Sequence record: MN882349.1
Origin: Escherichia phage Ec_Makalu_003
Reading direction: 5' to 3' (one strand)
Length of the DNA stretch: 64,000 nt
This document shows positions 1 to 64,000 of this stretch, piece after piece. The number at the start of each line of letters is the position of its first letter. Positions within the stretch are counted from its first letter, which is position 1. The position numbers were made by a program, and so were the translations under genes. The notes beneath the pieces are model-generated. The model ran no database searches. It was not told the DNA's origin and saw only the letters and a program-made list of their open reading frames with translations.

Positions 1-174
1 GATCCGCAGTCTTTCCACCCGGTTCTGGGCTTCAAGACTCGCTACGGCATCGGTATTAACCCGTTTGCAGACAGCAAATCCCAGGCGCCGTCCGCTCGCA
101 TCACCTCCGGTATGTTGAGCAAAGACAGTGTAGGTAAAAACGCATACTTCCGTCGTGTATGGGTTAAAGGTTGC
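1..174 (+). CDS. 23: major capsid protein gp23, C-terminal fragment (5' end lies upstream of window)
   Basis: Frame-1 translation ...GFKTRYGIGINPFADS...GKNAYFRRVWVKGC* matches the conserved C-terminus of T4-type gp23; stop at 172-174. Confidence 0.9.
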
Positions 175-262
175 TAATATAAGCCATTCCTGAAAAACTC
201 CTGTCGGGTGCAATGCCCGACTTATCATAAACCTTATGACAGTGTAAAGTGTTAATTCCAAA

Positions 263-291
263 GGGAAGACTCGAAAGGGTCTTCCCTTTTT
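263..291 (+). terminator. rho-independent terminator downstream of gene 23
   Basis: GGGAAGAC / GTCTTCCC stem followed by T-run. Confidence 0.7.
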
Positions 292-307
292 GCGTATCAT
301 ACCCCGT

Positions 308-315
308 TATAAATA
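308..315 (+). promoter_or_regulatory. T4-type late promoter motif TATAAATA
   Basis: Exact TATAAATA directly after the gene 23 terminator; downstream are a weak 50-codon ORF (395-547) and the 581-733 ORF. Confidence 0.45.
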
Positions 316-580
316 AGGTTGCAAGCCTATATTCTATTGGGAGCGAAAATAGATACACACAACAAAAAATTCCACCAATTTTCGTAGTAACTGCATGGCA
401 AAGGGACCAATGAATGAAATGAGCGTTCATGTTGATATTGGGTCGGATATATTTGGTAGATATACAGATCTGGTGTATGCCGACCTTGTTATGACATTCC
501 AGCGTGACGCTAGCGGTAATTTTTGGTTTTGGTACGCTGTTACCTGAATTAACCCAAAATTCTCCATAAGGAGGAAATGC

Positions 581-733
581 ATGAGTAAGAAAGAAAACAG
601 CTATGTTATGAGTCGTAAGGAATACAACGAATTGATGTTAGCATTAGCTTATGCAATTATTCGTTCTGATCATGCAATTAATCTGGTAAACAAAGTTAAC
701 CGTAGCGTTGATAATGTTTCTAGGAAGAAGTAA
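581..733 (+). CDS. small hypothetical protein (50 aa)
   Basis: ATG preceded by AAGGAGG RBS; ORF ends just before a terminator hairpin; occupies the gene 23-24 interval. Confidence 0.45.
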   Translation: MSKKENSYVMSRKEYNELMLALAYAIIRSDHAINLVNKVNRSVDNVSRKK

Positions 734-742
734 GTTTATTTT

Positions 743-766
743 GGAATCCTTCGGATTCCTTTTTCT
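743..766 (+). terminator. rho-independent terminator
   Basis: GGAATCC-TTCG-GGATTCC hairpin followed by T-run. Confidence 0.65.
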
Positions 767-771
767 TTTTG

Positions 772-779
772 TATAAATA
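772..779 (+). promoter_or_regulatory. late promoter TATAAATA for gene 24
   Basis: Exact TATAAATA about 40 bp upstream of the gene 24 ATG. Confidence 0.7.
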
Positions 780-816
780 TGATATATCCATTAAGGCAAA
801 TACAGGATTCATAAAC

Positions 817-2058
817 ATGACTCATATTTTTACTGAACTGTTGCGGGAATCTACTTCCTCAGTAGCTAACCAGACAGCGCGACCGCAACTATTATCATTA
901 ACTCGCGCGGTAAACAACCTGATTTTCTCTGATCTGGTAGCAATCCAGCCAACGGATCAACCAGTATCTGCATTGTACGGACTACGTTATCTTAATCATG
1001 ATGGTCAGATGACTTTCCGAACTGCTGCAACCTACGGTGGCGCGGTTGGTGATCGCACAGAGATTGAAGAGTTTTCAAAAGAAAAATCTTATGAAGAAGG
1101 CGCACTATTCAAATCAGGCGATGTTGTATACGAAGTTGTGACCGCTGGTACAGTCGGTGAAGATGCCGCAACTCCAGAAGCTGCGATCTTTAAAGGCGTA
1201 ATGACAAACAAAATTCGTTTCTATAGCGATTGTGCATCGGTAGAATACTTTGAAGATAAAAACACCGAAATTGCGTCTACCTCTATGCAGTTTGACAAGT
1301 GGCAAGTTAATGTAGGTTCTCGTAAACTGAAAACCTCGTTCACCACTGAATTAATGCAGGATCTTGAGGCAAGCCAAATCAACTCTGAAAACTCTGTAAT
1401 TGATCTTCTGGCTACTGTTGCTTCCGAAGAGATCAACAAAGATATTATTCAGAAGTTGATCACTGTATCATCTCGCTATAAAATTAAAGGGATCACCCCT
1501 GATGGCGTACTTTCTCTCGTTAGCGTTCAGGATGCACCAACACAAGCGCGTGAACTTTACCGCTATGCTTGCGAGATGAGCAATCAAATGTTGCGGACTT
1601 CCTCCTTTGCTGGTACATACGTTTTGGCGTCTTCTCGCGTGGTTGGCCTCCTGCAATCTTCCGGTTGGATGGAAGAAACCGACAATGCTCTAAGCGAAGG
1701 TCGTCTACGTTGCGGTCTGGAAGTTTACGCAGACACGACAACACCTTTCGATTATATGCTCGTTGGTTGCAAGCACATGATCGGTGATATGGAGAGTGTC
1801 GGTTCTCTGTTCTACTCCCCATACACAGAAGCCGACGGCGCTGGCGCGTATAAGAGCGTAATTGACCCTAATAGCTTCCAGCATCATGTAGCTATTATGA
1901 ATCGTTATTCACTCTCTGTCAACCCATACACATCAAAAGTTGATCAGGAAGAACACCAGGTCATCAAGGGTGACGATTGGGGTAAAATGGCTGGACGTTC
2001 AGAAATGTCCTACATTTTAGGAATCGAACTGCCACCACTTGAGATTGACAACGCTTAA
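817..2058 (+). CDS. 24: head vertex protein gp24
   Basis: Alignable to T4 gp24 (ELLRES N-terminus, NPYT..K C-terminal motif); ATG at 817 with AGGA RBS; the track ORF begins at an upstream TTG. Confidence 0.9.
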   Translation: MTHIFTELLRESTSSVANQTARPQLLSLTRAVNNLIFSDLVAIQPTDQPVSALYGLRYLNHDGQMTFRTAATYGGAVGDRTEIEEFSKEKSYEEGALFKSGDVVYEVVTAGTVGEDAATPEAAIFKGVMTNKIRFYSDCASVEYFEDKNTEIASTSMQFDKWQVNVGSRKLKTSFTTELMQDLEASQINSENSVIDLLATVASEEINKDIIQKLITVSSRYKIKGITPDGVLSLVSVQDAPTQARELYRYACEMSNQMLRTSSFAGTYVLASSRVVGLLQSSGWMEETDNALSEGRLRCGLEVYADTTTPFDYMLVGCKHMIGDMESVGSLFYSPYTEADGAGAYKSVIDPNSFQHHVAIMNRYSLSVNPYTSKVDQEEHQVIKGDDWGKMAGRSEMSYILGIELPPLEIDNA

Positions 2059-2646
2059 CTAAATATCTAACCAAGACAAGTCAGATCCGCCCAAGATTTT
2101 TTCGACGGCGGATCTATTTTCTTGATGATATAAGTTAAAACATGGTATCCCATGTCTACGGGCAACATAAACAGCAATTCGAGTTCCTCCCGAAACGATT
2201 CCATTAACTTCTTTCGCCCAGAATATCACACAATCTACAGGGTCATCAAGTGTCTCACCTAAGACTTGAGCAACATTTCTAGAAAACAGATTTTGCATGT
2301 ATAACGGTATAGATCGAGGATTATCATAAACGTGTTCTAATTCATCCATCGCCAGATTTTTTTGTTCTAAGGTTTGCCATGCAATCACATCATGACCGTT
2401 ATGCTTATGGTCGTAAAACTTCCAATTTGGAATGAAAATTTTTCTATAATCTGGATCGTAATACTTCATGAAAGCATTGTCCATACCGTAAGCCCCTCCA
2501 GAATGCGCTACAACGCGATTTTCTGACAATACCCTCCCAATGGTACTAGCCATTATCAAAATGTCGCTAGGCGCTTTTCTAGAGCCTATTAAAGCACATC
2601 TACGAAGTGGTTTTACTCCAAATAGATCTTGTAACTGGTCAAACAT
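2059..2646 (-). CDS. SLOG / DprA(Smf)-like Rossmann-fold protein
   Basis: 195 aa; motifs HSGGAYGMD and SGGTRIAVYVARRHGIPCF resemble the DprA/LOG-type SLOG nucleotide-binding fold; sits where T4 has rnlB. Confidence 0.55.
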   Translation of the reverse strand: MFDQLQDLFGVKPLRRCALIGSRKAPSDILIMASTIGRVLSENRVVAHSGGAYGMDNAFMKYYDPDYRKIFIPNWKFYDHKHNGHDVIAWQTLEQKNLAMDELEHVYDNPRSIPLYMQNLFSRNVAQVLGETLDDPVDCVIFWAKEVNGIVSGGTRIAVYVARRHGIPCFNLYHQENRSAVEKILGGSDLSWLDI

Positions 2647-2766
2647 AATATTTCCTCCATAGAAAGCAATATCATACTACAAGTTAATAACAAATACAAG
2701 TATCCGCGTAGCGGAAGCGAGCACAGCGAGCAATAAAACACTTCCAGTAATTGATTAATAAATGTT

Positions 2767-2830
2767 CGAAACAAATTTTTATTATTCTATAAGATAAGTC
2801 TTCGTTTTGATCATAATTTAATCATACATG
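2767..2830 (-). repeat. copy a of a roughly 60 nt intergenic element
   Basis: GATTAAATTATGATCAAAACGAAGA...TAGAATAATAAAAATTTGTTTCG on minus strand; see copies at 2916-2978 and 52631-52688. Confidence 0.6.
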
Positions 2831-2915
2831 TAAAAACGACACAAAAGGATATCGCTTCGCGAACTCCTACGGAGTATAACATTTGTGTTACATTATGTGG
2901 TGATTAATAATTAAT

Positions 2916-2978
2916 CAAAGATACATTTTCTATGTTCTAAAGATCTTTCTTCGTTTTGATCATAATTTAATCAAACAG
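2916..2978 (-). repeat. copy b of the intergenic element (contains AAAGATCTTT palindrome)
   Basis: Minus-strand reading GATTAAATTATGATCAAAACGAAGAAAGATCTTTAGAACATAGAAAATG, 24 nt identical to copy c. Confidence 0.6.
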
Positions 2979-3026
2979 TATTAATATTGTCCATATGTAA
3001 ACTAAAATTATGTCAGTAATAGATAC

Positions 3027-3052
3027 AAAAAAAGCCGCCCCGAAGGACGGCT
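3027..3052 (-). terminator. rho-independent terminator (UUCG loop) for minus-strand transcripts
   Basis: AGCCGTCC-UUCG-GGGCGGCU hairpin then U-run when read on minus strand. Confidence 0.6.
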
Positions 3053-3060
3053 AATGTTAA

Positions 3061-3498
3061 TTATTTGTTGATAACGATCTGATTTCGGCGAATGGTGACA
3101 TTGCTCTTAGAGATGACCAGATCATCCGGCACTACGTTAGTTTTGTATGGTTGGAAGCGAACAAGCATCTGATTGCGTTTAGACCCTTCCTTAATCTTGA
3201 TTTCCATCTGGATATTGTTGCCTACGTGAGCAACCGCAATTTCACCTTTATTCTCATAGACCCACTTGCTGGTAACGTCTCCCGCAAAAGCCTTAATAAC
3301 TTGCAATGCTTCGTCGTATGCGGTAGAGCTGTGAACTTTCAGAAGGCCAGCCGTAGCAAGACGGGAGCAGGTGATCGCCGGAGATTGCCAAACATCAACA
3401 TTAATTTGCTCAATCAGAGTAACACCGCCCTGATCAACTGCTTTGAATGCTTCGAACATTGCCTTTTTCATTGCTACGTGGTTTTTACGGAATTTCAT
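3061..3498 (-). CDS. hypothetical protein (145 aa)
   Basis: Intact ORF with RBS in T4-like gene context. Confidence 0.6.
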   Translation of the reverse strand: MKFRKNHVAMKKAMFEAFKAVDQGGVTLIEQINVDVWQSPAITCSRLATAGLLKVHSSTAYDEALQVIKAFAGDVTSKWVYENKGEIAVAHVGNNIQMEIKIKEGSKRNQMLVRFQPYKTNVVPDDLVISKSNVTIRRNQIVINK

Positions 3499-3544
3499 AA
3501 TTAGTCACCTCTATTGATTAGTTATTCAGAATATTAATTACAAA

Positions 3545-3820
3545 TCAGGACATTGCCCGTTTGAATGCGTCCATTATAACAGTGTTATTTGGCTTGTCAA
3601 CACGTTTTTGAACTTTATTTTTAAATTTTTTGTTTATGTGGTGTTTACGATAAACAACCTTTTCACGGCTGGCGTAAGCCTCGCGTGCATCTTTTACCAT
3701 CAACCATGCCTTAGCCGCATCTTGTCCGCTGATCCCGCCAATCTTCTTAGCAATATCAACAAAATTAAGACCGTGATCTTCGCGTAGCATGTAAACCATT
3801 AACGCTGTTTTCTTGTCCAT
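3545..3820 (-). CDS. hypothetical protein, possible helix-turn-helix DNA-binding protein
   Basis: 91 aa, basic C-terminus, segment LNFVDIAKKIGGISGQDAAKAW looks HTH-like. Confidence 0.5.
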   Translation of the reverse strand: MDKKTALMVYMLREDHGLNFVDIAKKIGGISGQDAAKAWLMVKDAREAYASREKVVYRKHHINKKFKNKVQKRVDKPNNTVIMDAFKRAMS

Positions 3821-4017
3821 TACTTCGCCTCATTGACGATTAACAGGATAGTGATCAGTACCGGAAACTGGATCATGACAGTACCAATAAACCGGATAAA
3901 CGCATTTTCTGACTTCCACACATGACATGCGACTAGCTGATAGACCATTGTTGCAACCAAAGCCAGAAAATACATCTCGATTGGCGTTTCTTTGATCAAT
4001 CGTACAATCTCATTCAT
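3820..4017 (-). CDS. small membrane protein (two predicted TM helices)
   Basis: 65 aa, two hydrophobic stretches, GAGGTG RBS. Confidence 0.55.
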   Translation of the reverse strand: MNEIVRLIKETPIEMYFLALVATMVYQLVACHVWKSENAFIRFIGTVMIQFPVLITILLIVNEAK

Positions 4018-4025
4018 ACTTCACC

Positions 4026-4097
4026 TCATACATTCATAAACACAACAACGAATAGGACAGTAACAGTTATTAAAGCCATTTTCAACCCCATATTCAT
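4026..4097 (-). CDS. possible 23-aa hydrophobic micro-ORF in the leader
   Basis: MNMGLKMALITVTVLFVVVFMNV with GAGG RBS, stop overlaps the RBS of the next gene; could be leader only. Confidence 0.3.
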   Translation of the reverse strand: MNMGLKMALITVTVLFVVVFMNV

Positions 4098-4143
4098 AAT
4101 ATTTTCTTCGCCTCACGATGACAGTAGCATGTCGATGCGTGCC

Positions 4144-4171
4144 ATTATAGGCATCTAAATCGCTCTGTCAA
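4144..4171 (-). promoter_or_regulatory. sigma70-like early promoter (TTGACA, 16 bp, TATAAT)
   Basis: Minus strand TTGACA-16 bp-TATAAT. Confidence 0.55.
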
Positions 4172-4181
4172 GCACAAAAAC

Positions 4182-4207
4182 AAAAAAGCCACCCCGAAGG
4201 ATGGCTG
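4182..4207 (-). terminator. rho-independent terminator (UUCG loop) downstream of hoc
   Basis: AGCCAUCC-UUCG-GGGUGGCU hairpin then U-run on minus strand. Confidence 0.65.
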
Positions 4208-4217
4208 ATAGATTTCA

Positions 4218-5420
4218 TTAATCACGAATGCGTAGAACTCGCTCTAACGTCTCTCGGTCCAGTTTATGTAACTCTTTGGAATGATACATGAAACCATTGC
4301 GAGATTCCATGCAAGTGCAATCACTATATTTTTCTTCCGCTGCCGCGATTGTCTCCAGATCTTTGGCGTACTTGCTGGTTGAATAAACTTCTCGGTTACG
4401 CCACTCTAAACCAGCCTCATTGAATTTAACAATCTCGTCAAATACCCACCATCCAATGTAGATAAATGAAGTTTTGCGCCACGGGATCGGGTGTACGTAA
4501 CGAAACATTTTAACAACTTCCATTGAACATTTTCTACTTGTACTTGTTGCAACTTCTACTGTTTCATCTTCGATCTGTTGATATAGTTTAGCAACACACC
4601 AGAATTTGGCTGTGTCATCGTAAGTAGCACTCTCTTTGAACAGATGACCGTCTGGCATGATAGAAAATCCTTCCAGTGCTTCGCCGACCTCACTACCGAT
4701 TAGAGTCGGTGACATTTGCCCTTCGCGCTGCAAATACCAGTTATATTTGATCGTCAAATTAGGCATACCGCTAGAATCGCCTACAATGTTCTCTGACACA
4801 ACATAATTAAGTAAGATCTCATTACCTAGTGCCACGGTCTTTGATTCCACCACATCCTGATCTACGTTCATTGTTGCCAGCATGATTTTAGTCGATGCGC
4901 TATCGGCTGAATCTTCCGACTCACCCCACACTTTTACAGTATACACGCCGTTTTTATCTGCTGTAAATTTTTGGATCGTAATATCCTGTGTTGTGTCTAT
5001 AACTTCTTCGCCCTTACTCCAACTATAATGTAGTTCATAGTTGTCTGCTGGAGTCTTCCCACCCGAAAATTTTACTGTTGCATGTAATTCTACGTTTGTT
5101 TGTGATGATACGTAGAATTGCTGCGGTTCGGTGATATTTACGATTAATTCAGCTTCTTCCATGAGGAAAACTTCAGATTCTACTGATTCCATCGTATCGG
5201 TATCTTGTACCGTTACTTTATAGCTACCCGCATTTTCACTTGTTGCGTCTGCTACAGTTAGCGTAGCTGTGCTATTTTCATGCGGTTGGTCGTCTTTTGT
5301 CCATGTATATGTCAAATTGCTGGGTAATGGTTCGTCACCCGCTACAGTCGCCGTTAAGGTGAAACCATCTCCAGCAAGAAAACATCTTTTGTTAGATTGT
5401 ATTGATACTGTGAAAGCCAT
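4218..5420 (-). CDS. hoc: Hoc, Ig-like domain outer capsid decoration protein
   Basis: 400 aa with repeated Ig-like segments (TYTWTKD, GSYKVTV, GVYTVKV) and C-terminal YVHPIPWR..GWWVFDEI matching the T4 Hoc capsid-binding region. Confidence 0.85.
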   Translation of the reverse strand: MAFTVSIQSNKRCFLAGDGFTLTATVAGDEPLPSNLTYTWTKDDQPHENSTATLTVADATSENAGSYKVTVQDTDTMESVESEVFLMEEAELIVNITEPQQFYVSSQTNVELHATVKFSGGKTPADNYELHYSWSKGEEVIDTTQDITIQKFTADKNGVYTVKVWGESEDSADSASTKIMLATMNVDQDVVESKTVALGNEILLNYVVSENIVGDSSGMPNLTIKYNWYLQREGQMSPTLIGSEVGEALEGFSIMPDGHLFKESATYDDTAKFWCVAKLYQQIEDETVEVATSTSRKCSMEVVKMFRYVHPIPWRKTSFIYIGWWVFDEIVKFNEAGLEWRNREVYSTSKYAKDLETIAAAEEKYSDCTCMESRNGFMYHSKELHKLDRETLERVLRIRD

Positions 5421-5515
5421 ATAAAGCCACTCCCATAGAAAATCCGAATTTAATTAATTGAAATAGTTGATTGCTATCAACCAGATAACCATTGCGAGAT
5501 TCCAATACATGAGTA

Positions 5516-5680
5516 TTAGAATAGTGATGTAACGAGGCCGAAATAGTATCGATCTCGTCTTGGTATTTGTTCTGTTATAAAGTCTGCTGTACTAACAACA
5601 ATCTTTAACAGAAGTGGATGACCAACGGAGCCATAAACCGGACCTTCTGTTTGATGTAATACATTGATTTTGTTAGACAT
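5516..5680 (-). CDS. small hypothetical protein (54 aa)
   Basis: ATG with GAGGA RBS between inh-like gene and hoc. Confidence 0.4.
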   Translation of the reverse strand: MSNKINVLHQTEGPVYGSVGHPLLLKIVVSTADFITEQIPRRDRYYFGLVTSLF

Positions 5681-5758
5681 GTAGTATCCTCTTTTAATTG
5701 CATAACGGAACTACAATTAAAATTATAACAAATATTTCACAACTTTTATCACCCAAAA

Positions 5759-6475
5759 TTACTTGAGTGTGTGGAATTGGCTATGTTTAGTCTCTCTCAC
5801 CTTGACAGACCCATCGCGTTTGATATAATAGATCAGTGACTTGAGGGTGTCGTGTACATACGCGTGCGGGAAACGCTCTGGATACTTCTTCCAATCTGGA
5901 GTATTAACGATCCAGTCGAAAATCCACCACGGGCAGGAGTAGTAACCACGACCGCCACCGATCAAGCAAATGGTCGGACGGAAACCAGTAAGATCACAAA
6001 ATGAATCAGTGTCATGTGCAGGAGAACGATGCTCTGCTTCGTCAGAGAAAATGTTTGCTACCGGAGATTCCACTTTAACTTCCGGTACAACCACAATTTC
6101 AACTGGTACTGTGTGTGGTTTGGCTTCTTCTACAACTGTAACTGGTTCTTCTTTTTGTTCTGGTTCTTTCATTGCTTCAACCAGAGACGGATCAACTTCG
6201 TCGAATACCACTTTATCATCTGCGGTGTCTGCTGCCAGAATAAGATCGTTAATACTGGTTCCTTCTGCCGGAGTTTCTTCTTCCATTTCGGAAGCCAGTT
6301 TAGTTAATTCGGTTTCTACGAACTCGATCATGTTCTCTAGTGATAAAGTCTTTTTGACCTTAATATCAAATTGTTTTGCGTAGTCAGCTAATTCTGTTTT
6401 AGCTGTTTTCTGTGCTTCTTTGTCGTCGGACGCCGCAATAGCGCGGAGTTCTTCGAAATATTCTTTATCAAACAT
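5759..6475 (-). CDS. inh: Inh-like protein (putative prohead protease inhibitor / capsid-associated)
   Basis: 238 aa, acidic repetitive middle, C-terminal WWIFDWIV motif resembling the Hoc C-terminus; position between hoc and uvsW as in T4. Confidence 0.5.
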   Translation of the reverse strand: MFDKEYFEELRAIAASDDKEAQKTAKTELADYAKQFDIKVKKTLSLENMIEFVETELTKLASEMEEETPAEGTSINDLILAADTADDKVVFDEVDPSLVEAMKEPEQKEEPVTVVEEAKPHTVPVEIVVVPEVKVESPVANIFSDEAEHRSPAHDTDSFCDLTGFRPTICLIGGGRGYYSCPWWIFDWIVNTPDWKKYPERFPHAYVHDTLKSLIYYIKRDGSVKVRETKHSQFHTLK

Positions 6476-6501
6476 GCTATTCTCCTGATTGGGGGTGTTT
6501 G

Positions 6502-6509
6502 TATAAATA
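6502..6509 (+). promoter_or_regulatory. late promoter TATAAATA for uvsW
   Basis: Exact TATAAATA 37 bp upstream of the uvsW ATG. Confidence 0.65.
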
Positions 6510-6545
6510 TTTGTATACTGTATTTATTGAGTGAGGCTATTCGCT

Positions 6546-8048
6546 ATGCAAGATATTAAAATTCACTTTCTGAACTACTCCCATGTTCAAATTGAATGTA
6601 GCGATTCAATTTTATTAGAAATGCGAGATTATTTTAGTTTTGAAGTCGAGGGAGCGCGGTTTCAAAAAAGATTTAAGTATGGCGGATGGGATGGGCGTAT
6701 TCGTCTATTAGATTACAATGGAAAGTTGCCAATCGGCCTAACTAAAACCGTTGGCATCTTCGCTAAAAATATGGGTTATTCTGTTTGGGTAGACCCTCGC
6801 TTATTCGAGAAAGAACAGGTTACAGAAGAAGAGATCACAAAATGGTGTAACGACTTAGAATTATATTCCGGTGCTAACAGGATCACCCCGCATTGGTATC
6901 AATCAAAGGCTGTCTTTGAAGGTATTCATCATAAACGCCGTATGTTAGTTTTGCCTACGTCCGCTGGTAAATCTGCGATTGCTTGTATGTTGTCTCGCTG
7001 GTACTTAGAGAACTACGAAGGGAAAGTGCTGATCATCGTTCCTACCACGTCGCTAGTGCTGCAAATGCGTGATGATTTTGTTGATTATCGCCAGTTTCCA
7101 TATGAAGCAATTCATACTATCATGAGCGGTACTAGTAAACACGTAGGTGATCGCCTGATCGTTGTTAGTACGTGGCAATCAGCATGTAAACAGCCTCGTG
7201 AGTGGTTCCAACAATTCGGGATGGTTATTGTTGACGAATGTCACAAGGCCACGGCTAAAAACCTGCTAAACATCGTTACTGATATGGATCATTGCCAATT
7301 TAAGATCGGTATGACTGGTTCCCCTCGTGACGGGAAAGCTAACATGATGCAGTATGTCGGGCTTTTCGGTGATATTTCTAAGATCGTGAGTATTGACCGC
7401 CTGATGGAAGAAGGGCAGGTGACAAAACTGAAAATTAACTGTCTTTTTCTTCGTTATACCGATGAGGAATGTAGCGCGGTTAAGGGGAGAGAATATGCGG
7501 AAGAGATCAAGTATATTACATCTAACCCACGACGTAATAAGTTTGCTTGCAATTTGGCGCTAAAACTCGCTAAGAAGGGCGAAAACGTATTCCTGATGTT
7601 CCGCAACACTAAGCACGGAAAACTTATGTATGATGCGTTACAGAAGGTACACGACAAGGTTTATTATATTGACGGTGGAGTTAAGACAGAAGAACGTGAT
7701 GAATTTAAGAAAATGGCGGAAGGTGACACTGGCTTAATCTGTGTTGCGTCTTATGGTGTGTTCTCTACTGGTGTTTCCATCAAGAACTTGCATCATGTTA
7801 TTTTCGGTCATCCAGTGAAGGAATCAACTATCGTTCGTCAGAGTATCGGTCGTGCATTGCGTAAACATGGTTCTAAGGATATTGCTACCGTTTGGGATCT
7901 TATCGATCATTTGGCGGTGAAGACAAAGAGCAAGAATGCTAAGAAACAGTTTAGCCACCTTAATTATGCTCTTAAACATGCCCTTGAAAGAATAAAAATT
8001 TACAACACCGATCGATTCGAATATGTCACGAAAACAATCGAGATTTAA
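6546..8048 (+). CDS. uvsW: UvsW RNA-DNA and DNA-DNA helicase
   Basis: N-terminus MQDIKIHF...RFKYGGWDGRIRLLDYN and helicase motifs (LPTSAGKS, DECH) match T4 UvsW; ATG at 6546 with GAGG RBS (track ORF starts at upstream GTG). Confidence 0.9.
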   Translation: MQDIKIHFLNYSHVQIECSDSILLEMRDYFSFEVEGARFQKRFKYGGWDGRIRLLDYNGKLPIGLTKTVGIFAKNMGYSVWVDPRLFEKEQVTEEEITKWCNDLELYSGANRITPHWYQSKAVFEGIHHKRRMLVLPTSAGKSAIACMLSRWYLENYEGKVLIIVPTTSLVLQMRDDFVDYRQFPYEAIHTIMSGTSKHVGDRLIVVSTWQSACKQPREWFQQFGMVIVDECHKATAKNLLNIVTDMDHCQFKIGMTGSPRDGKANMMQYVGLFGDISKIVSIDRLMEEGQVTKLKINCLFLRYTDEECSAVKGREYAEEIKYITSNPRRNKFACNLALKLAKKGENVFLMFRNTKHGKLMYDALQKVHDKVYYIDGGVKTEERDEFKKMAEGDTGLICVASYGVFSTGVSIKNLHHVIFGHPVKESTIVRQSIGRALRKHGSKDIATVWDLIDHLAVKTKSKNAKKQFSHLNYALKHALERIKIYNTDRFEYVTKTIEI

Positions 8049-8091
8049 TAAATAGGGGCTTTAATGCCCCTTTATTCTACGGAGATTAAAA

Positions 8092-8328
8092 ATGATTAGC
8101 TTTAAACGTTTTTTGGTTGAGGCCGCTATTGACGGTTTTATGAGTAAGATTTATTCTTGTAATACTATCGAGGGATTGAATGAACTTGAGGCATATTATG
8201 AGAAGCGCAAGAAAGAAACAGAATTGAAACCTGCTGATGATATTTCGATTCGTGATGCCATCGCTGGACGCCGTAAGCAATTGGAGGCCGACAACGAGCC
8301 AGAAGAGGAGCCGGAAGAGGATTTTTAA
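8092..8328 (+). CDS. UvsW.1-like small acidic protein
   Basis: 78 aa ORF immediately downstream of uvsW, acidic C-terminus. Confidence 0.55.
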   Translation: MISFKRFLVEAAIDGFMSKIYSCNTIEGLNELEAYYEKRKKETELKPADDISIRDAIAGRRKQLEADNEPEEEPEEDF

Positions 8329-8333
8329 GATAT

Positions 8334-8358
8334 AAAAAAGCCCCATCATTGATGGGGC
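8334..8358 (-). terminator. terminator hairpin for the minus-strand uvsY transcript
   Basis: GCCCCATC...GATGGGGC hairpin with U-run on minus strand. Confidence 0.55.
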
Positions 8359-8391
8359 AAAATAAACCAATTAAAATCGGTTATCAACAAA

Positions 8392-8568
8392 TTACATTAA
8401 CAGCATTGTTTGCTCTACGAGTTGTTCTTGTTCTTCGCCGTTCGCATCTTCACTGATCGAACGTTCTGTTACTAGCTGTAAGCAGTAGCCAGTGTGAACA
8501 ACGCCGTTTTCTGTCTGGACGGCTAACGCATCCTCGACAGGTTGTTTACAACAAATACAGATTTTCAT
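8392..8568 (-). CDS. small Cys-containing protein at the T4 uvsY.-2 position (58 aa)
   Basis: GGAGGA RBS; MKICICCKQP N-terminus; directly downstream of uvsY. Confidence 0.5.
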   Translation of the reverse strand: MKICICCKQPVEDALAVQTENGVVHTGYCLQLVTERSISEDANGEEQEQLVEQTMLLM

Positions 8569-8589
8569 AAAAATTCCTCCTGCATGTAT

Positions 8590-8997
8590 TTAGCGACCAG
8601 ATTCCAGCATACGCAATTCTATTGCATTCTTGATCGCAAAGCCACGAGATTTAACGATATCAAGTGCGCGACCAGCGAAATCCATTACCATCTGGTAATA
8701 TGCAATTTTCGTATCAAGTGGTAAGATCTCGTCGTCTGCTGCCATGACAACTTTCAATTCTGATTTCTCATACTCAGCGCGACACCAGTCATCACTACGG
8801 TTAGTGTAAAAGTCAAGACGATTTTTCATAGCCTTTTTCTTTTTAGCCTCAAGTGCAATCGTCTCTCGCTTCGCCTCGCTGTAAATCCTTAACCACTTTG
8901 AGTATACTACCGGATTATTCAGCGCCTCCCATTGCAACTTAGTCGCATCGATCTTCATGTCAGCTTCTAATTGTTCTTTCAAATCGTTTAGGTCCAT
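8590..8997 (-). CDS. uvsY: UvsY recombination mediator
   Basis: 135 aa alignable along its length to T4 UvsY (KLQWEALNN...VKSRGFAIKN). Confidence 0.9.
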   Translation of the reverse strand: MDLNDLKEQLEADMKIDATKLQWEALNNPVVYSKWLRIYSEAKRETIALEAKKKKAMKNRLDFYTNRSDDWCRAEYEKSELKVVMAADDEILPLDTKIAYYQMVMDFAGRALDIVKSRGFAIKNAIELRMLESGR

Positions 8998-9044
8998 AAT
9001 ATCCCCTTATTCACACTAAGACCTATATCATATCACCCACAAAA

Positions 9045-9431
9045 TCACTTTGCAAGTCTTATGCGTAGTTGTTCAAGATCATCTGGGTTATCTATTACTG
9101 AAAAGTAGATTGATACTATGATTGAGTTATCGTCGTACTGCGGAGTTACTTCTACTGTCAGGTTTCGGACCCGTGGTTCATAGTTTCGGATCGCCTCATT
9201 AATGTTTTTTGATAAGGTATCCACTGTCAGTGGGTTCATGTTCTCAAACAGTGATTTATTGAGATCACATCCAAACAGTGGATCAAATGGACGAGATCCC
9301 TTGCGAGTAGTCACGATCAGTAGAATCGAATCCTTAACCGCTTTAATTCCTATGTTCTTTTTAACGTCGTTATTCCATGACCTGGATATATTGAGATCCA
9401 AATCAGTATACATCTGATTAATAGTTGCCAT
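9045..9431 (-). CDS. 25: baseplate wedge protein gp25
   Basis: TTRKGSRPFDPLFGCDL and FSVIDNPDD match T4 gp25; ATG at 9431 with GAGGT RBS. Confidence 0.9.
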   Translation of the reverse strand: MATINQMYTDLDLNISRSWNNDVKKNIGIKAVKDSILLIVTTRKGSRPFDPLFGCDLNKSLFENMNPLTVDTLSKNINEAIRNYEPRVRNLTVEVTPQYDDNSIIVSIYFSVIDNPDDLEQLRIRLAK

Positions 9432-9439
9432 GTTATACC

Positions 9440-10069
9440 TCAAAGAATTTTAAGGAAACTGGATAGACCTGATAATGAATATACACCAGATTCCCCGCAT
9501 TCGCATTTGATCGGTACTGCCAGCGTGATTTGATTTCTTGTTAGCTCGTCGATCACTTCTTCCACTTTATCCGTGGTAAGCATATCCAGCACGCGGTCAA
9601 AGTCCTGTGCGTTCAGGTCGTCTATATTGAATTGCTGATCGCCGATCACGATATATTCGATACATGCAATTACCATCTGCATAATATCAACATCTTCTGT
9701 AAACTTAGGTTGACGAAACTTGATTTTTACTTGTCCTAAGTCCAGAATATACGGTTCAACTTCTGGTATCTGTGTGCGTGAAACATCAAGAGAATATACT
9801 TTCTCTTTATTACATACACCACACACCCAAGTAGCATCAATTTTCATCTTATTGAGGCTGTGACACCATAAGAGAAGAAAAATATATTCTGCTTCGCATT
9901 TCTCTAGCTCTAATGCATTGATTCCCGTACATTCGTATATAATCTCTATAACAACATCTGACAGCTTGCCAGTCTCTTTTGCTGCTACCAGTTTTTGAAA
10001 TTCGCCGAAGGTGAAAGCACGGGCGTGTATCAACTTTTCGCCTATTTGGATCTTGAAAAAGTATTGCAT
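9440..10069 (-). CDS. 26: baseplate hub protein gp26
   Basis: 209 aa ORF directly upstream of gene 25, divergent from gene 51 as in T4. Confidence 0.7.
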   Translation of the reverse strand: MQYFFKIQIGEKLIHARAFTFGEFQKLVAAKETGKLSDVVIEIIYECTGINALELEKCEAEYIFLLLWCHSLNKMKIDATWVCGVCNKEKVYSLDVSRTQIPEVEPYILDLGQVKIKFRQPKFTEDVDIMQMVIACIEYIVIGDQQFNIDDLNAQDFDRVLDMLTTDKVEEVIDELTRNQITLAVPIKCECGESGVYSLSGLSSFLKIL

Positions 10070-10111
10070 AATAAAACACCCTTTATAAACACATAGAATT
10101 ATTTAGTATTT

Positions 10112-10119
10112 TATAAATA
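10112..10119 (+). promoter_or_regulatory. late promoter TATAAATA for gene 51
   Basis: Exact TATAAATA 21 bp upstream of the ATG at 10140. Confidence 0.65.
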
Positions 10120-10139
10120 CCCGAAAGGGGGATTATACC

Positions 10140-10910
10140 ATGAATATTATCCGAATAAAACTACCGGAAGGTGTACAGCGATTTAAACCTTTCACGGTTA
10201 AAGATTACAGAGATTTCCTTCTGGTGTCAACTGAAATTAAGATGAATCCAGAAGAAGAACAAACTATCCTGGATGAGCTACTAGAAGAAATATACCCAGA
10301 CGTAGACCCTGCATTTCGTGAATATATTTTCCTGAACGTTTTTACTAGCTCAATAGGTAAAACAAAGATACCGCTTTGCTTTACTTGCCCGACTTGCAAC
10401 AAAGAAAGAAAAATGTTGCTCAACTTACAGGTCGAAGCACTAAAACCAATCGTTCTGGAGGCCGCAGGGCTTAAAATAACTTTCCGGTATGTGAAACCAT
10501 CAACCGACTATGCAAAAACGTTTCTAGATGCGATAGAGCGTGTATCTGATGGTGTTAATGATTATCTGTGGACTGAATTGCCGGAAGACGTTCGAGATCA
10601 GGTTATTGATTCAATCTCATTTGCTGAATTTGAAGAAGTTGTTAAGCAGATGCACACGATCAAGATCGAACAAAAGATATCTTGTTGTGAAAGTCATGAC
10701 CTAAAATACATAGGTCTTCTTCCATTATTCAAATTGTTGTTGAATCCAGATGAGTTATTCATCTTTTATCGAATAAACCATCTATTGGCAAAATCAAATT
10801 ATTCTATCAGTGATCTTATGGACATGTTACCCGTCGAGAGAAACATTGCACTGACACTGGTCGAGAAAGACGTAAAAGAGGCAAACAATGCAAAGAACGG
10901 GGTTTCCTAA
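10140..10910 (+). CDS. 51: baseplate hub assembly protein gp51
   Basis: 256 aa ORF at the T4 gene 51 position; shares CxxC-NKE and EYIFL segments with gp26. Confidence 0.7.
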   Translation: MNIIRIKLPEGVQRFKPFTVKDYRDFLLVSTEIKMNPEEEQTILDELLEEIYPDVDPAFREYIFLNVFTSSIGKTKIPLCFTCPTCNKERKMLLNLQVEALKPIVLEAAGLKITFRYVKPSTDYAKTFLDAIERVSDGVNDYLWTELPEDVRDQVIDSISFAEFEEVVKQMHTIKIEQKISCCESHDLKYIGLLPLFKLLLNPDELFIFYRINHLLAKSNYSISDLMDMLPVERNIALTLVEKDVKEANNAKNGVS

Positions 10911-11997
10911 TGTCTCAATAAAACTTTATCAGGATTATGAGGCGTTTCTAAATCATCGCTTTATAGAATTGGGTGCTACCTTTGTTACAATGACTCTGCG
11001 TGATTCGATTCGTGGGGTGAACGAAGGATTGTTGCAATTCTATGATAATAAAGCGATGCATACAAAATTAAACGGGCGGGAGATCATTCAGATTTCGTTA
11101 TCTACTGCCAACACAGATGAAGTGTTCAACCGAATCTATGGGATCTCTCATAGTAATGTAACGCTTGACCAAAAATCTGACAACATTTTAACATTCCAGT
11201 TAAAGAGCTATCACGAAACACTAAACCTTAAATTTTCTCGCGCATTGACAAATAACGCTGTTAATAACGTAACCAGCATGATTGACGCTATCTATAAAGA
11301 AGTTCCTTTATGGAAACCAACCATAAAAGGTGATAACGTGGTTATTCCTCGTTGTCCGTGGGTTAGTACCATAAATGACTATATGGATTTTGTGAGGGCA
11401 TACGGGCAAAGCGTAGAAACCGAGTCTTTCGTGTATTGCTGGGAAGATTTTGATGGTATAACGATCGCTGGACATGATACAATATTAAAAAATGAGCCAA
11501 TACCAGCTATAATCTGTGAGCCTAGACTCATTGGGCAATTTATTGATATGTCGCCTAATCTGATGGTTTTTAATTTCGAGTGGAAGACTAAGAGCAATGC
11601 TAAAGTTAAAAATTCATTTAGCAATGTGACATACACAACTATTGATTTTGTTACTAAGCAGTATAATAAAATTATTGTTGGTAATGGGGATAATATTGCA
11701 CACTTTGCTCATGGTGGCGCTTATGGCGATTTAACTTATAAGAATGCGTTTTTGGAAGGTTCTAAACTTGCCACAATAGAACAATATGATTCATATGCTA
11801 CCGCCGTGTGTCACGGTAATTTTTCGTTGCGCCCCGGTATGGTTATTCGATTCTTTGATGAGAAGCAACAAGCACGCAATGATTTTATTGTTGACGAAGT
11901 GGTGCATGAAATTAGCCGAGAGCAATCATTAACTCACCTGTATATGATCGGTAACAGCGAAGAATTGCAGGAAGTCAAATTTGAAGGTAAGATATAA
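10888..11997 (+). CDS. 27: baseplate hub protein gp27
   Basis: MQRTGFPN...LQFYDNK...SLIGQFI...THLYM alignable to T4 gp27. Confidence 0.9.
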   Translation: MQRTGFPNVSIKLYQDYEAFLNHRFIELGATFVTMTLRDSIRGVNEGLLQFYDNKAMHTKLNGREIIQISLSTANTDEVFNRIYGISHSNVTLDQKSDNILTFQLKSYHETLNLKFSRALTNNAVNNVTSMIDAIYKEVPLWKPTIKGDNVVIPRCPWVSTINDYMDFVRAYGQSVETESFVYCWEDFDGITIAGHDTILKNEPIPAIICEPRLIGQFIDMSPNLMVFNFEWKTKSNAKVKNSFSNVTYTTIDFVTKQYNKIIVGNGDNIAHFAHGGAYGDLTYKNAFLEGSKLATIEQYDSYATAVCHGNFSLRPGMVIRFFDEKQQARNDFIVDEVVHEISREQSLTHLYMIGNSEELQEVKFEGKI

Positions 11998-12515
11998 TGA
12001 CAGAAACTAAACCTATGTTAAAATTTGTTGTTCCTGTAAAAAAATTAGAGATAAACGGGAAACATATCAAGATCCCAAAAATGGGGATTAAGCAACATCG
12101 ATTATTAAAAGATGTTCGTAGCTGTGATGAAACATTAAAGATTCTTCTTGATTCAATCTGTCCTGGGTTAAACGCTGCCGAGTCTGAATTGGTTATGCTT
12201 AACCTTTGTGCGTTTAACGGTAAGTGTCTGGAAGAAAAAGATGGTCTTAAGCTGTCTGATGTGTATATTTGTACAGAGACTGAATTTACTTTAAATGGTA
12301 AAGTCTTTAAATTTAAAAATCCAATGTATACTTCTGACCCCATTATCGATGACGCTGATTTCTTGAGTCATCATTATCACGATCCTAGTGTAGACTTCCA
12401 TGATTTCCCAGCTTTTATTATGGATTGGGCTACAGGATTAAGAAAAACTATTGCGCTGGATACACCGGAAGGTACTATCTATGGTGGAATTAACATATTG
12501 GATCGCCTATCATGA
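11997..12515 (+). CDS. 28: baseplate hub distal subunit gp28
   Basis: 172 aa, ATGA overlap with gene 27 stop, T4 synteny. Confidence 0.75.
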   Translation: MTETKPMLKFVVPVKKLEINGKHIKIPKMGIKQHRLLKDVRSCDETLKILLDSICPGLNAAESELVMLNLCAFNGKCLEEKDGLKLSDVYICTETEFTLNGKVFKFKNPMYTSDPIIDDADFLSHHYHDPSVDFHDFPAFIMDWATGLRKTIALDTPEGTIYGGINILDRLS

Positions 12516-14245
12516 ATGACGCATTAACATCATTTCGCGGGATGCGCAAGGAAGCGGAAGAAAACCCGATTGATAAACTTAACAAATTAGATAAACTTGA
12601 TTCTATTGATAATTTGCAAGCCGCGACCGAATTGGTAGCGGAGACAGTAGAACAAAAATCTAATGAAGTTGTTGGTGCGGTAGAGGATAACACCGCAGCC
12701 AACGAATTGACGGCAGAAAATACACAATCTACCGCTGGCAATACCCAAAAAACTTATGAAGAATTGCAAAAACTCAATAATTTCTCTTCTCAGATGAATG
12801 AGAAATTACGTGGTTTTGGTGTTATGATGGAACGTAGATTTGGTGTTGTCAGTAAAATGGCTAGTGGTATTGGTGCGATTGAAGAAGCACTGAAAAAACC
12901 GGAACAACCGCAAACAATGCCATCACCTCAGCCAGTTTTGCCTACTGTACCTGAACAGCCTAATAATGACAACTATCAAGGTCTTCCAAAGAAAAAACCA
13001 GATGTTGATGACCGAAAGAAAAAGAACGCCACAGATAAGCGTAATGCGGATTCTATGGAAAATCTTCTTAAAGTTGTTCGTGGAGGATTTAAAGAAACCA
13101 TAGGTATCTCTAATAAGGTCTTAGGGATGTTATTTAAGATCACTTTGACCGCTATGGCAGAAGCCGCAAAATGGGGTGCTATTTTGATGGGTATTGTTTT
13201 TGTCATTGATACCCTGATGGTTCATTTCAGATATTGGAGCGATTTATTCGAGACAAAATTCAGTGAATTTATGGATAAGGCCGGAGATTGGGCTGGTCCT
13301 ATTAGCGATATTTTAACTACTGTTCGTCAGGTTAGAGATTATTGGTCTAAAGGAGAATATAAAGAATTAATTAAATCGCTGGTTATGGGTATTGGTGATG
13401 CATTCTATAAAACCTTTATCCAACTTGATCGAATTATCACTACTGGTATTGCTAAAATTCTTCGCATGATCCCTGGTATGGGTGATTATGCCGATAATTT
13501 AGAATACGGTGCTTTAAAGTCTGCTGTTGCTAAAGGCTATAAGCCAAATGACCGAGAACTCGAATTAATGGATAAGATCGAGTCTGAACACGAAGAAGAC
13601 AAATATGGAGAGCGCACAGGATGGACAGGAAAAGCCCGTGATATTGGCGAGGCCATAGGCGAATCTATTAAAGATAAATTTAATGAAGGTCTTGTTAGTC
13701 TGGGCTGGAGAGATCAAAAGGATGTTGACGCAGAGAAACGACAAGAAGAATTAAAACGCGGGGAATACAAGTCTGTTTCTGCTGAACAACGATCTGCTAG
13801 TCGTAAACTTAAAATTAAAAGCGAGGGAGCGATCAATAATATTAATGAAGTTATGGAGAATTTGAGCGGTGACTATGACAAAGAAAGAATGGAAGAGTTG
13901 AAAAAGGATATTGATGTTTACCGTGAGCAAGTTCAAGATCCTACATTAGTTGAAAGTGATCGTTCTCAGTTAGAGCGTCTTATTGAAAAATTTGATGAGA
14001 TGTATGCTGATAAAACTAAGGGTGTGGTTCCAACTAATCCTGTTCCTGCAACTGAAACGGAAACAGCAAAACAAGCGGAACGTACTGAACAAATGCAGAA
14101 ACAAGCTGCAATCCAGCAACAAACGACAAATCAGACCTCAAACGTAAATAATACACAAATTGTAACAAACAATAGAACTATTAAACAGGGTGCACCAACA
14201 ACTAGAATTGATGCCCCCGGTACAATTAATATGGGGAACTTTTAA
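12512..14245 (+). CDS. 29: baseplate hub / tail length determining protein gp29
   Basis: 577 aa, size and position of T4 gp29. Confidence 0.8.
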   Translation: MNDALTSFRGMRKEAEENPIDKLNKLDKLDSIDNLQAATELVAETVEQKSNEVVGAVEDNTAANELTAENTQSTAGNTQKTYEELQKLNNFSSQMNEKLRGFGVMMERRFGVVSKMASGIGAIEEALKKPEQPQTMPSPQPVLPTVPEQPNNDNYQGLPKKKPDVDDRKKKNATDKRNADSMENLLKVVRGGFKETIGISNKVLGMLFKITLTAMAEAAKWGAILMGIVFVIDTLMVHFRYWSDLFETKFSEFMDKAGDWAGPISDILTTVRQVRDYWSKGEYKELIKSLVMGIGDAFYKTFIQLDRIITTGIAKILRMIPGMGDYADNLEYGALKSAVAKGYKPNDRELELMDKIESEHEEDKYGERTGWTGKARDIGEAIGESIKDKFNEGLVSLGWRDQKDVDAEKRQEELKRGEYKSVSAEQRSASRKLKIKSEGAINNINEVMENLSGDYDKERMEELKKDIDVYREQVQDPTLVESDRSQLERLIEKFDEMYADKTKGVVPTNPVPATETETAKQAERTEQMQKQAAIQQQTTNQTSNVNNTQIVTNNRTIKQGAPTTRIDAPGTINMGNF

Positions 14246-15303
14246 TGAAAATTAGTGTTATCAATGATGCCGTTGATAGCTTTAAAGCGGGGGTTAAAAC
14301 CTCCGCTGGTTTTACCTCAAAAAATAAAGGGAAAACATTAACCGCTCAATTCCCCGCTGAACGTGCTAGCGGTAATGATGCTAGCGGTTATTATATCAAC
14401 GACTTATATAATAATGGTCTGTTATTCACTGCATACGATTATACATCTCGTACTACCGGATCGTTGCGTGATTTCAGGAAAAAGAAAAATGTTGCTAGTG
14501 GTTTTGGTGGTAGCGTTAATATCGCTGGTTTTGATTTAAATTTGGGTGGAAGAAATGCTGCATTTGACCGAGAGGCAATTGCTAATATTCTTCTTCCTCG
14601 TAGTCAATCTGACGTTGACGCTGCTAGCCATAAGTTTAATGATGTTGGTGAATCTGTTATTTCTCGCGGTGGTGGTACTTTAGGGGGTGCTCTTTCTAAT
14701 ATGGCATCTACTGCCGTTTTTGGTGGTATCGAAAGTATTACTGGTGGATATCTTGCCGATCACGGTGAACAGATTTATAATACTGCTCGAAGCATGTATG
14801 CTGGTGCTGACGCACGAACTAAAAACTACGTATGGCATCTAACCCCACGTAGTATTGAAGACCTTCGCAATATTCTAATCATATACGAAACGTTTTTAGA
14901 ATTGTCTTATGGTTCTAGTGGTATTTCCAGCACCGCAAAAGAATTAAAAGCGGAAGTTGATGCGTGGTATAAAAATACACTATTGAGAAAATCCACCCCA
15001 GAGGAAGCGAAGAGAAATGATACTCTGTTTGAAGGGATCACCGATTTTCTATCAAACGTAATTACTGTATCTAACCCGACAATATGGATGATCTCTAACT
15101 TCGGCAAGCGTACATCGTTTGAAGGGCGTAGCGATGCATTTGGTCCCGCTCAGATCTCAAGTGTACGTCTGGACAAGTCGCCTGATGGTAAGTTTAATGG
15201 CCTTGCTATTTCTCCTAACTTGCCGAGTACCTTTGTTCTGGAAGTATCATTTAGAGAGATCTTGACACTTTCCCGTGGTACTATATTTGGGAGTGCGGCA
15301 TAA
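14245..15303 (+). CDS. 48: baseplate tail-tube junction protein gp48
   Basis: 352 aa, T4 synteny and size. Confidence 0.8.
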   Translation: MKISVINDAVDSFKAGVKTSAGFTSKNKGKTLTAQFPAERASGNDASGYYINDLYNNGLLFTAYDYTSRTTGSLRDFRKKKNVASGFGGSVNIAGFDLNLGGRNAAFDREAIANILLPRSQSDVDAASHKFNDVGESVISRGGGTLGGALSNMASTAVFGGIESITGGYLADHGEQIYNTARSMYAGADARTKNYVWHLTPRSIEDLRNILIIYETFLELSYGSSGISSTAKELKAEVDAWYKNTLLRKSTPEEAKRNDTLFEGITDFLSNVITVSNPTIWMISNFGKRTSFEGRSDAFGPAQISSVRLDKSPDGKFNGLAISPNLPSTFVLEVSFREILTLSRGTIFGSAA

Positions 15304-16235
15304 TGTTTGATTTAAATGACTTTAACGAACAAGCCGCTAACCTTGACTTTCAGCGATCTAACTTATTCAGCGTGGCATTTGCCACCACTCCAAGTAATAA
15401 GACACAAGCGATCCTAGAAAGTATGGGCGGTGCGGTATATGATATTATACCAAATGCATTAAATGACTATTTCGGGATTACTCGTGGTGATTATACTGAC
15501 GCATTAACAAATCTTGCTGTACAGGGTGTTAGGCGTGCTGTTGATTCATCCGGTGTCAAAAAGTATCTTTTAGGTGCAATGTCATCCCGCGTAGTTCAAT
15601 CTCTTCTGGGGCAATTTGATGTTGGTACATATGCGCTTGACTGGTTCAATATGGCATATAAGACAAGCGGTCTTCTGGTGTATGCTGTTAAGGTTCCAGA
15701 AAACAGATTGAATTATGAAATAGACCGCAACCACAATGCGCCAAACATTCGAATTACGGGACGTGATTTTGATCCGCTTGTATTGAGCTTTAGAATGGAC
15801 TCTAGCGCATCAAACTATAGAGCAATGCAGGATTGGGTTAACTCAGTAGAAGACCCCGTTACAGGGCTTCGTGCGCTTCCTGTTGACGTTGAAGCAGATA
15901 TTCAGGTTAACTTACATAACCGAATGGGAGTTCCTCACACGATCATGATGTTTAATGGTTGTGTTCCTGTTGGTGTGAGTGCACCGGAATTAACCTATGA
16001 AAATAACAACGAAATTACAACATTCGATGTTACTTTTGCGTATAGGACTATGCAAACTGGTGCTGTAGGAGAGCAAGCCGCGCGAGAATGGATTGAGGAT
16101 AAGGCAATAAACGCAATAACAAACACTTTCGGCAACAATTTACTTGATAGTGGGTTATCTGCTGCTGGTAATGCTTTATCGCGTCTAAATGGCGTCGGTG
16201 GGCGTGTGGTGAATACTGTCACTAACTGGTTCTGA
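15303..16235 (+). CDS. 54: baseplate tail-tube initiator gp54
   Basis: 310 aa, T4 synteny and size. Confidence 0.8.
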   Translation: MFDLNDFNEQAANLDFQRSNLFSVAFATTPSNKTQAILESMGGAVYDIIPNALNDYFGITRGDYTDALTNLAVQGVRRAVDSSGVKKYLLGAMSSRVVQSLLGQFDVGTYALDWFNMAYKTSGLLVYAVKVPENRLNYEIDRNHNAPNIRITGRDFDPLVLSFRMDSSASNYRAMQDWVNSVEDPVTGLRALPVDVEADIQVNLHNRMGVPHTIMMFNGCVPVGVSAPELTYENNNEITTFDVTFAYRTMQTGAVGEQAAREWIEDKAINAITNTFGNNLLDSGLSAAGNALSRLNGVGGRVVNTVTNWF

Positions 16236-16243
16236 TAAGCGAA

Positions 16244-16271
16244 AGGCGGGGGACAATCCCCCGCCTTTTTA
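16244..16271 (+). terminator. rho-independent terminator after gene 54
   Basis: AGGCGGGGGA-CAA-TCCCCCGCCT hairpin then T5. Confidence 0.75.
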
Positions 16272-16754
16272 TTTTGCTAAATCATTGCAATATTTTAGTG
16301 CCTTAGTTTGAAACTCTGCGCTGTTAAGTTCTTCATAACGGTCATAATCACCGTTTAATGCTGCCTTTCTTGCTTCTTGTTCTATCTGCATGTCAGACAT
16401 GATAATACAACGATCCCGCGATTTCATCTTCTCAAGTTGTATAGACTCTTCTTGTTGCTTGCGCAATTCTTCTTGATGCTTCTTTTCTTCTCGTGCTTTC
16501 TCTTCCCGCGCTTCTTTGATTGCATCTTTGAACATCTGCGTTTGTGGTGCTAAACCAACTTTAACGCGATCCACGTCTCGACGTTCCATTTTAGAAATAA
16601 AACATGATTCGATCTGGTCATCGCTTGCATATGCTGCTTTACATTCACGAAGCAAGAAAACCGGATCTGATTTAGCATTCATCATAGCTTCCATGTTAGT
16701 ACAACCAGTAAGCATGAATGCAGCCGCAAGACCAATCAGTTTAATCATTTTCAT
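16269..16754 (-). CDS. putative lipoprotein
   Basis: Signal peptide with LTGC lipobox, charged coiled-coil-like body, 161 aa. Confidence 0.65.
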   Translation of the reverse strand: MKMIKLIGLAAAFMLTGCTNMEAMMNAKSDPVFLLRECKAAYASDDQIESCFISKMERRDVDRVKVGLAPQTQMFKDAIKEAREEKAREEKKHQEELRKQQEESIQLEKMKSRDRCIIMSDMQIEQEARKAALNGDYDRYEELNSAEFQTKALKYCNDLAK

Positions 16755-17575
16755 TTAGTCACCTCACCGAAAATTGTAAATTGTCTACGATTCTCATCGC
16801 CGAAAGATTCTACTACGTCGTTTACCTTGATGCAAGTCCCGCGCGGTAAAATTACTTCACATTCGCAAGGATTCCATGCAATAGACCCAACAACAAAACC
16901 TTTATGATCTTTTACGTCAATTACCCATGATACATTACAAGAATGTTGCATCTTTCCGGTCATTGATTCATATCGATTCTCACAATAAAGGCTAGTGCTG
17001 TTTGAAAGCCATCCTCCAAAGATGATCGGTGTCATGCTGGTCGATACAAAGTTTTTAAAGGTAAATTCCTTATCTTCAATAATACGCTCTATTGTCTGAA
17101 TGTCAAGATGTTGACCGCGATAAAGAGTACCGTTTAACTTTTCGGTTTTATCCATGACACAATCCATCAAATCGACAATCTCTGATATCTCATCGGTCAT
17201 GTCTTCTTCCCCTAAGAGAGCACCATTTACCCATTCGTATTGTTCAGACACATAATCGCAGATTGCATTATATTCTGCTGGGGTTATGTTGTTATGTTTG
17301 TAATGTTTGAATACATTATCTCCAAAATCTTCGGAATGTACTTCATACATCACATTAATGATTTTCTTGACAAATCCATAATCTTGCGTTTCTCGCTCAA
17401 GGAAACGGATAACTTTCACGTAATCATCAAAGTTAATATGATCGCTGATCATTTCAGTGATCATGTAACCATTAATCCCCTCAATGCCATATGTTTCGAT
17501 GTAATTATCCATACGTTCCATCATTGATTCGCGTGATTCTTCGGAAAGGCGAAAATCCTGTAATTTCTTGAACAT
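16751..17575 (-). CDS. Alt-like ADP-ribosyltransferase (second, shorter paralog)
   Basis: Shares the catalytic block with the 683-aa Alt: LYRGQ, FKNFVSTS..IFGGW, ECEVILPRG (Arg / STS / ExE-type). Confidence 0.7.
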   Translation of the reverse strand: MFKKLQDFRLSEESRESMMERMDNYIETYGIEGINGYMITEMISDHINFDDYVKVIRFLERETQDYGFVKKIINVMYEVHSEDFGDNVFKHYKHNNITPAEYNAICDYVSEQYEWVNGALLGEEDMTDEISEIVDLMDCVMDKTEKLNGTLYRGQHLDIQTIERIIEDKEFTFKNFVSTSMTPIIFGGWLSNSTSLYCENRYESMTGKMQHSCNVSWVIDVKDHKGFVVGSIAWNPCECEVILPRGTCIKVNDVVESFGDENRRQFTIFGEVTK

Positions 17576-17597
17576 TTTAAATCTCCCATATAACAGA

Positions 17598-17630
17598 AAA
17601 CGGGGCTAGTATAAAACTAGTCCCCGTTTG
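17598..17630 (-). terminator. terminator hairpin downstream of alt
   Basis: ACGGGGACTAGT...ACTAGCCCCGT hairpin then U-run on minus strand. Confidence 0.55.
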
Positions 17631-17653
17631 AGTCAACCATTATTTCTTAAAAA

Positions 17654-19705
17654 TTACATTTTAAATTTATCCGGCATAGCGTCTACAGACACAAGATCAG
17701 CGATAAGCTGACGTAGAGTTGCCTTATCTGCTTTCTTACGTTCGGTTTTAGCTTCGGTAATGAAGCTGGAGAAAGACAGGTCAGAAGCAGGTTTAACAAC
17801 ACCTTCACGGATGAATGCATCACCGTCCGCGATCATCTCACCAGATTCTTGTAATGCTGCCAGTTCATTTTTGTTCATAATATGTGCCTCAATGTAATAA
17901 GTTTCTTGTGAATCCGTCGATGCCGTAGCACGAGTTACCGTATCAAAGGATAACACAACACCGCGAGGAAGTAAAATCTCGCATTCTTTGTAAGCAAATG
18001 CTTTGTTACCTACTGGCAATACAGGGATGTTTTCCGCGCCAGCAATGGAGAAAGCAACATTAGCGCCACCTTCACCGCGAGATCCAGCCATAGAATCAAC
18101 ACCAGCAACGGCACTAGCCACGTTTGCATTCCATCCACCAAAAATATTAGGTGCAAGGGAAGTGCTCACATAGTTTTTAAAGTAAAACGCTTTTTGCTTA
18201 CGTGCAGTTTCCCACATTTGAGAACGGAAGTCCATACCACGATACAAGATAGTACCTGGATCAAGTTTAACACCATAGTTAGCAAATGCGTTATCCAGTG
18301 CATCACACATCTTGACCAATTCTTCTGGGTCTGCGATGCCTTCAAACTCTTCCAGCTTACGGTCGGTTAGGAAGTTGTTCATATTGATGTATGCTGCATC
18401 CGCATATTCGCTCAACACAAAACCTTCCGCGCCAGGCAGATCAAGATCAATATCTGCCATCATTTCACCCATGTTGCTAGCAATTGCTTCAAACATACCG
18501 GAAGCAACATTACGCAGGGCATCGGTTTTAATCTGCGTGATGTGACTACGCAGCATTTCAGCTTTTACATCTGCTGGCATAGACTGGTCGACGCGATCCA
18601 TTGCCAGGGCGGTGATCTTGTTTTCGAATACTTCCTCGCTCATGATTTCTTTTAAGCGTTTGATTGATGCTGCGATAACTTCCGCAGACAACGGATCATA
18701 TTGATCCTGAACTTTTACCAGTTCGCTTACTGCATATTTTGCATCGGCTTCGCTTTCAAAAATAGTACGCATGAAACCATAGCGAGTGATAATATCACTT
18801 GTCCAGTCATTCAGAGAACGGGCGGTTGAACGTTCTAAGGCTTGACGGTCAATCAGAGTATTAAACTGTTTCTTAGGTTCTGCTTCGGTGATATCTTCTT
18901 CCGGTTTAAGATTAATTTTTTCTGGATGATTCACATAGTCGCTGTTATAGGTCGCTTGAGTTTTCAGCATTTCTTCTTTAGTCAAACGAGATTTAGCCGC
19001 TACGCGTTGTTCTGCTTCCGCGTTTCGTTCTTCTTCCGACACAAGACTAGCCGCATACGCCTCATCTTTAGTCAGAGATTCACCAGTAGCCTTAGATACC
19101 CAGCGATCACCTAAATCACTTTCTACTTTAGTGAACAGGGATTCATCGAGTTTAATCCCTTTAATCTTATCAATCGCCATCCCGCGACGTTTGACAACAA
19201 CTAAAGCGATCTTTTTGCTGGTCATTACTTCCTGCTGGAATACTTCAAACTTCGGTGTACGACGCACCAAACGCTCTATAACGCGCTTAACCAGTTCGGT
19301 CTTACCTTTCATGCGGGATACGTTAAAACGGAACATAACAGCGTCTAATTGCGCTTTACGGGCTGTTTCCATGACCACATCAAAAGCACTTGACATAACT
19401 GCAATCGGGTTATCTCCTAGACCATTTTTAAGCTGTACAATACGACCGCTTTTGTTCATTTCGCACAGTACAACATGTGCGGTCTTGTCACCCATACGAA
19501 TGATTTTAGGTGTTTTGTTGGTGAAGTTACAAAGACGGACAATCACATCTTTATCGCGTGTCTGTACTGCAAAAAGCTGTTTAGGATTCTGCTTAGGCTT
19601 TAAGCACTGTACCGGAGCAATACTGCCAAAGTTTTCTTCCTCTTCCGTCAACAGCCATTTCTCGAAAGATTCAATCATTAGATCGTCGATTTCTAAGTTA
19701 AACAT
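17654..19705 (-). CDS. alt: Alt ADP-ribosyltransferase
   Basis: 683 aa (T4 Alt is about 680), C-terminal ART motifs YRG, VSTS, ECE; position after gene 54. Confidence 0.85.
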   Translation of the reverse strand: MFNLEIDDLMIESFEKWLLTEEEENFGSIAPVQCLKPKQNPKQLFAVQTRDKDVIVRLCNFTNKTPKIIRMGDKTAHVVLCEMNKSGRIVQLKNGLGDNPIAVMSSAFDVVMETARKAQLDAVMFRFNVSRMKGKTELVKRVIERLVRRTPKFEVFQQEVMTSKKIALVVVKRRGMAIDKIKGIKLDESLFTKVESDLGDRWVSKATGESLTKDEAYAASLVSEEERNAEAEQRVAAKSRLTKEEMLKTQATYNSDYVNHPEKINLKPEEDITEAEPKKQFNTLIDRQALERSTARSLNDWTSDIITRYGFMRTIFESEADAKYAVSELVKVQDQYDPLSAEVIAASIKRLKEIMSEEVFENKITALAMDRVDQSMPADVKAEMLRSHITQIKTDALRNVASGMFEAIASNMGEMMADIDLDLPGAEGFVLSEYADAAYINMNNFLTDRKLEEFEGIADPEELVKMCDALDNAFANYGVKLDPGTILYRGMDFRSQMWETARKQKAFYFKNYVSTSLAPNIFGGWNANVASAVAGVDSMAGSRGEGGANVAFSIAGAENIPVLPVGNKAFAYKECEILLPRGVVLSFDTVTRATASTDSQETYYIEAHIMNKNELAALQESGEMIADGDAFIREGVVKPASDLSFSSFITEAKTERKKADKATLRQLIADLVSVDAMPDKFKM

Positions 19706-19772
19706 TTTATATCCTCTAGTTGATAACCTATAAACCTATATTTATGAAAAAGGGGCTTAACACCCCCATTTA

Positions 19773-19985
19773 TTATAATGCACCATCGAGCAATTGCTCT
19801 AAGGTGTATCCTGAATAGTCTTTTTCAATCAGGATATATTTTCCTACTCGTTTAATACAACCGCGCATTTCAACGTATTCTGCGTAGTTGATGGTGCGAG
19901 TTGTTCCATCTTCTAGTAAAGCAGTACCGATTTCGTTAATGCGGTCATAAGTTACGTCGGTAATGATGATTTCGATGTTAGCCAT
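19773..19985 (-). CDS. hypothetical protein (70 aa)
   Basis: ORF with AAGGAG RBS behind an early promoter cassette. Confidence 0.6.
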   Translation of the reverse strand: MANIEIIITDVTYDRINEIGTALLEDGTTRTINYAEYVEMRGCIKRVGKYILIEKDYSGYTLEQLLDGAL

Positions 19986-20021
19986 TTGATACTCCTTAGT
20001 AGTTCGTTTCGGTATGGGTGT

Positions 20022-20050
20022 ATTATGATATACACCCTCTGTTATGTCAA
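20022..20050 (-). promoter_or_regulatory. early promoter cassette (TTGACA-17-CATAAT)
   Basis: Minus strand -35/-10 with conserved leader ACCCATACCGAAACGAAC and GGAG RBS. Confidence 0.65.
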
Positions 20051-20056
20051 CAACTT

Positions 20057-20236
20057 TTAGAACATTTTTGAAATTAATTCTGCTTTGATTTCGCAGAGAA
20101 CATCTAAAGATTTCTCGTCACCCGCTTTTGCTGCTTCTGCTTGCATTTTTGAAATGGCTTCAATGTCAGTGCAATTATAAGCCGCTTGAACTTTAGCGAT
20201 TGCGATGATTGCCGATTCGATGGTTAAGTGTTTCAT
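20057..20236 (-). CDS. small hypothetical protein (59 aa)
   Basis: ATG with AGGAGAATCAA RBS behind a promoter cassette. Confidence 0.5.
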   Translation of the reverse strand: MKHLTIESAIIAIAKVQAAYNCTDIEAISKMQAEAAKAGDEKSLDVLCEIKAELISKMF

Positions 20237-20268
20237 GTTTGATTCTCCTTTCGTTTCGGTATGTGTGC

Positions 20269-20297
20269 AGTATAGGGGATCGCCGATCCCCTGTCAA
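20269..20297 (-). promoter_or_regulatory. early promoter cassette with palindromic spacer GGGGATCGCCGATCCCC
   Basis: TTGACA-17 bp palindrome-TATACT on minus strand. Confidence 0.7.
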
Positions 20298-20304
20298 CAA
20301 CTTT

Positions 20305-20823
20305 TTAGTTATTTTTTAATTGCTCATCTTGCAATAATGCAATCACATGCTGGCGATGTTCTTCCGATTGAGGAACACCGAAAAAGTTTGTTTTGTAGAA
20401 ATACTCTAATCGGTCTTCTCGTGTGCTCTCTTCCATCATGATCGCGGGTAGTCCAAGATTTCGGAAACGTCGCTTTTCTGCTGGCGTAAAATCACTGTAA
20501 TACAACATAGAATCATCATTACCAGCAATGCTAAACTCATCCTTCATAAAGGAGAATATTGCGTTTAAACGCTGTTTACCGTCCACGATTTCGATCTCAT
20601 AGCGAGAGCCATCATCAATCTTAGCCATTGCGATAGCACCAACCGGAAAATCATTAATCAGGTTTTCGATAAACATACGTTTGTTTTCGGTGTCCCATAC
20701 CAAAGGACGCTGATAATCTGGGTTCATGTTGATATAGCCATCTTCTAACCACGCCTCATAAACAGAGATGACAAAGTTTTTAGTATTGGTATAGTAACGG
20801 CGTTTAGGCGTTAAACGGTTCAT
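20305..20823 (-). CDS. DUF262 (ParB/Srx-fold, GmrSD N-terminal-like) protein
   Basis: DYQRPLVWD...EIVDGKQRLNAI resembles the DUF262 motif (DGQQR); ATG at 20823 with AGGAG RBS. Confidence 0.6.
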   Translation of the reverse strand: MNRLTPKRRYYTNTKNFVISVYEAWLEDGYINMNPDYQRPLVWDTENKRMFIENLINDFPVGAIAMAKIDDGSRYEIEIVDGKQRLNAIFSFMKDEFSIAGNDDSMLYYSDFTPAEKRRFRNLGLPAIMMEESTREDRLEYFYKTNFFGVPQSEEHRQHVIALLQDEQLKNN

Positions 20824-20824
20824 G

Positions 20825-21157
20825 TTATAGTCTCCTGAATGGATCATCACGTAAATCAATATCTTTTAAGAACTCATCCCATGAATGGCGGATAATGTTC
20901 TTAATTCTCCAGATAAGCGCAGGGATTGAACGCTCTCCCATCTGGAAGTAAGGATCATATGATCCATATGCCCAATATGCTACTACAATTCCACAATCGG
21001 CGCAATAATATTCTATTTCACTTGCTGGCGACCAAAGTCCATCAATATGATCACGGATCTTGCTTTCGATGTTATGGCTATGGCAATCAGGGCAACGGAT
21101 GCAATGACCTTGTTTATCGTAATTTGACGTTAGCGAATACTTAAACAATCTCATCAT
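20825..21157 (-). CDS. Cys/His-rich zinc-finger protein, possible HNH-like nuclease
   Basis: CIRCPDCHSHN...RDHIDG...CADCG: two CxxC pairs flanking His/Asp residues. Confidence 0.45.
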   Translation of the reverse strand: MMRLFKYSLTSNYDKQGHCIRCPDCHSHNIESKIRDHIDGLWSPASEIEYYCADCGIVVAYWAYGSYDPYFQMGERSIPALIWRIKNIIRHSWDEFLKDIDLRDDPFRRL

Positions 21158-21870
21158 AGATCCTTATTGGCTTCAAATACTGCCTTTGCGAATCCTCGCG
21201 GGGTAAGTGACCTGATAGTCTTTGTTCTGGTTCCTTTCCCGCCTAGCTTAGAATGCTGTTTACTGTACCCTTTATTAATCTGCAACGGTTTCTTTTCTGG
21301 CATTATAAAGCCTTGTCCGGTCCATAAGCAAGTCTTTTTCGGGTACATATCACGGGCGGCAATATACTCAGGAAACGTAGGATGCTTATCATCTTCCGGC
21401 AAATAACCGCCATATTCCCACGGATGGAACATGTAATCAGGCTTACGCCACATGCTAGAGATAACGCTTACAGGATTCTCTATCATGTAGGGAACTCCTA
21501 GCCATTCACCCAAATAAGCGGTTATTTTAGCTGCCCTTACATCATGAACTTGAATTAATGGTCCTTGTTCTCGTTTCTTTCGTTCAAAGTGCGCAGCGCC
21601 ACTAACAGCTAAATTGGTGCATGGTGGGAATGCAAAGATAATATCCGGTTTCCCCCATTCAAGGTCCATTGCTCTTTCCAGCCAATTTAAATCAATCCAT
21701 GTGTTTACATATGTAATGTTTGGATGTTCAAATCTGGTATTATATTTTTTGTATGTACCGTGGTCGCCATCGTCAGCATTAAAGCAGATCACCTTATGAC
21801 CTGCTTTAGCCCATTCTAACCCCATTATCCCCGATCCGTCAAAGTTGCAGAATATTAATTTTTGTTTCAT
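21154..21870 (-). CDS. DNA (cytosine-5)-methyltransferase-like protein (compact, 238 aa)
   Basis: Motif I-like LIFCNFDGSGIMG, motif IV-like FAFPPCTNLAVSG (PC catalytic dipeptide), motif VI-like MIENP, C-terminal FAKAVF. Confidence 0.55.
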   Translation of the reverse strand: MKQKLIFCNFDGSGIMGLEWAKAGHKVICFNADDGDHGTYKKYNTRFEHPNITYVNTWIDLNWLERAMDLEWGKPDIIFAFPPCTNLAVSGAAHFERKKREQGPLIQVHDVRAAKITAYLGEWLGVPYMIENPVSVISSMWRKPDYMFHPWEYGGYLPEDDKHPTFPEYIAARDMYPKKTCLWTGQGFIMPEKKPLQINKGYSKQHSKLGGKGTRTKTIRSLTPRGFAKAVFEANKDL

Positions 21871-22112
21871 ATACGCCCCTTTAACCCAACACAGATTTTA
21901 GAAGGTTCTTTGCCGTGCCACATTAAGTAAATTCCGTTAATGCGTCCTTGTTTTGTATATGATTCTTTTCTGATCTTCTTATAGTGTCGTGCTTCCTCAG
22001 CCGATTGTTTAGAATGTCGATCATAAAGGAAGAGGAACAAAGGCCAACCATTAGCGGCCTTAATGCAGTTATTCAAAAATTCCTTATTTCGTTTAATTAA
22101 TTTTCTTTTCAC
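21867..22112 (-). CDS. hypothetical basic protein (81 aa)
   Basis: GTG start overlapping the upstream stop; lysine/arginine rich. Confidence 0.45.
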   Translation of the reverse strand: MKRKLIKRNKEFLNNCIKAANGWPLFLFLYDRHSKQSAEEARHYKKIRKESYTKQGRINGIYLMWHGKEPSKICVGLKGRI

Positions 22113-22360
22113 GCTGCCCCCATTGGTTTGATAGTAACAGAATCTAAAAGACCTTTGTTAGCCAGTTCGCGGCAAGTTTTCAGATCCGCAACTTCCCAGC
22201 CAGCCGCAATAAGGTTATCAATGAGGCTGTTAGCAACTTCTTCGCTCATGAAAGAGCACTGTTTGCCGATGGTGTAGCGTACACGCTGTAATTTCAGTTT
22301 ACGGAAGCCTTTAACGTTCAGGTCTTTAGCGATTTTCTTTGCGGTTTCGATGTTAGCCAT
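22109..22360 (-). CDS. hypothetical protein (83 aa)
   Basis: First gene behind the promoter cassette at 22401-22429. Confidence 0.6.
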   Translation of the reverse strand: MANIETAKKIAKDLNVKGFRKLKLQRVRYTIGKQCSFMSEEVANSLIDNLIAAGWEVADLKTCRELANKGLLDSVTIKPMGAA

Positions 22361-22400
22361 TGTTTGATTCTCCTAAGTGGTATCTCGTCTTGATGGTTGT

Positions 22401-22429
22401 ATTGTAGGGGAGTTATCCTCCCCTGTCAA
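22401..22429 (-). promoter_or_regulatory. early promoter cassette with palindromic spacer GGGGAGGATAACTCCCC
   Basis: TTGACA-17-TACAAT on minus strand. Confidence 0.65.
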
Positions 22430-22443
22430 CACTTTTTATAAAA

Positions 22444-22611
22444 TTATTTGTTAATTTCTGGTGCGTTGCTAGGATAGTAACCTTCTTTAACTCCGAGGTA
22501 TTTTGCAACCATCCCTACAATCTTCTGTGCTACTACAATGTCAAATTTCAGATAATCTTCGCCGTGGGTTTCAATGATATATGCTTCACATGCTGCTTTA
22601 GTCTCGAACAT
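22444..22611 (-). CDS. small hypothetical protein (55 aa), copy 1 of a duplicated gene
   Basis: MFETKAACEAYIIETHGEDYLKFDIVVAQK..., about 87 percent aa identity to 25726-25893. Confidence 0.6.
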   Translation of the reverse strand: MFETKAACEAYIIETHGEDYLKFDIVVAQKIVGMVAKYLGVKEGYYPSNAPEINK

Positions 22612-22644
22612 TTTGATTCTCCTATTTCGTTTCGGTATGTGTGT

Positions 22645-22673
22645 ATTATAGGGGATCTCCCGATCCCCGTCAA
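22645..22673 (-). promoter_or_regulatory. early promoter cassette (TTGACG, GGGGATC-containing spacer, TATAAT)
   Basis: Same cassette type as 20269-20297. Confidence 0.65.
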
Positions 22674-22687
22674 CAACTTTTTTAAAA

Positions 22688-22969
22688 TTATTCGTGATTA
22701 GTTTCGATATTGTGCATTTTGCACCAGTTCAGCCAATCGCCAAGATCTTGATAGTTGATGCTTTTATCTGCTGCCATCGTTTTTGTCTTGATACCCATAT
22801 GTGCGTTATGAGTAAGCATTTTTACAGTGAACTCAATTTTATCGCCTTTAGCTTTAACATCAACCAGTTTGGTCCACTGGCTACCAGCACCGCGAATGTT
22901 CATACCAACGATGTTTCCGATGTATGCTTCTTTGTTGTTCAGGATTTCGGTTGCTTTGATGAATTTCAT
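22688..22969 (-). CDS. hypothetical protein (93 aa)
   Basis: ORF with RBS behind promoter cassette. Confidence 0.6.
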   Translation of the reverse strand: MKFIKATEILNNKEAYIGNIVGMNIRGAGSQWTKLVDVKAKGDKIEFTVKMLTHNAHMGIKTKTMAADKSINYQDLGDWLNWCKMHNIETNHE

Positions 22970-23002
22970 TTTTGATTCTCCAGTTCGTTTCGGTATGGGT
23001 GT

Positions 23003-23031
23003 ATTATGCTATGTTCTTACTTTGGTGTCAA
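23003..23031 (-). promoter_or_regulatory. early promoter cassette (TTGACA-17-CATAAT)
   Basis: Minus-strand consensus elements plus conserved leader. Confidence 0.65.
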
Positions 23032-23039
23032 CAACTTTT

Positions 23040-23309
23040 TTAGATATTTTCAGAAATAAATTTTAAAACTTGACGTAAATGTTTCTCATCTTTGATAGTC
23101 GCCGGAAGTTCTTCTTTTACTTCCTGTGCAAGATAGATATTTCCGTTCCAAGTGAAAGACCCGTCTTCGTTTACGCGATAGCTGAACATCCATTCGCAAT
23201 CATTTTCGATTTCATATACACACAGAAGGGTGTAATCTTCAAAGCTATTGATTTCAAGGTCGAAGCCGTGGCGTTTTGCAAAGTTGGTAGTGGTTTTAGT
23301 CAGTGCCAT
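23040..23309 (-). CDS. hypothetical protein (89 aa)
   Basis: ORF with GGAGAATCAA RBS. Confidence 0.6.
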   Translation of the reverse strand: MALTKTTTNFAKRHGFDLEINSFEDYTLLCVYEIENDCEWMFSYRVNEDGSFTWNGNIYLAQEVKEELPATIKDEKHLRQVLKFISENI

Positions 23310-23349
23310 TGTTTGATTCTCCTAAGTGGTATCTCGTTTCGATGGGTGT

Positions 23350-23378
23350 ATTATGCTATAGGCGTGATCAGGTGTCAA
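23350..23378 (-). promoter_or_regulatory. early promoter cassette (TTGACA-17-CATAAT)
   Basis: Minus-strand consensus elements. Confidence 0.65.
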
Positions 23379-23435
23379 TGCCTTTTTTAAAATTTTATGC
23401 AATAAAAAAGCCGACACTAAGGTCGGCTAATAAAA

Positions 23436-23744
23436 TCATTTAGACAAATAATCATTCAGTGCAATCCGGTCGGCATGTTCCGGCGTTACATCAATCGCAA
23501 TCACTTTAACGCGTGCTTTCTTGCGACCTGGGTTTTCTCGTAACCAGTGCTCATGACCGTGAACATTTTTATACTGCGATGCTTCTTCGAAGGTACGGAT
23601 CGGACCAGGGTAATCAGCGTAAAGGATCTCTAGGTCATCGGTGATGTAAAAATATACGTTGTAATTACTGTTCTCTAGCTTAAGCAGAGACTTTCGGAAC
23701 ATTGGGAGATTTTCGCGGGTAAATTCAAAAGTAATATCTTTCAT
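23436..23744 (-). CDS. small protein, member 1 of HxHW paralog family
   Basis: Start at MKDITFEF with GAGGA RBS; motifs VYFYITDD...HGHEHW...VIAIDV. Confidence 0.6.
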   Translation of the reverse strand: MKDITFEFTRENLPMFRKSLLKLENSNYNVYFYITDDLEILYADYPGPIRTFEEASQYKNVHGHEHWLRENPGRKKARVKVIAIDVTPEHADRIALNDYLSK

Positions 23745-23793
23745 AGTATTATCCTCAATAGTTGGATGAAAAGGGGGCTTAACGCCCCATATA

Positions 23794-24081
23794 TTAAAAC
23801 AGTCCTTCCTGTACACCGTAGTAGAGTTCGTCGCTGATAATTTCATTAATGCGACGGTGTGCATATTCCTGATTTGCGAAGTTGTCAGCAAGTTCTACTT
23901 TAGTTTCACCGTCATGAGTCCATTTAGTGATAACTTTACCATCTGCAAATTTGAAGTTGAACTCTTTAGCTACTGCATCGCGTACCAGACGTGCGAACTT
24001 GTTGTTACGGATTGCATTATCGGTTTCGTGTGCAGCGTGAGCAAATTTGTTAACTTTCAGAGTGATAGTGATGTATGCCAT
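23794..24081 (-). CDS. hypothetical protein (95 aa)
   Basis: ORF with AGGAGAATCAA RBS behind promoter cassette. Confidence 0.6.
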   Translation of the reverse strand: MAYITITLKVNKFAHAAHETDNAIRNNKFARLVRDAVAKEFNFKFADGKVITKWTHDGETKVELADNFANQEYAHRRINEIISDELYYGVQEGLF

Positions 24082-24127
24082 AATTTGATTCTCCTAGTTA
24101 GAAAGTGTATCTCGTTTCGATGGGTGT

Positions 24128-24156
24128 ATTATGCTATACACCCGATCTTATGTCAA
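24128..24156 (-). promoter_or_regulatory. early promoter cassette (TTGACA-17-CATAAT)
   Basis: Minus-strand consensus elements. Confidence 0.65.
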
Positions 24157-24163
24157 CACTTTT

Positions 24164-24442
24164 TTATAAAATAATTTTTTGATATTTTTCTATGATGTTT
24201 GTGTAATCCACATCAACCGCTATCACCGTTGCTTCGAATCCACCGTTTAGCCAATGGCTATGGTCATGATCGTGAAAGAAACCAAGACCAGTACGAAGAC
24301 CTTCTTTATATTCGGCGCGTACATTTAGATCATCATCGATAAACAGATAAAACCATGAATTTTTACTAGGATTGATGATACAACCTTTCAGATTAGGGAG
24401 AATATCACGACTAAGAATAAACTTATCACCTACTTTGAACAT
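24164..24442 (-). CDS. small protein, member 2 of HxHW paralog family
   Basis: Start MFKVGDKF with GAGGA RBS; motifs FYLFIDDD...HDHSHW...VIAVDV. Confidence 0.6.
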   Translation of the reverse strand: MFKVGDKFILSRDILPNLKGCIINPSKNSWFYLFIDDDLNVRAEYKEGLRTGLGFFHDHDHSHWLNGGFEATVIAVDVDYTNIIEKYQKIIL

Positions 24443-24446
24443 AATA

Positions 24447-24767
24447 TTAGTCCTCACTTATAAGGTCAAACCAATTGTTTTTCGCATAATGCTTAATGCG
24501 TGCTTGATCTGCTTCCGCTGGTGATAGATTCCATGCAACCACTACAACTTCTGACGCGTCGTCATCCGTTTCTGATACCCAATGATTGTGATTCATACAG
24601 TTATTTGCGATCGAGTGAGCAAATGATTTCATCACTGGAGACGTATAATCATAGTAACGGATTTTCAGATTTTCATCAACATACAAGTAGATCGTATAAG
24701 GTTTATATTCAGTAACCAGTAACAGACAGTTACGCAATTCTGGGAAAATCTTTTTAGTTAATTTCAT
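24447..24767 (-). CDS. small protein, member 3 of HxHW paralog family
   Basis: Start MKLTKKIF with GAGGAT RBS; motifs IYLYVDEN...NHNHW...VVVVAWN. Confidence 0.55.
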   Translation of the reverse strand: MKLTKKIFPELRNCLLLVTEYKPYTIYLYVDENLKIRYYDYTSPVMKSFAHSIANNCMNHNHWVSETDDDASEVVVVAWNLSPAEADQARIKHYAKNNWFDLISED

Positions 24768-24768
24768 T

Positions 24769-24987
24769 TTATAATCCTCGGTCGCGGCTATAGTACACGG
24801 TACGCCATACAATTTCATGTTTCGTGTCGCTCCAGCACACGATCTCATTTACTCTTAAATCTTTGTTATCAACAAAAGATGAACATTGTGACGCTTCTTT
24901 CATCATTTTATCTGCTGTTTTCTCATCAAATACAGCACAGATTTCTTTATACACTCGATAATCTTTGAATTGACTCTGGATACCCAT
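24769..24987 (-). CDS. small hypothetical protein, tandem paralog of 24947-25204
   Basis: SQFKDYRVYKEICAVFDEKTADKMMKEASQC versus SKFKDYKAYQQILRVYDAEFAEKMMEDASKC. Confidence 0.5.
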   Translation of the reverse strand: MGIQSQFKDYRVYKEICAVFDEKTADKMMKEASQCSSFVDNKDLRVNEIVCWSDTKHEIVWRTVYYSRDRGL

Positions 24988-25204
24988 AATTAACACCATT
25001 CCAACCAATTGTTTTTGAGAAAACGTTTATCCACTGTTGAGTGTAGCATGTTTCTTTCCATGATACAATACGAGTAGAATAATGGTTTTTGTTTCCAGAA
25101 AAGGACGGGCATTTTGATGCATCTTCCATCATCTTTTCGGCGAACTCCGCGTCATATACCCGCAGGATCTGTTGATATGCTTTATAATCTTTAAATTTGC
25201 TCAT
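24947..25204 (-). CDS. small hypothetical protein, tandem paralog of 24769-24987
   Basis: 85 aa ORF; 3' end overlaps the start of its paralog. Confidence 0.5.
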   Translation of the reverse strand: MSKFKDYKAYQQILRVYDAEFAEKMMEDASKCPSFSGNKNHYSTRIVSWKETCYTQQWINVFSKTIGWNGVNYGYPESIQRLSSV

Positions 25205-25469
25205 AATTGTTAACTACCTTATCAGCTTCTTTTATTGTTTTTACATCAACTGCGATAATCCGTAAAGGTTCGTCGAAGGTCCACCAGTGGTCATGAATAT
25301 CAGCTTGTGATTTATCACCAAAGGAATCACGAATATCATTTTTACATTTATAGCTAATATGGCCTTCATAGTCAACATAAAGGTAATTATCGAAAATCGG
25401 AGTTTTTAAGATCATACCGAAAAATCTTTCTTTGTGTGTCTTATCAAGTGTTGCAGTAATTCGCATCAT
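25191..25469 (-). CDS. small protein, member 4 of HxHW paralog family
   Basis: AAGAGGA RBS; motifs YLYVDYEG...IHDHWW...IIAVDV. Confidence 0.6.
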   Translation of the reverse strand: MMRITATLDKTHKERFFGMILKTPIFDNYLYVDYEGHISYKCKNDIRDSFGDKSQADIHDHWWTFDEPLRIIAVDVKTIKEADKVVNNYEQI

Positions 25470-25481
25470 AATATATTCCTC

Positions 25482-25661
25482 TTAGAAAGGGATGGTCATT
25501 TCTTGAGCTTGTACATTCTCGTTAGGATTAAACTTCATCCAACCGATATTGTCTACCAGCATATGTACATTTTTATCATATCCTACGTGAGTAGTCAACA
25601 CTAAATGTGCTTTACCTTCAACGATGATTTCCATGTACTTCTGAACTTCGATAGCTTTCAT
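25482..25661 (-). CDS. small hypothetical protein (59 aa)
   Basis: ATG with GGAGAATCAA RBS behind promoter cassette 25694-25722. Confidence 0.5.
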   Translation of the reverse strand: MKAIEVQKYMEIIVEGKAHLVLTTHVGYDKNVHMLVDNIGWMKFNPNENVQAQEMTIPF

Positions 25662-25693
25662 TTTGATTCTCCGTTTGTTGTCTTGATGGGAGT

Positions 25694-25722
25694 ATCTTAC
25701 TACTCCCTTTAATCATTGTCAA
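25694..25722 (-). promoter_or_regulatory. early promoter cassette (TTGACA-17-TAAGAT)
   Basis: Minus-strand elements; spacer contains GGGAGTAG...ACTCCC-like palindrome. Confidence 0.6.
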
Positions 25723-25725
25723 CTA

Positions 25726-25893
25726 TTATTTGTTAATTTCTGGTGCGTTGCTCGGATAGTAACCTTCTTTAACACCCAGATATTTTGCAACCATTCCGGT
25801 GATCTTCTGTGCTACTACGATATCGAATTTCAGGTAGTCTTCACCGTGGTTTGCTACAATGTATGCTTCGCATTCTGCTTTAGTCTGGAACAT
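25726..25893 (-). CDS. small hypothetical protein (55 aa), copy 2 of a duplicated gene
   Basis: MFQTKAECEAYIVANHGEDYLKFDIVVAQK...; about 85 percent nt identity with 22444-22611. Confidence 0.6.
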   Translation of the reverse strand: MFQTKAECEAYIVANHGEDYLKFDIVVAQKITGMVAKYLGVKEGYYPSNAPEINK

Positions 25894-25927
25894 TTTTGAT
25901 TCTCCTATATCTCGTTGGTATGTGTGC

Positions 25928-25956
25928 ATTATAGGGGATCACCGATCCCCTGTCAA
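25928..25956 (-). promoter_or_regulatory. early promoter cassette with palindromic spacer GGGGATCACCGATCCCC
   Basis: TTGACA-17-TATAAT on minus strand. Confidence 0.7.
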
Positions 25957-25961
25957 CAACT

Positions 25962-26255
25962 TTATAATGCTTTATACGCGTATTTCATAAATTTGTCTGC
26001 CACTTCATTGGCATGTTCAGATTCTACGCCTGATTCGAGAACAATAGCTAGGTCGGTTTCGTCATTCCCGCCGTACCAATGATTTGATGTTCGATTTTTT
26101 TCAATTGGAAATTGGTCACTTTTATCTGTGCGACAAAATACATCTAAATGCTCGTCGATGTAAAAGATCCAATCTTCATAAAGAATAACGGTATTAGCAA
26201 GATTTTTATTGCCTTCAACGAAAGGTTCCGCGACAAATAGCTTAGTTTGTTCCAT
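25962..26255 (-). CDS. small protein, member 5 of HxHW paralog family (divergent)
   Basis: Start MEQTKLF with GAGGAA RBS; motifs IFYIDEHLD...SNHWYG...AIVLESGV. Confidence 0.5.
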   Translation of the reverse strand: MEQTKLFVAEPFVEGNKNLANTVILYEDWIFYIDEHLDVFCRTDKSDQFPIEKNRTSNHWYGGNDETDLAIVLESGVESEHANEVADKFMKYAYKAL

Positions 26256-26271
26256 AGTAATTTCCTCAAAA

Positions 26272-26463
26272 TTATACAGTTTCGTAAACTTCCCAATGTT
26301 CAGCGCCAACACGCTTAACGAAAAGGTTTTCTTTGATGTTATTCATAAACGTCTGGATGGATTTAATGCGGTTTGAAGGTTTCCATTCTTCGTTGGCATT
26401 GCGTCGATACATCATAACATTACCAGTTCGCTTATATTCAGCAACCATTTTAAGACCACACAT
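26272..26463 (-). CDS. hypothetical protein (63 aa)
   Basis: ATG with GAGGATAAT RBS. Confidence 0.55.
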   Translation of the reverse strand: MCGLKMVAEYKRTGNVMMYRRNANEEWKPSNRIKSIQTFMNNIKENLFVKRVGAEHWEVYETV

Positions 26464-26520
26464 AATATTATCCTCAATTTGTGGGAGAGTATTACCCCTC
26501 CCAATGATTGTTATGTTATA

Positions 26521-26841
26521 TCACACAAAATGGCGTGTCAATGCTTCTTTTGCGGTTCCGCTAAGACTTTCAATCTCGCCTGGCATAACATCAACCGCCA
26601 GAACTTCTACAACATCTTCGGACCCTAACCAGTGAGTATGGCCTTTGTAGAACTTGATAACCAGACCACCTTCCTCGTCCCATTTAACGCTATCGCTAGC
26701 CCACCACACATCACCGTCGATAAAGTTGATGTAAAGCACACTACGCCACATTGAATTAATTACTTTCAATACTGCGCCTTTCATCTCTTCCACGGTATGG
26801 TCTTCCATTTTGAAGACCTCACCTACCTGAACTTTTGCCAT
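26521..26841 (-). CDS. small protein, member 6 of HxHW paralog family
   Basis: Motifs LYINFIDGD...GHTHW...VLAVDV. Confidence 0.6.
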   Translation of the reverse strand: MAKVQVGEVFKMEDHTVEEMKGAVLKVINSMWRSVLYINFIDGDVWWASDSVKWDEEGGLVIKFYKGHTHWLGSEDVVEVLAVDVMPGEIESLSGTAKEALTRHFV

Positions 26842-26858
26842 TTAGTCACCTCTCTTTA

Positions 26859-27038
26859 TTACATAACAATCACGCCAGCCGTTGAAAGTTGATGTTTCAA
26901 CTGAGCATTTTCTGCTACTGTCAAATCAATGATTTCTTGTGACGCTGCAATCATATAACCATTGGTGATATTGTTTTGCATCAGTTCAATGGTTTCTTCG
27001 TTGTAGCGGATTTTAGCGATGATTTCGTTGAAGTTCAT
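26859..27038 (-). CDS. small hypothetical protein (59 aa)
   Basis: Start MNFNEIIAK with AGGAGAATCAA RBS; the track ORF start lies in the translated leader. Confidence 0.55.
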   Translation of the reverse strand: MNFNEIIAKIRYNEETIELMQNNITNGYMIAASQEIIDLTVAENAQLKHQLSTAGVIVM

Positions 27039-27072
27039 AATTGATTCTCCTAGTTCGTTTCGGTATGTGTGC

Positions 27073-27101
27073 AGTATAGGGGATCGCCGATCCCCTGTCA
27101 A
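27073..27101 (-). promoter_or_regulatory. early promoter cassette with palindromic spacer GGGGATCGCCGATCCCC
   Basis: TTGACA-17-TATACT on minus strand; near-identical to the cassette at 20269-20297. Confidence 0.7.
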
Positions 27102-27114
27102 CAACTTTTTTGAA

Positions 27115-27591
27115 TTATTTTTCTTGATGCTCGCGCTCGTACTTTTCGAAATAAAATTCTACTGGCTGATCGTGGATTGAAAGCAAGCCAAAGCGTTTAG
27201 CCGCACGTAATCCCATGTTACGTTGAATGTACTTCTGGAAGTTCTCGCGTATACACTTACGCCAGTATTCTAAGCCCATACAGCTTTTGTAAAGATTGCA
27301 TTGCACACAAGCCGGATTCATGTTGTCAAGTATATCGTGCTCCGGTTTATGCATTCCTACAACCTTATACTTCCACGATCCATCATCATTACGGGCAATT
27401 CGTCCATTTTCATCATAGACTACTTTTGAGCGTCGCAATACTGGTTTGATGTGGTCTGCGTGCCAGCGATCCCCTAGTTCCTCGCCACAATAGGCACAAC
27501 GCCCACCGTATTTCATTTTCAGGATCTGGCGTTGCTCTTTCTTTGACAATTTTTTAGGTTTAGGGGCTTTCGCCCCTTCATTATCACACAT
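27115..27591 (-). CDS. HNH endonuclease
   Basis: CAYCG...HADHIKP...NMNPACVQCN: canonical HNH CxxC / H-x-DH / N / CxxC arrangement; start overlaps the ligase stop. Confidence 0.8.
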   Translation of the reverse strand: MCDNEGAKAPKPKKLSKKEQRQILKMKYGGRCAYCGEELGDRWHADHIKPVLRRSKVVYDENGRIARNDDGSWKYKVVGMHKPEHDILDNMNPACVQCNLYKSCMGLEYWRKCIRENFQKYIQRNMGLRAAKRFGLLSIHDQPVEFYFEKYEREHQEK

Positions 27592-29086
27592 CGAATACCT
27601 CTTTTACTGTATTTGCAGTGGTCTTGTCGTAGCGAATACGTTTGATGATTGGGAGAAATAAAGAGAACTCCGGTTCATCTTCTTTACGTGATTTGCTGCG
27701 GATATATCCGTTGCATGTCATCTCAATGACTTTTCCGATCAGGTTATGACGGTCAGCCCATAACATTTCTCGGTCGAGTTCATTTCGACGATCGAACGGA
27801 ATTACACGTTCAATACCATCATCATCTTTTTCGGTTGTGGTGTCGGTCAATCCCGATCCGGTGTTAGTCGTCATTCGTCCGCACGCACTACGGACAGTAA
27901 AACCGCCTACCTTGTTAGGATCTTTACTATGCGGATATACATCAACAATTTCCGCGTCGAAGTCAATCACTTCTTTAAATTTAACCTGATCTTTACTGCG
28001 ACGATCTTCAAATACACCATGTAAATTTTTAAGGATAATACCTTCTAATCCCATGTTGACATAACGATGATATACTTCGCGAGCTTCATCGATATTGTTA
28101 ACTACAGTGTTTTCGATTATCTGAACACGAGGATCGTTAAGTTCTTCAACAATCTGTTTTAGTTCTTCGAATCGATCTTTATATTGCTTCGTTGCTTTCT
28201 CGTTTCCGTAATACACATCACGGTCGATAACATCCCAGACAGTGTAAACAATACATTGGGCTTCTTCTTTTGGAATAGTTCCTTTCAGTGATTTGTTGAG
28301 GATACCATTTCCGGTCTGACGGTCTGCAACAACGGATTCTTTCACTGCTTCCGCTACTGGCGTTAATGGCATTTCCTCTTCTTCAAATATCCATGATAGA
28401 GTACCATCATAAACGCTCTCAACGAAGTTCTGCGCTGGTGTTTGAGAAAGGGTAGGCATATATACCAACTCACCATCTAAAACAATTCCACGGCCTCGTA
28501 GACGCTCTAAAACAGCAAACAAATCATCCAGCCCCTGATAGGTATTACCTGAACGGGTATAGATTGCTAATGTTTCTCCGTCAATATCAGCCATACCACG
28601 AGCGCCATCGCTTTTAAGTTGTGCATACGCCGGATATTTGATATTGGCAATAGTCTTATCAGAACATGACGATGCAAGGTGGCACGGCTGCTGAGGAATC
28701 AGCTTCTTCCATACCTTGTTTGCGGTGGTAGCGGAACAACCGCATTCCAGATCACGATTCAGGACCATCATTGCAACTTTAGCATCATCTTCTGACAAGC
28801 AAGTCAGAGTATCGGTAACTAGCTGTAATGCAGCATTACCAGTTACTTGACGCGTGGCAAGTTTATTTTTAAAGACCTGTAATGCACCGGATAAAGACAA
28901 TACAGACGAATAGCGAGACGGTTTATCGTATTTCTTTACGCCAAACGTAACCTGCTTGCAATATGCCAGATAAAAGCATTCTTTCAGCGTTTCATTGCTT
29001 GCAGATTCTTTCAGGATCTTTTCTTTCAGCGATGTTTTGTCAGTGGCTGCAAGCTGATTAATGATATTAAGAATTGACATTTTCAC
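27584..29086 (-). CDS. 30: ATP-dependent DNA ligase gp30
   Basis: 500 aa, alignable to T4 DNA ligase (GNAA, DGELVY, GIILKN, KFKEVID segments). Confidence 0.92.
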   Translation of the reverse strand: MKMSILNIINQLAATDKTSLKEKILKESASNETLKECFYLAYCKQVTFGVKKYDKPSRYSSVLSLSGALQVFKNKLATRQVTGNAALQLVTDTLTCLSEDDAKVAMMVLNRDLECGCSATTANKVWKKLIPQQPCHLASSCSDKTIANIKYPAYAQLKSDGARGMADIDGETLAIYTRSGNTYQGLDDLFAVLERLRGRGIVLDGELVYMPTLSQTPAQNFVESVYDGTLSWIFEEEEMPLTPVAEAVKESVVADRQTGNGILNKSLKGTIPKEEAQCIVYTVWDVIDRDVYYGNEKATKQYKDRFEELKQIVEELNDPRVQIIENTVVNNIDEAREVYHRYVNMGLEGIILKNLHGVFEDRRSKDQVKFKEVIDFDAEIVDVYPHSKDPNKVGGFTVRSACGRMTTNTGSGLTDTTTEKDDDGIERVIPFDRRNELDREMLWADRHNLIGKVIEMTCNGYIRSKSRKEDEPEFSLFLPIIKRIRYDKTTANTVKEVFDV

Positions 29087-29546
29087 CTCGTTTTGTTAAA
29101 CGTTCACGAATATCATTTAGGATACTACAAAATTCCGATTCGGTCAATATGGTCTTTAACGGATCAGTTCCACCTATGCTATGACGCAATTTCTTATTTC
29201 CGGTAGCGAGCAATGCTTTACAAAAATCTGGGTTATTTCGTGCCATCGTAACAAATGCCAGATGTACCAGTCTGTAATAATGCTCACTCATTCGATGAAT
29301 CGGGCGACCCTGAAAATATAGCATGTGATTCTCTATCTTTTCAGTCCTTCCGGTTCTTTTTGCTTTGCAGCCGTGCATCAAAAAGATTTCTCTTTGTCTC
29401 TGAGGGTTCTTAAATCTTAGCCCCTGTAAAAATCCTTCTGTGCTGTTAATATCGCAACCAAATAGACGGAATGGCCTTTTATTGAAATTACTCAACTCGC
29501 CAGATGGATAAGGTCCACCCGCATAGATATCAATTTCAGAAGTCAT
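29067..29546 (-). CDS. NADAR (YbiA-like, DUF1768) domain protein
   Basis: GELSNFNKRPF...NSTEGFLQGLRFKN...ALLATG resembles E. coli YbiA motifs (GDFSNF, TSEHYFQAQKF, LLAT). Confidence 0.65.
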   Translation of the reverse strand: MTSEIDIYAGGPYPSGELSNFNKRPFRLFGCDINSTEGFLQGLRFKNPQRQREIFLMHGCKAKRTGRTEKIENHMLYFQGRPIHRMSEHYYRLVHLAFVTMARNNPDFCKALLATGNKKLRHSIGGTDPLKTILTESEFCSILNDIRERLTKRGENVNS

Positions 29547-29700
29547 TGAAACTAATCTCGCTAATCAGAGAGAACGGATCATAATCGTCATGAGGAATAT
29601 CGATAGTAATCGAGTGAGGATTTACCCATACACCAAACTGGTCTTCTTCGGTGAATACTTCGGTATGGATTTCGTGGATGTTTACATTCATAGTTTTCAT
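29536..29700 (-). CDS. small hypothetical protein (54 aa)
   Basis: ATG with AAGGAA RBS; stop overlaps the start of the NADAR gene. Confidence 0.45.
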   Translation of the reverse strand: MKTMNVNIHEIHTEVFTEEDQFGVWVNPHSITIDIPHDDYDPFSLISEISFNDF

Positions 29701-29783
29701 AATAAAAATTCCTTAATAATCAATAACTTACAAAATCATATAGCCAAAATATAGGCGGGATTATTTCCCGCCGTTTAAACTCA

Positions 29784-30107
29784 TTAACCGTAAACTACCA
29801 CAATATTCTGTTTGTGTGTTACAGTCCATTTCAGGTCGATCTCTTCTTCCTTCTTAACGCCGTTAATAACGTCTGGATGAGGAACTTTATTCATCTTGCC
29901 GTGTGGCAGTAGAACAGTTTTACCCAGCAATTCTTTATCTACAGTTTCACCAATATCAATAATCTTACCTACCAGCGGAATCTCGCCCATAGTGCGCTTT
30001 TGCTCAATAATGATCCCCATAGAGCTTTTTACTTCGGTTCCTGCGCTTTCTGCTTTAGCTTCGATAATTACATAATCACCAAGTGCTTTAGGAGTTTTAA
30101 CGGTCAT
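29784..30107 (-). CDS. 31: co-chaperonin gp31 (GroES-like)
   Basis: 107 aa, GDYVIIEAK...ESAG...IIIEQK pattern typical of GroES/gp31; T4 synteny. Confidence 0.8.
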   Translation of the reverse strand: MTVKTPKALGDYVIIEAKAESAGTEVKSSMGIIIEQKRTMGEIPLVGKIIDIGETVDKELLGKTVLLPHGKMNKVPHPDVINGVKKEEEIDLKWTVTHKQNIVVVYG

Positions 30108-30147
30108 AATTTCTTACCTCTTCAAATCAATACAGTTTAATGATGAA

Positions 30148-30468
30148 TTATTTATAAATTTCGACGATCTGCGCTGGAGTCAGCCCGTCTACATTAATCA
30201 GACTATCAAGCCCAAAACTACGGAAACCTTCAACTGCAATTTCATATACTGGCAAAGATGTTTCTGATTCTTTACGCGGTTTTTCTACATTAGGAACTAA
30301 CCATTTTTCGTATGTTTCAAAAGGCATCAGTGCCGGATCTCGCGTGGCGATCATCTCGCGGACAGTACCATCTTTCTTAGTAAACTGCAAAGAGTGAGTA
30401 CCGACCGAAAACATTTTCTTTAGTGCTTCACGAAGTGCGATAATATCAATTTGTTCAGTCATTATCAA
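30148..30468 (-). CDS. hypothetical protein (106 aa)
   Basis: ORF between cd and gene 31. Confidence 0.55.
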   Translation of the reverse strand: MIMTEQIDIIALREALKKMFSVGTHSLQFTKKDGTVREMIATRDPALMPFETYEKWLVPNVEKPRKESETSLPVYEIAVEGFRSFGLDSLINVDGLTPAQIVEIYK

Positions 30469-30982
30469 TACCCTTCAAATCAGTCAGTAATGCTTTTGGA
30501 ATACGCGTAACCGTAATGTCAGCTTTATCCAAAATATCAGCCCAATCACGCCCACCATTTCGATCATATGTGTCGCAATAGTATAGATGTTTAATTCCAC
30601 TGTTTGCAATTGCTTTAGCGCAATCTGGACACGGTGAAGCCGTACACCACATACTAGCTCCTTCAATCGATACACCGCTACGGGCAGCAAACAAAATAGC
30701 ATTTAATTCAGCATGGATCTCGTTTTTCTGTGACCATGCACTATGCTCTGGTCGTTTTTCTGGGATCATTTTACCTTCATCATCCAGCCAACCGCTTTTA
30801 TGTGCATGACAGCTACAGTTTTCTTGTCCTGCTGGAGTACCATTAAATCCAGTAGAAATGATTCGCCCGTCTTTTTCAATTAGTGCGCCTACCTTCCACG
30901 AAACACATTTAGAGTTCTTTGCGATCAGGTAGGCGATCTGCATGTAAGTTTGTGATAACATAATATAATCCTCACATATCAA
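30455..30982 (-). CDS. cd: dCMP deaminase
   Basis: HAELNA and PCPDCAKAI zinc-binding motifs of the cytidine/dCMP deaminase family. Confidence 0.9.
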   Translation of the reverse strand: MICEDYIMLSQTYMQIAYLIAKNSKCVSWKVGALIEKDGRIISTGFNGTPAGQENCSCHAHKSGWLDDEGKMIPEKRPEHSAWSQKNEIHAELNAILFAARSGVSIEGASMWCTASPCPDCAKAIANSGIKHLYYCDTYDRNGGRDWADILDKADITVTRIPKALLTDLKGIDND

Positions 30983-31186
30983 TTAACCGTATACGCGAAA
31001 GTATTCTACTGACCCGTCGCTATACTGTTTTACATTGAATGTATTCACACCATGATTATTTCTCATGATGACATATAAACTACGACGTTCATCGCTAAAC
31101 GGCATAACTGGTGCTGGTTCAATGTCAACATTAAAACCACGTTTAGCAAGTGCTTCGCCTAATTTCTTGATTTTATCGGTAAACAT
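30983..31186 (-). CDS. small hypothetical protein (67 aa)
   Basis: ORF between pseT and cd. Confidence 0.5.
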   Translation of the reverse strand: MFTDKIKKLGEALAKRGFNVDIEPAPVMPFSDERRSLYVIMRNNHGVNTFNVKQYSDGSVEYFRVYG

Positions 31187-32064
31187 TAAAAGTCTCCGTA
31201 GTTAACCTGAAAACATTCTACACCGATTGTGCGGTACATGTCAACCACTTGGTCACGGTCATCCACTGCCAAAACAACATGATAACGTGGTGCAATTTCC
31301 GAGAAAAAGATCTCTTTCTTCACTTCATGATCTGGACGTCGATCATTAGTTTCACGTTGAAAGTGATCGCTAGGTTCAATACCCTGTTCACGCAACCATT
31401 GCAGAGTATCTTCTTCGCAAACATCCTCACGCCCTGAGCATGTAATGATACGATAACCATTATCACGATACAGTTTAAGCATTTCGATCACTTGCGGACG
31501 CGGTTTATCTTCTTTGACCTTTGTCCAGTCAAACGGATGACGACCGCCCTTATCCGCTAATGTTCCATCAATATCAAAGATCACTGCCTTTGGCAGCATG
31601 GTATTCGGTTTGTATACTTCTTGACCCATATATTCTTGCATCAGATAAAATTGGTTACGTAAATGAGATAGCGGAATTGCTTTCTCGCCGCGATAGAAAT
31701 TACGTTTCTTTAGTGTCTCAAACGGTTCATTGAACACTTGTTCAGTATACACCGCGTTAAATTCTTTTGCAAGTTCTTTGTAGAATACACGATGTTTTTC
31801 TTTCAGGTTGGTATCAGAGATAATTATACTCAATCCGCGTGATAGAGTCTCGCGAGCAATCATTCTCTGAACAGACTCTACCAGCTTTTCCTTTTCCTTA
31901 GTATATTTGTATTTCAAAGGTGAGTCAACACCAAACAACATAAGACGAAGATCATCACGATTCACATTACGATAATTACTAAACCGTTTACACGTTTCCA
32001 TAGCCCATGTAGTTTTACCGGACCCAGAACAACCAACGGTTAAAATCACTTCACATTTCGGCAT
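31186..32064 (-). CDS. pseT: polynucleotide 5'-kinase / 3'-phosphatase
   Basis: P-loop GCSGSGKTTWA, phosphatase motif VIFDIDGTLA, C-terminal WRRIGVECWQV..GDF matching T4 Pnk. Confidence 0.92.
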   Translation of the reverse strand: MPKCEVILTVGCSGSGKTTWAMETCKRFSNYRNVNRDDLRLMLFGVDSPLKYKYTKEKEKLVESVQRMIARETLSRGLSIIISDTNLKEKHRVFYKELAKEFNAVYTEQVFNEPFETLKKRNFYRGEKAIPLSHLRNQFYLMQEYMGQEVYKPNTMLPKAVIFDIDGTLADKGGRHPFDWTKVKEDKPRPQVIEMLKLYRDNGYRIITCSGREDVCEEDTLQWLREQGIEPSDHFQRETNDRRPDHEVKKEIFFSEIAPRYHVVLAVDDRDQVVDMYRTIGVECFQVNYGDF

Positions 32065-32516
32065 TATTTCTCCTTCGGTTTACACCGTTCCTCATTGAGT
32101 TCTTTGCGATAATAACACATGATCAACTTACTTTCAAGTGTATATCTCTTAATATCAGCCAACCAGACTCTAAATTTTTGGGAGTCCTCCCATGACATAG
32201 AAACTCTAGGCTTACCGTCTATTGTATCCACATTCAGGTCAATGTCAACTTTTTCTATTGGTGCTGGTAGTGGTGGATGTAATTTCGGTTCCTGTGAATA
32301 ATGGTCCAGTGTACACGAAGAAAGAGCAAATACAATAGGCACAGCGAAGACATGGATTATGGCGGTCTGAAAATTCTTATGTGTTTTCTTAAATATCCAG
32401 TGTATCACGAAAATTGAAAACACCATCAGGATAATAATGCTTGCACCTATCCACAGATAATCAACCAGATTAAAATTGCTTATCTGCTCTTGCGTAGGCA
32501 ATATTTCTATGCTCAT
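32064..32516 (-). CDS. membrane protein (hypothetical)
   Basis: Predicted TM helix near N-terminus. Confidence 0.55.
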   Translation of the reverse strand: MSIEILPTQEQISNFNLVDYLWIGASIIILMVFSIFVIHWIFKKTHKNFQTAIIHVFAVPIVFALSSCTLDHYSQEPKLHPPLPAPIEKVDIDLNVDTIDGKPRVSMSWEDSQKFRVWLADIKRYTLESKLIMCYYRKELNEERCKPKEK

Positions 32517-32836
32517 TTAGTAGCCTCCTTTAATTCTTCGGTAAACTCCTTAAATGAGTCATTAAGCTGTTTCTCTACCAACTTGGGTTTTTGTGCTACT
32601 ACATAGCCTCGTGTAGCGTCTTTCATTGCTTTGTTTTGTTCTTCTGCAAACTTAGTTCTTATTCCGTACATATCCTTTTGTAGTGAGTCTACGACCTTCA
32701 TCTTTTCATCTGTCTTTTTCTTATACTCTGTAAATTCCTGATTCAGTCGATCTACCTCCTTTTTATTTTCCCACCACATATTGCCACCTACCCCCAGCAA
32801 CACAGATATGATAACAATGTATATCAGCTTTGACAT
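32513..32836 (-). CDS. small membrane-anchored protein (hypothetical)
   Basis: Start MSKLIYIVIISVLL with GGGGGT RBS after terminator hairpin; N-terminal TM helix. Confidence 0.5.
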   Translation of the reverse strand: MSKLIYIVIISVLLGVGGNMWWENKKEVDRLNQEFTEYKKKTDEKMKVVDSLQKDMYGIRTKFAEEQNKAMKDATRGYVVAQKPKLVEKQLNDSFKEFTEELKEATK

Positions 32837-32850
32837 ATTACCCCCAACGA

Positions 32851-32875
32851 CAAAAGGCGGGGAACTAGCCCCGCT
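32851..32875 (-). terminator. terminator hairpin downstream of rnlA
   Basis: GCGGGGCTAGTTCCCCGCC hairpin then U-run on minus strand. Confidence 0.55.
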
Positions 32876-32880
32876 TATTA

Positions 32881-34050
32881 TTACCAATCAATCTTATCAG
32901 CCGGAATAAGTTTCTTATAATTCCGTAGATAGTAAGTTTTCATTGAATCCAGAATACGGTCATAATCAAGGCCATCAAATGCAATCATCAGACACATGAA
33001 AATATATGCTTGTGCATCACCATGTTTACGTGATTCGATAGTCGCATTTGATGCATATGTCTTTCTGTCTTCTCCAGCGTGTGCGTTATAAAATTCTGTT
33101 GCTGTCGTGAAGGCATTGCGAAGAATAGACCTGAATGCTTCCTCGAATAGCTCGATTCGTTCCAGTGCTCCCGGTTCGCCTTCATATGCAGCACGCAAAT
33201 CATCGGTTTCGCTTTCTACGACATAGTAGATCAAGTTATTAGGAAACATCGATGTATTTTTAATGTTATGCACACCAATATACCATTCACTTTTCACCTT
33301 GAACATCTGTCCGTCTTTGGTTCGTGCAACAATTCCTTCGATACCTTCTGCGGTCCGAACTTCGTCAAGAATATTGCCAAAACGCGCTGAATCAACCTGT
33401 AACGCATTTACCAGATGAGGACGTAGGATTGCGTCAGCAAATAGCATTTGATGCGGTACGTACTCTCCTGTGACGTTATGGCGTACATTCAGAAGTGTTA
33501 GCGACGGTTCAGAATATTCTACAACAATTCGGTTGCTGGGTGCTGTATATTCAAAGTTGAAAGTATAATCAGACCCAATATCAGCAATCTTAGCGCGTAG
33601 ATCCGCATACTTCTCTGAATACAGAAGACCGTTTGCTCTCTCTGCCTGGCTTGAGTACAAGGCCGCTTTAGACTTCAACTGAACATAGCCGTTATCAATG
33701 TATGTGCTTACTAGACTACCGTCCATTTTGTCCATGACCATTTCCACATCTTCCGGCTTAAAGCGAGCGCGATCATTCTCACCTAAATTAAAAAACTTCT
33801 CCATAGGACGAGATGCAATGCGGACCGGACGACCTTTATCGTCAATTTCAAACATGATCCCGCGACACTCTAACGCATCTGGTTTATTCCACATTTCCGG
33901 TTTGCTCAAGTACAGATAGCTAAAAATGCGCATACGGGTTTGCATCGCCGTAATTTCATCTTTGTAATAGAACGTATCAGATCCGTCACATAGTGCCATC
34001 AGATTTTTGAACAATGCTAAAACTTTTTTGTTGTTTTCTTTTGTTGACAT
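32881..34050 (-). CDS. rnlA: RNA ligase 1
   Basis: 389 aa alignable to T4 RnlA (ALECRGIMFE, RIASRPMEKFFNL, DGSLVSTY). Confidence 0.9.
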   Translation of the reverse strand: MSTKENNKKVLALFKNLMALCDGSDTFYYKDEITAMQTRMRIFSYLYLSKPEMWNKPDALECRGIMFEIDDKGRPVRIASRPMEKFFNLGENDRARFKPEDVEMVMDKMDGSLVSTYIDNGYVQLKSKAALYSSQAERANGLLYSEKYADLRAKIADIGSDYTFNFEYTAPSNRIVVEYSEPSLTLLNVRHNVTGEYVPHQMLFADAILRPHLVNALQVDSARFGNILDEVRTAEGIEGIVARTKDGQMFKVKSEWYIGVHNIKNTSMFPNNLIYYVVESETDDLRAAYEGEPGALERIELFEEAFRSILRNAFTTATEFYNAHAGEDRKTYASNATIESRKHGDAQAYIFMCLMIAFDGLDYDRILDSMKTYYLRNYKKLIPADKIDW

Positions 34051-34447
34051 AATTTGTGTTCCATTCTGGTTTAAATTTGGTGATCAAAACAGGTTCTTCG
34101 ATATCGGCAGTGCTTATAATATCTTTACCCGTTGGATTCTCAATATATAACTCAAAACACTGGCGGTAATAGAATGTTACTGTCTTGCCTTCCTCTAGCG
34201 CCTTATGAATATTCTTACTCTTGCGAGTATCCGCTGTTGGTGTTTGTCTGTTAATGCTAGTCCGGTAATAATTGATCCGCTTTCTTAGATTGACAGTCTG
34301 ACCAATATATACCAGTTCATCATCAACCACAATAGCGTAAAGAACATTTAAACGGTTCTTCTGAGGCGGTAGAATCACATCACCATCTTTACACTCTAAA
34401 CATGAATATTTAACGAATCCATAGTTTTCTATTAGCTCATTAATCAT
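33986..34447 (-). CDS. denA: GIY-YIG endonuclease, endonuclease II-like
   Basis: YGFVKYSCLECKDGD...LYAIVVDDELVYIGQT...RKRINYY resembles T4 EndoII; position between rnlA and nrdB as T4 denA. Confidence 0.7.
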   Translation of the reverse strand: MINELIENYGFVKYSCLECKDGDVILPPQKNRLNVLYAIVVDDELVYIGQTVNLRKRINYYRTSINRQTPTADTRKSKNIHKALEEGKTVTFYYRQCFELYIENPTGKDIISTADIEEPVLITKFKPEWNTNYVNKRKQQKSFSIVQKSDGTM

Positions 34448-34497
34448 TATCCTTTCCTCACGTCACAACAAAGGCGGGATTTCTCCCGCCCACCTTA

Positions 34498-34896
34498 TTA
34501 ACTTTCCAGAATATCGCGAGCTTCGTTACGCTCTTTGATGATTTTCAGGACAAATTCCAGTTTTTCTTTGTTCAGTGTCCCGTTTTCCATCGCTTCTTTT
34601 ACGGTGAACACTCCGCCACCTTGCCCGTATACAGTGACAGTGATTTCGCCTAACATCGTGGTATGAAAACCGCCAATTTTCGGTGATTCGAACGAAACAA
34701 TCACCTCGCGGACAGTATTACCGTCGTTGATTTCTGAGAGGGTAATGTCGTTTTTGTAGGCGGTTGCTTTAACCATACGGATCAGCATAGTCTGATCTGG
34801 GGAGATGGTCATTTTATCCATTGCATGTTGCAATGCAGCGTAACCGAAAACTTTAACGAAGTCCAGAACGTCTTTGCGAGTTTGAAATTTAATCAT
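34498..34896 (-). CDS. hypothetical protein (132 aa)
   Basis: ORF with AAGGAG RBS behind promoter cassette. Confidence 0.6.
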   Translation of the reverse strand: MIKFQTRKDVLDFVKVFGYAALQHAMDKMTISPDQTMLIRMVKATAYKNDITLSEINDGNTVREVIVSFESPKIGGFHTTMLGEITVTVYGQGGGVFTVKEAMENGTLNKEKLEFVLKIIKERNEARDILES

Positions 34897-34938
34897 CTTG
34901 ATACTCCTTAGTAAGTTAGTTTCGTTTCGATGGGGGGT

Positions 34939-34967
34939 ATATTACTACTCCCGTGATATGCTGTCAA
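34939..34967 (-). promoter_or_regulatory. early promoter cassette (TTGACA-17-TAATAT)
   Basis: Minus-strand elements, GGGAGTAG palindromic spacer. Confidence 0.6.
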
Positions 34968-34975
34968 TTGCTTTT

Positions 34976-35125
34976 TTATGCAACCGCAAACATCAACATT
35001 TGAACATTCTTGGCTGTCTGGCTTTCAAAGTTCTGACATTCTTTGATAATGTCCTCTACTTTCTCGCCAGAGATCTCCGCGTAAGTTTCGATTGCCATTT
35101 TCAGTACCGCGTCAAAGTTGTTCAT
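34976..35125 (-). CDS. small hypothetical protein (49 aa)
   Basis: ATG with AAGGAGAACCAA RBS behind promoter cassette. Confidence 0.4.
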   Translation of the reverse strand: MNNFDAVLKMAIETYAEISGEKVEDIIKECQNFESQTAKNVQMLMFAVA

Positions 35126-35163
35126 TTGGTTCTCCTTAAAGTGTATTTCGTTTCGATGGGGGT

Positions 35164-35192
35164 ATATTACTACCCCCGTTATTCAGTGTCAA
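35164..35192 (-). promoter_or_regulatory. early promoter cassette (TTGACA-17-TAATAT)
   Basis: Minus-strand elements. Confidence 0.6.
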
Positions 35193-35411
35193 CTACTTTT
35201 TAATGACAAGTTCGAATTTTGCTACCTTGCGTCCTCGTTTATTGAAAGCAACCCACGGACGGTTTTCAATGTAGAACAATTCTTCACCAATAATGAATAT
35301 TGGCTGATTGTAAAGGCGACCCATCAGGTCACGTTGGCGAATAGTAGTAGATTCGTATACTTCGCCTACTACAAAGTGTTTGCTGATAGAGTCGGTGCAA
35401 GTAAATTTCAT
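35193..35411 (-). CDS. hypothetical protein (72 aa)
   Basis: ORF with AGGAGAATCAA RBS. Confidence 0.55.
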   Translation of the reverse strand: MKFTCTDSISKHFVVGEVYESTTIRQRDLMGRLYNQPIFIIGEELFYIENRPWVAFNKRGRKVAKFELVIKK

Positions 35412-35444
35412 TTTGATTCTCCTTTGTTTCGTTTCGATGGGAGT

Positions 35445-35473
35445 ATCTTACAACTCCCAATATTCAGTGTCAA
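35445..35473 (-). promoter_or_regulatory. early promoter cassette (TTGACA-17-TAAGAT)
   Basis: Minus-strand elements. Confidence 0.6.
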
Positions 35474-35480
35474 CTGCTTT

Positions 35481-35699
35481 TTACTTGTTGTATTCATTCC
35501 ACCAACGAGTAAGTTTATCGATTATTTTTGTGTTTCTATCCAATTTCTCCCACCGTTTACGCGGGTTTATAAGCCGGAATAGGTAGGGTGTACTTGTTAA
35601 GTGAACTCGGTCAAAATAATGGTTGATAAGCTGGCATTCAATTCTCAATTTCATCTTTTTACGATGAAAATATGCAATCACTTGTTCTTCTGTTTCCAT
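35481..35699 (-). CDS. hypothetical protein (72 aa)
   Basis: ORF with GGAGGAAC RBS. Confidence 0.55.
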   Translation of the reverse strand: METEEQVIAYFHRKKMKLRIECQLINHYFDRVHLTSTPYLFRLINPRKRWEKLDRNTKIIDKLTRWWNEYNK

Positions 35700-35723
35700 A
35701 TGTTCCTCCGTTTCGATGCGTGC

Positions 35724-35752
35724 ATTATGCTATACCCCGGTCCGATTGTCAA
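35724..35752 (-). promoter_or_regulatory. early promoter cassette (TTGACA-17-CATAAT)
   Basis: Minus-strand elements. Confidence 0.6.
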
Positions 35753-35799
35753 CACCCAATAACAAAAAAGTCGCCACTATGGGCGACTTAGGTTAAACA

Positions 35800-36276
35800 T
35801 TAATCATGACCGTGGTTGGCAAGATCCGCTCGTGTCTTATCTTTGTGATTTCCTACGTCAAAGACACGATAGCCGTTTTCTCGGAGAACTTTAATCACTT
35901 CTGGGTTATCCTCAAAGACTCCCACCACTTCATCTTTATCAAATGATTTAATTACCTCTAATTTGATGTGATAGTCTTTACGGGAATCGGTACGGCCTCT
36001 CATAAAGATTTTATCAAAACACACCCCGTTAGAAATTAACCAATCAATTGTTTCCATGTAAGCATGTGAACTTCGTCCGGTGAGGATGTAAATCAAATGC
36101 CCGTTGTCGGAAAGAGCATTAATAACACGAATTACATCGTAAATGGGGGAATCTCCCCCACATGCCTTGTTATATTCGATCCATGACTCGACTTTATCAA
36201 GATTTTCGGTTGGCATCTTTGCTAGTCGATGCGTTGGATCTGTGATCGTAAAATCTAAATCGACAAAATATATCAT
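35800..36276 (-). CDS. HAD-superfamily phosphatase (putative nucleotidase)
   Basis: N-terminal FVDLDFTI (DxDxT) motif; 158 aa directly downstream of nrdB. Confidence 0.6.
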   Translation of the reverse strand: MIYFVDLDFTITDPTHRLAKMPTENLDKVESWIEYNKACGGDSPIYDVIRVINALSDNGHLIYILTGRSSHAYMETIDWLISNGVCFDKIFMRGRTDSRKDYHIKLEVIKSFDKDEVVGVFEDNPEVIKVLRENGYRVFDVGNHKDKTRADLANHGHD

Positions 36277-37433
36277 AGATATTTCCCGAATCGGTTGTAG
36301 TCATCGTCTGTTAAATCGGTATTAACCTGAGATACCAGATACATAATCTCTACTTCCTGCGCTGCATTCTGTACTTCGTCAGAGTTCAACCATTTACGCA
36401 TCCACGGTAAAGGATGACGACGAACACTAAACGGGCTTTTCAGTCCGGCAGCACGCATACGGGAATCTGCCAGGTATTCTACATAGGTTTTCAGAATTTC
36501 CGGTGACAGGTTAGGAATTGCCCCCATTGCGAATAAGTGATCTACCCATTCTTTTTCTTGCTCGACAACATCCAGAAAGATTTTCGTTGCTTCGTCTTCA
36601 AGTTCTTCCGCAATCTGTTTCCACTCATCACCATCAGCCCCCGTTTGCCATTGACGAATAATGTATTGTGTGCCTTTTAGGTGAAGTTGTTCGTCACGCG
36701 CAATAAATTTCATGATCTTCGCGTTACCTTCCAGTAAACCACGTTCGGCAAAGCTGAAAGTACATGCAAAGGACACATAAAAACGGATTGCTTCCAAAGC
36801 ATTAACGCAGTGTGCACACAGATAAATCGACGCCATCAGATCTCGTTTTGTATCTTCAAAAAATCTTCTTGCATCATCTAATGCTGTCTGGTCGTCTCGT
36901 TCTTCCCAATAGCGGAGATCTTCTTTTGCATTCTCATACTTACGAATCCAATAAAGAACATCGTCATAGTATTGTCCGATAGATTCCGCTCGCTTCATGA
37001 TCGCAGGGTTATCGATGATCTGGTCAAACTCACTAGCCGGATCAATGAAACAGTTACGCATAATGTGAGTATAACTGCGGCTATGAATTGTCTCGCTGAA
37101 TGTCCAGGTTTGTAACCATGTATCGAGAGTTGGATCAGATACAATTGGACCAAATGCTGCGGACGGTGCGCGACCTTGAATAGAATCAAGTAATGTCTGA
37201 TACTTCAAGTTTTCTGTAAAGAAACGTTTTTCAACATCGCCCATATTCAGATATTGAATGCGGTCGGTTGCAAGTGAAATCTCTTCTGGACGCCAGAAAA
37301 ATGACAGAGATTTTTCAATTAATTCTTCAAATACTTGATGACGCTGAATGTCATAGCGAGCAATCCCTAAATCACTACCCAGAAACATTGGTTCGTTCAT
37401 AATATCAACATGTTCGCGGTTAAATACGCTCAT
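36273..37433 (-). CDS. nrdB: ribonucleotide reductase small subunit
   Basis: 386 aa, class Ia beta-subunit fold signatures (FFWRPEE, tyrosyl radical region, C-terminal tail); uninterrupted. Confidence 0.92.
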   Translation of the reverse strand: MSVFNREHVDIMNEPMFLGSDLGIARYDIQRHQVFEELIEKSLSFFWRPEEISLATDRIQYLNMGDVEKRFFTENLKYQTLLDSIQGRAPSAAFGPIVSDPTLDTWLQTWTFSETIHSRSYTHIMRNCFIDPASEFDQIIDNPAIMKRAESIGQYYDDVLYWIRKYENAKEDLRYWEERDDQTALDDARRFFEDTKRDLMASIYLCAHCVNALEAIRFYVSFACTFSFAERGLLEGNAKIMKFIARDEQLHLKGTQYIIRQWQTGADGDEWKQIAEELEDEATKIFLDVVEQEKEWVDHLFAMGAIPNLSPEILKTYVEYLADSRMRAAGLKSPFSVRRHPLPWMRKWLNSDEVQNAAQEVEIMYLVSQVNTDLTDDDYNRFGKYL

Positions 37434-37447
37434 TAATTCACCTCACT

Positions 37448-37616
37448 ATCACTTTTTAATACAAAAGAACTTAGTATTTCTGTTTATGTCTCTATCCTGT
37501 TGCAATTCCTGCATGGCTTCAAAACAACTTTGATGTGATGAAAACTCTACGCTGGTAACAGTTCCTTTATTATATACCCCGACACTAACGGAAAGCAATA
37601 ACCATAATGTAGCCAT
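37448..37616 (-). pseudogene. frameshifted paralog of the 37616-37789 gene
   Basis: Starts MATLWLLLSVSVG.. like its neighbour, hits a stop after 41 codons; the -1 frame continues with RDINRNTKFFCIKK matching the neighbour's C-terminus. Confidence 0.45.
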
Positions 37617-37789
37617 TAGTTCACCTTCTGCTTTTCAATGCAATACAGATTCATAAAGCGTTTATTGTCTTCGCGGATAATCTCGCGAGCTTTAACGCAA
37701 TCCTGCTTTGTTGCAAATTCAATGCTTGACATATTTCCGTAATTATACATTGAATTGCTTATTGCAATCAATAACCATACAGTAGCCAT
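37616..37789 (-). CDS. small membrane-anchored protein (57 aa)
   Basis: MATVWLLIAISNS hydrophobic N-terminus; TAATG stop-start overlaps on both sides. Confidence 0.5.
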   Translation of the reverse strand: MATVWLLIAISNSMYNYGNMSSIEFATKQDCVKAREIIREDNKRFMNLYCIEKQKVN

Positions 37790-37956
37790 TATCCGACAAC
37801 CTCAAAACATTTATCATCAGGAAGAATAGCCCATTCTACGCCGTATTCATCCTTAACGTAGTAGCAAGTCCCATCATGTCGAGCATCATATTCATCACCG
37901 ACAACAAAGCTATCAGCTAGCTCAAAATCTACAGCAACACATTTTAATTTTGCCAT
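37789..37956 (-). CDS. small hypothetical protein (55 aa)
   Basis: Start MAKLKCVAVDF with GAGGA RBS behind promoter cassette; the track ORF start lies in the leader. Confidence 0.5.
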   Translation of the reverse strand: MAKLKCVAVDFELADSFVVGDEYDARHDGTCYYVKDEYGVEWAILPDDKCFEVVG

Positions 37957-37987
37957 AATAAAATCCTCATTTGTTTTTGATGGTTGC

Positions 37988-38016
37988 AGTATAGCGGGGA
38001 TTTCTCCCCGCGTCAA
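37988..38016 (-). promoter_or_regulatory. early promoter cassette (TTGACG, palindromic spacer CGGGGAGAAATCCCCGC, TATACT)
   Basis: Minus-strand elements just downstream of the nrdA stop. Confidence 0.6.
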
Positions 38017-38024
38017 CACTTATT

Positions 38025-40268
38025 TTACAGTTTGCAAGATGAACATTCGCTAGCGTCTTCCGTACCATCAGCACCATCACGCACGTTAGCGTAATACAGT
38101 GTCTTGAGGCCGTAATATTGAGCAAACAGCATATCATCTAACACATCAGCAATATCGACTTTACCAGTCTTATAAGTGCTTGGATCATAGGATGTATTGG
38201 AACTGATCGCCTGATCTACAAACTTCTGCATGATCGCTGCCAGTGTCAGATAAGGTTTGTTACCCTTCTTGATCAGTGTCCAAAGCAGGTCAATAACATC
38301 AGCATTATTCTCTACGTTCGGAATAACCTGATTAAATTGCCCTTCTTTCGATCCTTTAACCGATACAATCCCGCGAGGCGGTTCTATTCCATTGGTGCTA
38401 TTAGATACCTGAGAAGACGACTCACAAGGCATCAGCGCCGATAGTGTACTGTTACGAATGCCATATTTTTTCAGGTCTTCGCGCAGTTCTTCCCAATCCA
38501 TTTCATACACCGGGTCAACCAGTTCATCTACTGTCTTTTTGTACCAGTCAATAGGAAGTTCACCGCGACCATAACGTGTTTCGTGCATCAGTTCGCAAGC
38601 GCCCTTCTCTTTTGCTAGCTGCACACTAGCTTTAATCAGAGCATATTGCAAGCGTTCAAACGTTTTATGCGTAAACTCGTTAGCGTCTTCATATGTGAAG
38701 AAATTATCCGCCAGATATGATGCAAAGTTAGTCACACCAACACCCAGAGAGCGACGTTTTTTGGCTGTCAGTGCTTGTTCTACAGGATAATCCTGGTAAT
38801 CTAACAAGTTGTCAAGCGCACGCACCATAACCATAGCGATCCGCTCTACTTCTTCCATATTTTCGATATCGAAATTACCTAAAACATATGCTGCCAAAGT
38901 ACACAGAGCAATTTCGGAGTCATCATGCCCCATTGGTTTAGTAGGCAGTGCAATTTCACAACACAGGTTAGATTGTTTAATCGGTGCTACATTACGAATA
39001 AACGCCCCGTGATTGTTCATGTTGTCTGTGAACGCTGGATAGATTCGACCAGTGTTAAAACGTTCAATTGCCACCGCTAAAAACAGGTCTTCGGCTTTAA
39101 CACGAGTTTTACGAACACTCGGATCTTTTTCCAGTTTTTCATAAAGCTGGCGGAATCCTTCCTCATCTCGGAAGTACAGATCCCACAACAAGCCACCCGC
39201 AACATCTGGACTAAACAGAGTAATGTAATCACGTTTAAGGAATCGCTCTACCATCAGGTTATTAATCTGTACGCCGTAATCAAGATGACGAATGCGGTTA
39301 TCTTCTACCCCTTTGTTGTTCTTCAACACAATAAGACTTTCAAACTCTAAATGCCACATTGGGTAATAGAGAGTCGCCGCCCCGCCACGAATACCGCCTT
39401 GTGAGCATGACTTAACGGCAGTCTGAAAATGCTTCCAGAATGGGATAACGCCAGTATGACGAACTTCACCATGCCCGATCTTAGATCCTTCCGCGCGAAT
39501 CATACCAGCATTGATACCGATACCAGCACGCTTACTAATATACTTGATGATTGCATTTGCTGTTTCGTTGATGCCCTGCAATGAGTCATCACTTTCAATC
39601 ACCACACACGAACTAAATTGTCGTGTTGGAGTACGCACACCAGCCATAATCGGAGTAGGCAGAGAAATTTGCTTATTCGCAACAGCATTATAAAAATCAA
39701 TCACATGTTCGAGTCGATTTTCTGTCTCTTCTTGATGTAAACACATACCGATCAGCATATACGCAAATTGCGGTGTTTCAATGATTTTCTTAGTGCTGCG
39801 ATCCTGAACAAGATATTTCTCTTTTAACTGCATCGCACCAGCATAGGTCATTTTAAAGTCAAGTTTATGGTCGATGAATTTCTCCAGATATTCCACTTCT
39901 TCACGGGAATACTTTTGCAGAATTTCGCGATCATATTTTCCGGTTGCAATATTACGCTCAATATGGCTGTAAAAATCAATAGGTTGGAATTGACCGTATA
40001 CTGATTTACGAAGCGCGAACATTGCAAGGTTACTTGCTACATATTGATAATCAGGCGTTTCTACCGTGATGTTATCTGCGGCGACCTTAATCAATACTTT
40101 CTGGATATCGTTGGTAGACATACCTTCTGTCAGAAGTGGTTCAACCATATCAAACAATTCATATGGATCAACGTTATGACCTTCGGCTGCCGCTTCCAGA
40201 ATTTTCATTACTTTTTCTTTTTCAAACGGAACAGTCAGACCGGAAGACTTAACAACATTTTTAATCAT
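38025..40268 (-). CDS. nrdA: ribonucleotide reductase large subunit
   Basis: 747 aa, ATP-cone N-terminus and class Ia catalytic signatures (NLCCEI, C-terminal CxxC tail). Confidence 0.95.
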   Translation of the reverse strand: MIKNVVKSSGLTVPFEKEKVMKILEAAAEGHNVDPYELFDMVEPLLTEGMSTNDIQKVLIKVAADNITVETPDYQYVASNLAMFALRKSVYGQFQPIDFYSHIERNIATGKYDREILQKYSREEVEYLEKFIDHKLDFKMTYAGAMQLKEKYLVQDRSTKKIIETPQFAYMLIGMCLHQEETENRLEHVIDFYNAVANKQISLPTPIMAGVRTPTRQFSSCVVIESDDSLQGINETANAIIKYISKRAGIGINAGMIRAEGSKIGHGEVRHTGVIPFWKHFQTAVKSCSQGGIRGGAATLYYPMWHLEFESLIVLKNNKGVEDNRIRHLDYGVQINNLMVERFLKRDYITLFSPDVAGGLLWDLYFRDEEGFRQLYEKLEKDPSVRKTRVKAEDLFLAVAIERFNTGRIYPAFTDNMNNHGAFIRNVAPIKQSNLCCEIALPTKPMGHDDSEIALCTLAAYVLGNFDIENMEEVERIAMVMVRALDNLLDYQDYPVEQALTAKKRRSLGVGVTNFASYLADNFFTYEDANEFTHKTFERLQYALIKASVQLAKEKGACELMHETRYGRGELPIDWYKKTVDELVDPVYEMDWEELREDLKKYGIRNSTLSALMPCESSSQVSNSTNGIEPPRGIVSVKGSKEGQFNQVIPNVENNADVIDLLWTLIKKGNKPYLTLAAIMQKFVDQAISSNTSYDPSTYKTGKVDIADVLDDMLFAQYYGLKTLYYANVRDGADGTEDASECSSCKL

Positions 40269-40279
40269 ATTACCTCACT

Positions 40280-40582
40280 TCATATATCAAGCGTATTTTC
40301 TGGAGTATCGCCGAAAACTCTATTAACGAGATCCGCCAATACTTCACCGTGGCATTTCTTAGGGTAGCAAGTACAACCTAAGCGCATATGTCTTAATACT
40401 TCTAAATGCGCCCGTGTTATCTCACCATTTCGAATCTTATTATACAACCACTCTTTGTATAATGCAATAGCTTTCTCTCGTCCGTATTCTTTGGCGGTGT
40501 ATGGATTTCCCCACATAGTACCACGCTGAATATTAACATCAAAATCGCTATTGTATTTGTTTACAACGCGGCATATTTTCAT
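40280..40582 (-). CDS. DUF4326-like small protein
   Basis: 100 aa, MWGNPYT and CTCYPKKCHGEVL motifs. Confidence 0.5.
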   Translation of the reverse strand: MKICRVVNKYNSDFDVNIQRGTMWGNPYTAKEYGREKAIALYKEWLYNKIRNGEITRAHLEVLRHMRLGCTCYPKKCHGEVLADLVNRVFGDTPENTLDI

Positions 40583-40618
40583 TTGATACTCCTTGCGGGG
40601 ATTCCTCCCCGCAATTGT

Positions 40619-41851
40619 TTATACTGCCATTTGAGCGGTGATCGCTGGATGGCTTTGATAGTTGTGAATTTTAAAGTCTTTCGGAGTTTTTGTCAATACC
40701 TCATCTAAAGATTTAAATTCCGGCAACTCAATTGTTGGTTTATCAAACGGAACACGGCTTAACTGTTCCATCACTTGGTCAAAGTGATTTTTGTAAATGT
40801 GAGTATCTCCGCCGGAGAAAATCAGTTCTCCTACTTCGAGATCACACATTTTCGCTATGATGTGAGTTAACAGCGCATAGCTGGCGACGTTAAAGGGCAA
40901 ACCCAAAAAGCTGTCTACGCTTCGCTGAAACCACATACAAGACAGTTTACCCTCATTGACATAGAATTGCACGAACGGATGACATACACCTAATACAGCA
41001 TTATGTGTTCCTTGTACGTTCCATGAGTCAATGATGATACGTCGATCCGTTGGATTGTTTTTAATTTGTTCAATCACGTTTTGTAACTGGTCTTCCCAAA
41101 TCTTCGGGCGATAGACATATTCTTCATCGTCTTTAGTGCTCGATGTGTCTATGTCCATACTAGCAAAGATCGTGGTATCCGGTGCTAAAATGTCACCGCC
41201 TAGATAATCACTATCAAGCAGATAACCGAAATAACCATCATCTACCCATTCCTGGAATCCCCACAAGCAATATGCATCATTAACAAAATTAGATTGAGTC
41301 TTCCAGTGGTCCGCTACTAAGAATTGATTATATTCAGAATCAAACTCTTCATAACGCATACCACGCCAGATAGCACATAAACGCTCTTCTGTGTCATTGT
41401 TTGGCGTAAAGTCTTCTACCCACGGGTGTTTAAATGTATGTGTATATTTGCTCTTAACGCGCTTAATTTTGATTTCACCGTGTGGATGAATCGGTTTGCG
41501 TCGCCACGCCATACCATACATATTGCCGACATTATAACCATTGAATCGCAAGGGATTCTTTTCTTTCATATCAAGACAGTTGCCGCGCCAAATATCAAAT
41601 GCTTCCTCGTCAAACTTTCCGCGTGTAATTTCCTGTAAGCGACGGCGGTCAAGTGATCCCTCCATAAACCATAGCAATTCGCCAATTACAGAGGCTGTAG
41701 CCATCTTTTTAGTGGTCAGTAATGGGAAACCCTTGCTTAAATCAATTCGCATCTCTGTGCCGAATTTAGAGAGCGTACCTACCCCCGTGCGGTCTTCACG
41801 AGGCCAGCCATTATCAAGAACATCACGCAATAGTTTCAAATATTCTTTCAT
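40619..41851 (-). CDS. td: thymidylate synthase with a large in-frame insertion
   Basis: DRTGVGT, catalytic CHPF, SFLGLPFNVASYALLTHIIAKMCDLEVGE, C-terminal PKDFKIHNYQSHPAITAQMAV match T4 Td; about 128 extra residues between YGMAWRR and WEDQLQNV. Confidence 0.85.
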   Translation of the reverse strand: MKEYLKLLRDVLDNGWPREDRTGVGTLSKFGTEMRIDLSKGFPLLTTKKMATASVIGELLWFMEGSLDRRRLQEITRGKFDEEAFDIWRGNCLDMKEKNPLRFNGYNVGNMYGMAWRRKPIHPHGEIKIKRVKSKYTHTFKHPWVEDFTPNNDTEERLCAIWRGMRYEEFDSEYNQFLVADHWKTQSNFVNDAYCLWGFQEWVDDGYFGYLLDSDYLGGDILAPDTTIFASMDIDTSSTKDDEEYVYRPKIWEDQLQNVIEQIKNNPTDRRIIIDSWNVQGTHNAVLGVCHPFVQFYVNEGKLSCMWFQRSVDSFLGLPFNVASYALLTHIIAKMCDLEVGELIFSGGDTHIYKNHFDQVMEQLSRVPFDKPTIELPEFKSLDEVLTKTPKDFKIHNYQSHPAITAQMAV

Positions 41852-42092
41852 CCCACATCACCTTTTTCTTATTGATTGCTTTCTTACGCAGTTTTGCTAC
41901 TGTCTCGTCAATATCGATAAAGACAACGCCACGGTCGAATATAGTAGCAGGTCTTGAGATATCGCTATTTTCTTGCACAGGAAGCCATGATGCGCTCGCT
42001 TCATCATAGAGATATTGTAAACCGTAATAATCTACGGCTACTGCGTAGTTTTCACTGGTAGCCGTCCATAATTGAATAATACCGATTTTCAT
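41823..42092 (-). CDS. hypothetical protein
   Basis: ORF between frd and td; start ambiguous (ATG 42092 or GTG 42119). Confidence 0.45.
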   Translation of the reverse strand: MKIGIIQLWTATSENYAVAVDYYGLQYLYDEASASWLPVQENSDISRPATIFDRGVVFIDIDETVAKLRKKAINKKKVMWDERIFETIA

Positions 42093-42185
42093 TATTGTTC
42101 CCGTCCGCAATGTAAGCACCGACTACCAGCAAACATCAAAGATTCACCACAATGTTTGCACTCATAATCTGTAAGAATTTTCATG

Positions 42186-42755
42186 TTACGCCTTCTTACG
42201 TTCTAAAATTTGTTCGCTGATCAGGTAATTATCAAGGAAGTAATTATGTTCTTCTTTGGTTACAAAGTCAAAATACAATTCCTGAATCATTTCCTTAGAG
42301 ATACCAACATCATATTCAAATGGATCGTTGACCCCTGATCGTTGAACATACGTTAACACAATACGGTCCGCAAAGTCAACCGCTTTTTCAATCAGGGAAG
42401 GTCCGCCGATAACACTTACCAAACCTTGCGTTTTCTCCAGGACTTTTAACAGATCCTTTAATTCAATTCCAGTATACACATTAGGCTGGTCGCCGTTTTT
42501 GGCTTTCGGTGTCGGCTTGCTGGCATCGGTACTAATAACCACATTAAGACGACCTTCCAGTGCTTTAGGGAGACTTTCAAAGGTATTACGTCCCATTACA
42601 ACCGCCGCAAGATCAACATCTCCCATAGTGCGCATTTTAAAGTTTTCCATGTCCTTTTTGATTGGACGACCCCACGGTAAACCGCCTTTAAAACCAAAAG
42701 CCCAATTTTCATCTGACATTTTAGTGTCACCAATCGCAAATACACATTGAATCAT
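42186..42755 (-). CDS. frd: dihydrofolate reductase
   Basis: 189 aa, GLPWG motif and overall DHFR pattern, T4 synteny. Confidence 0.9.
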   Translation of the reverse strand: MIQCVFAIGDTKMSDENWAFGFKGGLPWGRPIKKDMENFKMRTMGDVDLAAVVMGRNTFESLPKALEGRLNVVISTDASKPTPKAKNGDQPNVYTGIELKDLLKVLEKTQGLVSVIGGPSLIEKAVDFADRIVLTYVQRSGVNDPFEYDVGISKEMIQELYFDFVTKEEHNYFLDNYLISEQILERKKA

Positions 42756-42770
42756 AATATAAATCTCCCA

Positions 42771-43100
42771 TCAAATCAGTTTGAAATAGTTTTCGTTTAC
42801 ATTTTCTTCTGTGATTGCTGTCTTAAATTCAGCTTCATCATCAGGCGAAACATAATAGCGTTCGGAATAATCACGCCACATTTTCAGTAAGCTAACACCA
42901 ACATTAACACCGTTTTCCCAGAAACGGAATACAATTTTATGTGCGGTGTAACGGTAATCACTTTGAATCAAGCTACCATCCCCGCGACGGGCTTCATAAA
43001 CCGTAATACATTCACGATTAGCGGCTTTAAGGCATTCTTCAATAGTTCCGCATGAGACAATTTCGGTTGATTCGTCTACGATTTTTTCTACTGTCCACAT
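42771..43100 (-). CDS. hypothetical protein (109 aa)
   Basis: ORF with GAGGAT RBS behind promoter cassette. Confidence 0.6.
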   Translation of the reverse strand: MWTVEKIVDESTEIVSCGTIEECLKAANRECITVYEARRGDGSLIQSDYRYTAHKIVFRFWENGVNVGVSLLKMWRDYSERYYVSPDDEAEFKTAITEENVNENYFKLI

Positions 43101-43131
43101 AATATAATCCTCTCTTTGTTTCGATGTTTGT

Positions 43132-43159
43132 ATTATACATCATCTGTATTCGGTGTCAA
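43132..43159 (-). promoter_or_regulatory. early promoter cassette (TTGACA-16-TATAAT)
   Basis: Minus-strand elements. Confidence 0.6.
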
Positions 43160-43485
43160 CCTTTTTGTTCCATGAAAAGCGGTGCTGTTTCTTCTTTCAG
43201 TTTAATAACTAGCGCGGAAACTTCATCAAGAAAATCTTTTTCCATATGAGCAAGCATTGATTTAGAATCTTTGATGACTTTCAAAGAATATTCACTTAGA
43301 TTTCCTTTTCCTAACAATAATGCAGGATACACACTATGTGGGATCTCGATTTCATGATATTCGCTCATAGTATAATATTTGTGAATTTTTAAATCTATAT
43401 TTCTTCGTTGTACGTCCACATCAGCAATGACATACAGAAGTTCGATTTTATCACTTTTCTGGGAAAGGGTAGCATTCAAAAACAT
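43156..43485 (-). CDS. hypothetical protein (109 aa)
   Basis: Start MFLNATLSQ with GGAGGA RBS; track ORF start at 43524 would overlap the promoter. Confidence 0.55.
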   Translation of the reverse strand: MFLNATLSQKSDKIELLYVIADVDVQRRNIDLKIHKYYTMSEYHEIEIPHSVYPALLLGKGNLSEYSLKVIKDSKSMLAHMEKDFLDEVSALVIKLKEETAPLFMEQKG

Positions 43486-43515
43486 TGTTAATCCTCCGTT
43501 GTTTCGATGTGTGGT

Positions 43516-43543
43516 ATTATACATTACCGCGCCAGAATGTCAA
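43516..43543 (-). promoter_or_regulatory. early promoter cassette (TTGACA-16-TATAAT)
   Basis: Minus-strand elements. Confidence 0.6.
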
Positions 43544-43569
43544 TATATTTTTCATAAAAATTTAGGCAA

Positions 43570-43596
43570 TAAAAAGCCTCCCCGAAGGAAGGCTTT
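43570..43596 (-). terminator. rho-independent terminator (UUCG loop) downstream of gene 32
   Basis: AGCCUUCC-UUCG-GGGAGGCU hairpin then U-run on minus strand. Confidence 0.65.
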
Positions 43597-43604
43597 AAAA
43601 TTCA

Positions 43605-44573
43605 TTACATCCCTAACAGAGCGTCAAGATCATCCAGATCAGAAGCGGAGGAAGTACCGCCACCCAGGTCCAGAGATGCCATCAGGTCATCAGCGGAAGA
43701 ATCTAACGCCGTGCTAGCTGCGTTAATACCAACTACAGTGCTAGCTGCGGTAGTACCAGCGTCGAATGCATTCATCTGTGCGTCAAAATCATCAAGCTGG
43801 CTGTTAATCGCTGCCGCAGCACTGGAAGCCGCAGCACCAGCTACCATAGAAACGCCCATAGTTTTCTTAAATTTGGTTTCCAGTTCATCGAACGGTTTAA
43901 ACTGGCTAGGCGCTACAATCTCACTCAGATCAACCATGTTTTCCATCAGATATTTCTGATATGCTTCGTCTTCAATTTTCGGAAGCTGTGATTGCTGCAT
44001 GAAACGAGAATCATCATAGTTCTGGTGTTTATCAACCTTCTTAGCTTTCAGGAGGAAGTTAGCACCGGAGAACACACAAGTTACATCTACCGGAACTTCG
44101 CCCATGTCGGTATTCACGTTAACCATCGCAACGATCTTATCATAAATTTTCTGACCGAAGCGGAATTTAAATACCTTACCTTCGTTTTCTGGTGCTTGAG
44201 GATCTTTCAGTACCAGAATGTTTGCGTAGTAAGACGCTTTACGCTTAATCAGTTGCCATTCGGTTTTATCGGTATTGTACAAATCTTTTTCGTTAATATA
44301 TTTGCACACAGGGCAAGAATCAAAATCACCGTGGGTGCTGGAGCAGTTTTCCCAATACCATTTTCCATTAACTTTGAAGGAATGGTTTACCAGTTTCACA
44401 ATCGGCAGACCGTCTTCTGTCTTAGACGGCAGGAAGCGAATCAGGGCTTCACCGTTACCTGCTGCATCAGTCTTAATCTTCCACTCTTTCGGGTCTTCTT
44501 TGGAGAAACCGTTGCCACCTTTCAGTGCGGCCAGTTGAGCTTGCAGTTTGGAAGAATCTTGGCGTTTAAACAT
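43605..44573 (-). CDS. 32: single-stranded DNA-binding protein gp32
   Basis: MFKRQ N-terminus, LIRFLPSK, zinc-binding region, acidic C-terminal tail as in T4 gp32. Confidence 0.92.
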
Positions 44574-44609
44574 ATTCACTATTCCTTCTTTTGATTAATT
44601 TACGAGACT

Positions 44610-44637
44610 ATTATACAGATTTAAATTTACTTGTCAA
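44610..44637 (-). promoter_or_regulatory. sigma70-like promoter upstream of gene 32 (TTGACA-16-TATAAT)
   Basis: Minus-strand -35 overlaps the gene 59 stop codon. Confidence 0.55.
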
Positions 44638-45314
44638 CTATTTGTTTCGGCTTTTAATTGAGATATTTCTTTACACTCTTTAACGACTTTAACAAATAAT
44701 GCTCTTGCTTTTGCGGCGTCAATAACAAGTAGTTTCTTGTACGCCTTCATTTTAACACTATAAGTTTGCCAAATCAAGTCTTTGGCTACCTTGTCGTGTT
44801 CGTCGATTATATTTAGAAAGCTATCTAACAACATAAACGACTCAAACGATATAATCCGATTTTGCAGTAGTTTAAAGATACCGCTAGTTTCGGTTGCGGG
44901 ATTGTATGTAATTAGCTCTTTAAGAGTAACCCCGCGTTTCTCGGAGAAGTATACCAGACTTTTAACGTCATCGTCAAATCTTGTTGCTGCATCGGTTATC
45001 TTTCCTATGTATTCCATATAAAAGCCGTATGCGTCAACATCAGTGATTTCACCTACCCATGCATCGGTATTAGCTACCAGATTGCTTAGGAATAGGAAGT
45101 ATAATTCTCTTAGATTGTACTTTTCCGCTAATTTTGCGAAATAATACTTATCTCTGCGTTTATTGAATGCGGCATCAGACAACCGCATCCTCCAATTGTA
45201 TTTTACGCAATCATAACGCCCGTTCATATGAGCTTTCATCATGCAATATAACATATACACAGATTTAGCATTAATTCGCATATCTGGATCTGGAGGAAGA
45301 CGGTTTCTGATCAT
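44634..45314 (-). CDS. 59: helicase loader gp59
   Basis: 226 aa alignable to T4 gp59 (YNWRMRLSDAAFNKRRDKYYF, FLSNLVAN). Confidence 0.9.
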   Translation of the reverse strand: MIRNRLPPDPDMRINAKSVYMLYCMMKAHMNGRYDCVKYNWRMRLSDAAFNKRRDKYYFAKLAEKYNLRELYFLFLSNLVANTDAWVGEITDVDAYGFYMEYIGKITDAATRFDDDVKSLVYFSEKRGVTLKELITYNPATETSGIFKLLQNRIISFESFMLLDSFLNIIDEHDKVAKDLIWQTYSVKMKAYKKLLVIDAAKARALFVKVVKECKEISQLKAETNS

Positions 45315-45323
45315 ACATACCCC

Positions 45324-45593
45324 TTAAATATCGAGAGTGTTGGTCGGTTCGTCGATCACTCCCTTCCTGAGCGTTCTATTTACTATACATTCTTGTGTGA
45401 TCTTGTCAATAATGGACACCGGAATATACTTCTGATAGTGACCATATTCGATAGAGTTTTCCTCTACAAACTGAGTTGTCGCTTCAAGATAAGTCAATCC
45501 CTCTTCAACAACCAGTTTTTCGATTGCAAGACCGTTTGCTGTTTTGTTCGCGGCTTTTACCGCATGTTCATTAAGCATTGAACACCCGATCAT
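45324..45593 (-). CDS. 33: late transcription accessory protein gp33
   Basis: IEKLVVEEGLTYLEATTQFVEENSI matches the T4 gp33 core; start could instead be the internal Met at 45578. Confidence 0.8.
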   Translation of the reverse strand: MIGCSMLNEHAVKAANKTANGLAIEKLVVEEGLTYLEATTQFVEENSIEYGHYQKYIPVSIIDKITQECIVNRTLRKGVIDEPTNTLDI

Positions 45594-45846
45594 AGAGTTC
45601 TACCGCTTCGTCGCGTTCTGCTTCGAAGGTTTCGCGCTGTTGCTGGTGATATAGTTTAAACAGAATACCCCACATTTTACCATCTACGCCTAATTCTTCT
45701 TTAGCACGCTGTTTGATCTCTTTGATCTTATCGCCATATGCTTCTTGAATGGTTTTCTGATCGCTGGCTTCTTTAATCAGTTGTGCCAGTGTATTTCCGT
45801 GTACTGCTTCATCAAATACTACTTTTTCTTTTTTCTGTTCAGTCAT
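45571..45846 (-). CDS. dsbA: DsbA-like double-stranded DNA-binding protein
   Basis: 91 aa ORF at the T4 dsbA position between 33 and rnh. Confidence 0.65.
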   Translation of the reverse strand: MTEQKKEKVVFDEAVHGNTLAQLIKEASDQKTIQEAYGDKIKEIKQRAKEELGVDGKMWGILFKLYHQQQRETFEAERDEAVELYDRVFNA

Positions 45847-45850
45847 AATA

Positions 45851-46450
45851 TTAACCCTCTTTAGTCATTAATTGAAAACCACGTTCAGCTTTTGAGATTT
45901 CGCTAGGACGTAAATCATCACCTACATATTCTAGCATCATTTCTCTGATAATGTCAAGTGCTTTTTCATCACCTGATTTTAACTCGAACTCAAGTTCATA
46001 ATGAGCAGTGTCGCCCAATCCTTCGCCTACTTTGCCATAATAGAAAGTGTCTTTGCACATTTCCACTATACCACAACCCATATCTAGAGTCAATGACTTG
46101 CGATATGTCATTACTTGCATTATTGTAGTGATATAGTCTGAGTTTACCTCTAGACTATCAATAAAATGGACGAACTCATCCCAATTTGAAAATGTCGTTT
46201 CCTCGCGGTTGAATAGTCCAGATTCATTATCACCAATTTTGACCATGATCTCTGATTTTCTACAGTCAAGTCGTGCATAAATTCCTTTTTGACGTAGCGC
46301 ATGGTCTTCGGTATCATAATAAAATTCGTGTTTTAATATGTTATCTCGATCTACGATATTATAACCGTCATACATTGCCACCCACAAATCACAGATGGTT
46401 TCGACGCCAATTTGTGAGTGTGCATAGTATTTTAACTCAAGTTCTTTCAT
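45851..46450 (-). CDS. CYTH-domain (triphosphate tunnel metalloenzyme-like) protein
   Basis: N-terminal ELELK (ExExK) and C-terminal acidic HYELEFELKSGDE strand typical of CyaB/ThTPase (CYTH) domains. Confidence 0.55.
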   Translation of the reverse strand: MKELELKYYAHSQIGVETICDLWVAMYDGYNIVDRDNILKHEFYYDTEDHALRQKGIYARLDCRKSEIMVKIGDNESGLFNREETTFSNWDEFVHFIDSLEVNSDYITTIMQVMTYRKSLTLDMGCGIVEMCKDTFYYGKVGEGLGDTAHYELEFELKSGDEKALDIIREMMLEYVGDDLRPSEISKAERGFQLMTKEG

Positions 46451-46460
46451 GTGTCAACCC

Positions 46461-47408
46461 TTAGAACTCACCAATTTTCTGCAACATTTTAACTAACGCA
46501 TTTGTTACAAAATAGTTATAAATTTTACCGCGTGGTGCTGGTTTAGATTTTTCCCATGCTAACAAAATTTCATATTCGATGTTATCAGGAATAAATTCAA
46601 AATCAATAAGTTCGCGGTTTTCGTCAAAGCGTTGTGCTTCTTCCTCTGTCATCAAAGACTTTGGATCTTCGGCATCGAAAATTTGCTCTAACCATTTGGT
46701 TGCAATTGGTTTAGCTCGTTCCCCTTCCAGCCGTGAGATAATGAAATCACTACGGCACTTGATGGAAGCTACACCGTCTTTTGCGTCACCCTTAACACAT
46801 TTTACCATAAGGTCTTTGTAAGGACTACCATATTTGCATTTCTTCCATGCTTTCTGTACTGGTGCCCACTGTTTCACGTTTTTGTATTTGTGCAACTGTG
46901 TGTAGTCACCATCGCCGGAGTTGATTAGCACCTGGCGACCTTCTACAGAAAACTTTTTAGTTAACACAGCGATTATATCGTCTGCCTCAACTTTGTCAAC
47001 CTTAATAACGTGATAAGGCATGTTCTCTTTAAACTCTTCGGTGATCTTATTGATCGCAGCAAAGATCATCTCCCAATCACGCGGATCTGCGTCTCGCTTT
47101 TCCTTACGGTTACGCTTGTAATAAGGTGCGATATCACGTCGCCAGTAACCTTTGCTAGAGTCAAAGGCAAGTACCGTAATCGGGTATTGCTCTTTGAATT
47201 TTGTCATATTATAACGCATGGTGTCAAGGATAAGATGACGGATCATACCTTCATTAATCGGATCTTCCGGCTTAAATGTATGAGAGATAGTAGCAATCAT
47301 AAGCTGCGACATATCAATCAAATGCACACCTTCCGGCAGTTTATCTTCTGGATCATCGAAGAAATCATTAAGTGTAGCGGTAGTTTTTGTAAACGGGTTA
47401 TACGTCAT
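46461..47408 (-). CDS. rnh: RNase H (5'-3' exonuclease, FEN-1 family)
   Basis: 315 aa alignable to T4 RNase H (MIRHLIL, GYWRRD, EADDIIAVL, SGDGDYTQLHKY, PRGKIY). Confidence 0.92.
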   Translation of the reverse strand: MTYNPFTKTTATLNDFFDDPEDKLPEGVHLIDMSQLMIATISHTFKPEDPINEGMIRHLILDTMRYNMTKFKEQYPITVLAFDSSKGYWRRDIAPYYKRNRKEKRDADPRDWEMIFAAINKITEEFKENMPYHVIKVDKVEADDIIAVLTKKFSVEGRQVLINSGDGDYTQLHKYKNVKQWAPVQKAWKKCKYGSPYKDLMVKCVKGDAKDGVASIKCRSDFIISRLEGERAKPIATKWLEQIFDAEDPKSLMTEEEAQRFDENRELIDFEFIPDNIEYEILLAWEKSKPAPRGKIYNYFVTNALVKMLQKIGEF

Positions 47409-47410
47409 AA

Positions 47411-47596
47411 TTAAGTTCTCTCCACTCTCACAACAACATATTCGCCAAACGAGTTAGATACTTCACGGTCATACCCGTATTTCTCCATAACTCGCAGAAT
47501 TGCATTGTTTAATTCAGCACGGAAATAATTGTAATCCTTATCTGGGATTCTGTCAACTATCCATTTTGCACCGTCTGACAAATCAACTTTAACCAT
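47411..47596 (-). CDS. small hypothetical protein (61 aa)
   Basis: Start MVKVDLS with AAGAGGA RBS. Confidence 0.5.
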   Translation of the reverse strand: MVKVDLSDGAKWIVDRIPDKDYNYFRAELNNAILRVMEKYGYDREVSNSFGEYVVVRVERT

Positions 47597-47632
47597 AATA
47601 TCATCCTCTTTTGTTTCTATCAAGCCTCATTT

Positions 47633-47640
47633 TATAAATA
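47633..47640 (+). promoter_or_regulatory. late promoter TATAAATA for gene 34
   Basis: Exact TATAAATA 29 bp upstream of the ATG at 47669, followed by AAGGAG RBS. Confidence 0.7.
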
Positions 47641-47668
47641 TGAACATACTATAAAAGGAGACCCAATA

Positions 47669-50600
47669 ATGGCAGATTTTTCTCAACATTTCAAGGCCAC
47701 ATTTGGCTTTGACGCTGGTAATGAAAAGGTCGTCAATGTAGCATTGGCTGATAAGAATGTCAACACCGATGCGGTCAACGTTGAATTTTTCAATTACCAT
47801 AATGGTATTACTCAGTATGACACAACTCGCGGTTATGATCAATACGGAACTACAATCTATCAAAACCGTCCGTATTATGCAAAAGAAGATATCACAAAGC
47901 CAGCAGGTGATTTTGACCCGACTAAATGGCAAGCACTGCGCACGGACCCACGTTGGGATTATATTGCAGCAACTTCCGGTGATACTCCTTTACAGTCTGG
48001 TGATTATATCGCAGCAGATGGTCAATTTGCAAACTTGACTTTCTCTATGCCATCTAAACCAGCAGAGGGGGACACTATAACAGTAAAAGATATCGGTGGC
48101 AAGTGTGGTGTTAACGAATTATCGTTCTTGAGTTCAGGACATGAGTTTTATCATAACGGTAATGTGTATAACCGAAAATGGTATTGCACTACCCCGTATG
48201 CAATGAACTATTTCATCTTTGTTCGTAATCGTTGGCATGTTTATCAGACAGGAACAGAGCCACGCGGTGTGTACGCACAGCCAGCGATTGATGCTATTCA
48301 AATGCAGAATGGTGATCAGGTATTTCGTCGTAGTTCTTTGGGTAATATTACCTTAGTGCTTCCTAAGTTTGCCAACAATGGCGACATGATCCAGACTACA
48401 GACCTTGACGGATTAACCGCAACCAACCACGTTACGGTTAAAGTTCATGAGCACGCAGAAGAACAATCAATTGGCACGTCCGGTCTAAAAGAGATTATCG
48501 GTAAGCGTAGCGGTCATGGTGTATTCATCTTTGACAAGACGGAAAACTTATGGCGTTTGTGGGATGGTGATCAGTCTGTTCGTCTTAAACCGATCATCGA
48601 TGACACTCGCTTGCAACCTAATAGCTATGTTGCCGTATTTGGTGATCGTGATGTTACTCTGACGCTGCCGACCAATGTCGAGCCGGGTGATCGTATTCAA
48701 GTTTCTATGCAGTATATGCACGGAAACCAGAATTGCCGTATTATCACCGCCACAGAGGATACAAAAATCCTCATGTCGAAAAACATGGTTCAGTTTCCGA
48801 AGCGTAGCGAGTACCCATTCAACGGGACCGACACATGGAAGGAAGTGTCTGAATTGTCGTTCAATGCGGCTAGTGATTATGTACCTTATCTGGAGTTCTC
48901 TTATTCAGAAGGTGATGATGGTAAGAAACATTGGCTGGTAGCACACTCTCATCCGATCGTCGAACGAGTAGACCCTACTCGTAAAGATCGTGTTGGTGTC
49001 ATTGCACTGGCTACCCAGACTGAAACGAATAAAAACCATGAAGAGAATCCTAGCGACGAAGTTGCCGTAACACCAAAAATGCTGGCTAATAAAACAGCCA
49101 ACGAAACTCGACGCGGTATTGCTCGTATTGCTACTCAGGCGGAAACGCATCAAGATACTGGTTCCAGCTTCCTGGATGATGTTATCGTTACACCTAAAAA
49201 GTTAAATGACTGTGTTGCTACCGAAGCCCGTCGTGGTGTGATGGAAATTGCAACCCAGCACGAAACCAATGAAGGTTTAGACGATACACGCGCTATTACT
49301 CCTAAGAAATTAGAAGAACGTCGCGCTTCCGAAGACCTCGCTGGTATTGCTGAAATTGTTCAGGTAGGCGGTCGTGCTGCCGCTCGACGTGGTGAAGCTG
49401 GTACAGGGATCTATAACATCAATGACCATGCTAAAATTGTTACACCACAAAACATCAACGAGGTCAAGGCGACCGAAACTTCCCGTGGTGTTGGCTATCT
49501 GGCAACTGACGCGGAAGTGCAAGGGGCTACAGAATCAACCCCGCAAGATGCTTTACTAATCACGACTCGCACGCTAACGAAACGTACTGCTACCGAATCG
49601 CGCACTGGTATCGCTGAAATTGCAACTCAGGAAGAAACAAACTTAGGTCAAAGTGATAACCATATCATCACGCCTAAAAAGCTGCATACTCGCCGTGCGA
49701 CGGAAACTCTACACGGTTTAGCAGAAATTGCAACTCAGCCGGAATTTGACGCAGGTCTTGACGATGCTCGCATTTCTACCCCATTGAAGATTAAAACCTT
49801 CTTTGAGAATGCACAGCGTTTGAAAGTAGATCCGACTCAGGGGCTTAACCTTACTGGTGATTTGTGGCAAGGTATCATGATCAGCGGTCTGGACGCAACC
49901 GAAGACACAAAAGGTGTCGCTAAAGTTGCTACTACTCAGCTTACTGACGCTGGTCAAGATGATACTACAATCATCACGCCTAAAAAGCTGCAAGGCAAAA
50001 AGGCCACCGAAGGTAAAGAAGGTATTATCCGAGTTGGTACTCAAGCCGAAACCGTGGCTGGTACACTGGCTAATGTAGCAATTTCTCCGAAGAACTTCAA
50101 ATATGTTGTTCAGACAGAGGATACATGGAAAGCAACCGAAGCTCGTCGTGGTTTCTTGAAAGTTGCTACTCAGGAAAACTGTTTTGTTGGTGACAATCTG
50201 CAAGGTTCTACTCAAGAACTAGGAAACTATCAGCATGACGGAATTGCTGTTACTCCGAAAGGATTAAACTACGCACTTGCTAATTTCTTGCCTAAGATGG
50301 CAACCGCTCAGAATAGTTTGAAATTGGGTAACGTAGAGGCCGCTAAATGGGCGCGTAGAGACATTGACCAGACCATAGAGAGCAATTACACGTTTAATAA
50401 AAACGTTAACGTGAAGGGCGATTTAGAGTGCTTAAAATCAGGTTCCTTTGAAACTCTGTATGTGACTAAGAACTCTACTGATGATCCGAGTAATGGTCAT
50501 CTGGTGTTGGGTGAGCGTGGAGTTGACGGTCACACCGGAATTACTCTGCATGGCACAACCGCATCGGAAGGCATGAAAAACTCCTGGTCTATTATCGTTG

Positions 50601-51409
50601 GTGGTACTGGAACGGCGCAAGCAGTTAATAGTGGCGCTATCGCTTTCGGTCAAATCAATGATGGTGGAGTCGTCGAGCATTACGCCTTTGCTATGGAACA
50701 CAATGGCGACGCGACAGCATATAGAGACTTTATTGCAGGTCGTAACCTGTATGCGAAACAAGGCGGTTTATACATTGTTGACCAGTCTAATCCGGCAATG
50801 ACTCGTTCCCCAGATGGTATGCTGAATATCGGTCACGGTGGAAGTGTTAACATCAAGGCAGGTTCTCAAACGTTAACTACAGAGATCGCCGGACAGAAAT
50901 ATCAGATCGTACACGCAGGAAACGCCGACGAAGTTCTTAACCGTCGGTTTGTTAAGAATGCTGGCGATACAATGGTCGGTAAGCTGACTATGGATAATGC
51001 GCCTATTGTTTCTGTTAAACATGAAGCTAGCGCGGCAACCGCTCCGGCAATTGGTAACATCGGTTTCTGGAATATGCGAGTTACTACCCAGAACATCAAA
51101 GAAACTTATCCAGAGAAGAAAAACGGTACTCTGATGCAATGGGGTACTGACGCGGACGGGCTTACCCAGCTTTGGTCCCCTGATGGTACTCATAAACATT
51201 ATATCCGTTCCGGTACTGGTGGTCAATGGACCGCATGGGGTGAAATTTACACCAAACAGAATAAGCCTACCGCTCAGGAAATCGGGGCAGTAGTTGCAGA
51301 AGGTGGTTTAATGAACTCTATGACGGTGCGTGACTGGATCAAGGTTGGTAATGTTAAAATCATCGCCAATAATCTGACTCGTACCGTAGATTTTATCTGG
51401 GAAGACTAA
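47669..51409 (+). CDS. 34: long tail fibre proximal subunit gp34
   Basis: 1246 aa; extensive alignment to T4 gp34 including the repeated IATQ.ET/ITPKKL motifs and C-terminal RDW..GNV.I. Confidence 0.95.
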   Translation: MADFSQHFKATFGFDAGNEKVVNVALADKNVNTDAVNVEFFNYHNGITQYDTTRGYDQYGTTIYQNRPYYAKEDITKPAGDFDPTKWQALRTDPRWDYIAATSGDTPLQSGDYIAADGQFANLTFSMPSKPAEGDTITVKDIGGKCGVNELSFLSSGHEFYHNGNVYNRKWYCTTPYAMNYFIFVRNRWHVYQTGTEPRGVYAQPAIDAIQMQNGDQVFRRSSLGNITLVLPKFANNGDMIQTTDLDGLTATNHVTVKVHEHAEEQSIGTSGLKEIIGKRSGHGVFIFDKTENLWRLWDGDQSVRLKPIIDDTRLQPNSYVAVFGDRDVTLTLPTNVEPGDRIQVSMQYMHGNQNCRIITATEDTKILMSKNMVQFPKRSEYPFNGTDTWKEVSELSFNAASDYVPYLEFSYSEGDDGKKHWLVAHSHPIVERVDPTRKDRVGVIALATQTETNKNHEENPSDEVAVTPKMLANKTANETRRGIARIATQAETHQDTGSSFLDDVIVTPKKLNDCVATEARRGVMEIATQHETNEGLDDTRAITPKKLEERRASEDLAGIAEIVQVGGRAAARRGEAGTGIYNINDHAKIVTPQNINEVKATETSRGVGYLATDAEVQGATESTPQDALLITTRTLTKRTATESRTGIAEIATQEETNLGQSDNHIITPKKLHTRRATETLHGLAEIATQPEFDAGLDDARISTPLKIKTFFENAQRLKVDPTQGLNLTGDLWQGIMISGLDATEDTKGVAKVATTQLTDAGQDDTTIITPKKLQGKKATEGKEGIIRVGTQAETVAGTLANVAISPKNFKYVVQTEDTWKATEARRGFLKVATQENCFVGDNLQGSTQELGNYQHDGIAVTPKGLNYALANFLPKMATAQNSLKLGNVEAAKWARRDIDQTIESNYTFNKNVNVKGDLECLKSGSFETLYVTKNSTDDPSNGHLVLGERGVDGHTGITLHGTTASEGMKNSWSIIVGGTGTAQAVNSGAIAFGQINDGGVVEHYAFAMEHNGDATAYRDFIAGRNLYAKQGGLYIVDQSNPAMTRSPDGMLNIGHGGSVNIKAGSQTLTTEIAGQKYQIVHAGNADEVLNRRFVKNAGDTMVGKLTMDNAPIVSVKHEASAATAPAIGNIGFWNMRVTTQNIKETYPEKKNGTLMQWGTDADGLTQLWSPDGTHKHYIRSGTGGQWTAWGEIYTKQNKPTAQEIGAVVAEGGLMNSMTVRDWIKVGNVKIIANNLTRTVDFIWED

Positions 51410-51414
51410 TTAAA

Positions 51415-51430
51415 GGGGGCGAAAGCCCCC
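51415..51430 (+). other. GC-rich hairpin between genes 34 and 35
   Basis: GGGGGC-GAAA-GCCCCC with no following T-run; possible RNA stability or processing element. Confidence 0.4.
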
Positions 51431-51442
51431 TATGGGGTTATT

Positions 51443-52582
51443 ATGACACAAGATATAGAATTACGCAACACTGGAATTAGGTTTGCGCATTTCGATGAGG
51501 ACTCCGCGACATTTACCAGCATTTCAGAAAACAACTCTGTGATGTATAAGCTGGAAGTGCGCGGATCTAATGCGGATTCTACCAAACCAGCAAGGATTAG
51601 ATTTAATGGAGTGGAGATCGTTGGCACTGGCTATGAAAATGGCCTAAATTTTAAAGTTCTTACTCCAACTGGACAACTACACGAAGAAAAGGTATTCTAT
51701 GGTCGCGGTGCTGTTTTGGCAATGCGTGATTATCTTTCTTTGCTGAAAGGTGACTATATCATTGCGATGGCAACGCATGGAGAATTGTTTGCAGATCCGG
51801 TAAGTGATGTTGTATTTTCTAAGCTGGGATCTGTATCATTCCCGAATCACATTTTGTTACAGCAAATGCCTCGTGTATCCTATGCAGCAATTTATTCTAC
51901 GAAAATGGGTAAAATTGTGTGCGAAGGTATGCAAGCGACCCACGGGGAAGGACAAGATTCATCTATACAAATTGAGAAAGTCTATGATACTATAGATGAT
52001 CTTGCTATAACAGGAACACCACAACGATTTTTAGATTATCCGGTTGAGTATGTTAGCGAAGATGCCGAACATTTCGAGCTAATACAATGGCCTCATGATG
52101 AGATCAGCTCACCACTTGAAGATTTTAACATAAAGGCAGGTGACAAACTATCAATATCTTTTGAATTGTTCCGTGATAGTGCCGCAGCCGCAGCCAACGT
52201 AACAGCGCGTTTCTATCACAACTACTTCACCGATGGACAATATCAAACTGGTGTTCGATACAATGCCAGCAAAAAAGACCAATGGGAAAAGTTTGAAGCC
52301 GTCTATACCGTACCGGAAGGAGTTGATAGTGTAGTAACTGGTTGTATCAGATATCCAACCAACTCCAATGAAGGTATTGTTAAAATTAGAAACATACTAA
52401 TAACGCCGATCAGTGGAGTCGTCAAAACTACTGGTCCTACTTCATTTGGCGTTAATGGTGTTAGAACAACTCATATTCAGGATAACGGTGATTTTACTAA
52501 CCCTGTAATGAGTCTTCTTAAACTACCTAGAGATAATAAACACATCACATCCAACAACTTTAAAGAGTTCGATGTTGATTAA
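51443..52582 (+). CDS. 35: long tail fibre hinge protein gp35
   Basis: 379 aa, size and position of T4 gp35. Confidence 0.8.
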   Translation: MTQDIELRNTGIRFAHFDEDSATFTSISENNSVMYKLEVRGSNADSTKPARIRFNGVEIVGTGYENGLNFKVLTPTGQLHEEKVFYGRGAVLAMRDYLSLLKGDYIIAMATHGELFADPVSDVVFSKLGSVSFPNHILLQQMPRVSYAAIYSTKMGKIVCEGMQATHGEGQDSSIQIEKVYDTIDDLAITGTPQRFLDYPVEYVSEDAEHFELIQWPHDEISSPLEDFNIKAGDKLSISFELFRDSAAAAANVTARFYHNYFTDGQYQTGVRYNASKKDQWEKFEAVYTVPEGVDSVVTGCIRYPTNSNEGIVKIRNILITPISGVVKTTGPTSFGVNGVRTTHIQDNGDFTNPVMSLLKLPRDNKHITSNNFKEFDVD

Positions 52583-52592
52583 CATTTTTAAC

Positions 52593-52624
52593 AAGCCGAT
52601 CCATGTGGTCGGCTTTATTTTTAT
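52593..52624 (+). terminator. rho-independent terminator after gene 35
   Basis: AGCCGATC...GGTCGGCT hairpin then T-run; same hairpin reused inverted at 62735-62762. Confidence 0.65.
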
Positions 52625-52630
52625 ACAGTT

Positions 52631-52688
52631 GGTTAAATTGTAACCAAAACGAAGAAAGATCTTTAGAATAATAGAAAATTTGTTTCGG
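52631..52688 (+). repeat. copy c of the roughly 60 nt intergenic element (inverted relative to copies a and b)
   Basis: GGTTAAATTGTAACCAAAACGAAGAAAGATCTTTAGAATAATAGAAAATTTGTTTCGG. Confidence 0.6.
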
Positions 52689-52743
52689 TTAAAAATTAGA
52701 CAGTGCCGTAGGCACGTCGCGAAGCGATATTTTGTTAACATTC

Positions 52744-52751
52744 TATAAATA
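52744..52751 (+). promoter_or_regulatory. late promoter TATAAATA for gene 36
   Basis: Exact TATAAATA 34 bp upstream of the ATG at 52785. Confidence 0.7.
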
Positions 52752-52784
52752 CTCGGAACTATAACTAATTTTTGAGGTTACTTT

Positions 52785-54275
52785 ATGGCAGATTTGAAAT
52801 ATGGATCTACTGTAGGTGGATCTCCCATTTGGACGCAAGGAAACTTGACGATCCAGCCAGCGGGGGATCAGCTTTTCTACAAAGGTCATAAAATCTATAC
52901 CGCTTTTGATAGACCTTCGGCTACCGATTTTGATGCTGTTAGTGCATCCGAAGGTGGCACATTTCAAAAGCAAGTTCATTTCGAGGAAGGTTTAAGCGTA
53001 GGTAGCGCATCGGCTGGAGAAACCAAAAAGAATGGTATCTTTAAAGGTCAGAGTGACGCTGCTAATTTTGACGGCGTAAGCTGGGGTTTGCATTCATGGA
53101 AGTCAATCGGCTTTGTTAATGCCCGTGATGGCGTTATTATGGCGTATATTGACACCACAACGGGCGAATTTAAGTCTAAAGGGACTATCGAAGGGACAAC
53201 CATTAAAGACACAGGTCAACGCGTCTATAGCCCTGTTAATAAACCAACGAATAATGATTTAGATTTGGTGTCTCGTCGCGGTGATACCCTCACAGGAACA
53301 TATAATTTAAACACTGTCACTGTTAAACTATCGGTTGATTCGAAATTAATTGCAAGGGAACGTGATTTAATTAATTTTGATGCGACTAAGATCTATTATG
53401 GTAACGTTCTTGATACGTTGGTATTCCGAAGTAAAGATGAGCCTACCATTTTTGTTAATGGCAAAGAAGGTCGTTTTTATCACACCAACAATAAACCAAC
53501 TAAAGCCGATGTGGGACTAGGCAATGTCACCAATGATGCACAGGTTAAACGTGCTGGTGATATTATGGAAGGTAACTTGCAAGCGCCTAGAATGTTGGCG
53601 ACAAACGATCCTGCTGGTCCGAATGAATTGGTTCGTTTGAGCTACTTTGAGAGAAAATCAATGGTAGCAAATCCAACCATCATAGGAAACGTTGATTGGA
53701 ACACTCTTATTAATCGCGGTATCTATCGTGTGGAAAATGCGGGATCAGGTACTAATAAACCGTCTGATAGCTATTATAACGGCGTTTTGATGGTATACCG
53801 ACCAGAAGATGCGGTCGGTACTCGTCGAATTGTTCAGGTGTATTATCCTGAATCTATTGACCATCCGATGTGCTGGCGTTCTTGTTCTAATGAATCGTGG
53901 ACTGCATGGAACTATGTAGATCACCGTAAATTAGCCGATATTCGCTATGTTAACGTAACTGGTGATACCATGACAGGACCGTTAACTGTTCCGGCTGCAA
54001 ATGGCGTTAGAACGGCTAGAGGTGCATATAATGGTGATAACTACTATGCTGGGTTAAATAGTGCCGATGGCACGGCTATGATTCACCGTATCAGCGATAT
54101 TAAAGCCACCGAAAAATTGGGGATCACCCACGACTCAAAGGTCGTGTTTTTCCGTTCTAGAAACAATACTCAAACCGTGGATCGCTATCAGCTTTATCAT
54201 GAAGGTAATAAACCTACTCCGGCTGATGTTGGTGCGGTTCCACTTAATGCGGTGATTGATTTTGGTACTTTCTAA
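52785..54275 (+). CDS. 36: long tail fibre distal connector gp36 (enlarged)
   Basis: N-terminus MADLKYGSTVGGSPIWTQGN matches T4 gp36; 496 aa versus 221 in T4. Confidence 0.85.
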   Translation: MADLKYGSTVGGSPIWTQGNLTIQPAGDQLFYKGHKIYTAFDRPSATDFDAVSASEGGTFQKQVHFEEGLSVGSASAGETKKNGIFKGQSDAANFDGVSWGLHSWKSIGFVNARDGVIMAYIDTTTGEFKSKGTIEGTTIKDTGQRVYSPVNKPTNNDLDLVSRRGDTLTGTYNLNTVTVKLSVDSKLIARERDLINFDATKIYYGNVLDTLVFRSKDEPTIFVNGKEGRFYHTNNKPTKADVGLGNVTNDAQVKRAGDIMEGNLQAPRMLATNDPAGPNELVRLSYFERKSMVANPTIIGNVDWNTLINRGIYRVENAGSGTNKPSDSYYNGVLMVYRPEDAVGTRRIVQVYYPESIDHPMCWRSCSNESWTAWNYVDHRKLADIRYVNVTGDTMTGPLTVPAANGVRTARGAYNGDNYYAGLNSADGTAMIHRISDIKATEKLGITHDSKVVFFRSRNNTQTVDRYQLYHEGNKPTPADVGAVPLNAVIDFGTF

Positions 54276-54288
54276 TTTTAGCGGGGAT

Positions 54289-54314
54289 TCTCTCCCCGCT
54301 TTTCTAAATAATAT
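54289..54314 (+). terminator. terminator-like hairpin after gene 36
   Basis: AGCGGGGA-TTCTC-TCCCCGCT then TTTT. Confidence 0.55.
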
Positions 54315-54345
54315 TATTCTAATAACCGTTTAAGGATTTTATAAA

Positions 54346-57288
54346 ATGGCAGATTTAAGCAGAATCCAATTTAAACGTACTAGCACTAAAGGCCGTCGAC
54401 CTGATGCTGGTACGATGAATCCGGGGGAATTGGCAATCAACCTTGCGGATCAATATCTTCTTACTAAAAATGATTCCGGCGCTATTATCAATTTAAGTTG
54501 TCCTCCGGTTTATGACCGTGATGTTACAATGGCGGGTAAGGTTAAAGGAAATAATTATATTTTAAGTAAAACCGCCAATTATCTGGAAGACCAGACAGCG
54601 AGAGATCTTAACTACTTTGGTGCTTTCCGTACCAATAGTCTAGATGGACTCATGGATCTAACCCTTAACGTTCCTCACTCTTCCGGTAAAGCGCATGGTC
54701 GAGGATTTACTTTCCGTTATGGGACTGGCGGATCTCGTGTTGAAACCTATGGTTTTGATGTTCAGGGACAAAAAGCATTTAGTTATAAAATGTATCATGA
54801 AGGGGATAAACCGACTCCCTCAGAATTGAACGTTTATAGCAAACAAGAAGTTGACCGTATGTTTGTTAAAACCGTTAAACTTGCTACAGTTCCTGTTGAT
54901 ATCGTTGACGGTTATTTTAAATTAGCAACTGCATTGATTCCGCAAAACGGTCGTAGTGTATTTTTCCGTATTCATGGTGGTAACGGATATAACGTTACTG
55001 CATACGATCAAGTTGATATTGTAGAAATTGTTATTCGCAGTGGAAATAATCGTCCTAAAGGTGTTAACGTTATTGCATACCGCCGAAATACAAACAAAGC
55101 ATTTGATGTTTTGGCTGTTAATACTTCTGGTGATAACTATGATATCTACGTGAAATATCAGCGTTACACTGATAACGTTATTGTTGAATTTGGTAAAAGT
55201 GTTGATGTTGATCTGGTGGTTCATGACGTTCCAGACTTTGTTGTTGATCGTCCTGTTGGTGATAATGTTATTGGCGGTCGCGCGGTAACTCTTTTTAACA
55301 CCGAAAACAAACGAGGTGTGTTGAGTTTTGACGATAACACACAAAATAGTTATGATATTGTTCACTTGAGTAATGATAAAGGTACTGGAAGGAAATATAT
55401 TCGTAAATTCCGTAGTAACTATAATGAAATGATCTGGCATGAGACGGTTCAAGGTTCCAGTTATCGACTCGCCACGGGTAGTACAGATGCTCAGGAAATT
55501 ATAACTATTGAATCTAGTAGCTCAATTGCTGGAACTCATAAAGGTAATATTATTTCTGGTCGTATGCTGTTAAATGGCGGATCTAATGCCATTACACTAC
55601 GCCGACCTGCTGGTCAGTCTAATCATATCGCTTTTCAGGATAACCGCACCGGAGATATTACTCGTCAAGGATGGATCGGTTATGCAAACGCTGATACTAA
55701 CGTTTTTGAATGGTATAGTGATGTAGGCGGTAGTTCTATTCGTCAACATATTGACGGCCAGATAGAACTTCAAACTGGCAATATGAAGCGAGTTTATACT
55801 AACGCTCAATTCATCTCAATGAATAGCGACGCCTACCGTATGCTCTATGGTAATTATGGTGCATTCTGGCGTAATGACGGCGTTAAAGTTTATCTTCTTT
55901 CTACTGCCGAAAATGATAAATTGGGCGGATGGAATACTTATCGTCCATTCATTTATGATTTAACTTCCGGTAACGTTCAATTAGGTGGTGATGGTAACGA
56001 AGATGCATTAACTTTAGAATGTGCTTCTCGTGCCGCTCGCTTTAGTAATGACGTTTACATTAAGAAAGGGCATTTGACTTTCGATGCTGGTCGATTAAAT
56101 TCTCGTGATTACTTCCGGTTTAACCATTGGGGTGATAGCAATAACGCCCGTGATAACATCCTACAGCTTGACGATAGCAAAGGTGCACACTTCACCACTG
56201 AACGTACTTTAGCAACTGGTGCGATTAGAACTAAATTCTTCGGTGATTTGGAAGCTGCTGGTCAAATTAAATGGGGTAAAGGGACCGCCGCATCTACGTT
56301 TACTCTACGTGTATGGGGTAACGATAGTCGTAAACAAATATTTGAATGCGGCGATGAAAGCGGGTGGCATTGGTATACCCAACGCGCTGGCGGTCCAGAT
56401 ACTTCTGCAATTGAGTTTGCCATCAACGGTACTGTTAAGCCTCAAGCAATTCACACTGGCGGTAATATCACTATCAACGGTGCTGATATTGAGTTTAAAC
56501 GCACTGGCAATAAGCACATCTGGTTTAGAGACCCGAACGGTTTAGAGTTAGGCTTGATGTACTGCGATGATGCTGGTGCTATTCGCTTCCGTGGTCAGAA
56601 ACAAGCCCAGGCGTGGAAATTTGCAGATAAAATGATCCAGTTGGAATCTGGCACTGTATCCGGTGGCGGTAATGGCCTGATTCGTGGTGAAGTTGCTGGC
56701 GGTAGTTGGGCTAGCTGGCGTGACCGTGCTGCTGGCCTTATGGTTGGGTGTCCTCAATCCGTTGATTCGGCACATAACGTATGGAAAGCGACGCATTGGG
56801 GTAAATATCATATCGCAGCAATGGGTGTACATGTTCCTAGTGGTACGATTACCAATGCTTTAGCTCGCCTAAACGTTCATGACGCTAACTTTGACTTTAG
56901 CGCCTCCGGTGACCTGTCGGTAGGGCGTAATGGTTCGTTTAACGATGTTTATATTCGTTCTGATGCTCGCCTTAAAATCAACAAAGAAGAGTATAAAGAG
57001 AATGCCACCGATAAAGTTAATCGCTTGACGGTATACACCTATGACAAGGTTAAATCTTTAACCGACCGCACTGTCATTGCTCATGAAGTTGGTATTATTG
57101 CTCAGGATCTTGAAAAAGAATTGCCGGAAGCAGTAACAACTTCTAAGGTCGGCGATCCTGATAAGCCAGAAGAGATCTTAACAATTTCTAACTCTGCTGT
57201 CAACGCTCTTTTAATTAAGGCGTTTCAGGAAATGAGCGAAGAATTGAAAGTCGTTAAAGCTGAACTAGCGGAACTTAAAAAGAATTAA
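54346..57288 (+). CDS. 37: long tail fibre distal subunit gp37 with C-terminal intramolecular chaperone domain
   Basis: N-terminus MADLSRIQFKRTS...GELAINL matches T4 gp37; the last 110 aa (56959-57288) begin with SDARLK, the autoproteolysis motif of S74-type chaperone domains. Confidence 0.9.
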   Translation: MADLSRIQFKRTSTKGRRPDAGTMNPGELAINLADQYLLTKNDSGAIINLSCPPVYDRDVTMAGKVKGNNYILSKTANYLEDQTARDLNYFGAFRTNSLDGLMDLTLNVPHSSGKAHGRGFTFRYGTGGSRVETYGFDVQGQKAFSYKMYHEGDKPTPSELNVYSKQEVDRMFVKTVKLATVPVDIVDGYFKLATALIPQNGRSVFFRIHGGNGYNVTAYDQVDIVEIVIRSGNNRPKGVNVIAYRRNTNKAFDVLAVNTSGDNYDIYVKYQRYTDNVIVEFGKSVDVDLVVHDVPDFVVDRPVGDNVIGGRAVTLFNTENKRGVLSFDDNTQNSYDIVHLSNDKGTGRKYIRKFRSNYNEMIWHETVQGSSYRLATGSTDAQEIITIESSSSIAGTHKGNIISGRMLLNGGSNAITLRRPAGQSNHIAFQDNRTGDITRQGWIGYANADTNVFEWYSDVGGSSIRQHIDGQIELQTGNMKRVYTNAQFISMNSDAYRMLYGNYGAFWRNDGVKVYLLSTAENDKLGGWNTYRPFIYDLTSGNVQLGGDGNEDALTLECASRAARFSNDVYIKKGHLTFDAGRLNSRDYFRFNHWGDSNNARDNILQLDDSKGAHFTTERTLATGAIRTKFFGDLEAAGQIKWGKGTAASTFTLRVWGNDSRKQIFECGDESGWHWYTQRAGGPDTSAIEFAINGTVKPQAIHTGGNITINGADIEFKRTGNKHIWFRDPNGLELGLMYCDDAGAIRFRGQKQAQAWKFADKMIQLESGTVSGGGNGLIRGEVAGGSWASWRDRAAGLMVGCPQSVDSAHNVWKATHWGKYHIAAMGVHVPSGTITNALARLNVHDANFDFSASGDLSVGRNGSFNDVYIRSDARLKINKEEYKENATDKVNRLTVYTYDKVKSLTDRTVIAHEVGIIAQDLEKELPEAVTTSKVGDPDKPEEILTISNSAVNALLIKAFQEMSEELKVVKAELAELKKN

Positions 57289-57328
57289 GGAAACTCCCAG
57301 GGAAGGGAACTACTAAGGAGAAACGGCT

Positions 57329-57568
57329 ATGGTCTATAATATCGTCATTGGTGCTTTGTCTAATTTCGGAATGAAATTATTGTCAAAGTTAATTAGTGAA
57401 AAGATGCTCACTAAAATTTTCTTCTATTGCGCTCGTCGTCTTGCGGCTTATACCAATACGCCAATTGATGATCGTTTTGTGGAAGAACTTTATAAGGAGT
57501 TTAATAAAGATCAGTCAGAAGATAGTAACGAGCAAGATAAACCTAGTGATAGTCAACTACCTAAATAA
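57329..57568 (+). CDS. small hypothetical protein (79 aa) at the position T4 uses for gene 38
   Basis: ORF with AAGGAGA RBS; hydrophobic N-terminus, acidic C-terminus; no gp38 similarity. Confidence 0.45.
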   Translation: MVYNIVIGALSNFGMKLLSKLISEKMLTKIFFYCARRLAAYTNTPIDDRFVEELYKEFNKDQSEDSNEQDKPSDSQLPK

Positions 57569-57601
57569 GAGTACACTGTCATAGTTATCTTAGGGCATTA
57601 T

Positions 57602-58258
57602 ATGCAAGTTTCTGAAAAAGGGAAAGACTTTGCTATCTCAAATGTCCTGCGCGCTATTTTCACAACTAAAAGCACGGAGTTGCTCGTACTTCGTGTTTTT
57701 GCTGCCGTCGTGTTGTCCATATTAGCATTTGTCGTTTATAGTAAAAACGAGTTATTCGCGCTTTATAAAGAGACTCGTTATGAGACTTATGCTCACATTC
57801 TCCAGGTAGAGAAAGACCGCAATTTTGATAATGCAGCACAGGAGCAGTTACAGATAGTTCATGTATCGGCTGATGCCGATTTTTCTGCTGTTTTTAGTTT
57901 TCGTCCGAAAAACCTAAACTATTTTGTTGATTTGGTGGCATATGAAGGAAAGCTACCGCATACAATCGATGAAAAAAATTTAGGCGGATTCCCTATCAAT
58001 AAAACGAGTGAAGAATATCGTAGGCATCTTTTAGGTAAATCATATTTTACCGATAAAGATTTCCAGTATATTCCATCAAGAGAAAAGAAATTAGAGAATA
58101 TCGATATAGGTTTCATGTATTCTTGTCCTATATTCAATCTCGATAATGTCTATTCTGGTAGTATCGCCATTTCATGGAAGAATAAACCGGATATTGACAT
58201 TGAGAATTTAGATACTCTTTGCAATCAATCTGCCAGAATCCTCGGAAGGATTAGATAA
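57602..58258 (+). CDS. t: holin t
   Basis: 218 aa alignable to T4 holin T (EQLQIVH.S.DADFSAVFSFRPKNLNYFVD, YMYSCP.FNLDN, ARILGR). Confidence 0.9.
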   Translation: MQVSEKGKDFAISNVLRAIFTTKSTELLVLRVFAAVVLSILAFVVYSKNELFALYKETRYETYAHILQVEKDRNFDNAAQEQLQIVHVSADADFSAVFSFRPKNLNYFVDLVAYEGKLPHTIDEKNLGGFPINKTSEEYRRHLLGKSYFTDKDFQYIPSREKKLENIDIGFMYSCPIFNLDNVYSGSIAISWKNKPDIDIENLDTLCNQSARILGRIR

Positions 58259-58263
58259 ATTAA

Positions 58264-58296
58264 AGGGGAAGCCTTTCGGCCTCCCCTTCTTTTTTA
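58264..58296. terminator. hairpin plus T-run between convergent genes t and 58294-58542
   Basis: GGGGAAGCC...GGCCTCCCC imperfect stem followed by T-run on plus strand. Confidence 0.55.
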
Positions 58297-58542
58297 TTGG
58301 CGCATAGAAGCCCCTGAATCGCATTTTGACGCTGTATGATGAAAACAGGTAGCGTACCAGTCATCGGCTTGTTTGTCTTCGTCAGAAAACGCGTAATTTC
58401 GTTGTATGCCGTTTTCTACTTTGACCAGTGCAATAGCTGTTTCTGGAAGATCAATTAATCTGACAAAATCACCATCTTCCCACTCTACACGAGCAATATC
58501 ATAGCCCATCTCAAAGTATACAATCGCTTGTTCTAGTTTCAT
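58294..58542 (-). CDS. hypothetical protein (82 aa)
   Basis: ORF with RBS; no recognisable AsiA similarity. Confidence 0.5.
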   Translation of the reverse strand: MKLEQAIVYFEMGYDIARVEWEDGDFVRLIDLPETAIALVKVENGIQRNYAFSDEDKQADDWYATCFHHTASKCDSGASMRQ

Positions 58543-58850
58543 TTTGGAAACTTCCCGTAAATGTTTTCTGCCAGCTTACGTGCATCGATGATAATGTCAT
58601 TCATGCTATGCCCGTAGTGTTCAGCCATTGACATAATACAATCAACAAAGAAATTATATCGGCAACGATTCAAGATTTGCTCTTTGCTGTAAACTTCATA
58701 CTTGACGGTCGCGTGTACTTTCTCGATTGCCTTAATCGCTGTATTGACTTCACTGATAATGGTTTTCGCATTGTATGCACCACGACGGATCAGGATTTGA
58801 GTCAATTCTCTTGCAATATCTTGCATTTCTTCATATTCATGTTCAAGCAT
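58539..58850 (-). CDS. hypothetical protein (103 aa)
   Basis: Start MLEHEYEEMQ with GAGAGG RBS; track ORF starts at an upstream TTG. Confidence 0.5.
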   Translation of the reverse strand: MLEHEYEEMQDIARELTQILIRRGAYNAKTIISEVNTAIKAIEKVHATVKYEVYSKEQILNRCRYNFFVDCIMSMAEHYGHSMNDIIIDARKLAENIYGKFPK

Positions 58851-58874
58851 AATTAACCTCTCAAAATACAATAC

Positions 58875-59207
58875 TTACAGATGAAAACCTGTTACGATCA
58901 CCGCGTCGATCATACCGCTAGGGATAAACGGTTCACCCTCTTTTATCTCAACTTTGAATTGATGCCATTTCGCTAATACTTCTTCCGGTACACCCAGCGA
59001 TTCGGCATCTGCTTTAGTTTCATCCATAATCCAGCTAGGCTGCATGAGAGCATAGTTTACATAGTCCATTTCTGGGGTCATGTCATCAATGTTAATATAT
59101 TTGCAGTTGACGCGTTTCAGAATTTCAAATTCTTTTTCATCAACCTGTACCATGTATAATTCAGTAGTTTCTGGAATCAGTTCCCACACAATCAGTACAT
59201 TTTTCAT
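58875..59207 (-). CDS. hypothetical protein (110 aa)
   Basis: ORF with GAGGTG RBS. Confidence 0.55.
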   Translation of the reverse strand: MKNVLIVWELIPETTELYMVQVDEKEFEILKRVNCKYINIDDMTPEMDYVNYALMQPSWIMDETKADAESLGVPEEVLAKWHQFKVEIKEGEPFIPSGMIDAVIVTGFHL

Positions 59208-59215
59208 AGTTCACC

Positions 59216-59584
59216 TCACTTAACAAAGATTTTCTTTAATGCTTTCAGGATCGTTGCTTCCGGCGCTTCTTCCGGTGGAGGAAGCAATTCTACCACTTCC
59301 TCTTCCAACTCGATATAGTCTACCAGATATTCTACATAGAATGCAAGTGCTTCCATGAAATTAGATGCTACATCCGATTCACCACAAGCGCCTACATGCA
59401 TTGTATAAACATCACTGCGATCAAGTTTGTGGATGCTTCCCAGATAGTTCCGGTTATACCAGACTTCCCACACTTTCAGTTTTCCGGTTTTAGTTGCTGT
59501 CTTATAATCTGTTTCGTAGTGGTGCAGTTGACGTTGCAGATCATTGATAATAACACATTTTTCGTAATTGTTTTGAATTTCCAT
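59216..59584 (-). CDS. hypothetical protein (122 aa)
   Basis: ORF with GAGGAT RBS. Confidence 0.55.
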   Translation of the reverse strand: MEIQNNYEKCVIINDLQRQLHHYETDYKTATKTGKLKVWEVWYNRNYLGSIHKLDRSDVYTMHVGACGESDVASNFMEALAFYVEYLVDYIELEEEVVELLPPPEEAPEATILKALKKIFVK

Positions 59585-59594
59585 GATGTAATCC

Positions 59595-59786
59595 TCACTT
59601 ATCGTTAAGAAGTTCTAAAACTTTCTGTCGTACTTTGTCAATATTAGTTGACTCAAATACTGTACGGTATCCCCAACTTTGACCGTATGATCGAGAGCAA
59701 TCCCCGTATCCCCATTGTTCAACCTGATAGTATTCAAGGAATGGGTGTTGCCGAACTATGATACCATCGCGATTAAAAATTACCAT
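59595..59786 (-). CDS. hypothetical protein (63 aa)
   Basis: ORF with GAGGAT RBS. Confidence 0.5.
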   Translation of the reverse strand: MVIFNRDGIIVRQHPFLEYYQVEQWGYGDCSRSYGQSWGYRTVFESTNIDKVRQKVLELLNDK

Positions 59787-59809
59787 AATATAATCCTCAC
59801 GTCAACAAA

Positions 59810-60088
59810 CTATTTTCGGTTATACTTCTGCCACTTTCGGTAATACTGCTTGTAATGTTGTTTAATGTTTGGCGGTTCGTCACTATACATGTTATCAACC
59901 ATCATGTCAATAAGACCCTCCGGTGTTTGATAGCTCCCCGCTCGAATAAGTTCCTTAATTAAAAGATCTTGCGTCGCTTTATACTCTACAATAACAACTG
60001 TCTTTTCTGCCTTTCCAATTCCGATCTGGTCGTTAGCTCTCATAGCATCCCACCAGTCTTTTTTAAACTTCATGTTATTGAATTGCAT
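59810..60088 (-). CDS. hypothetical protein (92 aa)
   Basis: ORF with AAGAGG RBS. Confidence 0.55.
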   Translation of the reverse strand: MQFNNMKFKKDWWDAMRANDQIGIGKAEKTVVIVEYKATQDLLIKELIRAGSYQTPEGLIDMMVDNMYSDEPPNIKQHYKQYYRKWQKYNRK

Positions 60089-60099
60089 AATTTAACCTC

Positions 60100-60858
60100 T
60101 TACTTGCAAACGTATTGATCTACATCAATTGCGCCACCGAATGTAGGATGACGTTTTTCAAATCGAATAGTTCCGTCGTTTGGTTCGAAAACGGAGTATT
60201 CATATAGATCTTTCTTGCCAACATTCTTATAAAACCCGCCTTTAGTCATAACGGTTTCTTGTACGTTTGCTTTGTGTACATTGTATTCATCAATGTACAC
60301 AAAATCAACCATCTTCCCATTTTTAATAGTTACTTTAAGATCCCCTGGCTGGTTTCCATATTTTGCATACAGTGGAGATTCTTTAATTTTGGTGGAAATT
60401 CCATCTTTCATACTCCACTCATAACGAACGGTGCATTGATAGGTAAAAGTTTCGACCTTCGGTTCTTCCACCACTTTTGCTTCCTGTTTCGGTTGTTCTT
60501 CTTCAACCTTCGCAGAAGTCTCTGAATCGCTTTCTGACGCTGTTTCTTCTTTGGGTAATACATTCATCAAGTTTTGGATTTGAGCGTTGTATACAGCCTC
60601 AAGTGGCTGAATCTGCCCTATATTGATCATTGTATCACGAACAGTTTTATTCCAGTTGCGTTGCTCTTGTTTCAGAGACGGATCAATCTTAACAGCCTTA
60701 ACATATACTTCATGAAGTTTAGAATCAAGTGCGGAGATTGACTCGTTAGCACAAATAAACTTCTCTGATTTGGTGGTAGCCTTAGTGCAATCAAAGGACG
60801 CAGCATTAGCACCGATGGCAGTAGCAGAAAGAAAGATAGCAGCGATAATGTTTTTCAT
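60100..60858 (-). CDS. secreted DUF1311 (LprI-like lysozyme inhibitor fold) protein
   Basis: Signal peptide MKNIIAAIFLSATAIGANA; FDCTKA...EKFICANE...LDSKLHEVY...QRNWNK matches the DUF1311 pattern; 252 aa. Confidence 0.6.
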   Translation of the reverse strand: MKNIIAAIFLSATAIGANAASFDCTKATTKSEKFICANESISALDSKLHEVYVKAVKIDPSLKQEQRNWNKTVRDTMINIGQIQPLEAVYNAQIQNLMNVLPKEETASESDSETSAKVEEEQPKQEAKVVEEPKVETFTYQCTVRYEWSMKDGISTKIKESPLYAKYGNQPGDLKVTIKNGKMVDFVYIDEYNVHKANVQETVMTKGGFYKNVGKKDLYEYSVFEPNDGTIRFEKRHPTFGGAIDVDQYVCK

Positions 60859-60892
60859 AATATATTCCTCAATGTCTTGTCTTGATGGGAGT

Positions 60893-60921
60893 ATCTTACT
60901 ACTCCCTTAATCCGGTGTCAA
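60893..60921 (-). promoter_or_regulatory. early promoter cassette (TTGACA-17-TAAGAT)
   Basis: Minus-strand elements upstream of the DUF1311 gene. Confidence 0.6.
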
Positions 60922-60928
60922 CTACTTT

Positions 60929-61084
60929 TTAAATTTCTTCTACAGTAAAGTCTTCAATGTTGTTGTGCTCGGAGAACGTTGCCAGACCAGCATTCCATGC
61001 ATCATCCTCAGAGAAGAATACACCGTAACGTTCATATCCTTTAGCGCCTTCAAATTTAATCATTAATTTGTGAGTATGTTTCAT
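60929..61084 (-). CDS. small hypothetical protein (51 aa)
   Basis: ATG with GGAGAATCAA RBS behind a GGGGATCACCGATCCCC-spacer promoter cassette (about 61110-61146). Confidence 0.4.
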   Translation of the reverse strand: MKHTHKLMIKFEGAKGYERYGVFFSEDDAWNAGLATFSEHNNIEDFTVEEI

Positions 61085-61153
61085 TTTGATTCTCCATCGT
61101 TGTCTTGATGAGTTTAGTATAGGGGATCACCGATCCCCTGTCAACAACTATTT

Positions 61154-61366
61154 TTAATTTTTACCCACGCGTAAATTAATGCGCATTTTCTGCATAGCCA
61201 TGATCTGGTTTACTGCTTCTTCTTTACGCTCTTTCGTGATAATGTGACCAGATTCCGCAAACGCTCCCGCAACTTCTTCTACGATCTCGCGAACTTGAGA
61301 ACGTCCAAAGATGCGATTTCCTTCGTAGCTCATAAACTCGGTTACTACTTGCTCAATAGATTTCAT
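61154..61366 (-). CDS. hypothetical protein (70 aa)
   Basis: ORF with AGGAGAATCA RBS behind promoter cassette. Confidence 0.55.
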   Translation of the reverse strand: MKSIEQVVTEFMSYEGNRIFGRSQVREIVEEVAGAFAESGHIITKERKEEAVNQIMAMQKMRINLRVGKN

Positions 61367-61435
61367 GTGATTCTCCTTCTTTCGTTTCGGTGTGGGAGTA
61401 TGTTAATACTCCCGTTTCTTTACATCAACCAGTTT

Positions 61436-61678
61436 TTAGAAATTTTTCGCTTCTTCTTCGGTCATCATAACCGCGCATTCGTGCATAACTTTGAAAACCG
61501 GATCAATCATGTCGAATGCCTCGCGAGACAATTTACGAGAAGCGATTTTGATTGCTTCAACGTCTTCTACTACAGGAACAAAAACAGTTTTCAGTTCATC
61601 GAGCACAGCAGCTTCTTTTTCATTCAGGAAGATTCCAGCGTCGTACAGTGCAACTTCGATAACATTAACTTTAACCAT
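61436..61678 (-). CDS. hypothetical protein (80 aa)
   Basis: Start MVKVNVIEV with GGAGGAAAT RBS behind TTGACG-17-TATTAT cassette. Confidence 0.55.
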   Translation of the reverse strand: MVKVNVIEVALYDAGIFLNEKEAAVLDELKTVFVPVVEDVEAIKIASRKLSREAFDMIDPVFKVMHECAVMMTEEEAKNF

Positions 61679-61741
61679 TTTTATTTCCTCCAGTTCGTTT
61701 CGGTATGTGAGTATAATACTACCGATGACCTTTGGCGTCAA

Positions 61742-61942
61742 CTAGTTTTTGTTATTTTCGTGAAAATTTTTCGTCGCCTCATGTGCTTTTCGCTGGGCTT
61801 CTTGTTGTGCTTGCTGGCGTGCTGCCTCTTGTGAAGCCATAACGGAAGCATTTGCAGCAGTTACAGCCGCTACCATCGCTGCGGTATTAGCATTTACAGT
61901 ACATGCACTAGCCAGCAAAGCAATTGCAATCATTTTCTTCAT
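61742..61942 (-). CDS. small secreted protein (66 aa)
   Basis: N-terminal signal peptide MKKMIAIALLASACTVNA, Ala/Gln-rich mature part. Confidence 0.5.
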   Translation of the reverse strand: MKKMIAIALLASACTVNANTAAMVAAVTAANASVMASQEAARQQAQQEAQRKAHEATKNFHENNKN

Positions 61943-62109
61943 AGTTTCCCCTTTAGGTTATCTTCGACCTTCATCCATTCCGCGTATTCTTGCGCAGCTA
62001 CTTTCGGATTTAGTCCGTCTTCGTACATTGCATCGAGTAATTCTTCGTCGGTGGGCTTATACCCTAGATAAGCCTCCACCTGATTTTTCCAAATTTTATA
62101 CCAGTTCAT
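61939..62109 (-). CDS. small hypothetical protein (56 aa)
   Basis: Start MNWYKIWKNQ (ATG at 62109); track ORF begins at an upstream TTG. Confidence 0.45.
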   Translation of the reverse strand: MNWYKIWKNQVEAYLGYKPTDEELLDAMYEDGLNPKVAAQEYAEWMKVEDNLKGKL

Positions 62110-62113
62110 ATTA

Positions 62114-62386
62114 TCACCAATCAAGAGCGCGTGTCTCTGCGTCTTCCCATGCTTGATCCATTACAGCCTTAAAAACATACTCTAAGGTATCATCTTTAGA
62201 GAATCCGAAGACTTTAGACGGAATATCTTCGATTGCCACTCCCGCAACTTCTGCATTACGCGCTTGGCAATAATGCAACTCTAAGTTATCGAGATAGCGA
62301 CCGCCTAATTTCTCCATATCGTCCCAACATTTCCAATAACCGACTTTATCGGCAATTGCTAACACTTTGCTGTTTTTGTTGCTCAT
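62114..62386 (-). CDS. hypothetical protein (90 aa)
   Basis: ORF with AAGGAGAATCAA RBS behind promoter cassette. Confidence 0.55.
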   Translation of the reverse strand: MSNKNSKVLAIADKVGYWKCWDDMEKLGGRYLDNLELHYCQARNAEVAGVAIEDIPSKVFGFSKDDTLEYVFKAVMDQAWEDAETRALDW

Positions 62387-62453
62387 CTTTGATTCTCCTT
62401 TTGTTTGGTGTGGGGAGTATTTTACTACTCCCTTGTTCTGGTGTCAATAGACT

Positions 62454-62660
62454 TTATTTGATTATTTCAAATTTTGCTACCGGATCACCATTTCGTTTGG
62501 TTGCAGTAAGTTGTTGCTTGTCAAAGTAAAACCAAATATAGTCACCATGAACTACATCAAATGTATTTCCGCTATTGTCCGTGAATGCATCAACATCATA
62601 ATCACACCCGACACTAAAGCTATAATTGATGTGGTCGGTTTCAATGCAACGTACTTTCAT
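62454..62660 (-). CDS. hypothetical protein (68 aa)
   Basis: Start MKVRCIETDH with GGAGAATCAA RBS. Confidence 0.5.
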   Translation of the reverse strand: MKVRCIETDHINYSFSVGCDYDVDAFTDNSGNTFDVVHGDYIWFYFDKQQLTATKRNGDPVAKFEIIK

Positions 62661-62734
62661 TTTTTGATTCTCCTGTTGTTTCAGTTTGGGTGTATTATGC
62701 AATGTTTGATTATGGGAGTCAACAACTTTTCAAA

Positions 62735-62762
62735 TAAAAAAGCCGACCACAAGGATCGGCTT
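62735..62762 (-). terminator. rho-independent terminator downstream of 62772-63167
   Basis: AGCCGATC...GGTCGGCT hairpin then U-run on minus strand. Confidence 0.6.
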
Positions 62763-62771
62763 AATAATCAA

Positions 62772-63167
62772 TTACTTACTAAATTTCTTTTTGGCTTCGT
62801 CTACTGCATGAGATGCTAGTACCGCTGCCGCATGTGCACTTTTATCTGTGTTACAGAGAACACCCAGATAAACATCACGCCAAAGTTTAATCATCTCGTA
62901 GATCATATCAATATCATTTTCTTGTTTGTTGGCGATGCTATTCGTCGTTATCTGGTAAGGCAACGGTTTGATCTGTACTGGTTCCGCCATCGGGCTAATC
63001 GGTTTCGGATCGGTCATAATAGGTTCTGTTGTCGGTGATGTTTTCCATACGCCATTATCCCACGGTTTAATCGTTGTATCGTACAGTTTATAAGGATTTT
63101 TGTCTGGATTAACCATCCATGCATGATGATTACCCAAACCATTTGCAGTGATGCGTCGTTCAGTCAT
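62772..63167 (-). CDS. hypothetical protein (131 aa)
   Basis: ORF with GAGAGGAAAT RBS. Confidence 0.55.
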   Translation of the reverse strand: MTERRITANGLGNHHAWMVNPDKNPYKLYDTTIKPWDNGVWKTSPTTEPIMTDPKPISPMAEPVQIKPLPYQITTNSIANKQENDIDMIYEMIKLWRDVYLGVLCNTDKSAHAAAVLASHAVDEAKKKFSK

Positions 63168-63170
63168 AAT

Positions 63171-63374
63171 TTATTTCCTCTCTGATAATTCTTTCATCAA
63201 GCTGTCGATCTTTGCTCTGTGTTCTGGCGTGTTTGTCATCTCTGCTAATTTGCTCAGAGATTCACTGGTGATCCGGTTGGATTCTTCCAGTGTTTCAACG
63301 ACCATTGGCACAATCTTTTTATTTTTGTACACAAATGCAATATAACCGCCTTCTGGATACTCTTTCATAATCAA
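63171..63374 (-). CDS. hypothetical protein (67 aa)
   Basis: ORF immediately downstream of the partial gene. Confidence 0.5.
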   Translation of the reverse strand: MIMKEYPEGGYIAFVYKNKKIVPMVVETLEESNRITSESLSKLAEMTNTPEHRAKIDSLMKELSERK

Positions 63375-64000
63375 CCCTTCTTAAGTTCTTTAAGATCTTT
63401 CTTATATTCCTTCATTGCGGTCGTCTTTGTCCAATACTCATATTCACTATGATGTTTATCGGCATCTTTGACCAGTCGATCATACTCTTCTTGGGTAACG
63501 CTGTACAATGGCATAGAAACTAGCTTATCGGCGTATGGACGCAGTTTTTCATGTCCATTGATGGATTGCATTACCTCGGCCTTTTTCTTTCCCTGTAGCT
63601 CGATTTCGCCCTTAATTACGCGATCGATAAATTCTGCTTTAGCCATTGCATAATTGTATGCTTCCAGTGTTTCGGCTTGCATCAATTCAATGCGTTTATC
63701 TACATAGCCTAATCGGATTTCGACGAATCGACGGATCAGATCGCTCGCTTTCTCGAATACTTCAACTAAACCACGTTCGTTAACTACTACGATATTTTGG
63801 GCTACTAACTGCGTTAGTTTAAAATCCTTCATGATTTGCTCATGTCGAGCGGATTCATCTTCGCTTTTGAAATAATCGCGTTTCAGTGTTACTTCAAATC
63901 TGAATCCATCCTTAGAGCAACGGTCATTATACGATACAATCAGATCTTTTTCTTCCAGTGCATCCAGTACCGCTACATATTCTTCACGGTCGAACTTATA
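63371..64000 (-). CDS. 3' part of a larger gene running off the window edge; possibly topoisomerase II subunit gp52
   Basis: Minus-strand frame is open from 64000 straight through the Met at 63832 (...SARHEQIMKDFKL...); coiled-coil-rich C-terminus; T4 has gene 52 beyond t. Confidence 0.4.
   Translation of the reverse strand, partial: YKFDREEYVAVLDALEEKDLIVSYNDRCSKDGFRFEVTLKRDYFKSEDESARHEQIMKDFKLTQLVAQNIVVVNERGLVEVFEKASDLIRRFVEIRLGYVDKRIELMQAETLEAYNYAMAKAEFIDRVIKGEIELQGKKKAEVMQSINGHEKLRPYADKLVSMPLYSVTQEEYDRLVKDADKHHSEYEYWTKTTAMKEYKKDLKELKKG

Follow-up and report, generated by a model that had tools for sequence, protein, structure and literature searches.

A repeated non-coding cassette of Krischvirus genomes and an Escherichia coli prophage: a possible replication-start or priming signal

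The locus and its neighbouring genes

The 64,000-nt stretch of Escherichia phage Ec_Makalu_003 analysed here (MN882349.1), referred to below as the window, belongs to a Krischvirus (RB49-like) genome of the T4-type 'pseudo-T-even' coliphage group. Comparison with the whole of RB49 placed its counterpart at about 94.7-161.0 kb of that genome. Positions 2000-4200 of the window share 99.6% identity with Escherichia phage Ec_Makalu_002 and 95-99% with 55 further Krischvirus genomes (RB49, phi1, JSE and others). This segment contains a gap of 414 bp between a DprA-like gene (2059-2646, minus strand) and ORF 3061-3498 (minus strand), with gene 24 adjoining. An earlier note on this DNA had described the gap as devoid of ORFs, and we agree, since the sole mechanical ORF there, of 53 aa with a TTG start (2613-2774), is interrupted in Krischvirus L138 by a 1-nt indel. 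The repeats that it holds were rejected as coding sequence on similar grounds: 1-nt indels separate copy a from copies b and c, and L138 from the other genomes. The same note had proposed the product of 3545-3820 as a helix-turn-helix candidate for binding assays; we identified it instead as a DUF2774/gp24.3 protein, without a homologue in the cassette-bearing prophage described below.

Two copies of the repeat, b and a, lie in this gap, and a third, copy c, is found between tail-fibre genes 35 and 36. Copies b and c each sit immediately 3' of an intrinsic terminator. The signals that frame the two loci are as follows.

2647-3060, minus strand: non-coding gap of 414 bp with copies b and a in tandem, 149-bp period (sequence, ORF list, repeat search)
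3033-3052, minus strand: intrinsic terminator of the upstream gene 3061-3498, bounding the a/b locus and lying outside the repeat (terminator scan)
52593-52615, plus strand: intrinsic terminator of gene 35, directly upstream of copy c (terminator scan)
52744-52751, plus strand: T4-type late promoter TATAAATA of gene 36 (ATG at 52785), a neighbour of the cassette and not part of it (consensus from PMC1524935)

Number and extent of the copies

The repeat search recovered the element as the pairs D13 (77 nt, 73%) and I1/I2 (70 and 46 nt, 74%). A 25-nt core pattern matched the window only at 2785-2809 (minus), 2934-2958 (minus) and 52645-52669 (plus), which is three hits against 0.04 expected, a number reached in 0 of 100 shuffles; the two tandem minus-strand copies and the plus-strand copy of the earlier note were thereby confirmed in position. 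A covariance model (CM) was then built from copies c and d of several genomes and used in two runs of 374-387 kb each, which covered the window, most or all of RB49, the prophage region and metagenomic loci. It found exactly three copies in the window, all aligned over their full length, and no further copy below E = 3 in either run. By these matches the unit measures about 104-128 nt, rather than the ~60 nt first given for it. The count of three holds for the window, and a fourth copy per genome, copy d, lies outside it (RB49 62779-62881, minus strand, between genes 2 and 3).

2698-2824, minus strand: copy a, full unit (CM 48.8 bits, E 1.8e-6)
2846-2973, minus strand: copy b, full unit (CM 63.2 bits, E 3e-9)
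52630-52733, plus strand: copy c, full unit (CM 129.3 bits)

Using a 128-nt query, blastn against the phage collection returned 231 places in 58 Krischvirus genomes, or ~4 per genome, and no other phage matched. All 58 genomes keep the element as ~4 copies at three dispersed loci, which answers the search of related phages that the earlier note had called for. Copies c and d, which are mutually inverted, share 89% identity over 110 nt. Both are followed 5-17 nt downstream by a T4-type late promoter (TATAAATA in c, 17 nt past its last hairpin, and AATAAATA in d) and then by gene 36 and gene 3, respectively. The sense direction, as defined below, faces the next gene in three of the four Krischvirus copies.

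Anatomy of the cassette

We designate as 'sense' the strand that reads GATTAAAT... On this strand the unit consists of an A+T-rich core of ~80 nt, a variable spacer and then one or two perfect G+C-rich mini-hairpins. The core contains inverted repeat 1 (TTGRTTA-N5-TAAYCAA), the invariant box CAAAACGAAGA, inverted repeat 2 ((G)AAGA-N4-TCTT(T), in which the 4-nt centre is the sole variable part) and a -10-like hexamer, TAGAAT, which is TAGAAC in copy b. Copy a has one additional base in the region of inverted repeat 2. The palindrome AAAGATCTTT that the earlier note had seen in copy b is there, and it occurs in copy c as well. The spacer is A+T-rich, about 30-60 nt long, and ends in TA(A/G)TCA.

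2956-2974, minus strand: copy b, inverted repeat 1, TTGATTA-AATTA-TGATCAA
2948-2958, minus strand: copy b, box CAAAACGAAGA
2939-2952, minus strand: copy b, inverted repeat 2, GAAGA-AAGA-TCTTT
2934-2939, minus strand: copy b, -10-like TAGAAC, with the A+T-rich spacer after it
2863-2875, minus strand: copy b, hairpin A, ACTCC-GTA-GGAGT
2852-2862, minus strand: copy b, hairpin B, TCGC-GAA-GCGA (contains GCGAAGC)
2808-2824, minus strand: copy a, inverted repeat 1
2799-2809, minus strand: copy a, box
2784-2789, minus strand: copy a, TAGAAT
2703-2715, minus strand: copy a, sole hairpin, TCCGC-TAC-GCGGA, with the GTA loop on the opposite strand
52629-52647, plus strand: copy c, inverted repeat 1, TTGGTTA-AATTG-TAACCAA
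52645-52655, plus strand: copy c, box
52651-52664, plus strand: copy c, inverted repeat 2
52664-52669, plus strand: copy c, TAGAAT, with the A+T-rich spacer after it
52703-52715, plus strand: copy c, hairpin A, GTGCC-GTA-GGCAC
52717-52727, plus strand: copy c, hairpin B, TCGC-GAA-GCGA

The hairpins are perfect, with stems of 4-7 bp and 3-nt loops. Those named earlier for copies b and c are exact in the sequence; every copy has two except copy a, which has just one. Most loops are of the C-GNA-G form (as in GCGAAGC), and the stem sequences differ between copies. The last hairpin carries a C-GAA-G loop on the sense strand in nearly all copies, RB49 copy d having AAA in place of GAA. The loop of hairpin A in copy c is GTA in the window, TAC in RB49 and most strains, and TCC in Krischvirus LF73P4. 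GCGAAGC occurs in copies b and c, in copy d of some strains and in prophage variant L041, and CCGAAGG occurs twice in the main prophage type. Wherever the GAA loop of hairpin B is found, in both the Krischvirus and the prophage family, it lies on the sense strand, and one strand therefore matters. 3' of the hairpins most copies read GATAY, with GACAA in copy d and CATATC in variant L041.

The 64 kb contain six G+C-rich C-GNA-G hairpins, of which five lie within these loci and the sixth is the terminator before gene 24. Calculated from nearest-neighbour energies, duplex stability over 80 bp is lowest in the 64 kb for two segments, starting at 2746 and 2954, and copy c falls within the top 2% of the window for low stability.

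The same cassette in an E. coli prophage

When IMG/VR was scanned with a 20-base pattern, it yielded Krischvirus contigs and about 24 others (17-45 kb, of isolate-genome or metagenome origin) that carry one near-identical sequence: TTGATTAAATCATCATCAAAACGAAGAAGTATCTTTAGAATATAAGAATC..., an A+T-rich spacer, GCAACC-GAA-GGTTGC and ATCCC-GAA-GGGAT. The source is a prophage of 37 kb that occupies ycdX in 56-58 of 5426 complete E. coli genomes and encodes siphovirus-like structural proteins, a large terminase of lambda type and a serine recombinase. Its single copy of the cassette lies in a gene-free stretch of 1.4 kb, about 450 bp from ~10 iterons (TTTCAGGGGCAAAAAT). This stretch also has further repeated motifs and a consensus promoter with operator-like repeats, and the unit itself is flanked by a 37-nt imperfect inverted repeat overlapping a motif that is repeated elsewhere in the region.

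In the reciprocal blastn of 1 kb of the prophage locus against all phage records, only the Krischvirus copies were found, over ~65-84 nt at 77-82% identity. The prophage copy is nearest to copy b (82-85% over 59-77 nt). Core identity between the two families is 80-85%; the hairpin stems differ, and the C-GAA-G loops are the same. A variant prophage form (L041/L176) has wholly different hairpins, GACGCTC-CCT-GAGCGTC and TGC-GAA-GCA, which nevertheless retain the hairpin form and the GAA loop, and its member L176 reads TATAAT at the TAGAAT position. The 5426 E. coli genomes hold the cassette nowhere but in this prophage, and plasmids gave neither a cassette match nor a homologue of the prophage iteron region. 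Viral, metagenome and genome collections (the genomes at one per bacterial species) were also scanned by pattern, and they yielded the two known families and chance hits in coding DNA. The cassette, as a sequence family, is therefore not confined to the Krischvirus group.

To find the proteins common to the prophage and RB49, tblastn was used with M-start ORFs of at least 40 aa and E <= 0.01. The full list comprises UvsW (the prophage DEAD-box helicase is 80% identical in amino acids to RB49 UvsW), a tail fibre 57% identical to part of gp37, a GIY-YIG domain, and two small proteins of the RB49p190 and p194 families, for which PHROGs gives function unknown. The Krischviruses and the prophage group have, to judge by these alignments, exchanged genes (UvsW, tail fibre). 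A common trans-acting protein was rejected on this list, and the genes beside the cassette are unrelated between the prophage and RB49.

Selection and the nature of the hairpins

In a model-guided alignment of 26 distinct sequences, 96.6% of cells at paired columns were paired, compared with 36-57% when the partners were slid by 1-3 columns; the alignment is itself fitted to the CM. Two-sided changes were seen at three of the four hairpin B pairs and at one pair of inverted repeat 1 (hairpin 1), and the lineages behind this covariation number about four that are independent (K-a, K-b/c/d, the main prophage type and prophage variant L041). Inverted repeat 2 does not vary among the 26 sequences. 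Within each orthologous copy, the differences among genomes are confined to loops and spacers, with none in the stems or core. Purifying selection is further indicated by a core that is 80-85% identical between families whose common helicase is merely 80% identical at the protein level. The cassette is a selected, non-coding, strand-asymmetric, cis-acting DNA element.

The earlier note had taken the covariation to mean a conserved RNA structure or a protein-binding site. A conserved structure is what we find, the pairing being kept through the stem changes, but in its details it looks more like DNA hairpins than a folded RNA. All of the ~40 stem pairs of hairpins A and B are Watson-Crick with zero G-U, the C-GNA-G loops are of the DNA mini-hairpin type, at one and the same locus some strains have the hairpin A loop as GTA and others in its flipped form, TAC, and the hairpins stand at distances from the core that differ by about 25 nt. 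There is also no consistent promoter to make such an RNA and no Rfam family: the window gave 0 matches at gathering thresholds, and the prophage copy in E-value mode gave chance-level hits (E >= 0.28, scores far below gathering). Compared with shuffles, the sense strand folds with z -2.5 to -3.7 in c, d and the prophage copy, and the antisense strand with z -2.1 to -3.2; since both fold better than shuffles, these scores do not discriminate between the strands. Sense-strand folding of copies a and b was not significant. Copies a and b have one G-T pair in inverted repeat 1; in an RNA of the opposite strand it would become C-A, and it is weak evidence for a sense RNA. GCGAAGC and CCGAAGG have been described as 'extraordinarily stable' DNA mini-hairpin motifs and are known from the G4 oric, RSF1010 ssiA and N4 promoters (PMC13037366). 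For the invariant core (CAAAACGAAGA and AAGA-N4-TCTT), a protein-binding role is plausible.

Promoter and terminator signals

With a sigma-70 position weight matrix applied to both strands of seven variants, no strong consistent promoter was found on either strand. The best consistent candidate, TxAxCA-17-TAGAAT on the sense strand, scores about 5 bits, against more than 12 for the early promoters of the phage. TAGAAT stands 17 bp after T-A-CA hexamers, and in copy b it is TAGAAC, without the critical final T. The TATAAT at this place in one prophage variant hints that the hexamer may be read as a -10. An antisense candidate, TTGRTN-17-TATnAn, was rejected, the spacing to its -10 varying among prophage variants. 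Relative to the putative start the box occupies -31 to -21, which is MotA-box-like in position, with no MotA box sequence. RB49 has no MotA and no middle-mode promoters (PMC1524935). A wider 'box plus -10' class matched only the four copies in the 164 kb of RB49. In the terminator scan only hairpin B of copy c passed, being followed by TATTTTGTT; copies a, b and d and the prophage copies have no U-tract, so an intrinsic terminator was rejected as the general identity of the element.

Recombination between copies

Both reciprocal c/d hybrids are present in Krischvirus LF73P4, at about 56.8 kb and about 141.4 kb. One junction reads gene 35 terminator-element-gene 3 and the other gene 2/p130-element-late promoter-gene 36, which together indicate an inversion of ~84 kb with the crossover inside the A+T-rich part. 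The usual gene order is retained in the other 57 of 57 Krischvirus records. Copy d of one metagenomic genome (L108) has an insertion directly against its 3' edge. No mosaic breakpoints were found at the copies between the Ec_Makalu_003 window and RB49. An origin in a MITE or IS-derived element was rejected, because the Krischvirus copies have no terminal inverted repeats or target duplications, the 37-nt repeat being present only in the prophage.

A possible replication-start or priming signal

Taking these features together, we tentatively propose that the cassette could be a replication-start or priming signal, a reading in which our confidence stays below even. Its design would resemble that of the ~100-bp T4 oriF and oriG, a promoter plus a downstream unwinding element. 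The A+T-rich segment might open through a short transcript forming an R-loop, or through supercoiling, and the sense strand would be exposed. The C-GNA-G mini-hairpins, which are resistant to nucleases and SSB, could fold on it and flag a place where primase or helicase is loaded, or keep that place open, as is the case at RSF1010 ssiA and the G4 complementary-strand origin. Loading of the gp45 clamp for the late promoters downstream of copies c and d could take place at the same open structure.

Several observations support a role in replication. The anatomy is that of a promoter-like element plus a DNA unwinding element (DUE), at the least stable DNA of the window (a/b) and within its top 2% (c), and the hairpins are of the DNA mini-hairpin kind, with five of the window's six C-GNA-G hairpins at these loci. 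Stems were replaced while the structure and the GAA loop of hairpin B were kept (K-b/c/d, main prophage type, L041), and selection is visible in the core, with changes only in loops and spacers. Four copies at three loci in 164 kb are comparable to the five or more origins of T4, and copies c and d recombine, as both LF73P4 junctions record. In the prophage, the single copy lies close to the iterons, and the phage encodes a homologue of UvsW, the T4 helicase that unwinds origin R-loops (PMC3016281). Minimal T4 origins measure ~100 bp and comprise a promoter with a -30 box and an A+T-rich DUE, the R-loop being later removed by UvsW; no motif is common to them (PMC3016281).

Other observations weigh against an origin. 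The sigma-70 score is low, with TAGAAC in copy b; no activator is known, RB49 being without MotA and the box unused elsewhere in the genome; and A+T-richness is commonplace in phage intergenic DNA. Loop identity is not strict, given the inverted loops of hairpin A and the AAA of RB49 copy d, and the copies are not exactly at strand-switch points. The prophage iteron region is itself merely a presumed origin, with no plasmid homologue, and few independent lineages stand behind the covariation. In its fuller version the proposal is that the cassette, as a portable origin or priming signal, passed horizontally between a virulent phage of T4 type and a temperate one and supplies the origins of the MotA-less 'pseudo-T-even' phages. 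It would employ DNA mini-hairpins of the G4/RSF1010 kind within a double-stranded genome and might in addition serve the adjacent late promoters as a place of clamp loading; we consider this version doubtful as a whole.

We also weighed a factor-dependent promoter or operator, at which RNA polymerase would use TAGAAT while a host or phage protein binds the box and the palindromes (TTGRTTA-N5-TAAYCAA, AAGA-N4-TCTT), the output being pre-late transcription of gene 3, genes 36-38 and the DprA-like gene, or an RNA of ~55-60 nt ending at the hairpins. The fixed place of the -10-like hexamer in all copies, with TATAAT in L176, would fit such a role, as would the three of four Krischvirus copies that aim at the next gene and the terminator-like hairpin B of copy c with its TATTTTGTT. 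Desplats et al. are said to have reported in 2002 that RB49 uses tandem promoters instead of middle-mode promoters, and inverted repeat 1 may resemble a Fis-site consensus; both were counted on the same side. A promoter would nevertheless have a weak -35 and a total far below that of real early promoters, with TAGAAC in copy b, and a box at only four sites in 164 kb makes no promoter class. The downstream genes are functionally unrelated, c and d already own late promoters, the prophage sense direction runs into 1.2 kb of non-coding DNA, and the hairpins of a, b, d and the prophage lack a U-tract. On balance we regard this explanation as rather unlikely.

Less is to be said for a structured RNA on read-through late transcripts, whether a processing or stability element (an A/U-rich RNase E target with 5' hairpins that protect the downstream message) or a small RNA, regulatory or anti-defence in role, common to the phages of one host. 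The sense strand of c, d and the prophage copy does fold better than shuffles, copies a and b retain in hairpin 1 a U-G pair, which the complementary strand would have as C-A, hairpins 1 and B show compensatory changes, and unrelated phages of one host have the element in common. Yet the antisense strand folds about equally, sense a and b are not significant, Rfam has no such family, and the element comes directly after strong terminators; stems of just 4-5 bp with triloops are marginal for RNA, and the absence of G-U in hairpins A and B, the flipped loop of hairpin A and the 25-nt variation in spacing all speak against it, so that an RNA is improbable. Equally small is the probability we give to a passenger repeat, a small mobile or recombination-spread cassette (PeSL-like) with no dedicated role, kept similar by recent transfer and gene conversion and important mainly as a substrate for rearrangement. 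It would account for the 89% identity of c and d and their inversion in LF73P4, the insertion beside copy d in L108, the 37-nt repeat around the prophage unit and the gene exchange between the two phage groups. Neutral DNA, however, should diverge far more than a core at 80-85% beside a helicase at 80% protein identity; moreover, variation avoids core and stems, replaced hairpins keep their form and GAA loop, ~4 copies are kept in 58 of 58 genomes, the window phage and RB49 show no mosaic breakpoints at the copies, and the Krischvirus copies have no flanking inverted repeats or target duplications. The remaining probability goes to other protein-binding roles.

Significance

The element is not mentioned in the PeSL papers on RB49 and phi1 (PMC2839356, PMC4122927), the five-genome comparison (PMC1524935), the T4 replication review (PMC3016281) or PMC13037366, and the replication review describes no origins for RB49-like phages. 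If the cassette is an origin, a single recognisable four-copy unit would make origin function in the RB49-like group directly testable. If it is instead a promoter or an RNA, it would be an undescribed regulatory signal upstream of tail-fibre genes, a sheath-stabiliser gene and a DprA-like gene. In either case it exemplifies a selected non-coding element that two phages of one host, the one virulent and the other temperate, have in common, and it demonstrates that 105-bp repeats can invert half a T4-type genome with all transcription units intact.

Comparison with known systems

A number of known elements were compared and set aside. Tus/Ter, dif, DnaA box, oriC 13-mers, IHF site and ToxI-like antitoxin repeats were dropped on inspection; a type I-F CRISPR repeat mimic does not agree with the loop being flipped in other strains, P1 c4 RNA was not found by Rfam, and a lambda-type cos does not suit T4-type phages, which package by headful. 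The N4 early promoters, used by the virion RNA polymerase, are alike in their stem of 5-7 bp and 3-nt GNA loop closed by C-G, extrudable from supercoiled DNA. The hairpin form fits, but there is no N4-type virion RNA polymerase in the window (where the largest ORF, of 1246 aa, is gp34), the RB49 annotation or the prophage.

The PeSL cassettes of RB49 and phi1 (Arbiol 2010, Comeau 2014) come from the same phages and are likewise repeated, regulatory-looking intergenic cassettes with a stem-loop that serve as recombination substrates. In PeSLs a near-consensus TTGACA-N17-TATAAT is joined to Gn-loop-Cn stems, and they are located in hyperplastic early regions (PMC2839356, PMC4122927); regions of this type are represented in our repeat search by families D1-D5. 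The present cassette has no near-consensus promoter, has other hairpins and sits among late genes, and we therefore rejected this identity.

Further parallels are offered by the G4 complementary-strand origin and the ssiA/ssiB sites of RSF1010 oriV, which have strand-specific short hairpins with GCGAAGC and CCGAAGG; the likeness is one of motif. A hairpin with a mini-hairpin motif from the published list (GCGAAGC, CCGAAGG or GCGAAAGC; PMC13037366) is present in the cassette, and in RSF1010 the hairpins lie beside iterons and an A+T-rich region, as with the prophage copy. These signals differ in acting on single-stranded templates with a dedicated primase (DnaG or RepB'), and those of the G4 type have three longer hairpins.

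The R-loop origins of T4, oriF (uvsY) and oriG (gene 34), are also non-coding modules of ~100 bp with a -10, a box near -30 and an A+T-rich unwinding element, several of them dispersed in a T4-type genome in which UvsW is present. They are alike, too, in their link to recombination. Kreuzer and Alberts are said to have found in 1985 that T4 origins coincide with recombination hot spots. Easily unwound DNA, as at oriF and oriG, is found at a/b, where the window has its minimum stability, and to a lesser degree at c. The cassette has no sequence similarity to oriF or oriG, and its phage has neither a MotA box nor the MotA gene. T4 origins share no motif, whereas the cassette copies form one family, and the terminal mini-hairpins of the cassette do not figure in descriptions of oriF or oriG. 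In sequence the cassette falls into no known family; its design makes it a variant of phage cis-elements of known kinds.

Copy c/d recombination and the surroundings of copy d

For the cassette copies c (between genes 35 and 36) and d (between genes 2 and 3), we found both reciprocal hybrid junctions in LF73P4 (OZ035795.1), at positions 151-270 and 380-545 of the sequences L179 and L182, respectively. Since both are present, we infer an inversion of ~84 kb in this genome, extending from genes 2/3 to genes 35/36, which was seen in 1 of 58 Krischvirus genomes and left every gene with its own late promoter. Less probably, the hybrid arrangement in LF73P4 is an assembly choice.

Copy d itself adjoins a small ORF on the opposite strand:
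L003 (RB49 sequence) 12937-13191, plus strand: RB49p130, an 84-aa coiled-coil-like ORF

RB49p130 carries its own SD and a late-promoter motif, AATAAATA, and copy d is therefore flanked by two divergent late promoters. Its weak match in Pfam, to DUF7615, was under the cut-off. In the metagenomic Krischvirus 3300045988_033703 (L108 2690-2760, minus strand), divergence from RB49 starts immediately 3' of hairpin B of copy d, with an insert ahead of gene 3 composed of extra DNA and a new early-type promoter (TTGACA-N17-TAGATT). Because this insert starts right after hairpin B, an indel junction marks the cassette's 3' edge.

The cassette-bearing prophage

The E. coli prophage in ycdX (NZ_CP098223.1), which holds one cassette copy, contains a region free of genes:
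L144 21136-22524: gene-free region, 1.4 kb
L144 21818-22006: about 10 iterons, TTTCAGGGGCAAAAAT
L144 22074-22103: consensus promoter with GTGTAGG repeats

The region also includes several G+C-rich triloop hairpins and other repeated motifs, namely TCTAGAATCATCTAGTAAC in 3-4 copies and TGAAAGGAnTT (or its complement) in at least six. Apart from the shared cassette, it had no match in phage records, and none in plasmids. We consider it the probable origin and immunity region of a temperate phage that is uncharacterised.

In addition, this temperate, siphovirus-like element encodes a helicase (L145 5724-7214) with 80% protein identity to RB49 UvsW, a tail fibre of which part matches gp37 at 57% identity, and homologues of p190 and p194, both small ORFs of RB49. 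These shared genes indicate gene flow between a virulent T4-type phage and a temperate one.

Terminators, tail fibre and early region

Upstream of gene 24, the window contains:
743-779: terminator GGAATCC-TTC-GGATTCC with T-run, together with the gene 24 late promoter
772-779: gene 24 late promoter TATAAATA, immediately after the terminator

Gene 24 starts at the ATG at 817, in favour of which the mechanically listed TTG at 769 was rejected. The terminator hairpins themselves form a small repeat family (AAAAAAGCCGnCC...GG), and that of gene 35 shows 86% complementarity to another terminator 10 kb off:
52588-52622, 62733-62767; also 3025-3046, 4179-4200, 23401-23422: terminator-hairpin repeat family

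In genes 36 and 37, identity to RB49 drops from ~98% to 52-85% at 53950-54100 and 54550-55850; the drop marks the host-range hypervariable segment expected in the distal tail fibre.

Further repeats of the window are as follows:
20003-27126, 34931-35766, 60864-62730: families D1-D5 and D7
22443-22614 and 25725-25896: 172-nt direct repeat, 86% identity, copies separated by 3.3 kb within the early hyperplastic region

RB49 has cross-matches to both copies of the 172-nt repeat, at 117.2 and 121.5 kb. The D1-D5 and D7 regions hold numerous minus-strand early promoters (TTGACA-N17-TATAAT) of the PeSL type (early promoter plus stem-loop), in which a G-rich/C-rich stem-loop lies over or between the hexamers (e.g. 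GGGGATCGGCGATCCCC) and which are followed by the conserved leader ...ACCGAAACGA. These promoter cassettes are the ones already known from RB49 and phi1.

Follow-up and report, generated by a model that had tools for sequence, protein, structure and literature searches.

The window analysed here is a stretch of 64,000 nucleotides from Escherichia phage Ec_Makalu_003 (sequence record MN882349.1), a Krischvirus, i.e. an RB49-like T4-type coliphage (99.8% identical to Ec_Makalu_002). Two minus-strand genes lie between alt and the convergent gene for gp54 (Table 1), encoding a short paralogue of Alt (short ART) and, downstream, a lipoprotein. They appear to form a two-gene early operon and occupy the ‘second alt’ slot. 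The initial annotation had the stop codon of the ART gene overlapping the lipoprotein start, and this is confirmed: TGA and ATG share a 4-nt ATGA at 16751–16754 (...ACT AAA TGA / ATG AAA ATG... on the minus strand), with a Shine-Dalgarno sequence, GAGGTGA, upstream of the lipoprotein ATG. The terminator between the lipoprotein gene and gp54 has T-runs on both strands and is annotated in GEC-3S and Makalu_002.

Both ORFs are present in 58/58 Krischvirus records, several of them isolates from phage-therapy or biocontrol studies, and the linkage of ART and lipoprotein holds in all 58 isolates and in 5/5 distant metagenomic relatives. dN/dS is 0–0.03 for the short ART, as low as for alt and gp54, and 0.12–0.23 for the lipoprotein, consistent with purifying selection. 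On this sequence evidence, chance-ORF status is excluded for both genes, and the lipoprotein ORF can be taken as a genuine, translated gene, as originally supposed.

Table 1 Features of the alt–gp54 interval and flanking genes (positions in the window).
Feature	Position	Strand	Basis
alt, full-length Alt-like ADP-ribosyltransferase, 683 aa, upstream paralogue	17654..19705	-	phrog_802, PF03496
Short Alt-paralogue ADP-ribosyltransferase, 274 aa	16751..17575	-	PF03496, phrog_15144
Lipoprotein gene, 161 aa	16269..16754	-	phrog_16112, full-length match without assigned function
gp54 baseplate tail-tube initiator, convergent neighbour (syntenic context only)	15303..16235	+	annotation of matching records
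Lipoprotein signal peptide and lipobox, codons 1–18, conserved 5′ recombination ‘handle’	16701..16754	-	protein alignments
Exchangeable cassette for the mature domain of the lipoprotein (three or more allele classes)	16272..16700	-	DNA identity profile
Late-promoter-like box CATAAATA, 41 nt upstream of alt ATG	19739..19746	-	function inferred
PeSL-type composite element between alt and short ART	17595..17650	-	promoter scan, RNA fold, conservation
Shine-Dalgarno GGGAG of short ART	17583..17587	-	read from sequence
Bidirectional intrinsic terminator, lipoprotein gene / convergent gp54	16241..16269	.	13-bp stem, 8 GC pairs

The short ADP-ribosyltransferase and its relation to Alt

The short ART matches Pfam family PF03496 (ADPrib_exo_Tox) over residues 82–266 with 58.1 bits (cut-off 23.4) and phrog_15144 (‘ADP-ribosyltransferase’) end to end (1–274), and all of its PHROG matches are of the Alt type. 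The catalytic motifs occur in the expected order (R153, S178-T179-S180, E238-x-E240). When the protein is aligned with Alt, that of T4 included, and with homologues down to 22–45% identity, R153, S178-T179-S180, E238 and E240 do not vary; the Arg/STS/ExE set is unchanged across nine aligned sequences down to 22% identity, and the motifs are retained in homologues L012–L016 (40–63% identity). The strings quoted in the initial annotation lie in FTFKNFVSTSMTPIIFGGW and CECEVILPRG of the short ART, with FYFKNYVSTSLAPNIFGGW and KECEILLPRG as their counterparts in the co-resident 683-aa Alt. The annotation’s reading of a second, short Alt-like enzyme with an intact catalytic centre is thus supported by Pfam, PHROG and the invariant R/STS/ExE residues. 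An AF2 model (pLDDT 82.4, pTM 0.80) matched Vis, Certhrax, C3bot, CDTa and iota-Ia in a Foldseek search of the PDB (E 1e-10 to 1e-8, probability 1.00), giving a predicted C3/VIP2-like ART fold, while the closest solved relative by sequence is the T6SS effector Tre1, at E = 0.06 only. The protein has no signal peptide. It is at least 97.8% identical across the 58 phages, with the frame intact in 58/58.

T4 Alt (gpAlt), a head-packaged ADP-ribosyltransferase of the Alt/VIP2 family acting on Arg265 of the RNA polymerase alpha subunit, is 27% identical to the co-resident Alt over the full length; the latter also matches PF03496 and, over residues 16–683, phrog_802 (E = 1e-179). Identity between T4 Alt and the short ART is 31% over 181 aa, the shared part comprising the catalytic R/STS/ExE domain and an FxFKNxVSTS..P.IFGGW block. 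The short ART gene adjoins alt directly downstream, but its product has 274 aa against ~683, and its residues 9–268 correspond to positions 331–602 of the Alt PHROG profile, which has 674 positions. Aligned against T4 Alt and the co-resident Alt, the short ART lacks ~330 aa at the N-terminus, in agreement with the initial annotation, which had noted the absence of a long N-terminal region. Also absent is the C-terminal tail of ~85 aa, including the conserved ...MPxKF, so that the full-length Alt architecture is lacking at both ends. When compared to Alt, the short ART has conserved signatures of its own, ‘WNP..ExE’ in the ARTT loop and ‘GGW..NSTSLYCENRY’ in the PN-loop region. Taken together, the gene probably encodes an active arginine-specific (R-S-ExE) mono-ADP-ribosyltransferase that would have arisen by an ancient duplication of alt, with loss of both extensions.

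Second copies of alt occupy the same alt–gp54 slot in T2 (in tandem), T4 (alt.-1/alt.-2) and 44RR (ORF187c/188c). Nolan et al. 2006 (PMC1524935) placed them in one group of alt paralogues with RB49ORF183c, the RB49 counterpart of the short ART. RB49p183/ORF183c is annotated in RB49 as ‘similar to C-terminal part of T4 Alt’. The ART part of the locus is therefore not new, having been annotated as an alt paralogue since the RB49 genome. The slot differs in content between phages, however: the second alt of T2 encodes a full-length protein (685 aa) and follows alt immediately, without an intervening regulatory element, that of T4 is broken by frameshifts, unlike the intact frame seen here, and in both T4 and T2 the downstream gene is alt.-3 rather than a lipoprotein gene.

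A second point of comparison is provided by ModA and ModB of T4, which are early, non-packaged ARTs. The short ART resembles them in its R-S-ExE motifs, the absence of packaging regions and its predicted early expression, but is longer (274 aa, against 200–207 aa) and clearly Alt-derived. Identity to ModA/ModB is 13–19% in a multiple alignment, and tblastn with ModA and ModB gave no match to the short ART gene. RB49 carries a single ModB-like gene (RB49p014), ModA not being detectable, and its total of three ARTs (short ART, Alt and one ModB-like protein) thus equals that of T4.

Promoter elements and predicted timing of expression

The PeSL-type element between alt and the short ART gene consists of an A-rich upstream stretch, a −35 sequence GTTGACT (TTGACT at 17636–17631), a stem-loop (17628–17599) and a T-run, with the −10 sequence TATACT (17613–17608) lying within the loop and 3′ arm of the stem-loop. 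The spacing is GTTGACT-N17-TATACT, with 10/12 matches in a promoter scan. The predicted fold of the RNA has −20.6 kcal/mol (z = −3.2). Three distant loci share the element, and their comparison shows 2 compensatory base pairs and 97.7% paired cells. In the window 17 copies of the motif were counted, always on the minus (early-gene) strand, compared to 0.4 in shuffles. Every component described for the PeSLs of RB49 and phi1 (Arbiol et al. 2010; Comeau et al. 2014) is present: an AT-rich stretch, sigma70-like −35 and −10 sequences, an overlapping stem-loop and a Shine-Dalgarno sequence plus ATG, in an intergenic position on the early strand. The stem sequence, however, is not of the usual GGGGATCGGCGATCCCC type. 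For other members of the class, activity as promoter and terminator has been demonstrated by experiment in these two phages (PMC2839356). The element also matches the early-promoter consensus published for RB49, including its G at −33 and the A-rich stretch further upstream (PMC1524935).

The late-promoter-like box upstream of alt, CATAAATA, lies just downstream of a terminator (19751–19767) and is the sole [CT]ATAAATA within 16–20 kb. Seven canonical TATAAATA boxes were identified in the window, each 20–50 nt upstream of a start codon; no late box of the TATAAATA type is found upstream of the short ART gene, whereas alt has CATAAATA. In the arrangement proposed, the PeSL stem-loop would end late transcription of alt and the embedded sigma70-type promoter would drive early transcription of the operon. 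Because the short ART gene has its own PeSL, alt has a late-type box and both Alt-specific extensions are missing, the short ART is most likely made soon after infection and not packaged, with ModA/ModB-like timing, and its signatures suggest a cytoplasmic host target or targets of its own; we hold this with somewhat better than even confidence. The initial annotation had suggested a different target or localisation; the missing extensions, the separate early cassette and the ARTT signature WNP..ExE are all compatible with this. Read-through from alt could add late expression of the short ART.

A lipoprotein with an exchangeable mature domain

The lipoprotein begins with MKMIKLIGLAAAFMLTGC, comprising a basic n-region, a hydrophobic core and the lipobox LTGC with Cys18; the signal peptide ends in MKMIKLIGLAAAFM-L15-T16-G17-C18, in accordance with the lipobox pattern [LVI][ASTVI][GAS]C, and the original assignment as an LTGC lipoprotein holds. 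The lipobox Cys is invariant in all family members (LTGC, LNGC, INGC, LVGC, LFGC or MTGC). Export and lipidation are predicted with high confidence. Position +2 is T, A or S in all alleles, never Asp, and under the Lol rule of E. coli a residue other than Asp at +2 predicts the outer membrane, to which the protein is accordingly predicted to be sorted. Four further Cys (C38, C51, C116 and C156) are invariant across alleles of 25–45% identity and suggest periplasmic disulfides. The mature protein is modelled as all-helical by AF2 (pLDDT 86.6, pTM 0.53), from an alignment of only 10 sequences, and the model includes a charged helix some 60 residues long, where length variation is greatest. Translated by coupling to the ART gene, the protein would be exported, lipidated at Cys18 and sorted to the outer membrane, and would adopt a helical fold in the periplasm, probably with two disulfides.

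An exhaustive profile search of 1.84 billion proteins returned a family of 10 cluster representatives and nothing else. Matches in Pfam, NCBIfam and PHROGs were sub-threshold only and mostly confined to the signal-peptide region, while Foldseek gave a best E of 0.77 against the PDB and, in BFVD, only the protein’s own family. The lipoprotein is phage-only, and no relatives beyond its own small family were found by sequence or by fold.

At least three allele classes (~30% identity), namely a window/RB49, a Whisky/JK32 and an 011D4 type, occur in otherwise near-identical genomes, and the lipoprotein may be 31–34% identical where the ART is 98–100% identical. It is one of very few strongly polymorphic genes of the genus, the neighbouring and tested core proteins (Alt, short ART and gp5) being about 98–100% identical. 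DNA identity falls from 97–100% to about 40–50% at about 16710, the break lying inside or just after the signal-peptide codons (after about codon 11 in some alleles), and is regained at the terminator, where the 011D4-type cassette has its 3′ end, or inside gp54. This pattern is consistent with swapping of the mature domain between phages, with homology arms presumably provided by the signal-peptide codons on one side and by the terminator or gp54 on the other; the 5′ junction is thus signal-peptide coding sequence and not a PeSL. Exchange of the mature domain as a cassette fits a conflict at the level of the envelope.

Interpretation of the operon

Our overall reading, to which we give a probability of roughly one half, is that of a self-contained early operon combining an early, unpackaged ART with an exchangeable envelope lipoprotein. 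The two products would be co-regulated ‘first-minutes’ takeover functions in different compartments rather than an enzyme and its inhibitor.

Superinfection exclusion, raised in the initial annotation as one possible role of the lipoprotein, is plausible. Exclusion of, or interference with, other infecting phages is the leading candidate for its role, although a tentative one, favoured by the predicted early expression, the outer-membrane sorting signal, the extreme allelic diversity and the lack of detectable T4 Imm or Sp homologues in the whole RB49 genome. Against it, the lipoprotein resembles none of Llp, Cor, TraT and Spackle; the match to Cor (phrog_1119) was below threshold at E = 0.008 and covered residues 1–45 only, mostly signal peptide. 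It resembles Llp of T5 and Cor of phi80, N15 and T1-like phages in being a phage lipoprotein with a residue other than Asp at +2, predicted to be early and carried by a virulent phage, but differs from them in not being encoded next to a receptor-binding protein gene and in lacking a PDB fold match. Receptor-matched exclusion was rejected, as lipoprotein allele classes and gp38 identity classes showed no association across 58 records, divergent alleles occurring with both RB49-type (95–98%) and GEC-3S-type (80–84%) gp38. Spackle (Sp) of T4, which inhibits the gp5 tail lysozyme in the periplasm, is likewise small, exported, helical, Cys-containing and early in a T4-type phage; the Krischvirus protein is predicted to be lipid-anchored, unlike Spackle. 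An equivalent gp5 inhibitor was rejected: tblastn gave no similarity to Sp, there is no fold match, and gp5, with an identity of at least 98.8% among the 58 phages, is nearly invariant and so cannot explain the diversity of lipoprotein alleles.

A role at the envelope other than exclusion is possible, if doubtful: the lipoprotein might be a tether or stabiliser spanning the periplasm, act in the timing or inhibition of lysis, or counter a host envelope defence, its diversity then reflecting variation of a host partner or escape from host recognition. The failure of alleles to co-vary with gp38 or gp5, the length-variable charged helix and the lack of similarity to any known exclusion protein all agree with such a role. 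However, predicted early expression suits exclusion no less well, nothing points positively to a particular partner, and the lysis functions lie elsewhere in RB49, with holin t and rI encoded at other sites and the spanins pseT.3/pseT.2 (lipobox ALSSC) at their canonical locus. A spanin function of the lipoprotein was rejected, as it has no C-terminal transmembrane domain and no partner gene, the upstream gene encoding the ART, and RB49 has pseT.2/pseT.3.

Packaging of the short ART and its injection like Alt, as a second virion-borne enzyme, is a further reading: phage ARTs whose genomic context is that of T4 alt are generally regarded as head-packaged (PMC9503650). In T2 the corresponding ‘second alt’ gene is full length and its product presumably packaged. 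The N-terminus of the short ART, MFKKLQDFRLSE, loosely resembles the capsid-targeting sequence of T4 internal proteins, MKTYQEFIAE. This N-terminal motif is, however, not conserved in homologues L012–L016, and a regular-expression search of the window and of RB49 1–125 kb (~75% of the genome) found no other ORF with such an N-terminus, so that capsid targeting by this route was rejected. With both Alt-specific extensions absent and the gene placed behind a terminator and an early promoter with no late box, packaging appears unlikely.

Neutralisation of the ART by the lipoprotein, as in a toxin/immunity pair, was the other role suggested in the initial annotation; it is not borne out, and we consider it very improbable. 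The tight, translationally coupled linkage kept over deep divergence would suit such a pair, and Tre1, the distant relative of the ART (E = 0.06), has a cognate immunity protein. The two proteins are predicted to be in different compartments, however, which makes immunity unlikely: the ART has no signal peptide and depends on NAD+, which is cytoplasmic, whereas the lipobox of the lipoprotein is canonical and its four invariant Cys suggest periplasmic disulfides. Their divergence (~30% identity for the lipoprotein, 98–100% for the ART) is moreover the opposite of that of co-evolving binding partners. Finally, although the short ART gene shares its slot with the T4 remnants alt.-1/alt.-2, the idea that it is itself a decaying second alt is effectively refuted by its intact, conserved frame in all 58 phages at a dN/dS near zero, by the catalytic residues kept at 40% identity and by its own promoter and Shine-Dalgarno sequence.

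In the searchable literature we found nothing specific on a Krischvirus lipoprotein or on exclusion in this genus, or on transcripts of the gene pair, virion proteomics or enzymology. What is new here is the PeSL and early assignment, the linkage, the cassette exchange of the lipoprotein and its invariant Cys; the identity of the ART was known before. As an already annotated Alt paralogue, the ART alone adds little. Nevertheless, a single lineage carrying a late, probably packaged Alt beside an early, core-only derivative offers a natural comparison, which could help to define the parts of Alt needed for packaging as opposed to target choice.

Of the two proteins, the lipoprotein offers the better lead. 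A doubtful but more far-reaching possibility is that it founds a new family of envelope conflict proteins in T4-type phages, likely acting in exclusion or interference, with ancient, cassette-exchanged alleles and a long-kept association, within one early operon, with a dedicated, Alt-derived and non-packaged ART. If the lipoprotein governs exclusion or envelope interactions, this would matter for the design of Krischvirus therapy cocktails, and, if the proposal is true, a further protein family would be added to the few known exclusion factors of virulent phages.

Short ADP-ribosyltransferase

The region corresponds to the T4 'alt to gp54' region, with gp28, gp29, gp48 and gp54 in that order on the plus strand and alt, the short ADP-ribosyltransferase (ART) gene and a small orf (the lipoprotein gene) converging on them from the minus strand. 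Nucleotide searches with a 1.7-kb region around the gene pair found 99.8% identity with Ec_Makalu_002 and 97% with RB49, Phi1, GEC-3S, JSE and ~50 other Krischvirus genomes. The short ART is an annotated Alt paralogue; the observation holds, and most of it is ordinary. Its descriptive core is not new: RB49p183 was labelled 'similar to C-terminal part of T4 Alt protein' from the first deposit of the RB49 genome; RB49ORF183c, 44RRORF188c and T4 alt.-1/alt.-2 were described as paralogous alt duplications (Nolan et al. 2006; PMC1524935); alt.-1 and alt.-2 are described in the T4T record as what is left of a broken second alt copy; the RefSeq name of the Krischvirus gene is now 'ADP-ribosyltransferase'; and the downstream orf is a 'putative lipoprotein' in one record, its KFS-EC homologue being 'Lipoprotein' in UniProt. 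T2 differs in having two full-length tandem alt genes in the same slot, followed by alt.-3 and gp54.

Coordinates of features at and around the short ART locus.
Feature	Position	Strand	Description
gp29	12512-14245	+	one 577-aa orf
Bidirectional terminator	16241-16269		proposed end of short ART-lipoprotein operon
Lipoprotein gene	16269-16754	-	161 aa
Short ART gene	16751-17575	-	274 aa; Pfam ADPrib_exo_Tox 58 bits, cut-off 23.4
alt	17654-19705	-	683 aa
Late-type box CATAAATA	19739-19746	-	41 nt from alt ATG, in place of canonical TATAAATA
Terminator upstream of alt	19751-19767		directly precedes CATAAATA box
GmrSD_N orf	20305-20859	-	184 aa
PeSL-motif sites	20298, 22430, 22674, 25957, 27102, 38017, 61145 (+ 10 further)	-	GTTGAC-N17-19-TAnAnT

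In profile searches phrog_15144 ('ADP-ribosyltransferase') covers the short ART end to end, and residues 9–268 match positions 331–602 of the Alt PHROG. The initial annotation had proposed that it shares the catalytic block of Alt without the long N-terminal region, and both points hold: R153, S178-T179-S180, E238 and E240 do not vary when the protein is aligned with T4 Alt, the co-resident Alt and homologues as distant as 22% identity, while the N-terminal ~330 residues of both Alts are absent, as are the C-terminal ~85, including the conserved ...MPxKF end. The AlphaFold model (pLDDT 82, pTM 0.80) matches Vis, Certhrax, C3 and CDTa/iota enzymes (Foldseek, E ~1e-10); by sequence the nearest solved structures are marginal (Tre1, E = 0.06; SpvB; Vis), and its sequence does not place it in the Mod family. 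The short-ART family keeps signatures of its own, different from those of Alt, in the ARTT loop, (S/A)WNP..ExE, and the PN-loop region, GGW..NSTS(L/M)(Y/F)CE, which suggests a distinct, conserved target. The protein is 97.8–100% identical within Krischvirus, and among the window, RB49 and GEC-3S its dN/dS is 0–0.03 (alt, 0.02–0.04; gp54, 0.04–0.05).

Intermediate-length Alt paralogues occur in other T4-type phages (P0056, 415 aa, on a 166-kb T4-like contig; P0057, 316 aa, on a 29-kb contig). These lack most of the Alt N-terminus and retain the C-terminal tail (…DGD.L.ETG…KFxM) that the Krischvirus short ART lacks, and could help to map the Alt segment needed for packaging. Elsewhere in the window, two genes upstream of a gene annotated in Ec_Makalu_002 as 'putative C-5 cytosine DNA methylase', an orf carries a stand-alone GmrSD_N (DUF262, ParB-like) domain (Pfam E = 5e-20; 72.9 bits, cut-off 33.2), the N-terminal half of a type IV restriction enzyme and a curious presence in a phage whose DNA carries unmodified cytosine.

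Transcription and the ART complement

The intergenic stretch that separates alt from the short ART gene (78 nt) reads, on the minus strand, ...AAGAAATAATGGTTGACTCAAACGGGGACTAGTTTTATACTAGCCCCGTTTTCTGTTATATGGGAGATTTAAAATG. A promoter scan found GTTGAC(T) as −35 and TATACT as −10, separated by a 17-nt spacer, ahead of the short ART (10/12 matches), with the −10 lying within the loop and 3′ arm of an 11-bp stem-loop followed by a T-run (RNA fold −20.6 kcal/mol, z = −3.2). Three metagenomic relatives have the same architecture ahead of a short ART that is only 42–63% identical; two base-pair changes in the stem are compensatory, and 97.7% of cells pair, versus 34–57% with a slid register; in a fourth relative, L013, the spacer is shortened and the hairpin absent. 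Across the window, GTTGAC-N17-19-TAnAnT is found at 17 sites, every one of them on the minus (early-gene) strand, compared with 0.4 expected from shuffles, and several copies contain the spacer hairpin GGGGATCGGCGATCCCC. Five copies have a near-identical spacer palindrome, GGGGATCGG(C/T)GATCCCC, and then near-identical leaders (…CACACATACCGAAACGAA…GGAGAATCAAA ATG). Judged by these motifs, the element is a promoter-early stem-loop (PeSL) as described for RB49/phi1; such elements, very prominent in this window, are known from Arbiol et al. 2010, and in reporter fusions those of RB49/phi1 were strong sigma70-type promoters and effective terminators (PMC2839356; PMC4122927). The element also agrees with the RB49 early-promoter consensus in having G at −33 and A-rich sequence upstream (PMC1524935).

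Exact TATAAATA boxes number seven in the window, all just upstream of start codons, and an exact-match scan found none at 16–20 kb; the box ahead of alt may be a late promoter of weaker or variant type. alt would be expressed late, consistent with what packaging requires, and its transcript would stop in the PeSL, from which the short ART and lipoprotein genes would be transcribed as an early two-gene operon ending at the bidirectional terminator.

Packaging of the short ART itself is improbable, because its N-terminus is neither shared nor conserved, the Alt extensions are missing and its promoter is of the early type. A capsid-targeting sequence at this N-terminus was considered; no similar N-terminus was found in other orfs of the window or RB49 (1–125 kb), and it is not kept in distant short ARTs. 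RB49p014 (8917–9420 of the RB49 locus, L008), the sole Mod-type gene of RB49, encodes 167 aa versus 200–207 aa for T4 ModA/ModB, is a weak ModB homologue (33% over 113 aa, E = 1e-7) and has no match in a Pfam search; a ModA counterpart was not detected anywhere in the RB49 genome. With alt, the short ART and this ModB-like gene, the phage would have three ARTs, as in T4, and the Alt-derived short ART is probably one of two early ones.

Lipoprotein family, linkage and exchange

The ATGA stop/start overlap and lipobox of the initial annotation are both present: the lipoprotein start lies behind a GAGGTGA Shine-Dalgarno, and the N-terminus of the protein, MKMIKLIGLAAAFMLTGC, is a canonical lipoprotein signal with Cys18. 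On sequence grounds it is a real protein, predicted to be exported, with dN/dS of 0.12–0.23 among the same three phages. No allele has Asp at +2, and since in E. coli a non-Asp residue at this position directs lipoproteins to the outer membrane (the Lol rule), outer-membrane sorting is predicted. The lipobox Cys and C38, C51, C116 and C156 are invariant among alleles of 25–45% identity, and the latter four form a pattern that two periplasmic disulfides would produce. The AlphaFold model (pLDDT 86.6) is all-helical, with a charged helix of ~60 residues (72–133) in which length variation is concentrated; one 172-aa homologue, P0032, has an 11-residue insertion there resembling a tandem duplication (EEESRKENKHQ), and the length of this helix appears free to vary.

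The family is tiny, with no relatives detected outside it. A word-indexed search found 41 clusters, all on T4-type phage-sized contigs or fragments, and an exhaustive profile search across 1.84 billion representatives recovered 10 members. Pfam, NCBIfam and PHROGs gave sub-threshold matches only, mostly within the signal-peptide region (Cor, E = 0.008, residues 1–45); Foldseek found no PDB fold match (best E = 0.77) and, in BFVD, only the family itself.

The lipoprotein is tightly linked to the short ART over deep time. Both genes are carried by the same 58 phage records, and in all five contigs with the most distant homologues the gene directly follows a 271–282-aa PF03496 orf (on one short contig visible as its C-terminal end alone, with ECE...SRG) and converges on gp54; alt lies upstream of the pair wherever the contig reaches far enough.

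Within an otherwise almost invariant genus, the lipoprotein is exchanged as a cassette. Krischvirus holds at least three classes: the window/RB49 type (50 records), the Whisky/JK32 type and the 011D4 type, with 31–34% identity between classes (49% for Whisky/JK32 versus 011D4). DNA identity is 97–100% across alt and the short ART, drops to ~40–50% at ~16710, and is regained at the stop codon and terminator in 011D4 and ~150 nt into the 3′ end of gp54 in Whisky and JK32. Because the 5′ junctions differ (after codon 18 in Whisky, after ~codon 11 in JK32 and 011D4), several independent exchanges have relied on the stretch encoding the signal peptide as a homology arm. The alleles are old, since at 38% identity the Whisky lipoprotein is about as near to that of L013, a distant lineage, as it is to the window allele (34%). 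The Whisky baseplate block adjoining the cassette is also mosaic, given that its tape-measure/hub gene, gp29, appears in the annotation as two orfs (370 + 178 aa; 6517–8195 of L005) in place of the single 577-aa orf and that its gp54 is 87% identical to that of the window, versus 99% for 011D4.

An envelope-level conflict role such as exclusion is our tentative reading of the lipoprotein, at a probability of roughly one in three. RB49 has no detectable T4 Imm or Sp homologue in its complete genome, which leaves room for a lineage-specific exclusion factor and proves nothing. Llp and Cor mask the receptor of their own phage, and an allele acting likewise would be expected to follow the adhesin. 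No such association is seen, as divergent alleles accompany both RB49-type gp38 (AV108, 98%; PTE-Eco09, 96%; Whisky, 95%) and GEC-3S-type gp38 (JK32, 011D4, E26 and PHB13, 80–84%), and the common allele is also found with both. An analogue of Spackle following gp5 was likewise rejected, gp5 being ≥98.8% identical in every Krischvirus, as was a spanin, since RB49 has spanins at the usual place. Immunity to the short ART is very unlikely.

What the analysis adds is evidence for the short ART as a strongly constrained, core-only enzyme, probably expressed early from a PeSL. The lipoprotein, too, is predicted to be early.

Follow-up and report, generated by a model that had tools for sequence, protein, structure and literature searches.

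Promoter-early stem-loop cassettes between small genes of the RB49-like phage Ec_Makalu_003

Between positions 19986 and 27110 of the 64,000-nt stretch of Escherichia phage Ec_Makalu_003 analysed here (MN882349.1; the window), similar promoters recur before small minus-strand genes, many of them with a stem-loop and some with a palindrome containing GATC. What are these repeats, and is the GATC palindrome a device of its own?

Identity and composition of the repeats

The window phage is a Krischvirus (RB49-like). Over the interval 19986-27110, identity to phage Ec_Makalu_001 reaches 99.6%, and 63 phage records match; RB49 shows about 96-98% identity, and its ORFs 185-212 are collinear and homologous. 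The RB49 region ORFs 185-212 is the hyperplastic region studied when promoter-early stem-loop elements (PeSLs) were defined from RB49 and phi1 (Arbiol, Comeau, Kutateladze, Adamia, Krisch 2010, Genome Biol Evol 2:140; PMC2839356). The repeats are very probably the published PeSL cassettes of RB49/phi1-type (Krischvirus) T4-like phages. The initial annotation had likened them to the promoter-early stem-loop cassettes of T4-type phages, and correctly so: the cassette whose -35 starts at 25956 equals RB49 PeSL206/205 base for base. The cassette type is hence already known as the PeSL element of Arbiol et al. 2010. According to the accessible text of that report, the RB49 and phi1 genomes have 51-52 PeSLs each, most of them in hyperplastic regions; the stem can take five positions, of which the most frequent are between the -35 and -10 or overlapping the -10. 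The architecture given there is the same (AT-rich tract, TTGACA-N17-TATAAT, Gn-loop-Cn stem in the spacer or over the -10, SD, ATG), as are the ORF192 and ORF210 polymorphisms at PeSLs, and we see no essential difference from the window phage; that text draws no special attention to the GATC in some stems, to the leader's conservation or to the fixed ribosome site GGAGAAUCAAA.

We count 26 cassettes in the window and 11 in the interval, all on the minus strand, which is the coding strand; the repeats initially annotated are thus real, while the estimate of roughly 20 applies to the whole window and not to the interval. The layout is an A-tract, TTGAC(A/G), a 17-nt spacer, a (T/C)A(T/A)AAT-like -10, a leader, GGAG and ATG, and the -35 elements of the interval start at 20050, 20297, 22429, 22673, 23031, 23378, 24156, 25722, 25956, 26541 and 27101. 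Counting as near-consensus any promoter that matches 11 or all 12 of the hexamer positions, we find 29 on the minus strand and one on the plus strand; dinucleotide shuffles give an expectation of 1.2 +/- 1.0 for either strand. That a cassette precedes almost every small gene was overstated, as 11 cassettes serve the 23 CDS of the interval and the genes without their own cassette are translationally coupled. Of the proposed spacer lengths of 16-17 bp, 17 nt holds for all 11 interval cassettes and 16 nt for three promoters at 43098..44649. The conserved leader is found as exact CATACCGAAACGA in five of the 11, the others being variants such as CATCGAAACGA, CATCAAGACGA and CATACCAACGA; CATACCGAAACGA has six exact copies, on the minus strand only, and ten matches with up to two mismatches versus 1.5 expected. 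The sequence GGAGAATCAA occurs 13 times, again only on the minus strand, and an independent repeat finder recovered families of 5-13 copies.

These features agree with the RB49-type consensus, TTGACA-N17-TATAAT with a Gn-loop-Cn stem (PMC4122927), and with the T or C at -12 and the C-rich -3 to -1 of RB49 early promoters. Mapping of 5' ends, the check that the initial annotation called for, has reportedly been carried out on RB49 early transcripts and agrees with the consensus (Nolan 2006, PMC1524935, citing Desplats 2002). RB49 PeSL206/205 is a very strong promoter: fused to lacZ, it gave about 13,000 Miller units (PMC2839356). The PeSLs of PST/T4 and nt-1/KVP40 (Comeau, Arbiol, Krisch 2014; PMC4122927) are likewise composites of promoter and stem-loop, located in hyperplastic regions and associated with indels. 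However, their promoters are of the T4 type (TTTACW-N17-TAYWAT) or Vibrio type (TTGYVH-N17-TAWWAT), whereas those of the window are near-perfect sigma-70 promoters, and their stems are AT-richer and usually upstream of the promoter, not Gn-loop-Cn stems inside it.

For the GGAG ribosome site, cleavage by RegB is plausible. The genus has a conserved RegB homologue (RB49 RegB is about 42% identical to T4 RegB), and the cassette SD GGAGAAUCAAA, like T4 RegB/S1 sites (PMC1702504), is single-stranded, A-rich and on early transcripts. It fits 10 of the 11 positions of the T4 RegB/S1 consensus GGAGRAYARAA; the mismatch is the C at position 8, where T4 sites hardly ever have C and where their A ranks among the best conserved bases (Durand et al. 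2006; PMC1702504).

Individual cassettes

All cassettes described here are read on the minus strand. In the PeSL at 19983..20062 (-35 20045-20050; -10 CATAAT 20022-20027), the stem GGGTGTAT/ATACACCC at 20016-20037 lies over the -10 (hairpin z = -5.8), followed by leader CATACCGAAACGA (20004-20016), SD (19994-19997) and the ATG (19983-19985) of a 70-aa ORF. Its neighbour at 20234..20309 has the GATC palindrome GGGGATCGGCGATCCCC in the spacer (20275-20291) between the -35 (20292-20297) and the -10 TATACT (20269-20274), with a leader at 20251-20263 and the ATG of a 59-aa ORF at 20234-20236; ECD7 and JK32 lack the ORF between these two PeSLs. The PeSL at 22358..22441 (-35 22424-22429; -10 TACAAT 22401-22406) holds a spacer stem without GATC, GGGGAGGATAACTCCCC (22407-22423; z = -4.4), then leader CATCAAGACGA and an 83-aa ORF (ATG 22358-22360). 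At 22609..22685 (-35 TTGACG 22668-22673; -10 TATAAT 22645-22650), the stem is the variant GGGGATC-GGGA-GATCCCC at 22651-22668, which reads GGGGATCTCCCGATCCCC on the plus strand; the 55-aa ORF (ATG 22609-22611) is a paralogue of 25726-25893. Both the RB49 ORF192 insertion (22688-22692) and the ORF191 deletion seen in Brandy and JK32 have their junction at this PeSL.

The hairpin analysis found no stem in the PeSL-type promoter at 22967..23043 (-35 23026-23031; -10 CATAAT 23003-23008; leader CATACCGAAACGA; ATG 22967-22969; 93-aa ORF). At 23307..23428, a canonical terminator, AGCCGACCTTAGTGTCGGCT plus a T-run (23409-23428), stands upstream of the -35 (23373-23378), with the -10 at 23350-23355 and an 89-aa ORF (ATG 23307-23309); RB49, Brandy and JK32 have an ORF195-196 block whose junction is the 97-nt repeat 23331-23427. 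Stems over the -10 recur at 24079..24168 (GGGTGTAT/ATACACCC, 24121-24144; -35 24151-24156; -10 CATAAT 24128-24133; z = -4.5; 95-aa ORF, ATG 24079-24081) and at 25659..25734 (GGGAGTA/TACTCCC, 25688-25707; -35 25717-25722; -10 TAAGAT 25694-25699; z = -4.7; 59-aa ORF, ATG 25659-25661). The PeSL at 25891..25968 carries the GATC palindrome GGGGATCGGTGATCCCC (25934-25950; -35 25951-25956; -10 TATAAT 25928-25933) before a 55-aa ORF (ATG 25891-25893). The Ec_Makalu_001 record labels this palindrome 'terminator'. A weaker variant at 26461..26553, whose RB49 counterpart is 208/207, has its stem GGGAGGGGTAATACTCTCCC (26483-26502) downstream of the -10 (TAACAT 26513-26518; -35 26536-26541), an SD GAGG and a 63-aa ORF (ATG 26461-26463). 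The last PeSL, 27036..27126, is chimeric; GGGGATCGGCGATCCCC is again its GATC palindrome (27079-27095; -35 27096-27101; -10 27073-27078), before a 59-aa ORF (ATG 27036-27038).

Elsewhere in the window, the cassette at 17573..17648 (-35 TTGACT 17631-17636; 274-aa ORF; z = -5.7) has a long stem CGGGGACTAGT/ACTAGCCCCG that encloses the -10 and, with the T-run that follows, has true terminator shape. Four cassettes cluster before small ORFs at 34894..35764 (-35 starts 34967, 35192, 35473, 35752), the first three with a stem over the -10 (GGGGGTA/TACCCCC, GGGAGT/ACTCCC) and the fourth with an upstream terminator. The cassette at 37954..38028 (-35 TTGACG 38011-38016; z = -5.3) contains the spacer palindrome GCGGGGA-GAAA-TCCCCGC, without GATC. 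The three consensus promoters with 16-nt spacers at 43098..44649 (-35 starts 43159, 43543, 44637) are promoter cores without a stem, two with leader CATCGAAAC and the one at 43543 with an upstream terminator. Six cassettes cluster at 60856..62734 (-35 starts 60921, 61144, 61428, 61741, 62447, 62722): GGGAGTA/TACTCCC stems lie over the -10 at 60921, 61428 and 62447, a GATC palindrome (61122-61138) belongs to 61144, and 62722 has an upstream terminator.

Stem-loops and the GATC palindrome

The initial annotation described the spacer as often a perfect palindrome. A stem inside the spacer is present in only seven of the 26 cassettes, one of them (22429) imperfect; it overlaps the -10 in about ten and lies downstream of it in one (26541), while about eight consist of the promoter core without a stem, four of these with a canonical upstream terminator and four with nothing. 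Hairpin z is below -2 in 15 of 25 cassettes. New in this analysis is the covariation of the spacer stem across phages, with G·U tolerated on the sense strand only. Among 18 distinct promoters, 92% of cells are paired (slid controls, 49-71%), and 18 double changes stand against 7.9 +/- 1.9 expected, a number reached in none of 500 shuffles. For stems overlapping the -10, covariation is weak within the closely related set compared; the RB49 orthologue of 24079..24168 has GGGGATAT/ATATCCCC in place of GGGTGTAT/ATACACCC, i.e. two compensatory pair changes. Because of G·U pairs, the hairpin is more stable on the sense than on the antisense strand in 31 of 49 distinct cassettes and less stable in five (p = 4e-6). 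Other genomes, and distant T4-like contigs too, retain the stems.

The stems within the promoters do not qualify as canonical intrinsic terminators. None was listed by the terminator scan on the minus strand, and the 8 nt after the stem hold only 2-3 U's for spacer stems and one for stems overlapping the -10. The terminator tested by Arbiol et al. is the GATC-type stem of RB49 PeSL211/210, GGGGATCACGTATCCCC; its termination was comparable with rrnB T1, as read from one stem in one reporter construct, where RNA processing or stability could also account for the readout (PMC2839356).

The five GATC palindromes are where they had been annotated, at 20275-20291, 22651-22668, 25934-25950, 27079-27095 and 61122-61138, the coordinates given then being those of the -10 ends. 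The initial annotation suggested that the GATC version could also be an operator or a Dam-sensitive site. Could they form a distinct site, the operator of a dimeric phage or host repressor or a Dam-methylation switch on some early promoters? The idea is invited by a perfect palindrome (7+7) that puts two GATC sites between the -35 and -10 hexamers in five promoters, Dam is encoded in the genus (RB49p063), and MotA and AsiA are not found in RB49, which bears on how early promoters are shut off. Nevertheless, we consider such a role very unlikely, since the arms covary, GATC is lost in orthologues and the copies are paralogous. Other self-complementary sequences fill the same place in other cassettes and phages (GGGGAGG..CTCCCC, GCGGGGA..TCCCCGC, GGGGAGAT.ATCTCCCC, GGGGAT..ATCCCC); the changes in the arms are compensatory, as expected of a structure and not of a sequence read by a protein. 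RB49 187/186 (GGGGGTC...GATCCCC) loses one GATC and keeps the pairing by a sense-strand G·U, and the orthologue 211/210 simply has a shorter stem. The GATC lies in the spacer and not in a hexamer, whereas known Dam-sensitive promoters have it within a hexamer. GATC is ordinary in the genome (354 observed versus 335 expected under a Markov model), and the flanks of the five copies are identical over about 70 nt, which makes them copies of one ancestor and no independent evidence. Furthermore, the identical PeSL206/205 is a very strong promoter in plain E. coli (PMC2839356).

Gene shuffling at the cassettes

In a comparison with six relatives, both junctions lie in PeSLs for five of seven indels, and the other two indels are not at PeSLs; PeSLs make up about 10% of the region. 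This association is new in this analysis. Shared sequence at the junctions amounts to 42-97 nt; some cross-overs lie near the stem, others in the A-tract or the leader. Which sites are occupied and which are empty is particular to the window phage, which lacks ORF192, the ORF195-196 block and ORF210-211. Also new is the cassette at 27101, a chimeric deletion scar: its upstream half matches the PeSL that in Makalu_001 and ECD7 stands before the ORF210 homologue, and its downstream half matches PeSL210/209, as expected if the ORF210 cassette had been excised. Around both ORF192 and ORF210, exchange between PeSLs has been reported to give mini-circles (PMC2839356).

One PeSL-plus-ORF module is plainly duplicated (22443-22614 versus 25725-25896; 86% nucleotide, 89% amino acid identity), and several interval genes are paralogues. 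One might therefore read the similarity as a by-product of recent tandem gene duplication, with ordinary promoters and functionless stems and leader. We find this scarcely credible: unrelated ORFs follow most cassettes, including the PeSLs 20250-20322 and 27054-27126 with 90% identity; near-identical cassettes lie 35-42 kb apart (60.9-62.7 kb versus 20-27 kb); and the stems covary and persist across genomes and distant T4-like contigs.

It is somewhat less improbable, though still unlikely, that the stems act mainly on the DNA level and not primarily as RNA attenuators, directing site-specific PeSL-PeSL exchange either as the target of a dedicated DNA-binding or recombination protein or as a hairpin or cruciform in single-stranded or supercoiled DNA. 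Arbiol et al. considered it themselves, pointing to GGGC/GCCC motifs at the ends of T4 deletions; the five indels with PeSL junctions agree with it, as does the loop of the GATC palindrome, which is GGT or its reverse complement ACC, as though the palindrome had inverted. But the 42-97 nt of homology and the cross-overs in A-tract or leader fit ordinary homologous exchange, and stemless cassettes (23031, 23378) likewise mark junctions or are conserved. That wobble pairs are confined to the transcribed sense strand is expected of RNA and not of duplex recognition, although a sense-strand DNA hairpin is still compatible with it, and no recombinase was identified in RB49 or phi1 (PMC2839356).

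We therefore prefer to see each PeSL as a unit of 75-100 nt seated between two small early genes. Its near-consensus sigma-70 promoter (TTGACA-17 nt-TATAAT/CATAAT), with an A-tract just 5' of the -35 that resembles an UP element, would be read by unmodified host RNA polymerase right after infection, a step shown for the RB49 sequence identical to a window cassette. The hairpin of G-run, loop and C-run in the spacer, over the -10 or adjoining the promoter would be transcribed only in read-through RNA from the upstream gene, where it would attenuate or terminate and so insulate each cassette; such an effect was shown for one GATC-type RB49 stem and is suggested for the others by their covariation and by G·U pairs on the sense strand. 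After a conserved start region (C-A-T around +1), an unstructured leader rich in A and C would lead to the fixed ribosome site GGAGAAUCAAA-ATG, presumably giving uniform high translation. Because 50-100 nt of near-identical sequence recur every few hundred bases in the same orientation, phage homologous recombination would cross over between cassettes, deleting, inserting or duplicating ORF-plus-PeSL modules, and the GATC-containing palindrome would be one stem variant spread by such copying, no separate device. Like phage morons and integron cassettes, with which the PeSL authors compared them, the modules are self-contained genes with their own promoter and terminator between resident genes; they differ in having no integrase or attC-type site, in being co-oriented with flanking genes and in an exchange that appears to use the repeated regulatory sequence as homology. 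PeSLs would thus both drive the expression of small early genes and provide the points of recombination at which genes are shuffled.

Promoter cassettes between alt and the DNA ligase gene

The interval 19986-27110 matches 63 phage records, all from RB49-like T4-type coliphages of the genus Krischvirus; of these, Escherichia phage Ec_Makalu_001 matches best, with 99.6% along the entire interval. It is collinear with ORFs 185-212 of RB49 (NC_005066), in the region that leads from just past alt to DNA ligase. All of its genes lie on the minus strand, and nearly all of the 23 coding sequences that the Makalu_001 record has in the interval are annotated as 'hypothetical protein'. Reading and scanning the minus strand gives 11 repeated cassettes in the interval, with -35 elements starting at 20050, 20297, 22429, 22673, 23031, 23378, 24156, 25722, 25956, 26541 and 27101. 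Fifteen more are found in the rest of the window (17636; 34967, 35192, 35473, 35752; 38016; 43159, 43543, 44637; 60921, 61144, 61428, 61741, 62447, 62722), which makes 26. The main clusters lie at 17.6-27.1 kb (alt to ligase), 34.9-35.8 kb and 60.9-62.7 kb, with four additional copies at 38.0 and 43.1-44.6 kb; the scan detected no cassette on the plus strand of the 64-kb window. The initial annotation had put roughly 20 cassettes into the interval, upstream of almost every small minus-strand gene: the repeats are real, but the count is too high for the interval, and only about half of the genes have a cassette of their own.

The cassettes are composed of an A-tract, TTGAC(A/G), a 17-nt spacer, a -10 element, a leader beginning with CAT, GGAG, and ATG. 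All 11 members in the interval have a 17-nt spacer and match the near-consensus sigma-70 pattern TTGACA-N17-TATAAT at 10-12 of 12 positions. The -10 forms among the cassettes are TATAAT, TATACT, CATAAT or TAAGAT, and three cassettes, all outside the interval, have a spacer of 16 nt. The architecture originally described (TTGACA or TTGACG, spacer of 16-17 bp, TATAAT-like -10, leader and GGAG) is borne out, with 17 nt as the usual spacing. In most cassettes, an AT-rich tract (TAA...AAAAAGTTG) follows the stop codon of the upstream gene and directly precedes the -35 element. At the 3' end, GGAG mostly occurs as GGAGAATCAAA, ATG lies 24-42 nt past the -10, and the ORFs behind the cassettes encode 49-132 aa in most cases. 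Promoters of RB49 have T or C at -12 and are C-rich from -3 to -1 (Nolan et al. 2006, PMC1524935). That the A-tract is a UP element and CAT the start site is our inference from what is generally known of E. coli promoters and from the 5' ends mapped in RB49 by Desplats et al. 2002, as reported in the citing paper (PMC1524935).

A motif search over the 64-kb window yields 29 minus-strand matches and one plus-strand match at a score of at least 11/12, versus 1.2 +/- 1.0 per strand expected from dinucleotide shuffles; seven matches are perfect (12/12), versus 0.01 expected from such shuffles. A generic promoter scan at a loose threshold (at least 9/12) finds no significant excess (34 versus 26 +/- 6); the enrichment is confined to the high-scoring promoter class. 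Furthermore, CATACCGAAACGA occurs exactly six times and GGAGAATCAA 13 times, both on the minus strand only, and an independent repeat finder recovers cassette families of 5-13 copies with lengths of 48-73 nt. The cassettes are real and highly non-random.

They are also already known. Their initial interpretation as promoter-early stem-loops (PeSLs) is correct: the same element has been published for this genus and this very region, and the window holds no element of a new type. PeSLs were defined in RB49 and phi1 by Arbiol et al. 2010 (PMC2839356), with 51-52 copies per genome, mostly in hyperplastic regions and before ORFans. Comeau et al. 2014 (PMC4122927) describe the RB49-type element as TTGACA-N17-TATAAT plus a Gn-loop-Cn stem. 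The window has in common with RB49 and phi1 the sigma-70 promoter, the AT tract, the stem, the Shine-Dalgarno (SD) sequence with ORFan start, the clustered copies and the indel junctions.

As for the surrounding genes, the hyperplastic region 23436-26841 is built partly from diverged paralogues. One family of ~92-106 aa (23436-23744, 24164-24442, 24447-24767 and 26521-26841; 26-29% identity) shares H-x-H-W ... (V/I)-x-A-(I/V)-D-V near the C-terminus in 23436, 24164 and 26521, and only H-N-H-W in 24447; a tandem pair (24769-24987 and 24947-25204) is 43% identical. Neither the family nor the pair has a Pfam match. Among ten neighbouring ORFs, the only Pfam matches are to GmrSD_N, HNH and, weakly, a zinc ribbon; they have no bearing on the cassettes. 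The genes upstream of cassette 20297 on the gene strand form an operon (20305-21870). The protein encoded at 20305-20823 has a GmrSD_N (DUF262) domain (E = 4e-20), the ORF at 20825-21157 is zinc-ribbon-like, and related records annotate the product of 21154-21870, which has no Pfam match here, as a C-5 cytosine DNA methylase. A nuclease-like DUF262 protein beside a methylase, in a T4-like phage with cytosine DNA, may represent a defence or anti-defence pair.

Stem classes and termination

Folding of the 40 nt from the -35 end, scored against shuffles, gives a hairpin with z < -2 in 15 of 25 cassettes. In RB49 and phi1, five PeSL subclasses are distinguished by stem position, the commonest being those between -35 and -10 or over the -10 (PMC2839356). 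Among the 26 cassettes of the window, the stem lies inside the spacer in seven, a smaller share than the 'many' first suggested, and over the -10 in about ten. Spacer stems comprise GGGGATC-N3-GATCCCC (four copies), GGGGATC-GGGA-GATCCCC, GGGGAG-GATAA-CTCCCC and GCGGGGA-GAAA-TCCCCGC; those overlapping the -10 comprise GGGTGTAT-AGCATA-ATACACCC, GGGAGTA-GTAAGA-TACTCCC and GGGGGTA-...-TACCCCC. One cassette (26541) has its stem 3' of the -10, four (23378, 35752, 43543, 62722) have a canonical stem-plus-T-run terminator just 5', and four (23031, 43159, 44637, 61741) have none. The five GATC palindromes noted at first are all present, at 20275-20291, 22651-22668 (a variant), 25934-25950, 27079-27095 and 61122-61138. 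Among GATC palindromes of the window (25934-25950 and 61122-61138) and of RB49 (intergenic regions 187/186 and 210/209), the sense strand of the 3-nt loop is GGT in some cases and its reverse complement ACC in others; GGC, GCA and ACG also occur. In these few copies, the palindrome gives the impression of an inversion, e.g. by template switching.

Two experimentally characterized RB49 cassettes, named after the ORFs between which they lie, bear on the function of the GATC version. PeSL206/205 is base-for-base identical to window 25894-25964 (cassette 25891-25968), including the GATC palindrome GGGGATCGGTGATCCCC, and has a promoter activity of ~13,000 Miller units (PMC2839356); for the two PeSLs that were tested, 193/192 and 206/205, the majority of clones had acquired -35 or -10 mutations (PMC2839356). 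The stem of PeSL211/210, GGGGATCACGTATCCCC, is likewise of the GATC type and terminates transcription at a level comparable with rrnB T1 (PMC2839356). The GATC version has therefore already been assayed both as promoter spacer and as terminator. Independently, the Makalu_001 record labels the palindrome corresponding to window 25932-25951 'terminator'.

Published support for termination by PeSL stems comes from one stem in one reporter (PMC2839356). Compared with intrinsic (Rho-independent) terminators, the in-promoter stems have the GC-rich stem but no direct U-tract: the 8 nt past the stem contain 2-3 U after spacer stems and 1 after -10 stems. A minus-strand terminator scan does not list them; its only intergenic hits in 19-28 kb are 23428-23409, 23788-23774 and 19767-19751. 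The stem at cassette 17636 does carry a T-run. Because the in-promoter stems lack a U-tract, 'terminator' is better read as attenuator or RNA 3'-end element. An Rfam scan of 19000-28000 (E <= 1) gives a single match, a chance snoRNA inside a coding sequence (E = 0.3, below the gathering score).

Covariation of the stems, GATC sites and RegB

Scanning IMG/VR with GTTGACAGGGG-N9-CCCCTA returned 25 loci, among them further Krischvirus genomes, additional T4-like contigs (GGGGATGAACAATCCCC) and, at ~50% GC, unrelated contigs (GGGGAGATTATCTCCCC). In 18 distinct promoters, covariation was scored at the three pairs on the inner side of the stem that were left free by the search pattern. Of these cells, 92% are paired, compared to 77 +/- 2.5% after shuffling and 49-71% with a slid partner; double-sided changes occur in 18 cells versus 7.9 +/- 1.9 expected, a value reached by 0 of 500 shuffles. 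The pair types include AU, GC, CG, UG and GU. Among orthologues, RB49 187/186 (GGGGGTC...GATCCCC) has lost one GATC but retains a G·U pair. The -10-overlapping class alone covaries weakly (two double changes), because its copies are too similar. The stem of window 24156 (GGGTGTAT/ATACACCC) differs from that of its RB49 orthologue 199/198 (GGGGATAT/ATATCCCC) by two compensatory changes.

We also compared the two strands of 49 distinct hairpins, taken from the cassettes of the window, of RB49, of Makalu_001 and of the Krischvirus loci in IMG/VR. As G·U counts in whole-region antisense folds are not interpretable, only the difference between sense and antisense hairpin energies was used. The sense fold is more stable in 31 hairpins and the antisense fold in 5 of the 49 (mean difference -0.9 kcal/mol; Wilcoxon p = 4e-6), because a pair that is imperfect is a G·U on the sense strand; such pairs produce the largest differences. 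This asymmetry is better explained if selection acts on the RNA made by read-through, or at least on the sense strand, than if it acts on a palindrome in duplex DNA; it does not appear in the parts of the published PeSL accounts considered here (PMC2839356, PMC4122927).

Six of the contigs with ~50% GC, from unrelated viruses, carry one or two hairpin-spacer promoters each. These are built in the same way, with TTGACA followed by a GGGG...CCCC spacer that is complementary to itself (GGGGAGATTATCTCCCC), then by a -10 and by a conserved leader of their own (CTTATCTTATCGGAG). Two T4-like contigs (GC 36-40%) carry several PeSL-like promoters with the leader CATCAAC. Hairpin-spacer promoters may extend beyond the T4-like phages.

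The palindrome was also proposed to be a Dam-sensitive site or an operator on the early promoters. The genus does encode a Dam (RB49p063), and no MotA or AsiA is annotated in the RB49-type phage. However, the covariation among the 18 promoters indicates that the GATC arms are replaceable by other complementary sequences, and orthologues lose GATC sites, as in the RB49 intergenic sequences. Moreover, the two sites occupy positions 4-7 and 11-14 of the 17-nt spacer, and neither lies in a hexamer. In known Dam-sensitive promoters, GATC overlaps one of the hexamers (-35 or -10), where its methylation alters polymerase binding; the GATC cassettes lack such an overlap. GATC is present in ordinary numbers genome-wide (354 observed versus 335 Markov-expected), and the five GATC copies share ~70 nt and are therefore copies of one ancestor. 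Finally, PeSL206/205, the promoter with the identical sequence, is very strong in uninfected E. coli (PMC2839356). We regard a role in Dam sensitivity or operator binding as very improbable. SeqA-type recognition of paired GATC was considered separately and dropped: the two sites are 7 bp apart, which is too close for SeqA binding on the same face.

A bolder model would hold that the stem variants are not interchangeable. The GATC Gn-loop-Cn stems would then form a functional subclass, in which methylation or a palindrome- or hairpin-binding phage protein times shut-off without MotA/AsiA, or which targets a site-specific, integron-like exchange between PeSLs; in a milder form, the invariant GGAGAAUCAAA would be the RegB/S1 site of the RB49 type, through which the entire ORFan regulon is shut down post-transcriptionally. 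This model appears unlikely to us.

The SD sequence of the cassettes reads GGAGAAUCAAA in 12 copies and GGAGAACCAAA in one. T4 RegB together with S1 recognizes the 11-nt single-stranded site GGAGRAYARAA, in which A at positions 6, 8 and 11 is most conserved and C is nearly excluded from the tail (PMC1702504). As position 8 invariably holds C, the strict pattern has no match; when it is relaxed to GGAGRAYNRAA, there are 13 matches, each of them at a cassette SD, versus 1.15 expected. RB49 RegB is divergent (review PMC3014915), with ~42% identity to T4 RegB, and RegB proteins at least 95% identical to that of RB49 are found in 58 phage records; the regB region lies outside the window. Taken together, these observations make cleavage at the cassette SDs plausible but no more than that.

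Gene gain and loss at the cassettes

Comparison of window 19.0-29.2 kb with RB49, Makalu_001, ECD7, FL20, Brandy and JK32 reveals seven distinct indels, and in five of them both junctions lie in PeSL repeats. These five concern ORF 20057-20236 (missing from ECD7 and JK32), ORF 22444-22611 (missing from Brandy and JK32), the RB49 ORF192 inserted at 22688-22692, the ORF195-196 block at the repeat 23331-23427, and ORF210 (plus 211 in RB49) at 27054-27131. Given that the cassettes account for ~10% of the region, at least five of seven such junctions would be expected by chance with p ~2e-4 (binomial estimate). Where the window has an additional ORF, or where a repeat is aligned twice, the junctions overlap by 42-97 nt; at two of the junctions with RB49, the blocks of the alignment simply abut. 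The other two indels, one in JK32 at 21869..22096 and one in FL20, an insertion of 265 nt at 26839-26841, are located at gene boundaries with few shared bases; hence, exchange between PeSLs is not the sole route of gene gain and loss here.

Cassette 27101 is chimeric: in its upstream half it corresponds to the Makalu_001 PeSL that precedes the ORF210 homologue, in its downstream half to PeSL210/209. Window 27036-27131 lacks the ORF210 cassette, which is present in RB49, Makalu_001 and ECD7, as well as RB49 ORF211. Mini-circles formed by PeSL-PeSL exchange around ORF192 and ORF210 have been detected by inverse PCR and sequencing (PMC2839356), and judging from its sequence, cassette 27101 is the predicted product, i.e. 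the genomic counterpart of the ORF210 mini-circle excision in RB49/phi1 (Arbiol et al.). A whole module of PeSL plus 55-aa ORF is present twice (22443-22614 and 25725-25896; 86% nucleotide and 89% amino acid identity), and its first copy is missing from Brandy and JK32. The PeSLs at 20250-20322 and 27054-27126 (90%) are nearly identical cassettes with unrelated ORFs behind them.

For annotation, the cassette sites should be labelled as early promoters/PeSLs, and the engineering of RB49-like therapeutic phages should treat them as rearrangement hot spots. The indel junctions, the chimeric scar, the covariation and the sense-strand wobble provide independent confirmation from genomes sequenced since the original work. 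PeSLs are among the few concrete, experimentally supported routes by which accessory genes are shuffled in large virulent phages, with a reusable promoter/terminator linker that doubles as a recombination site.
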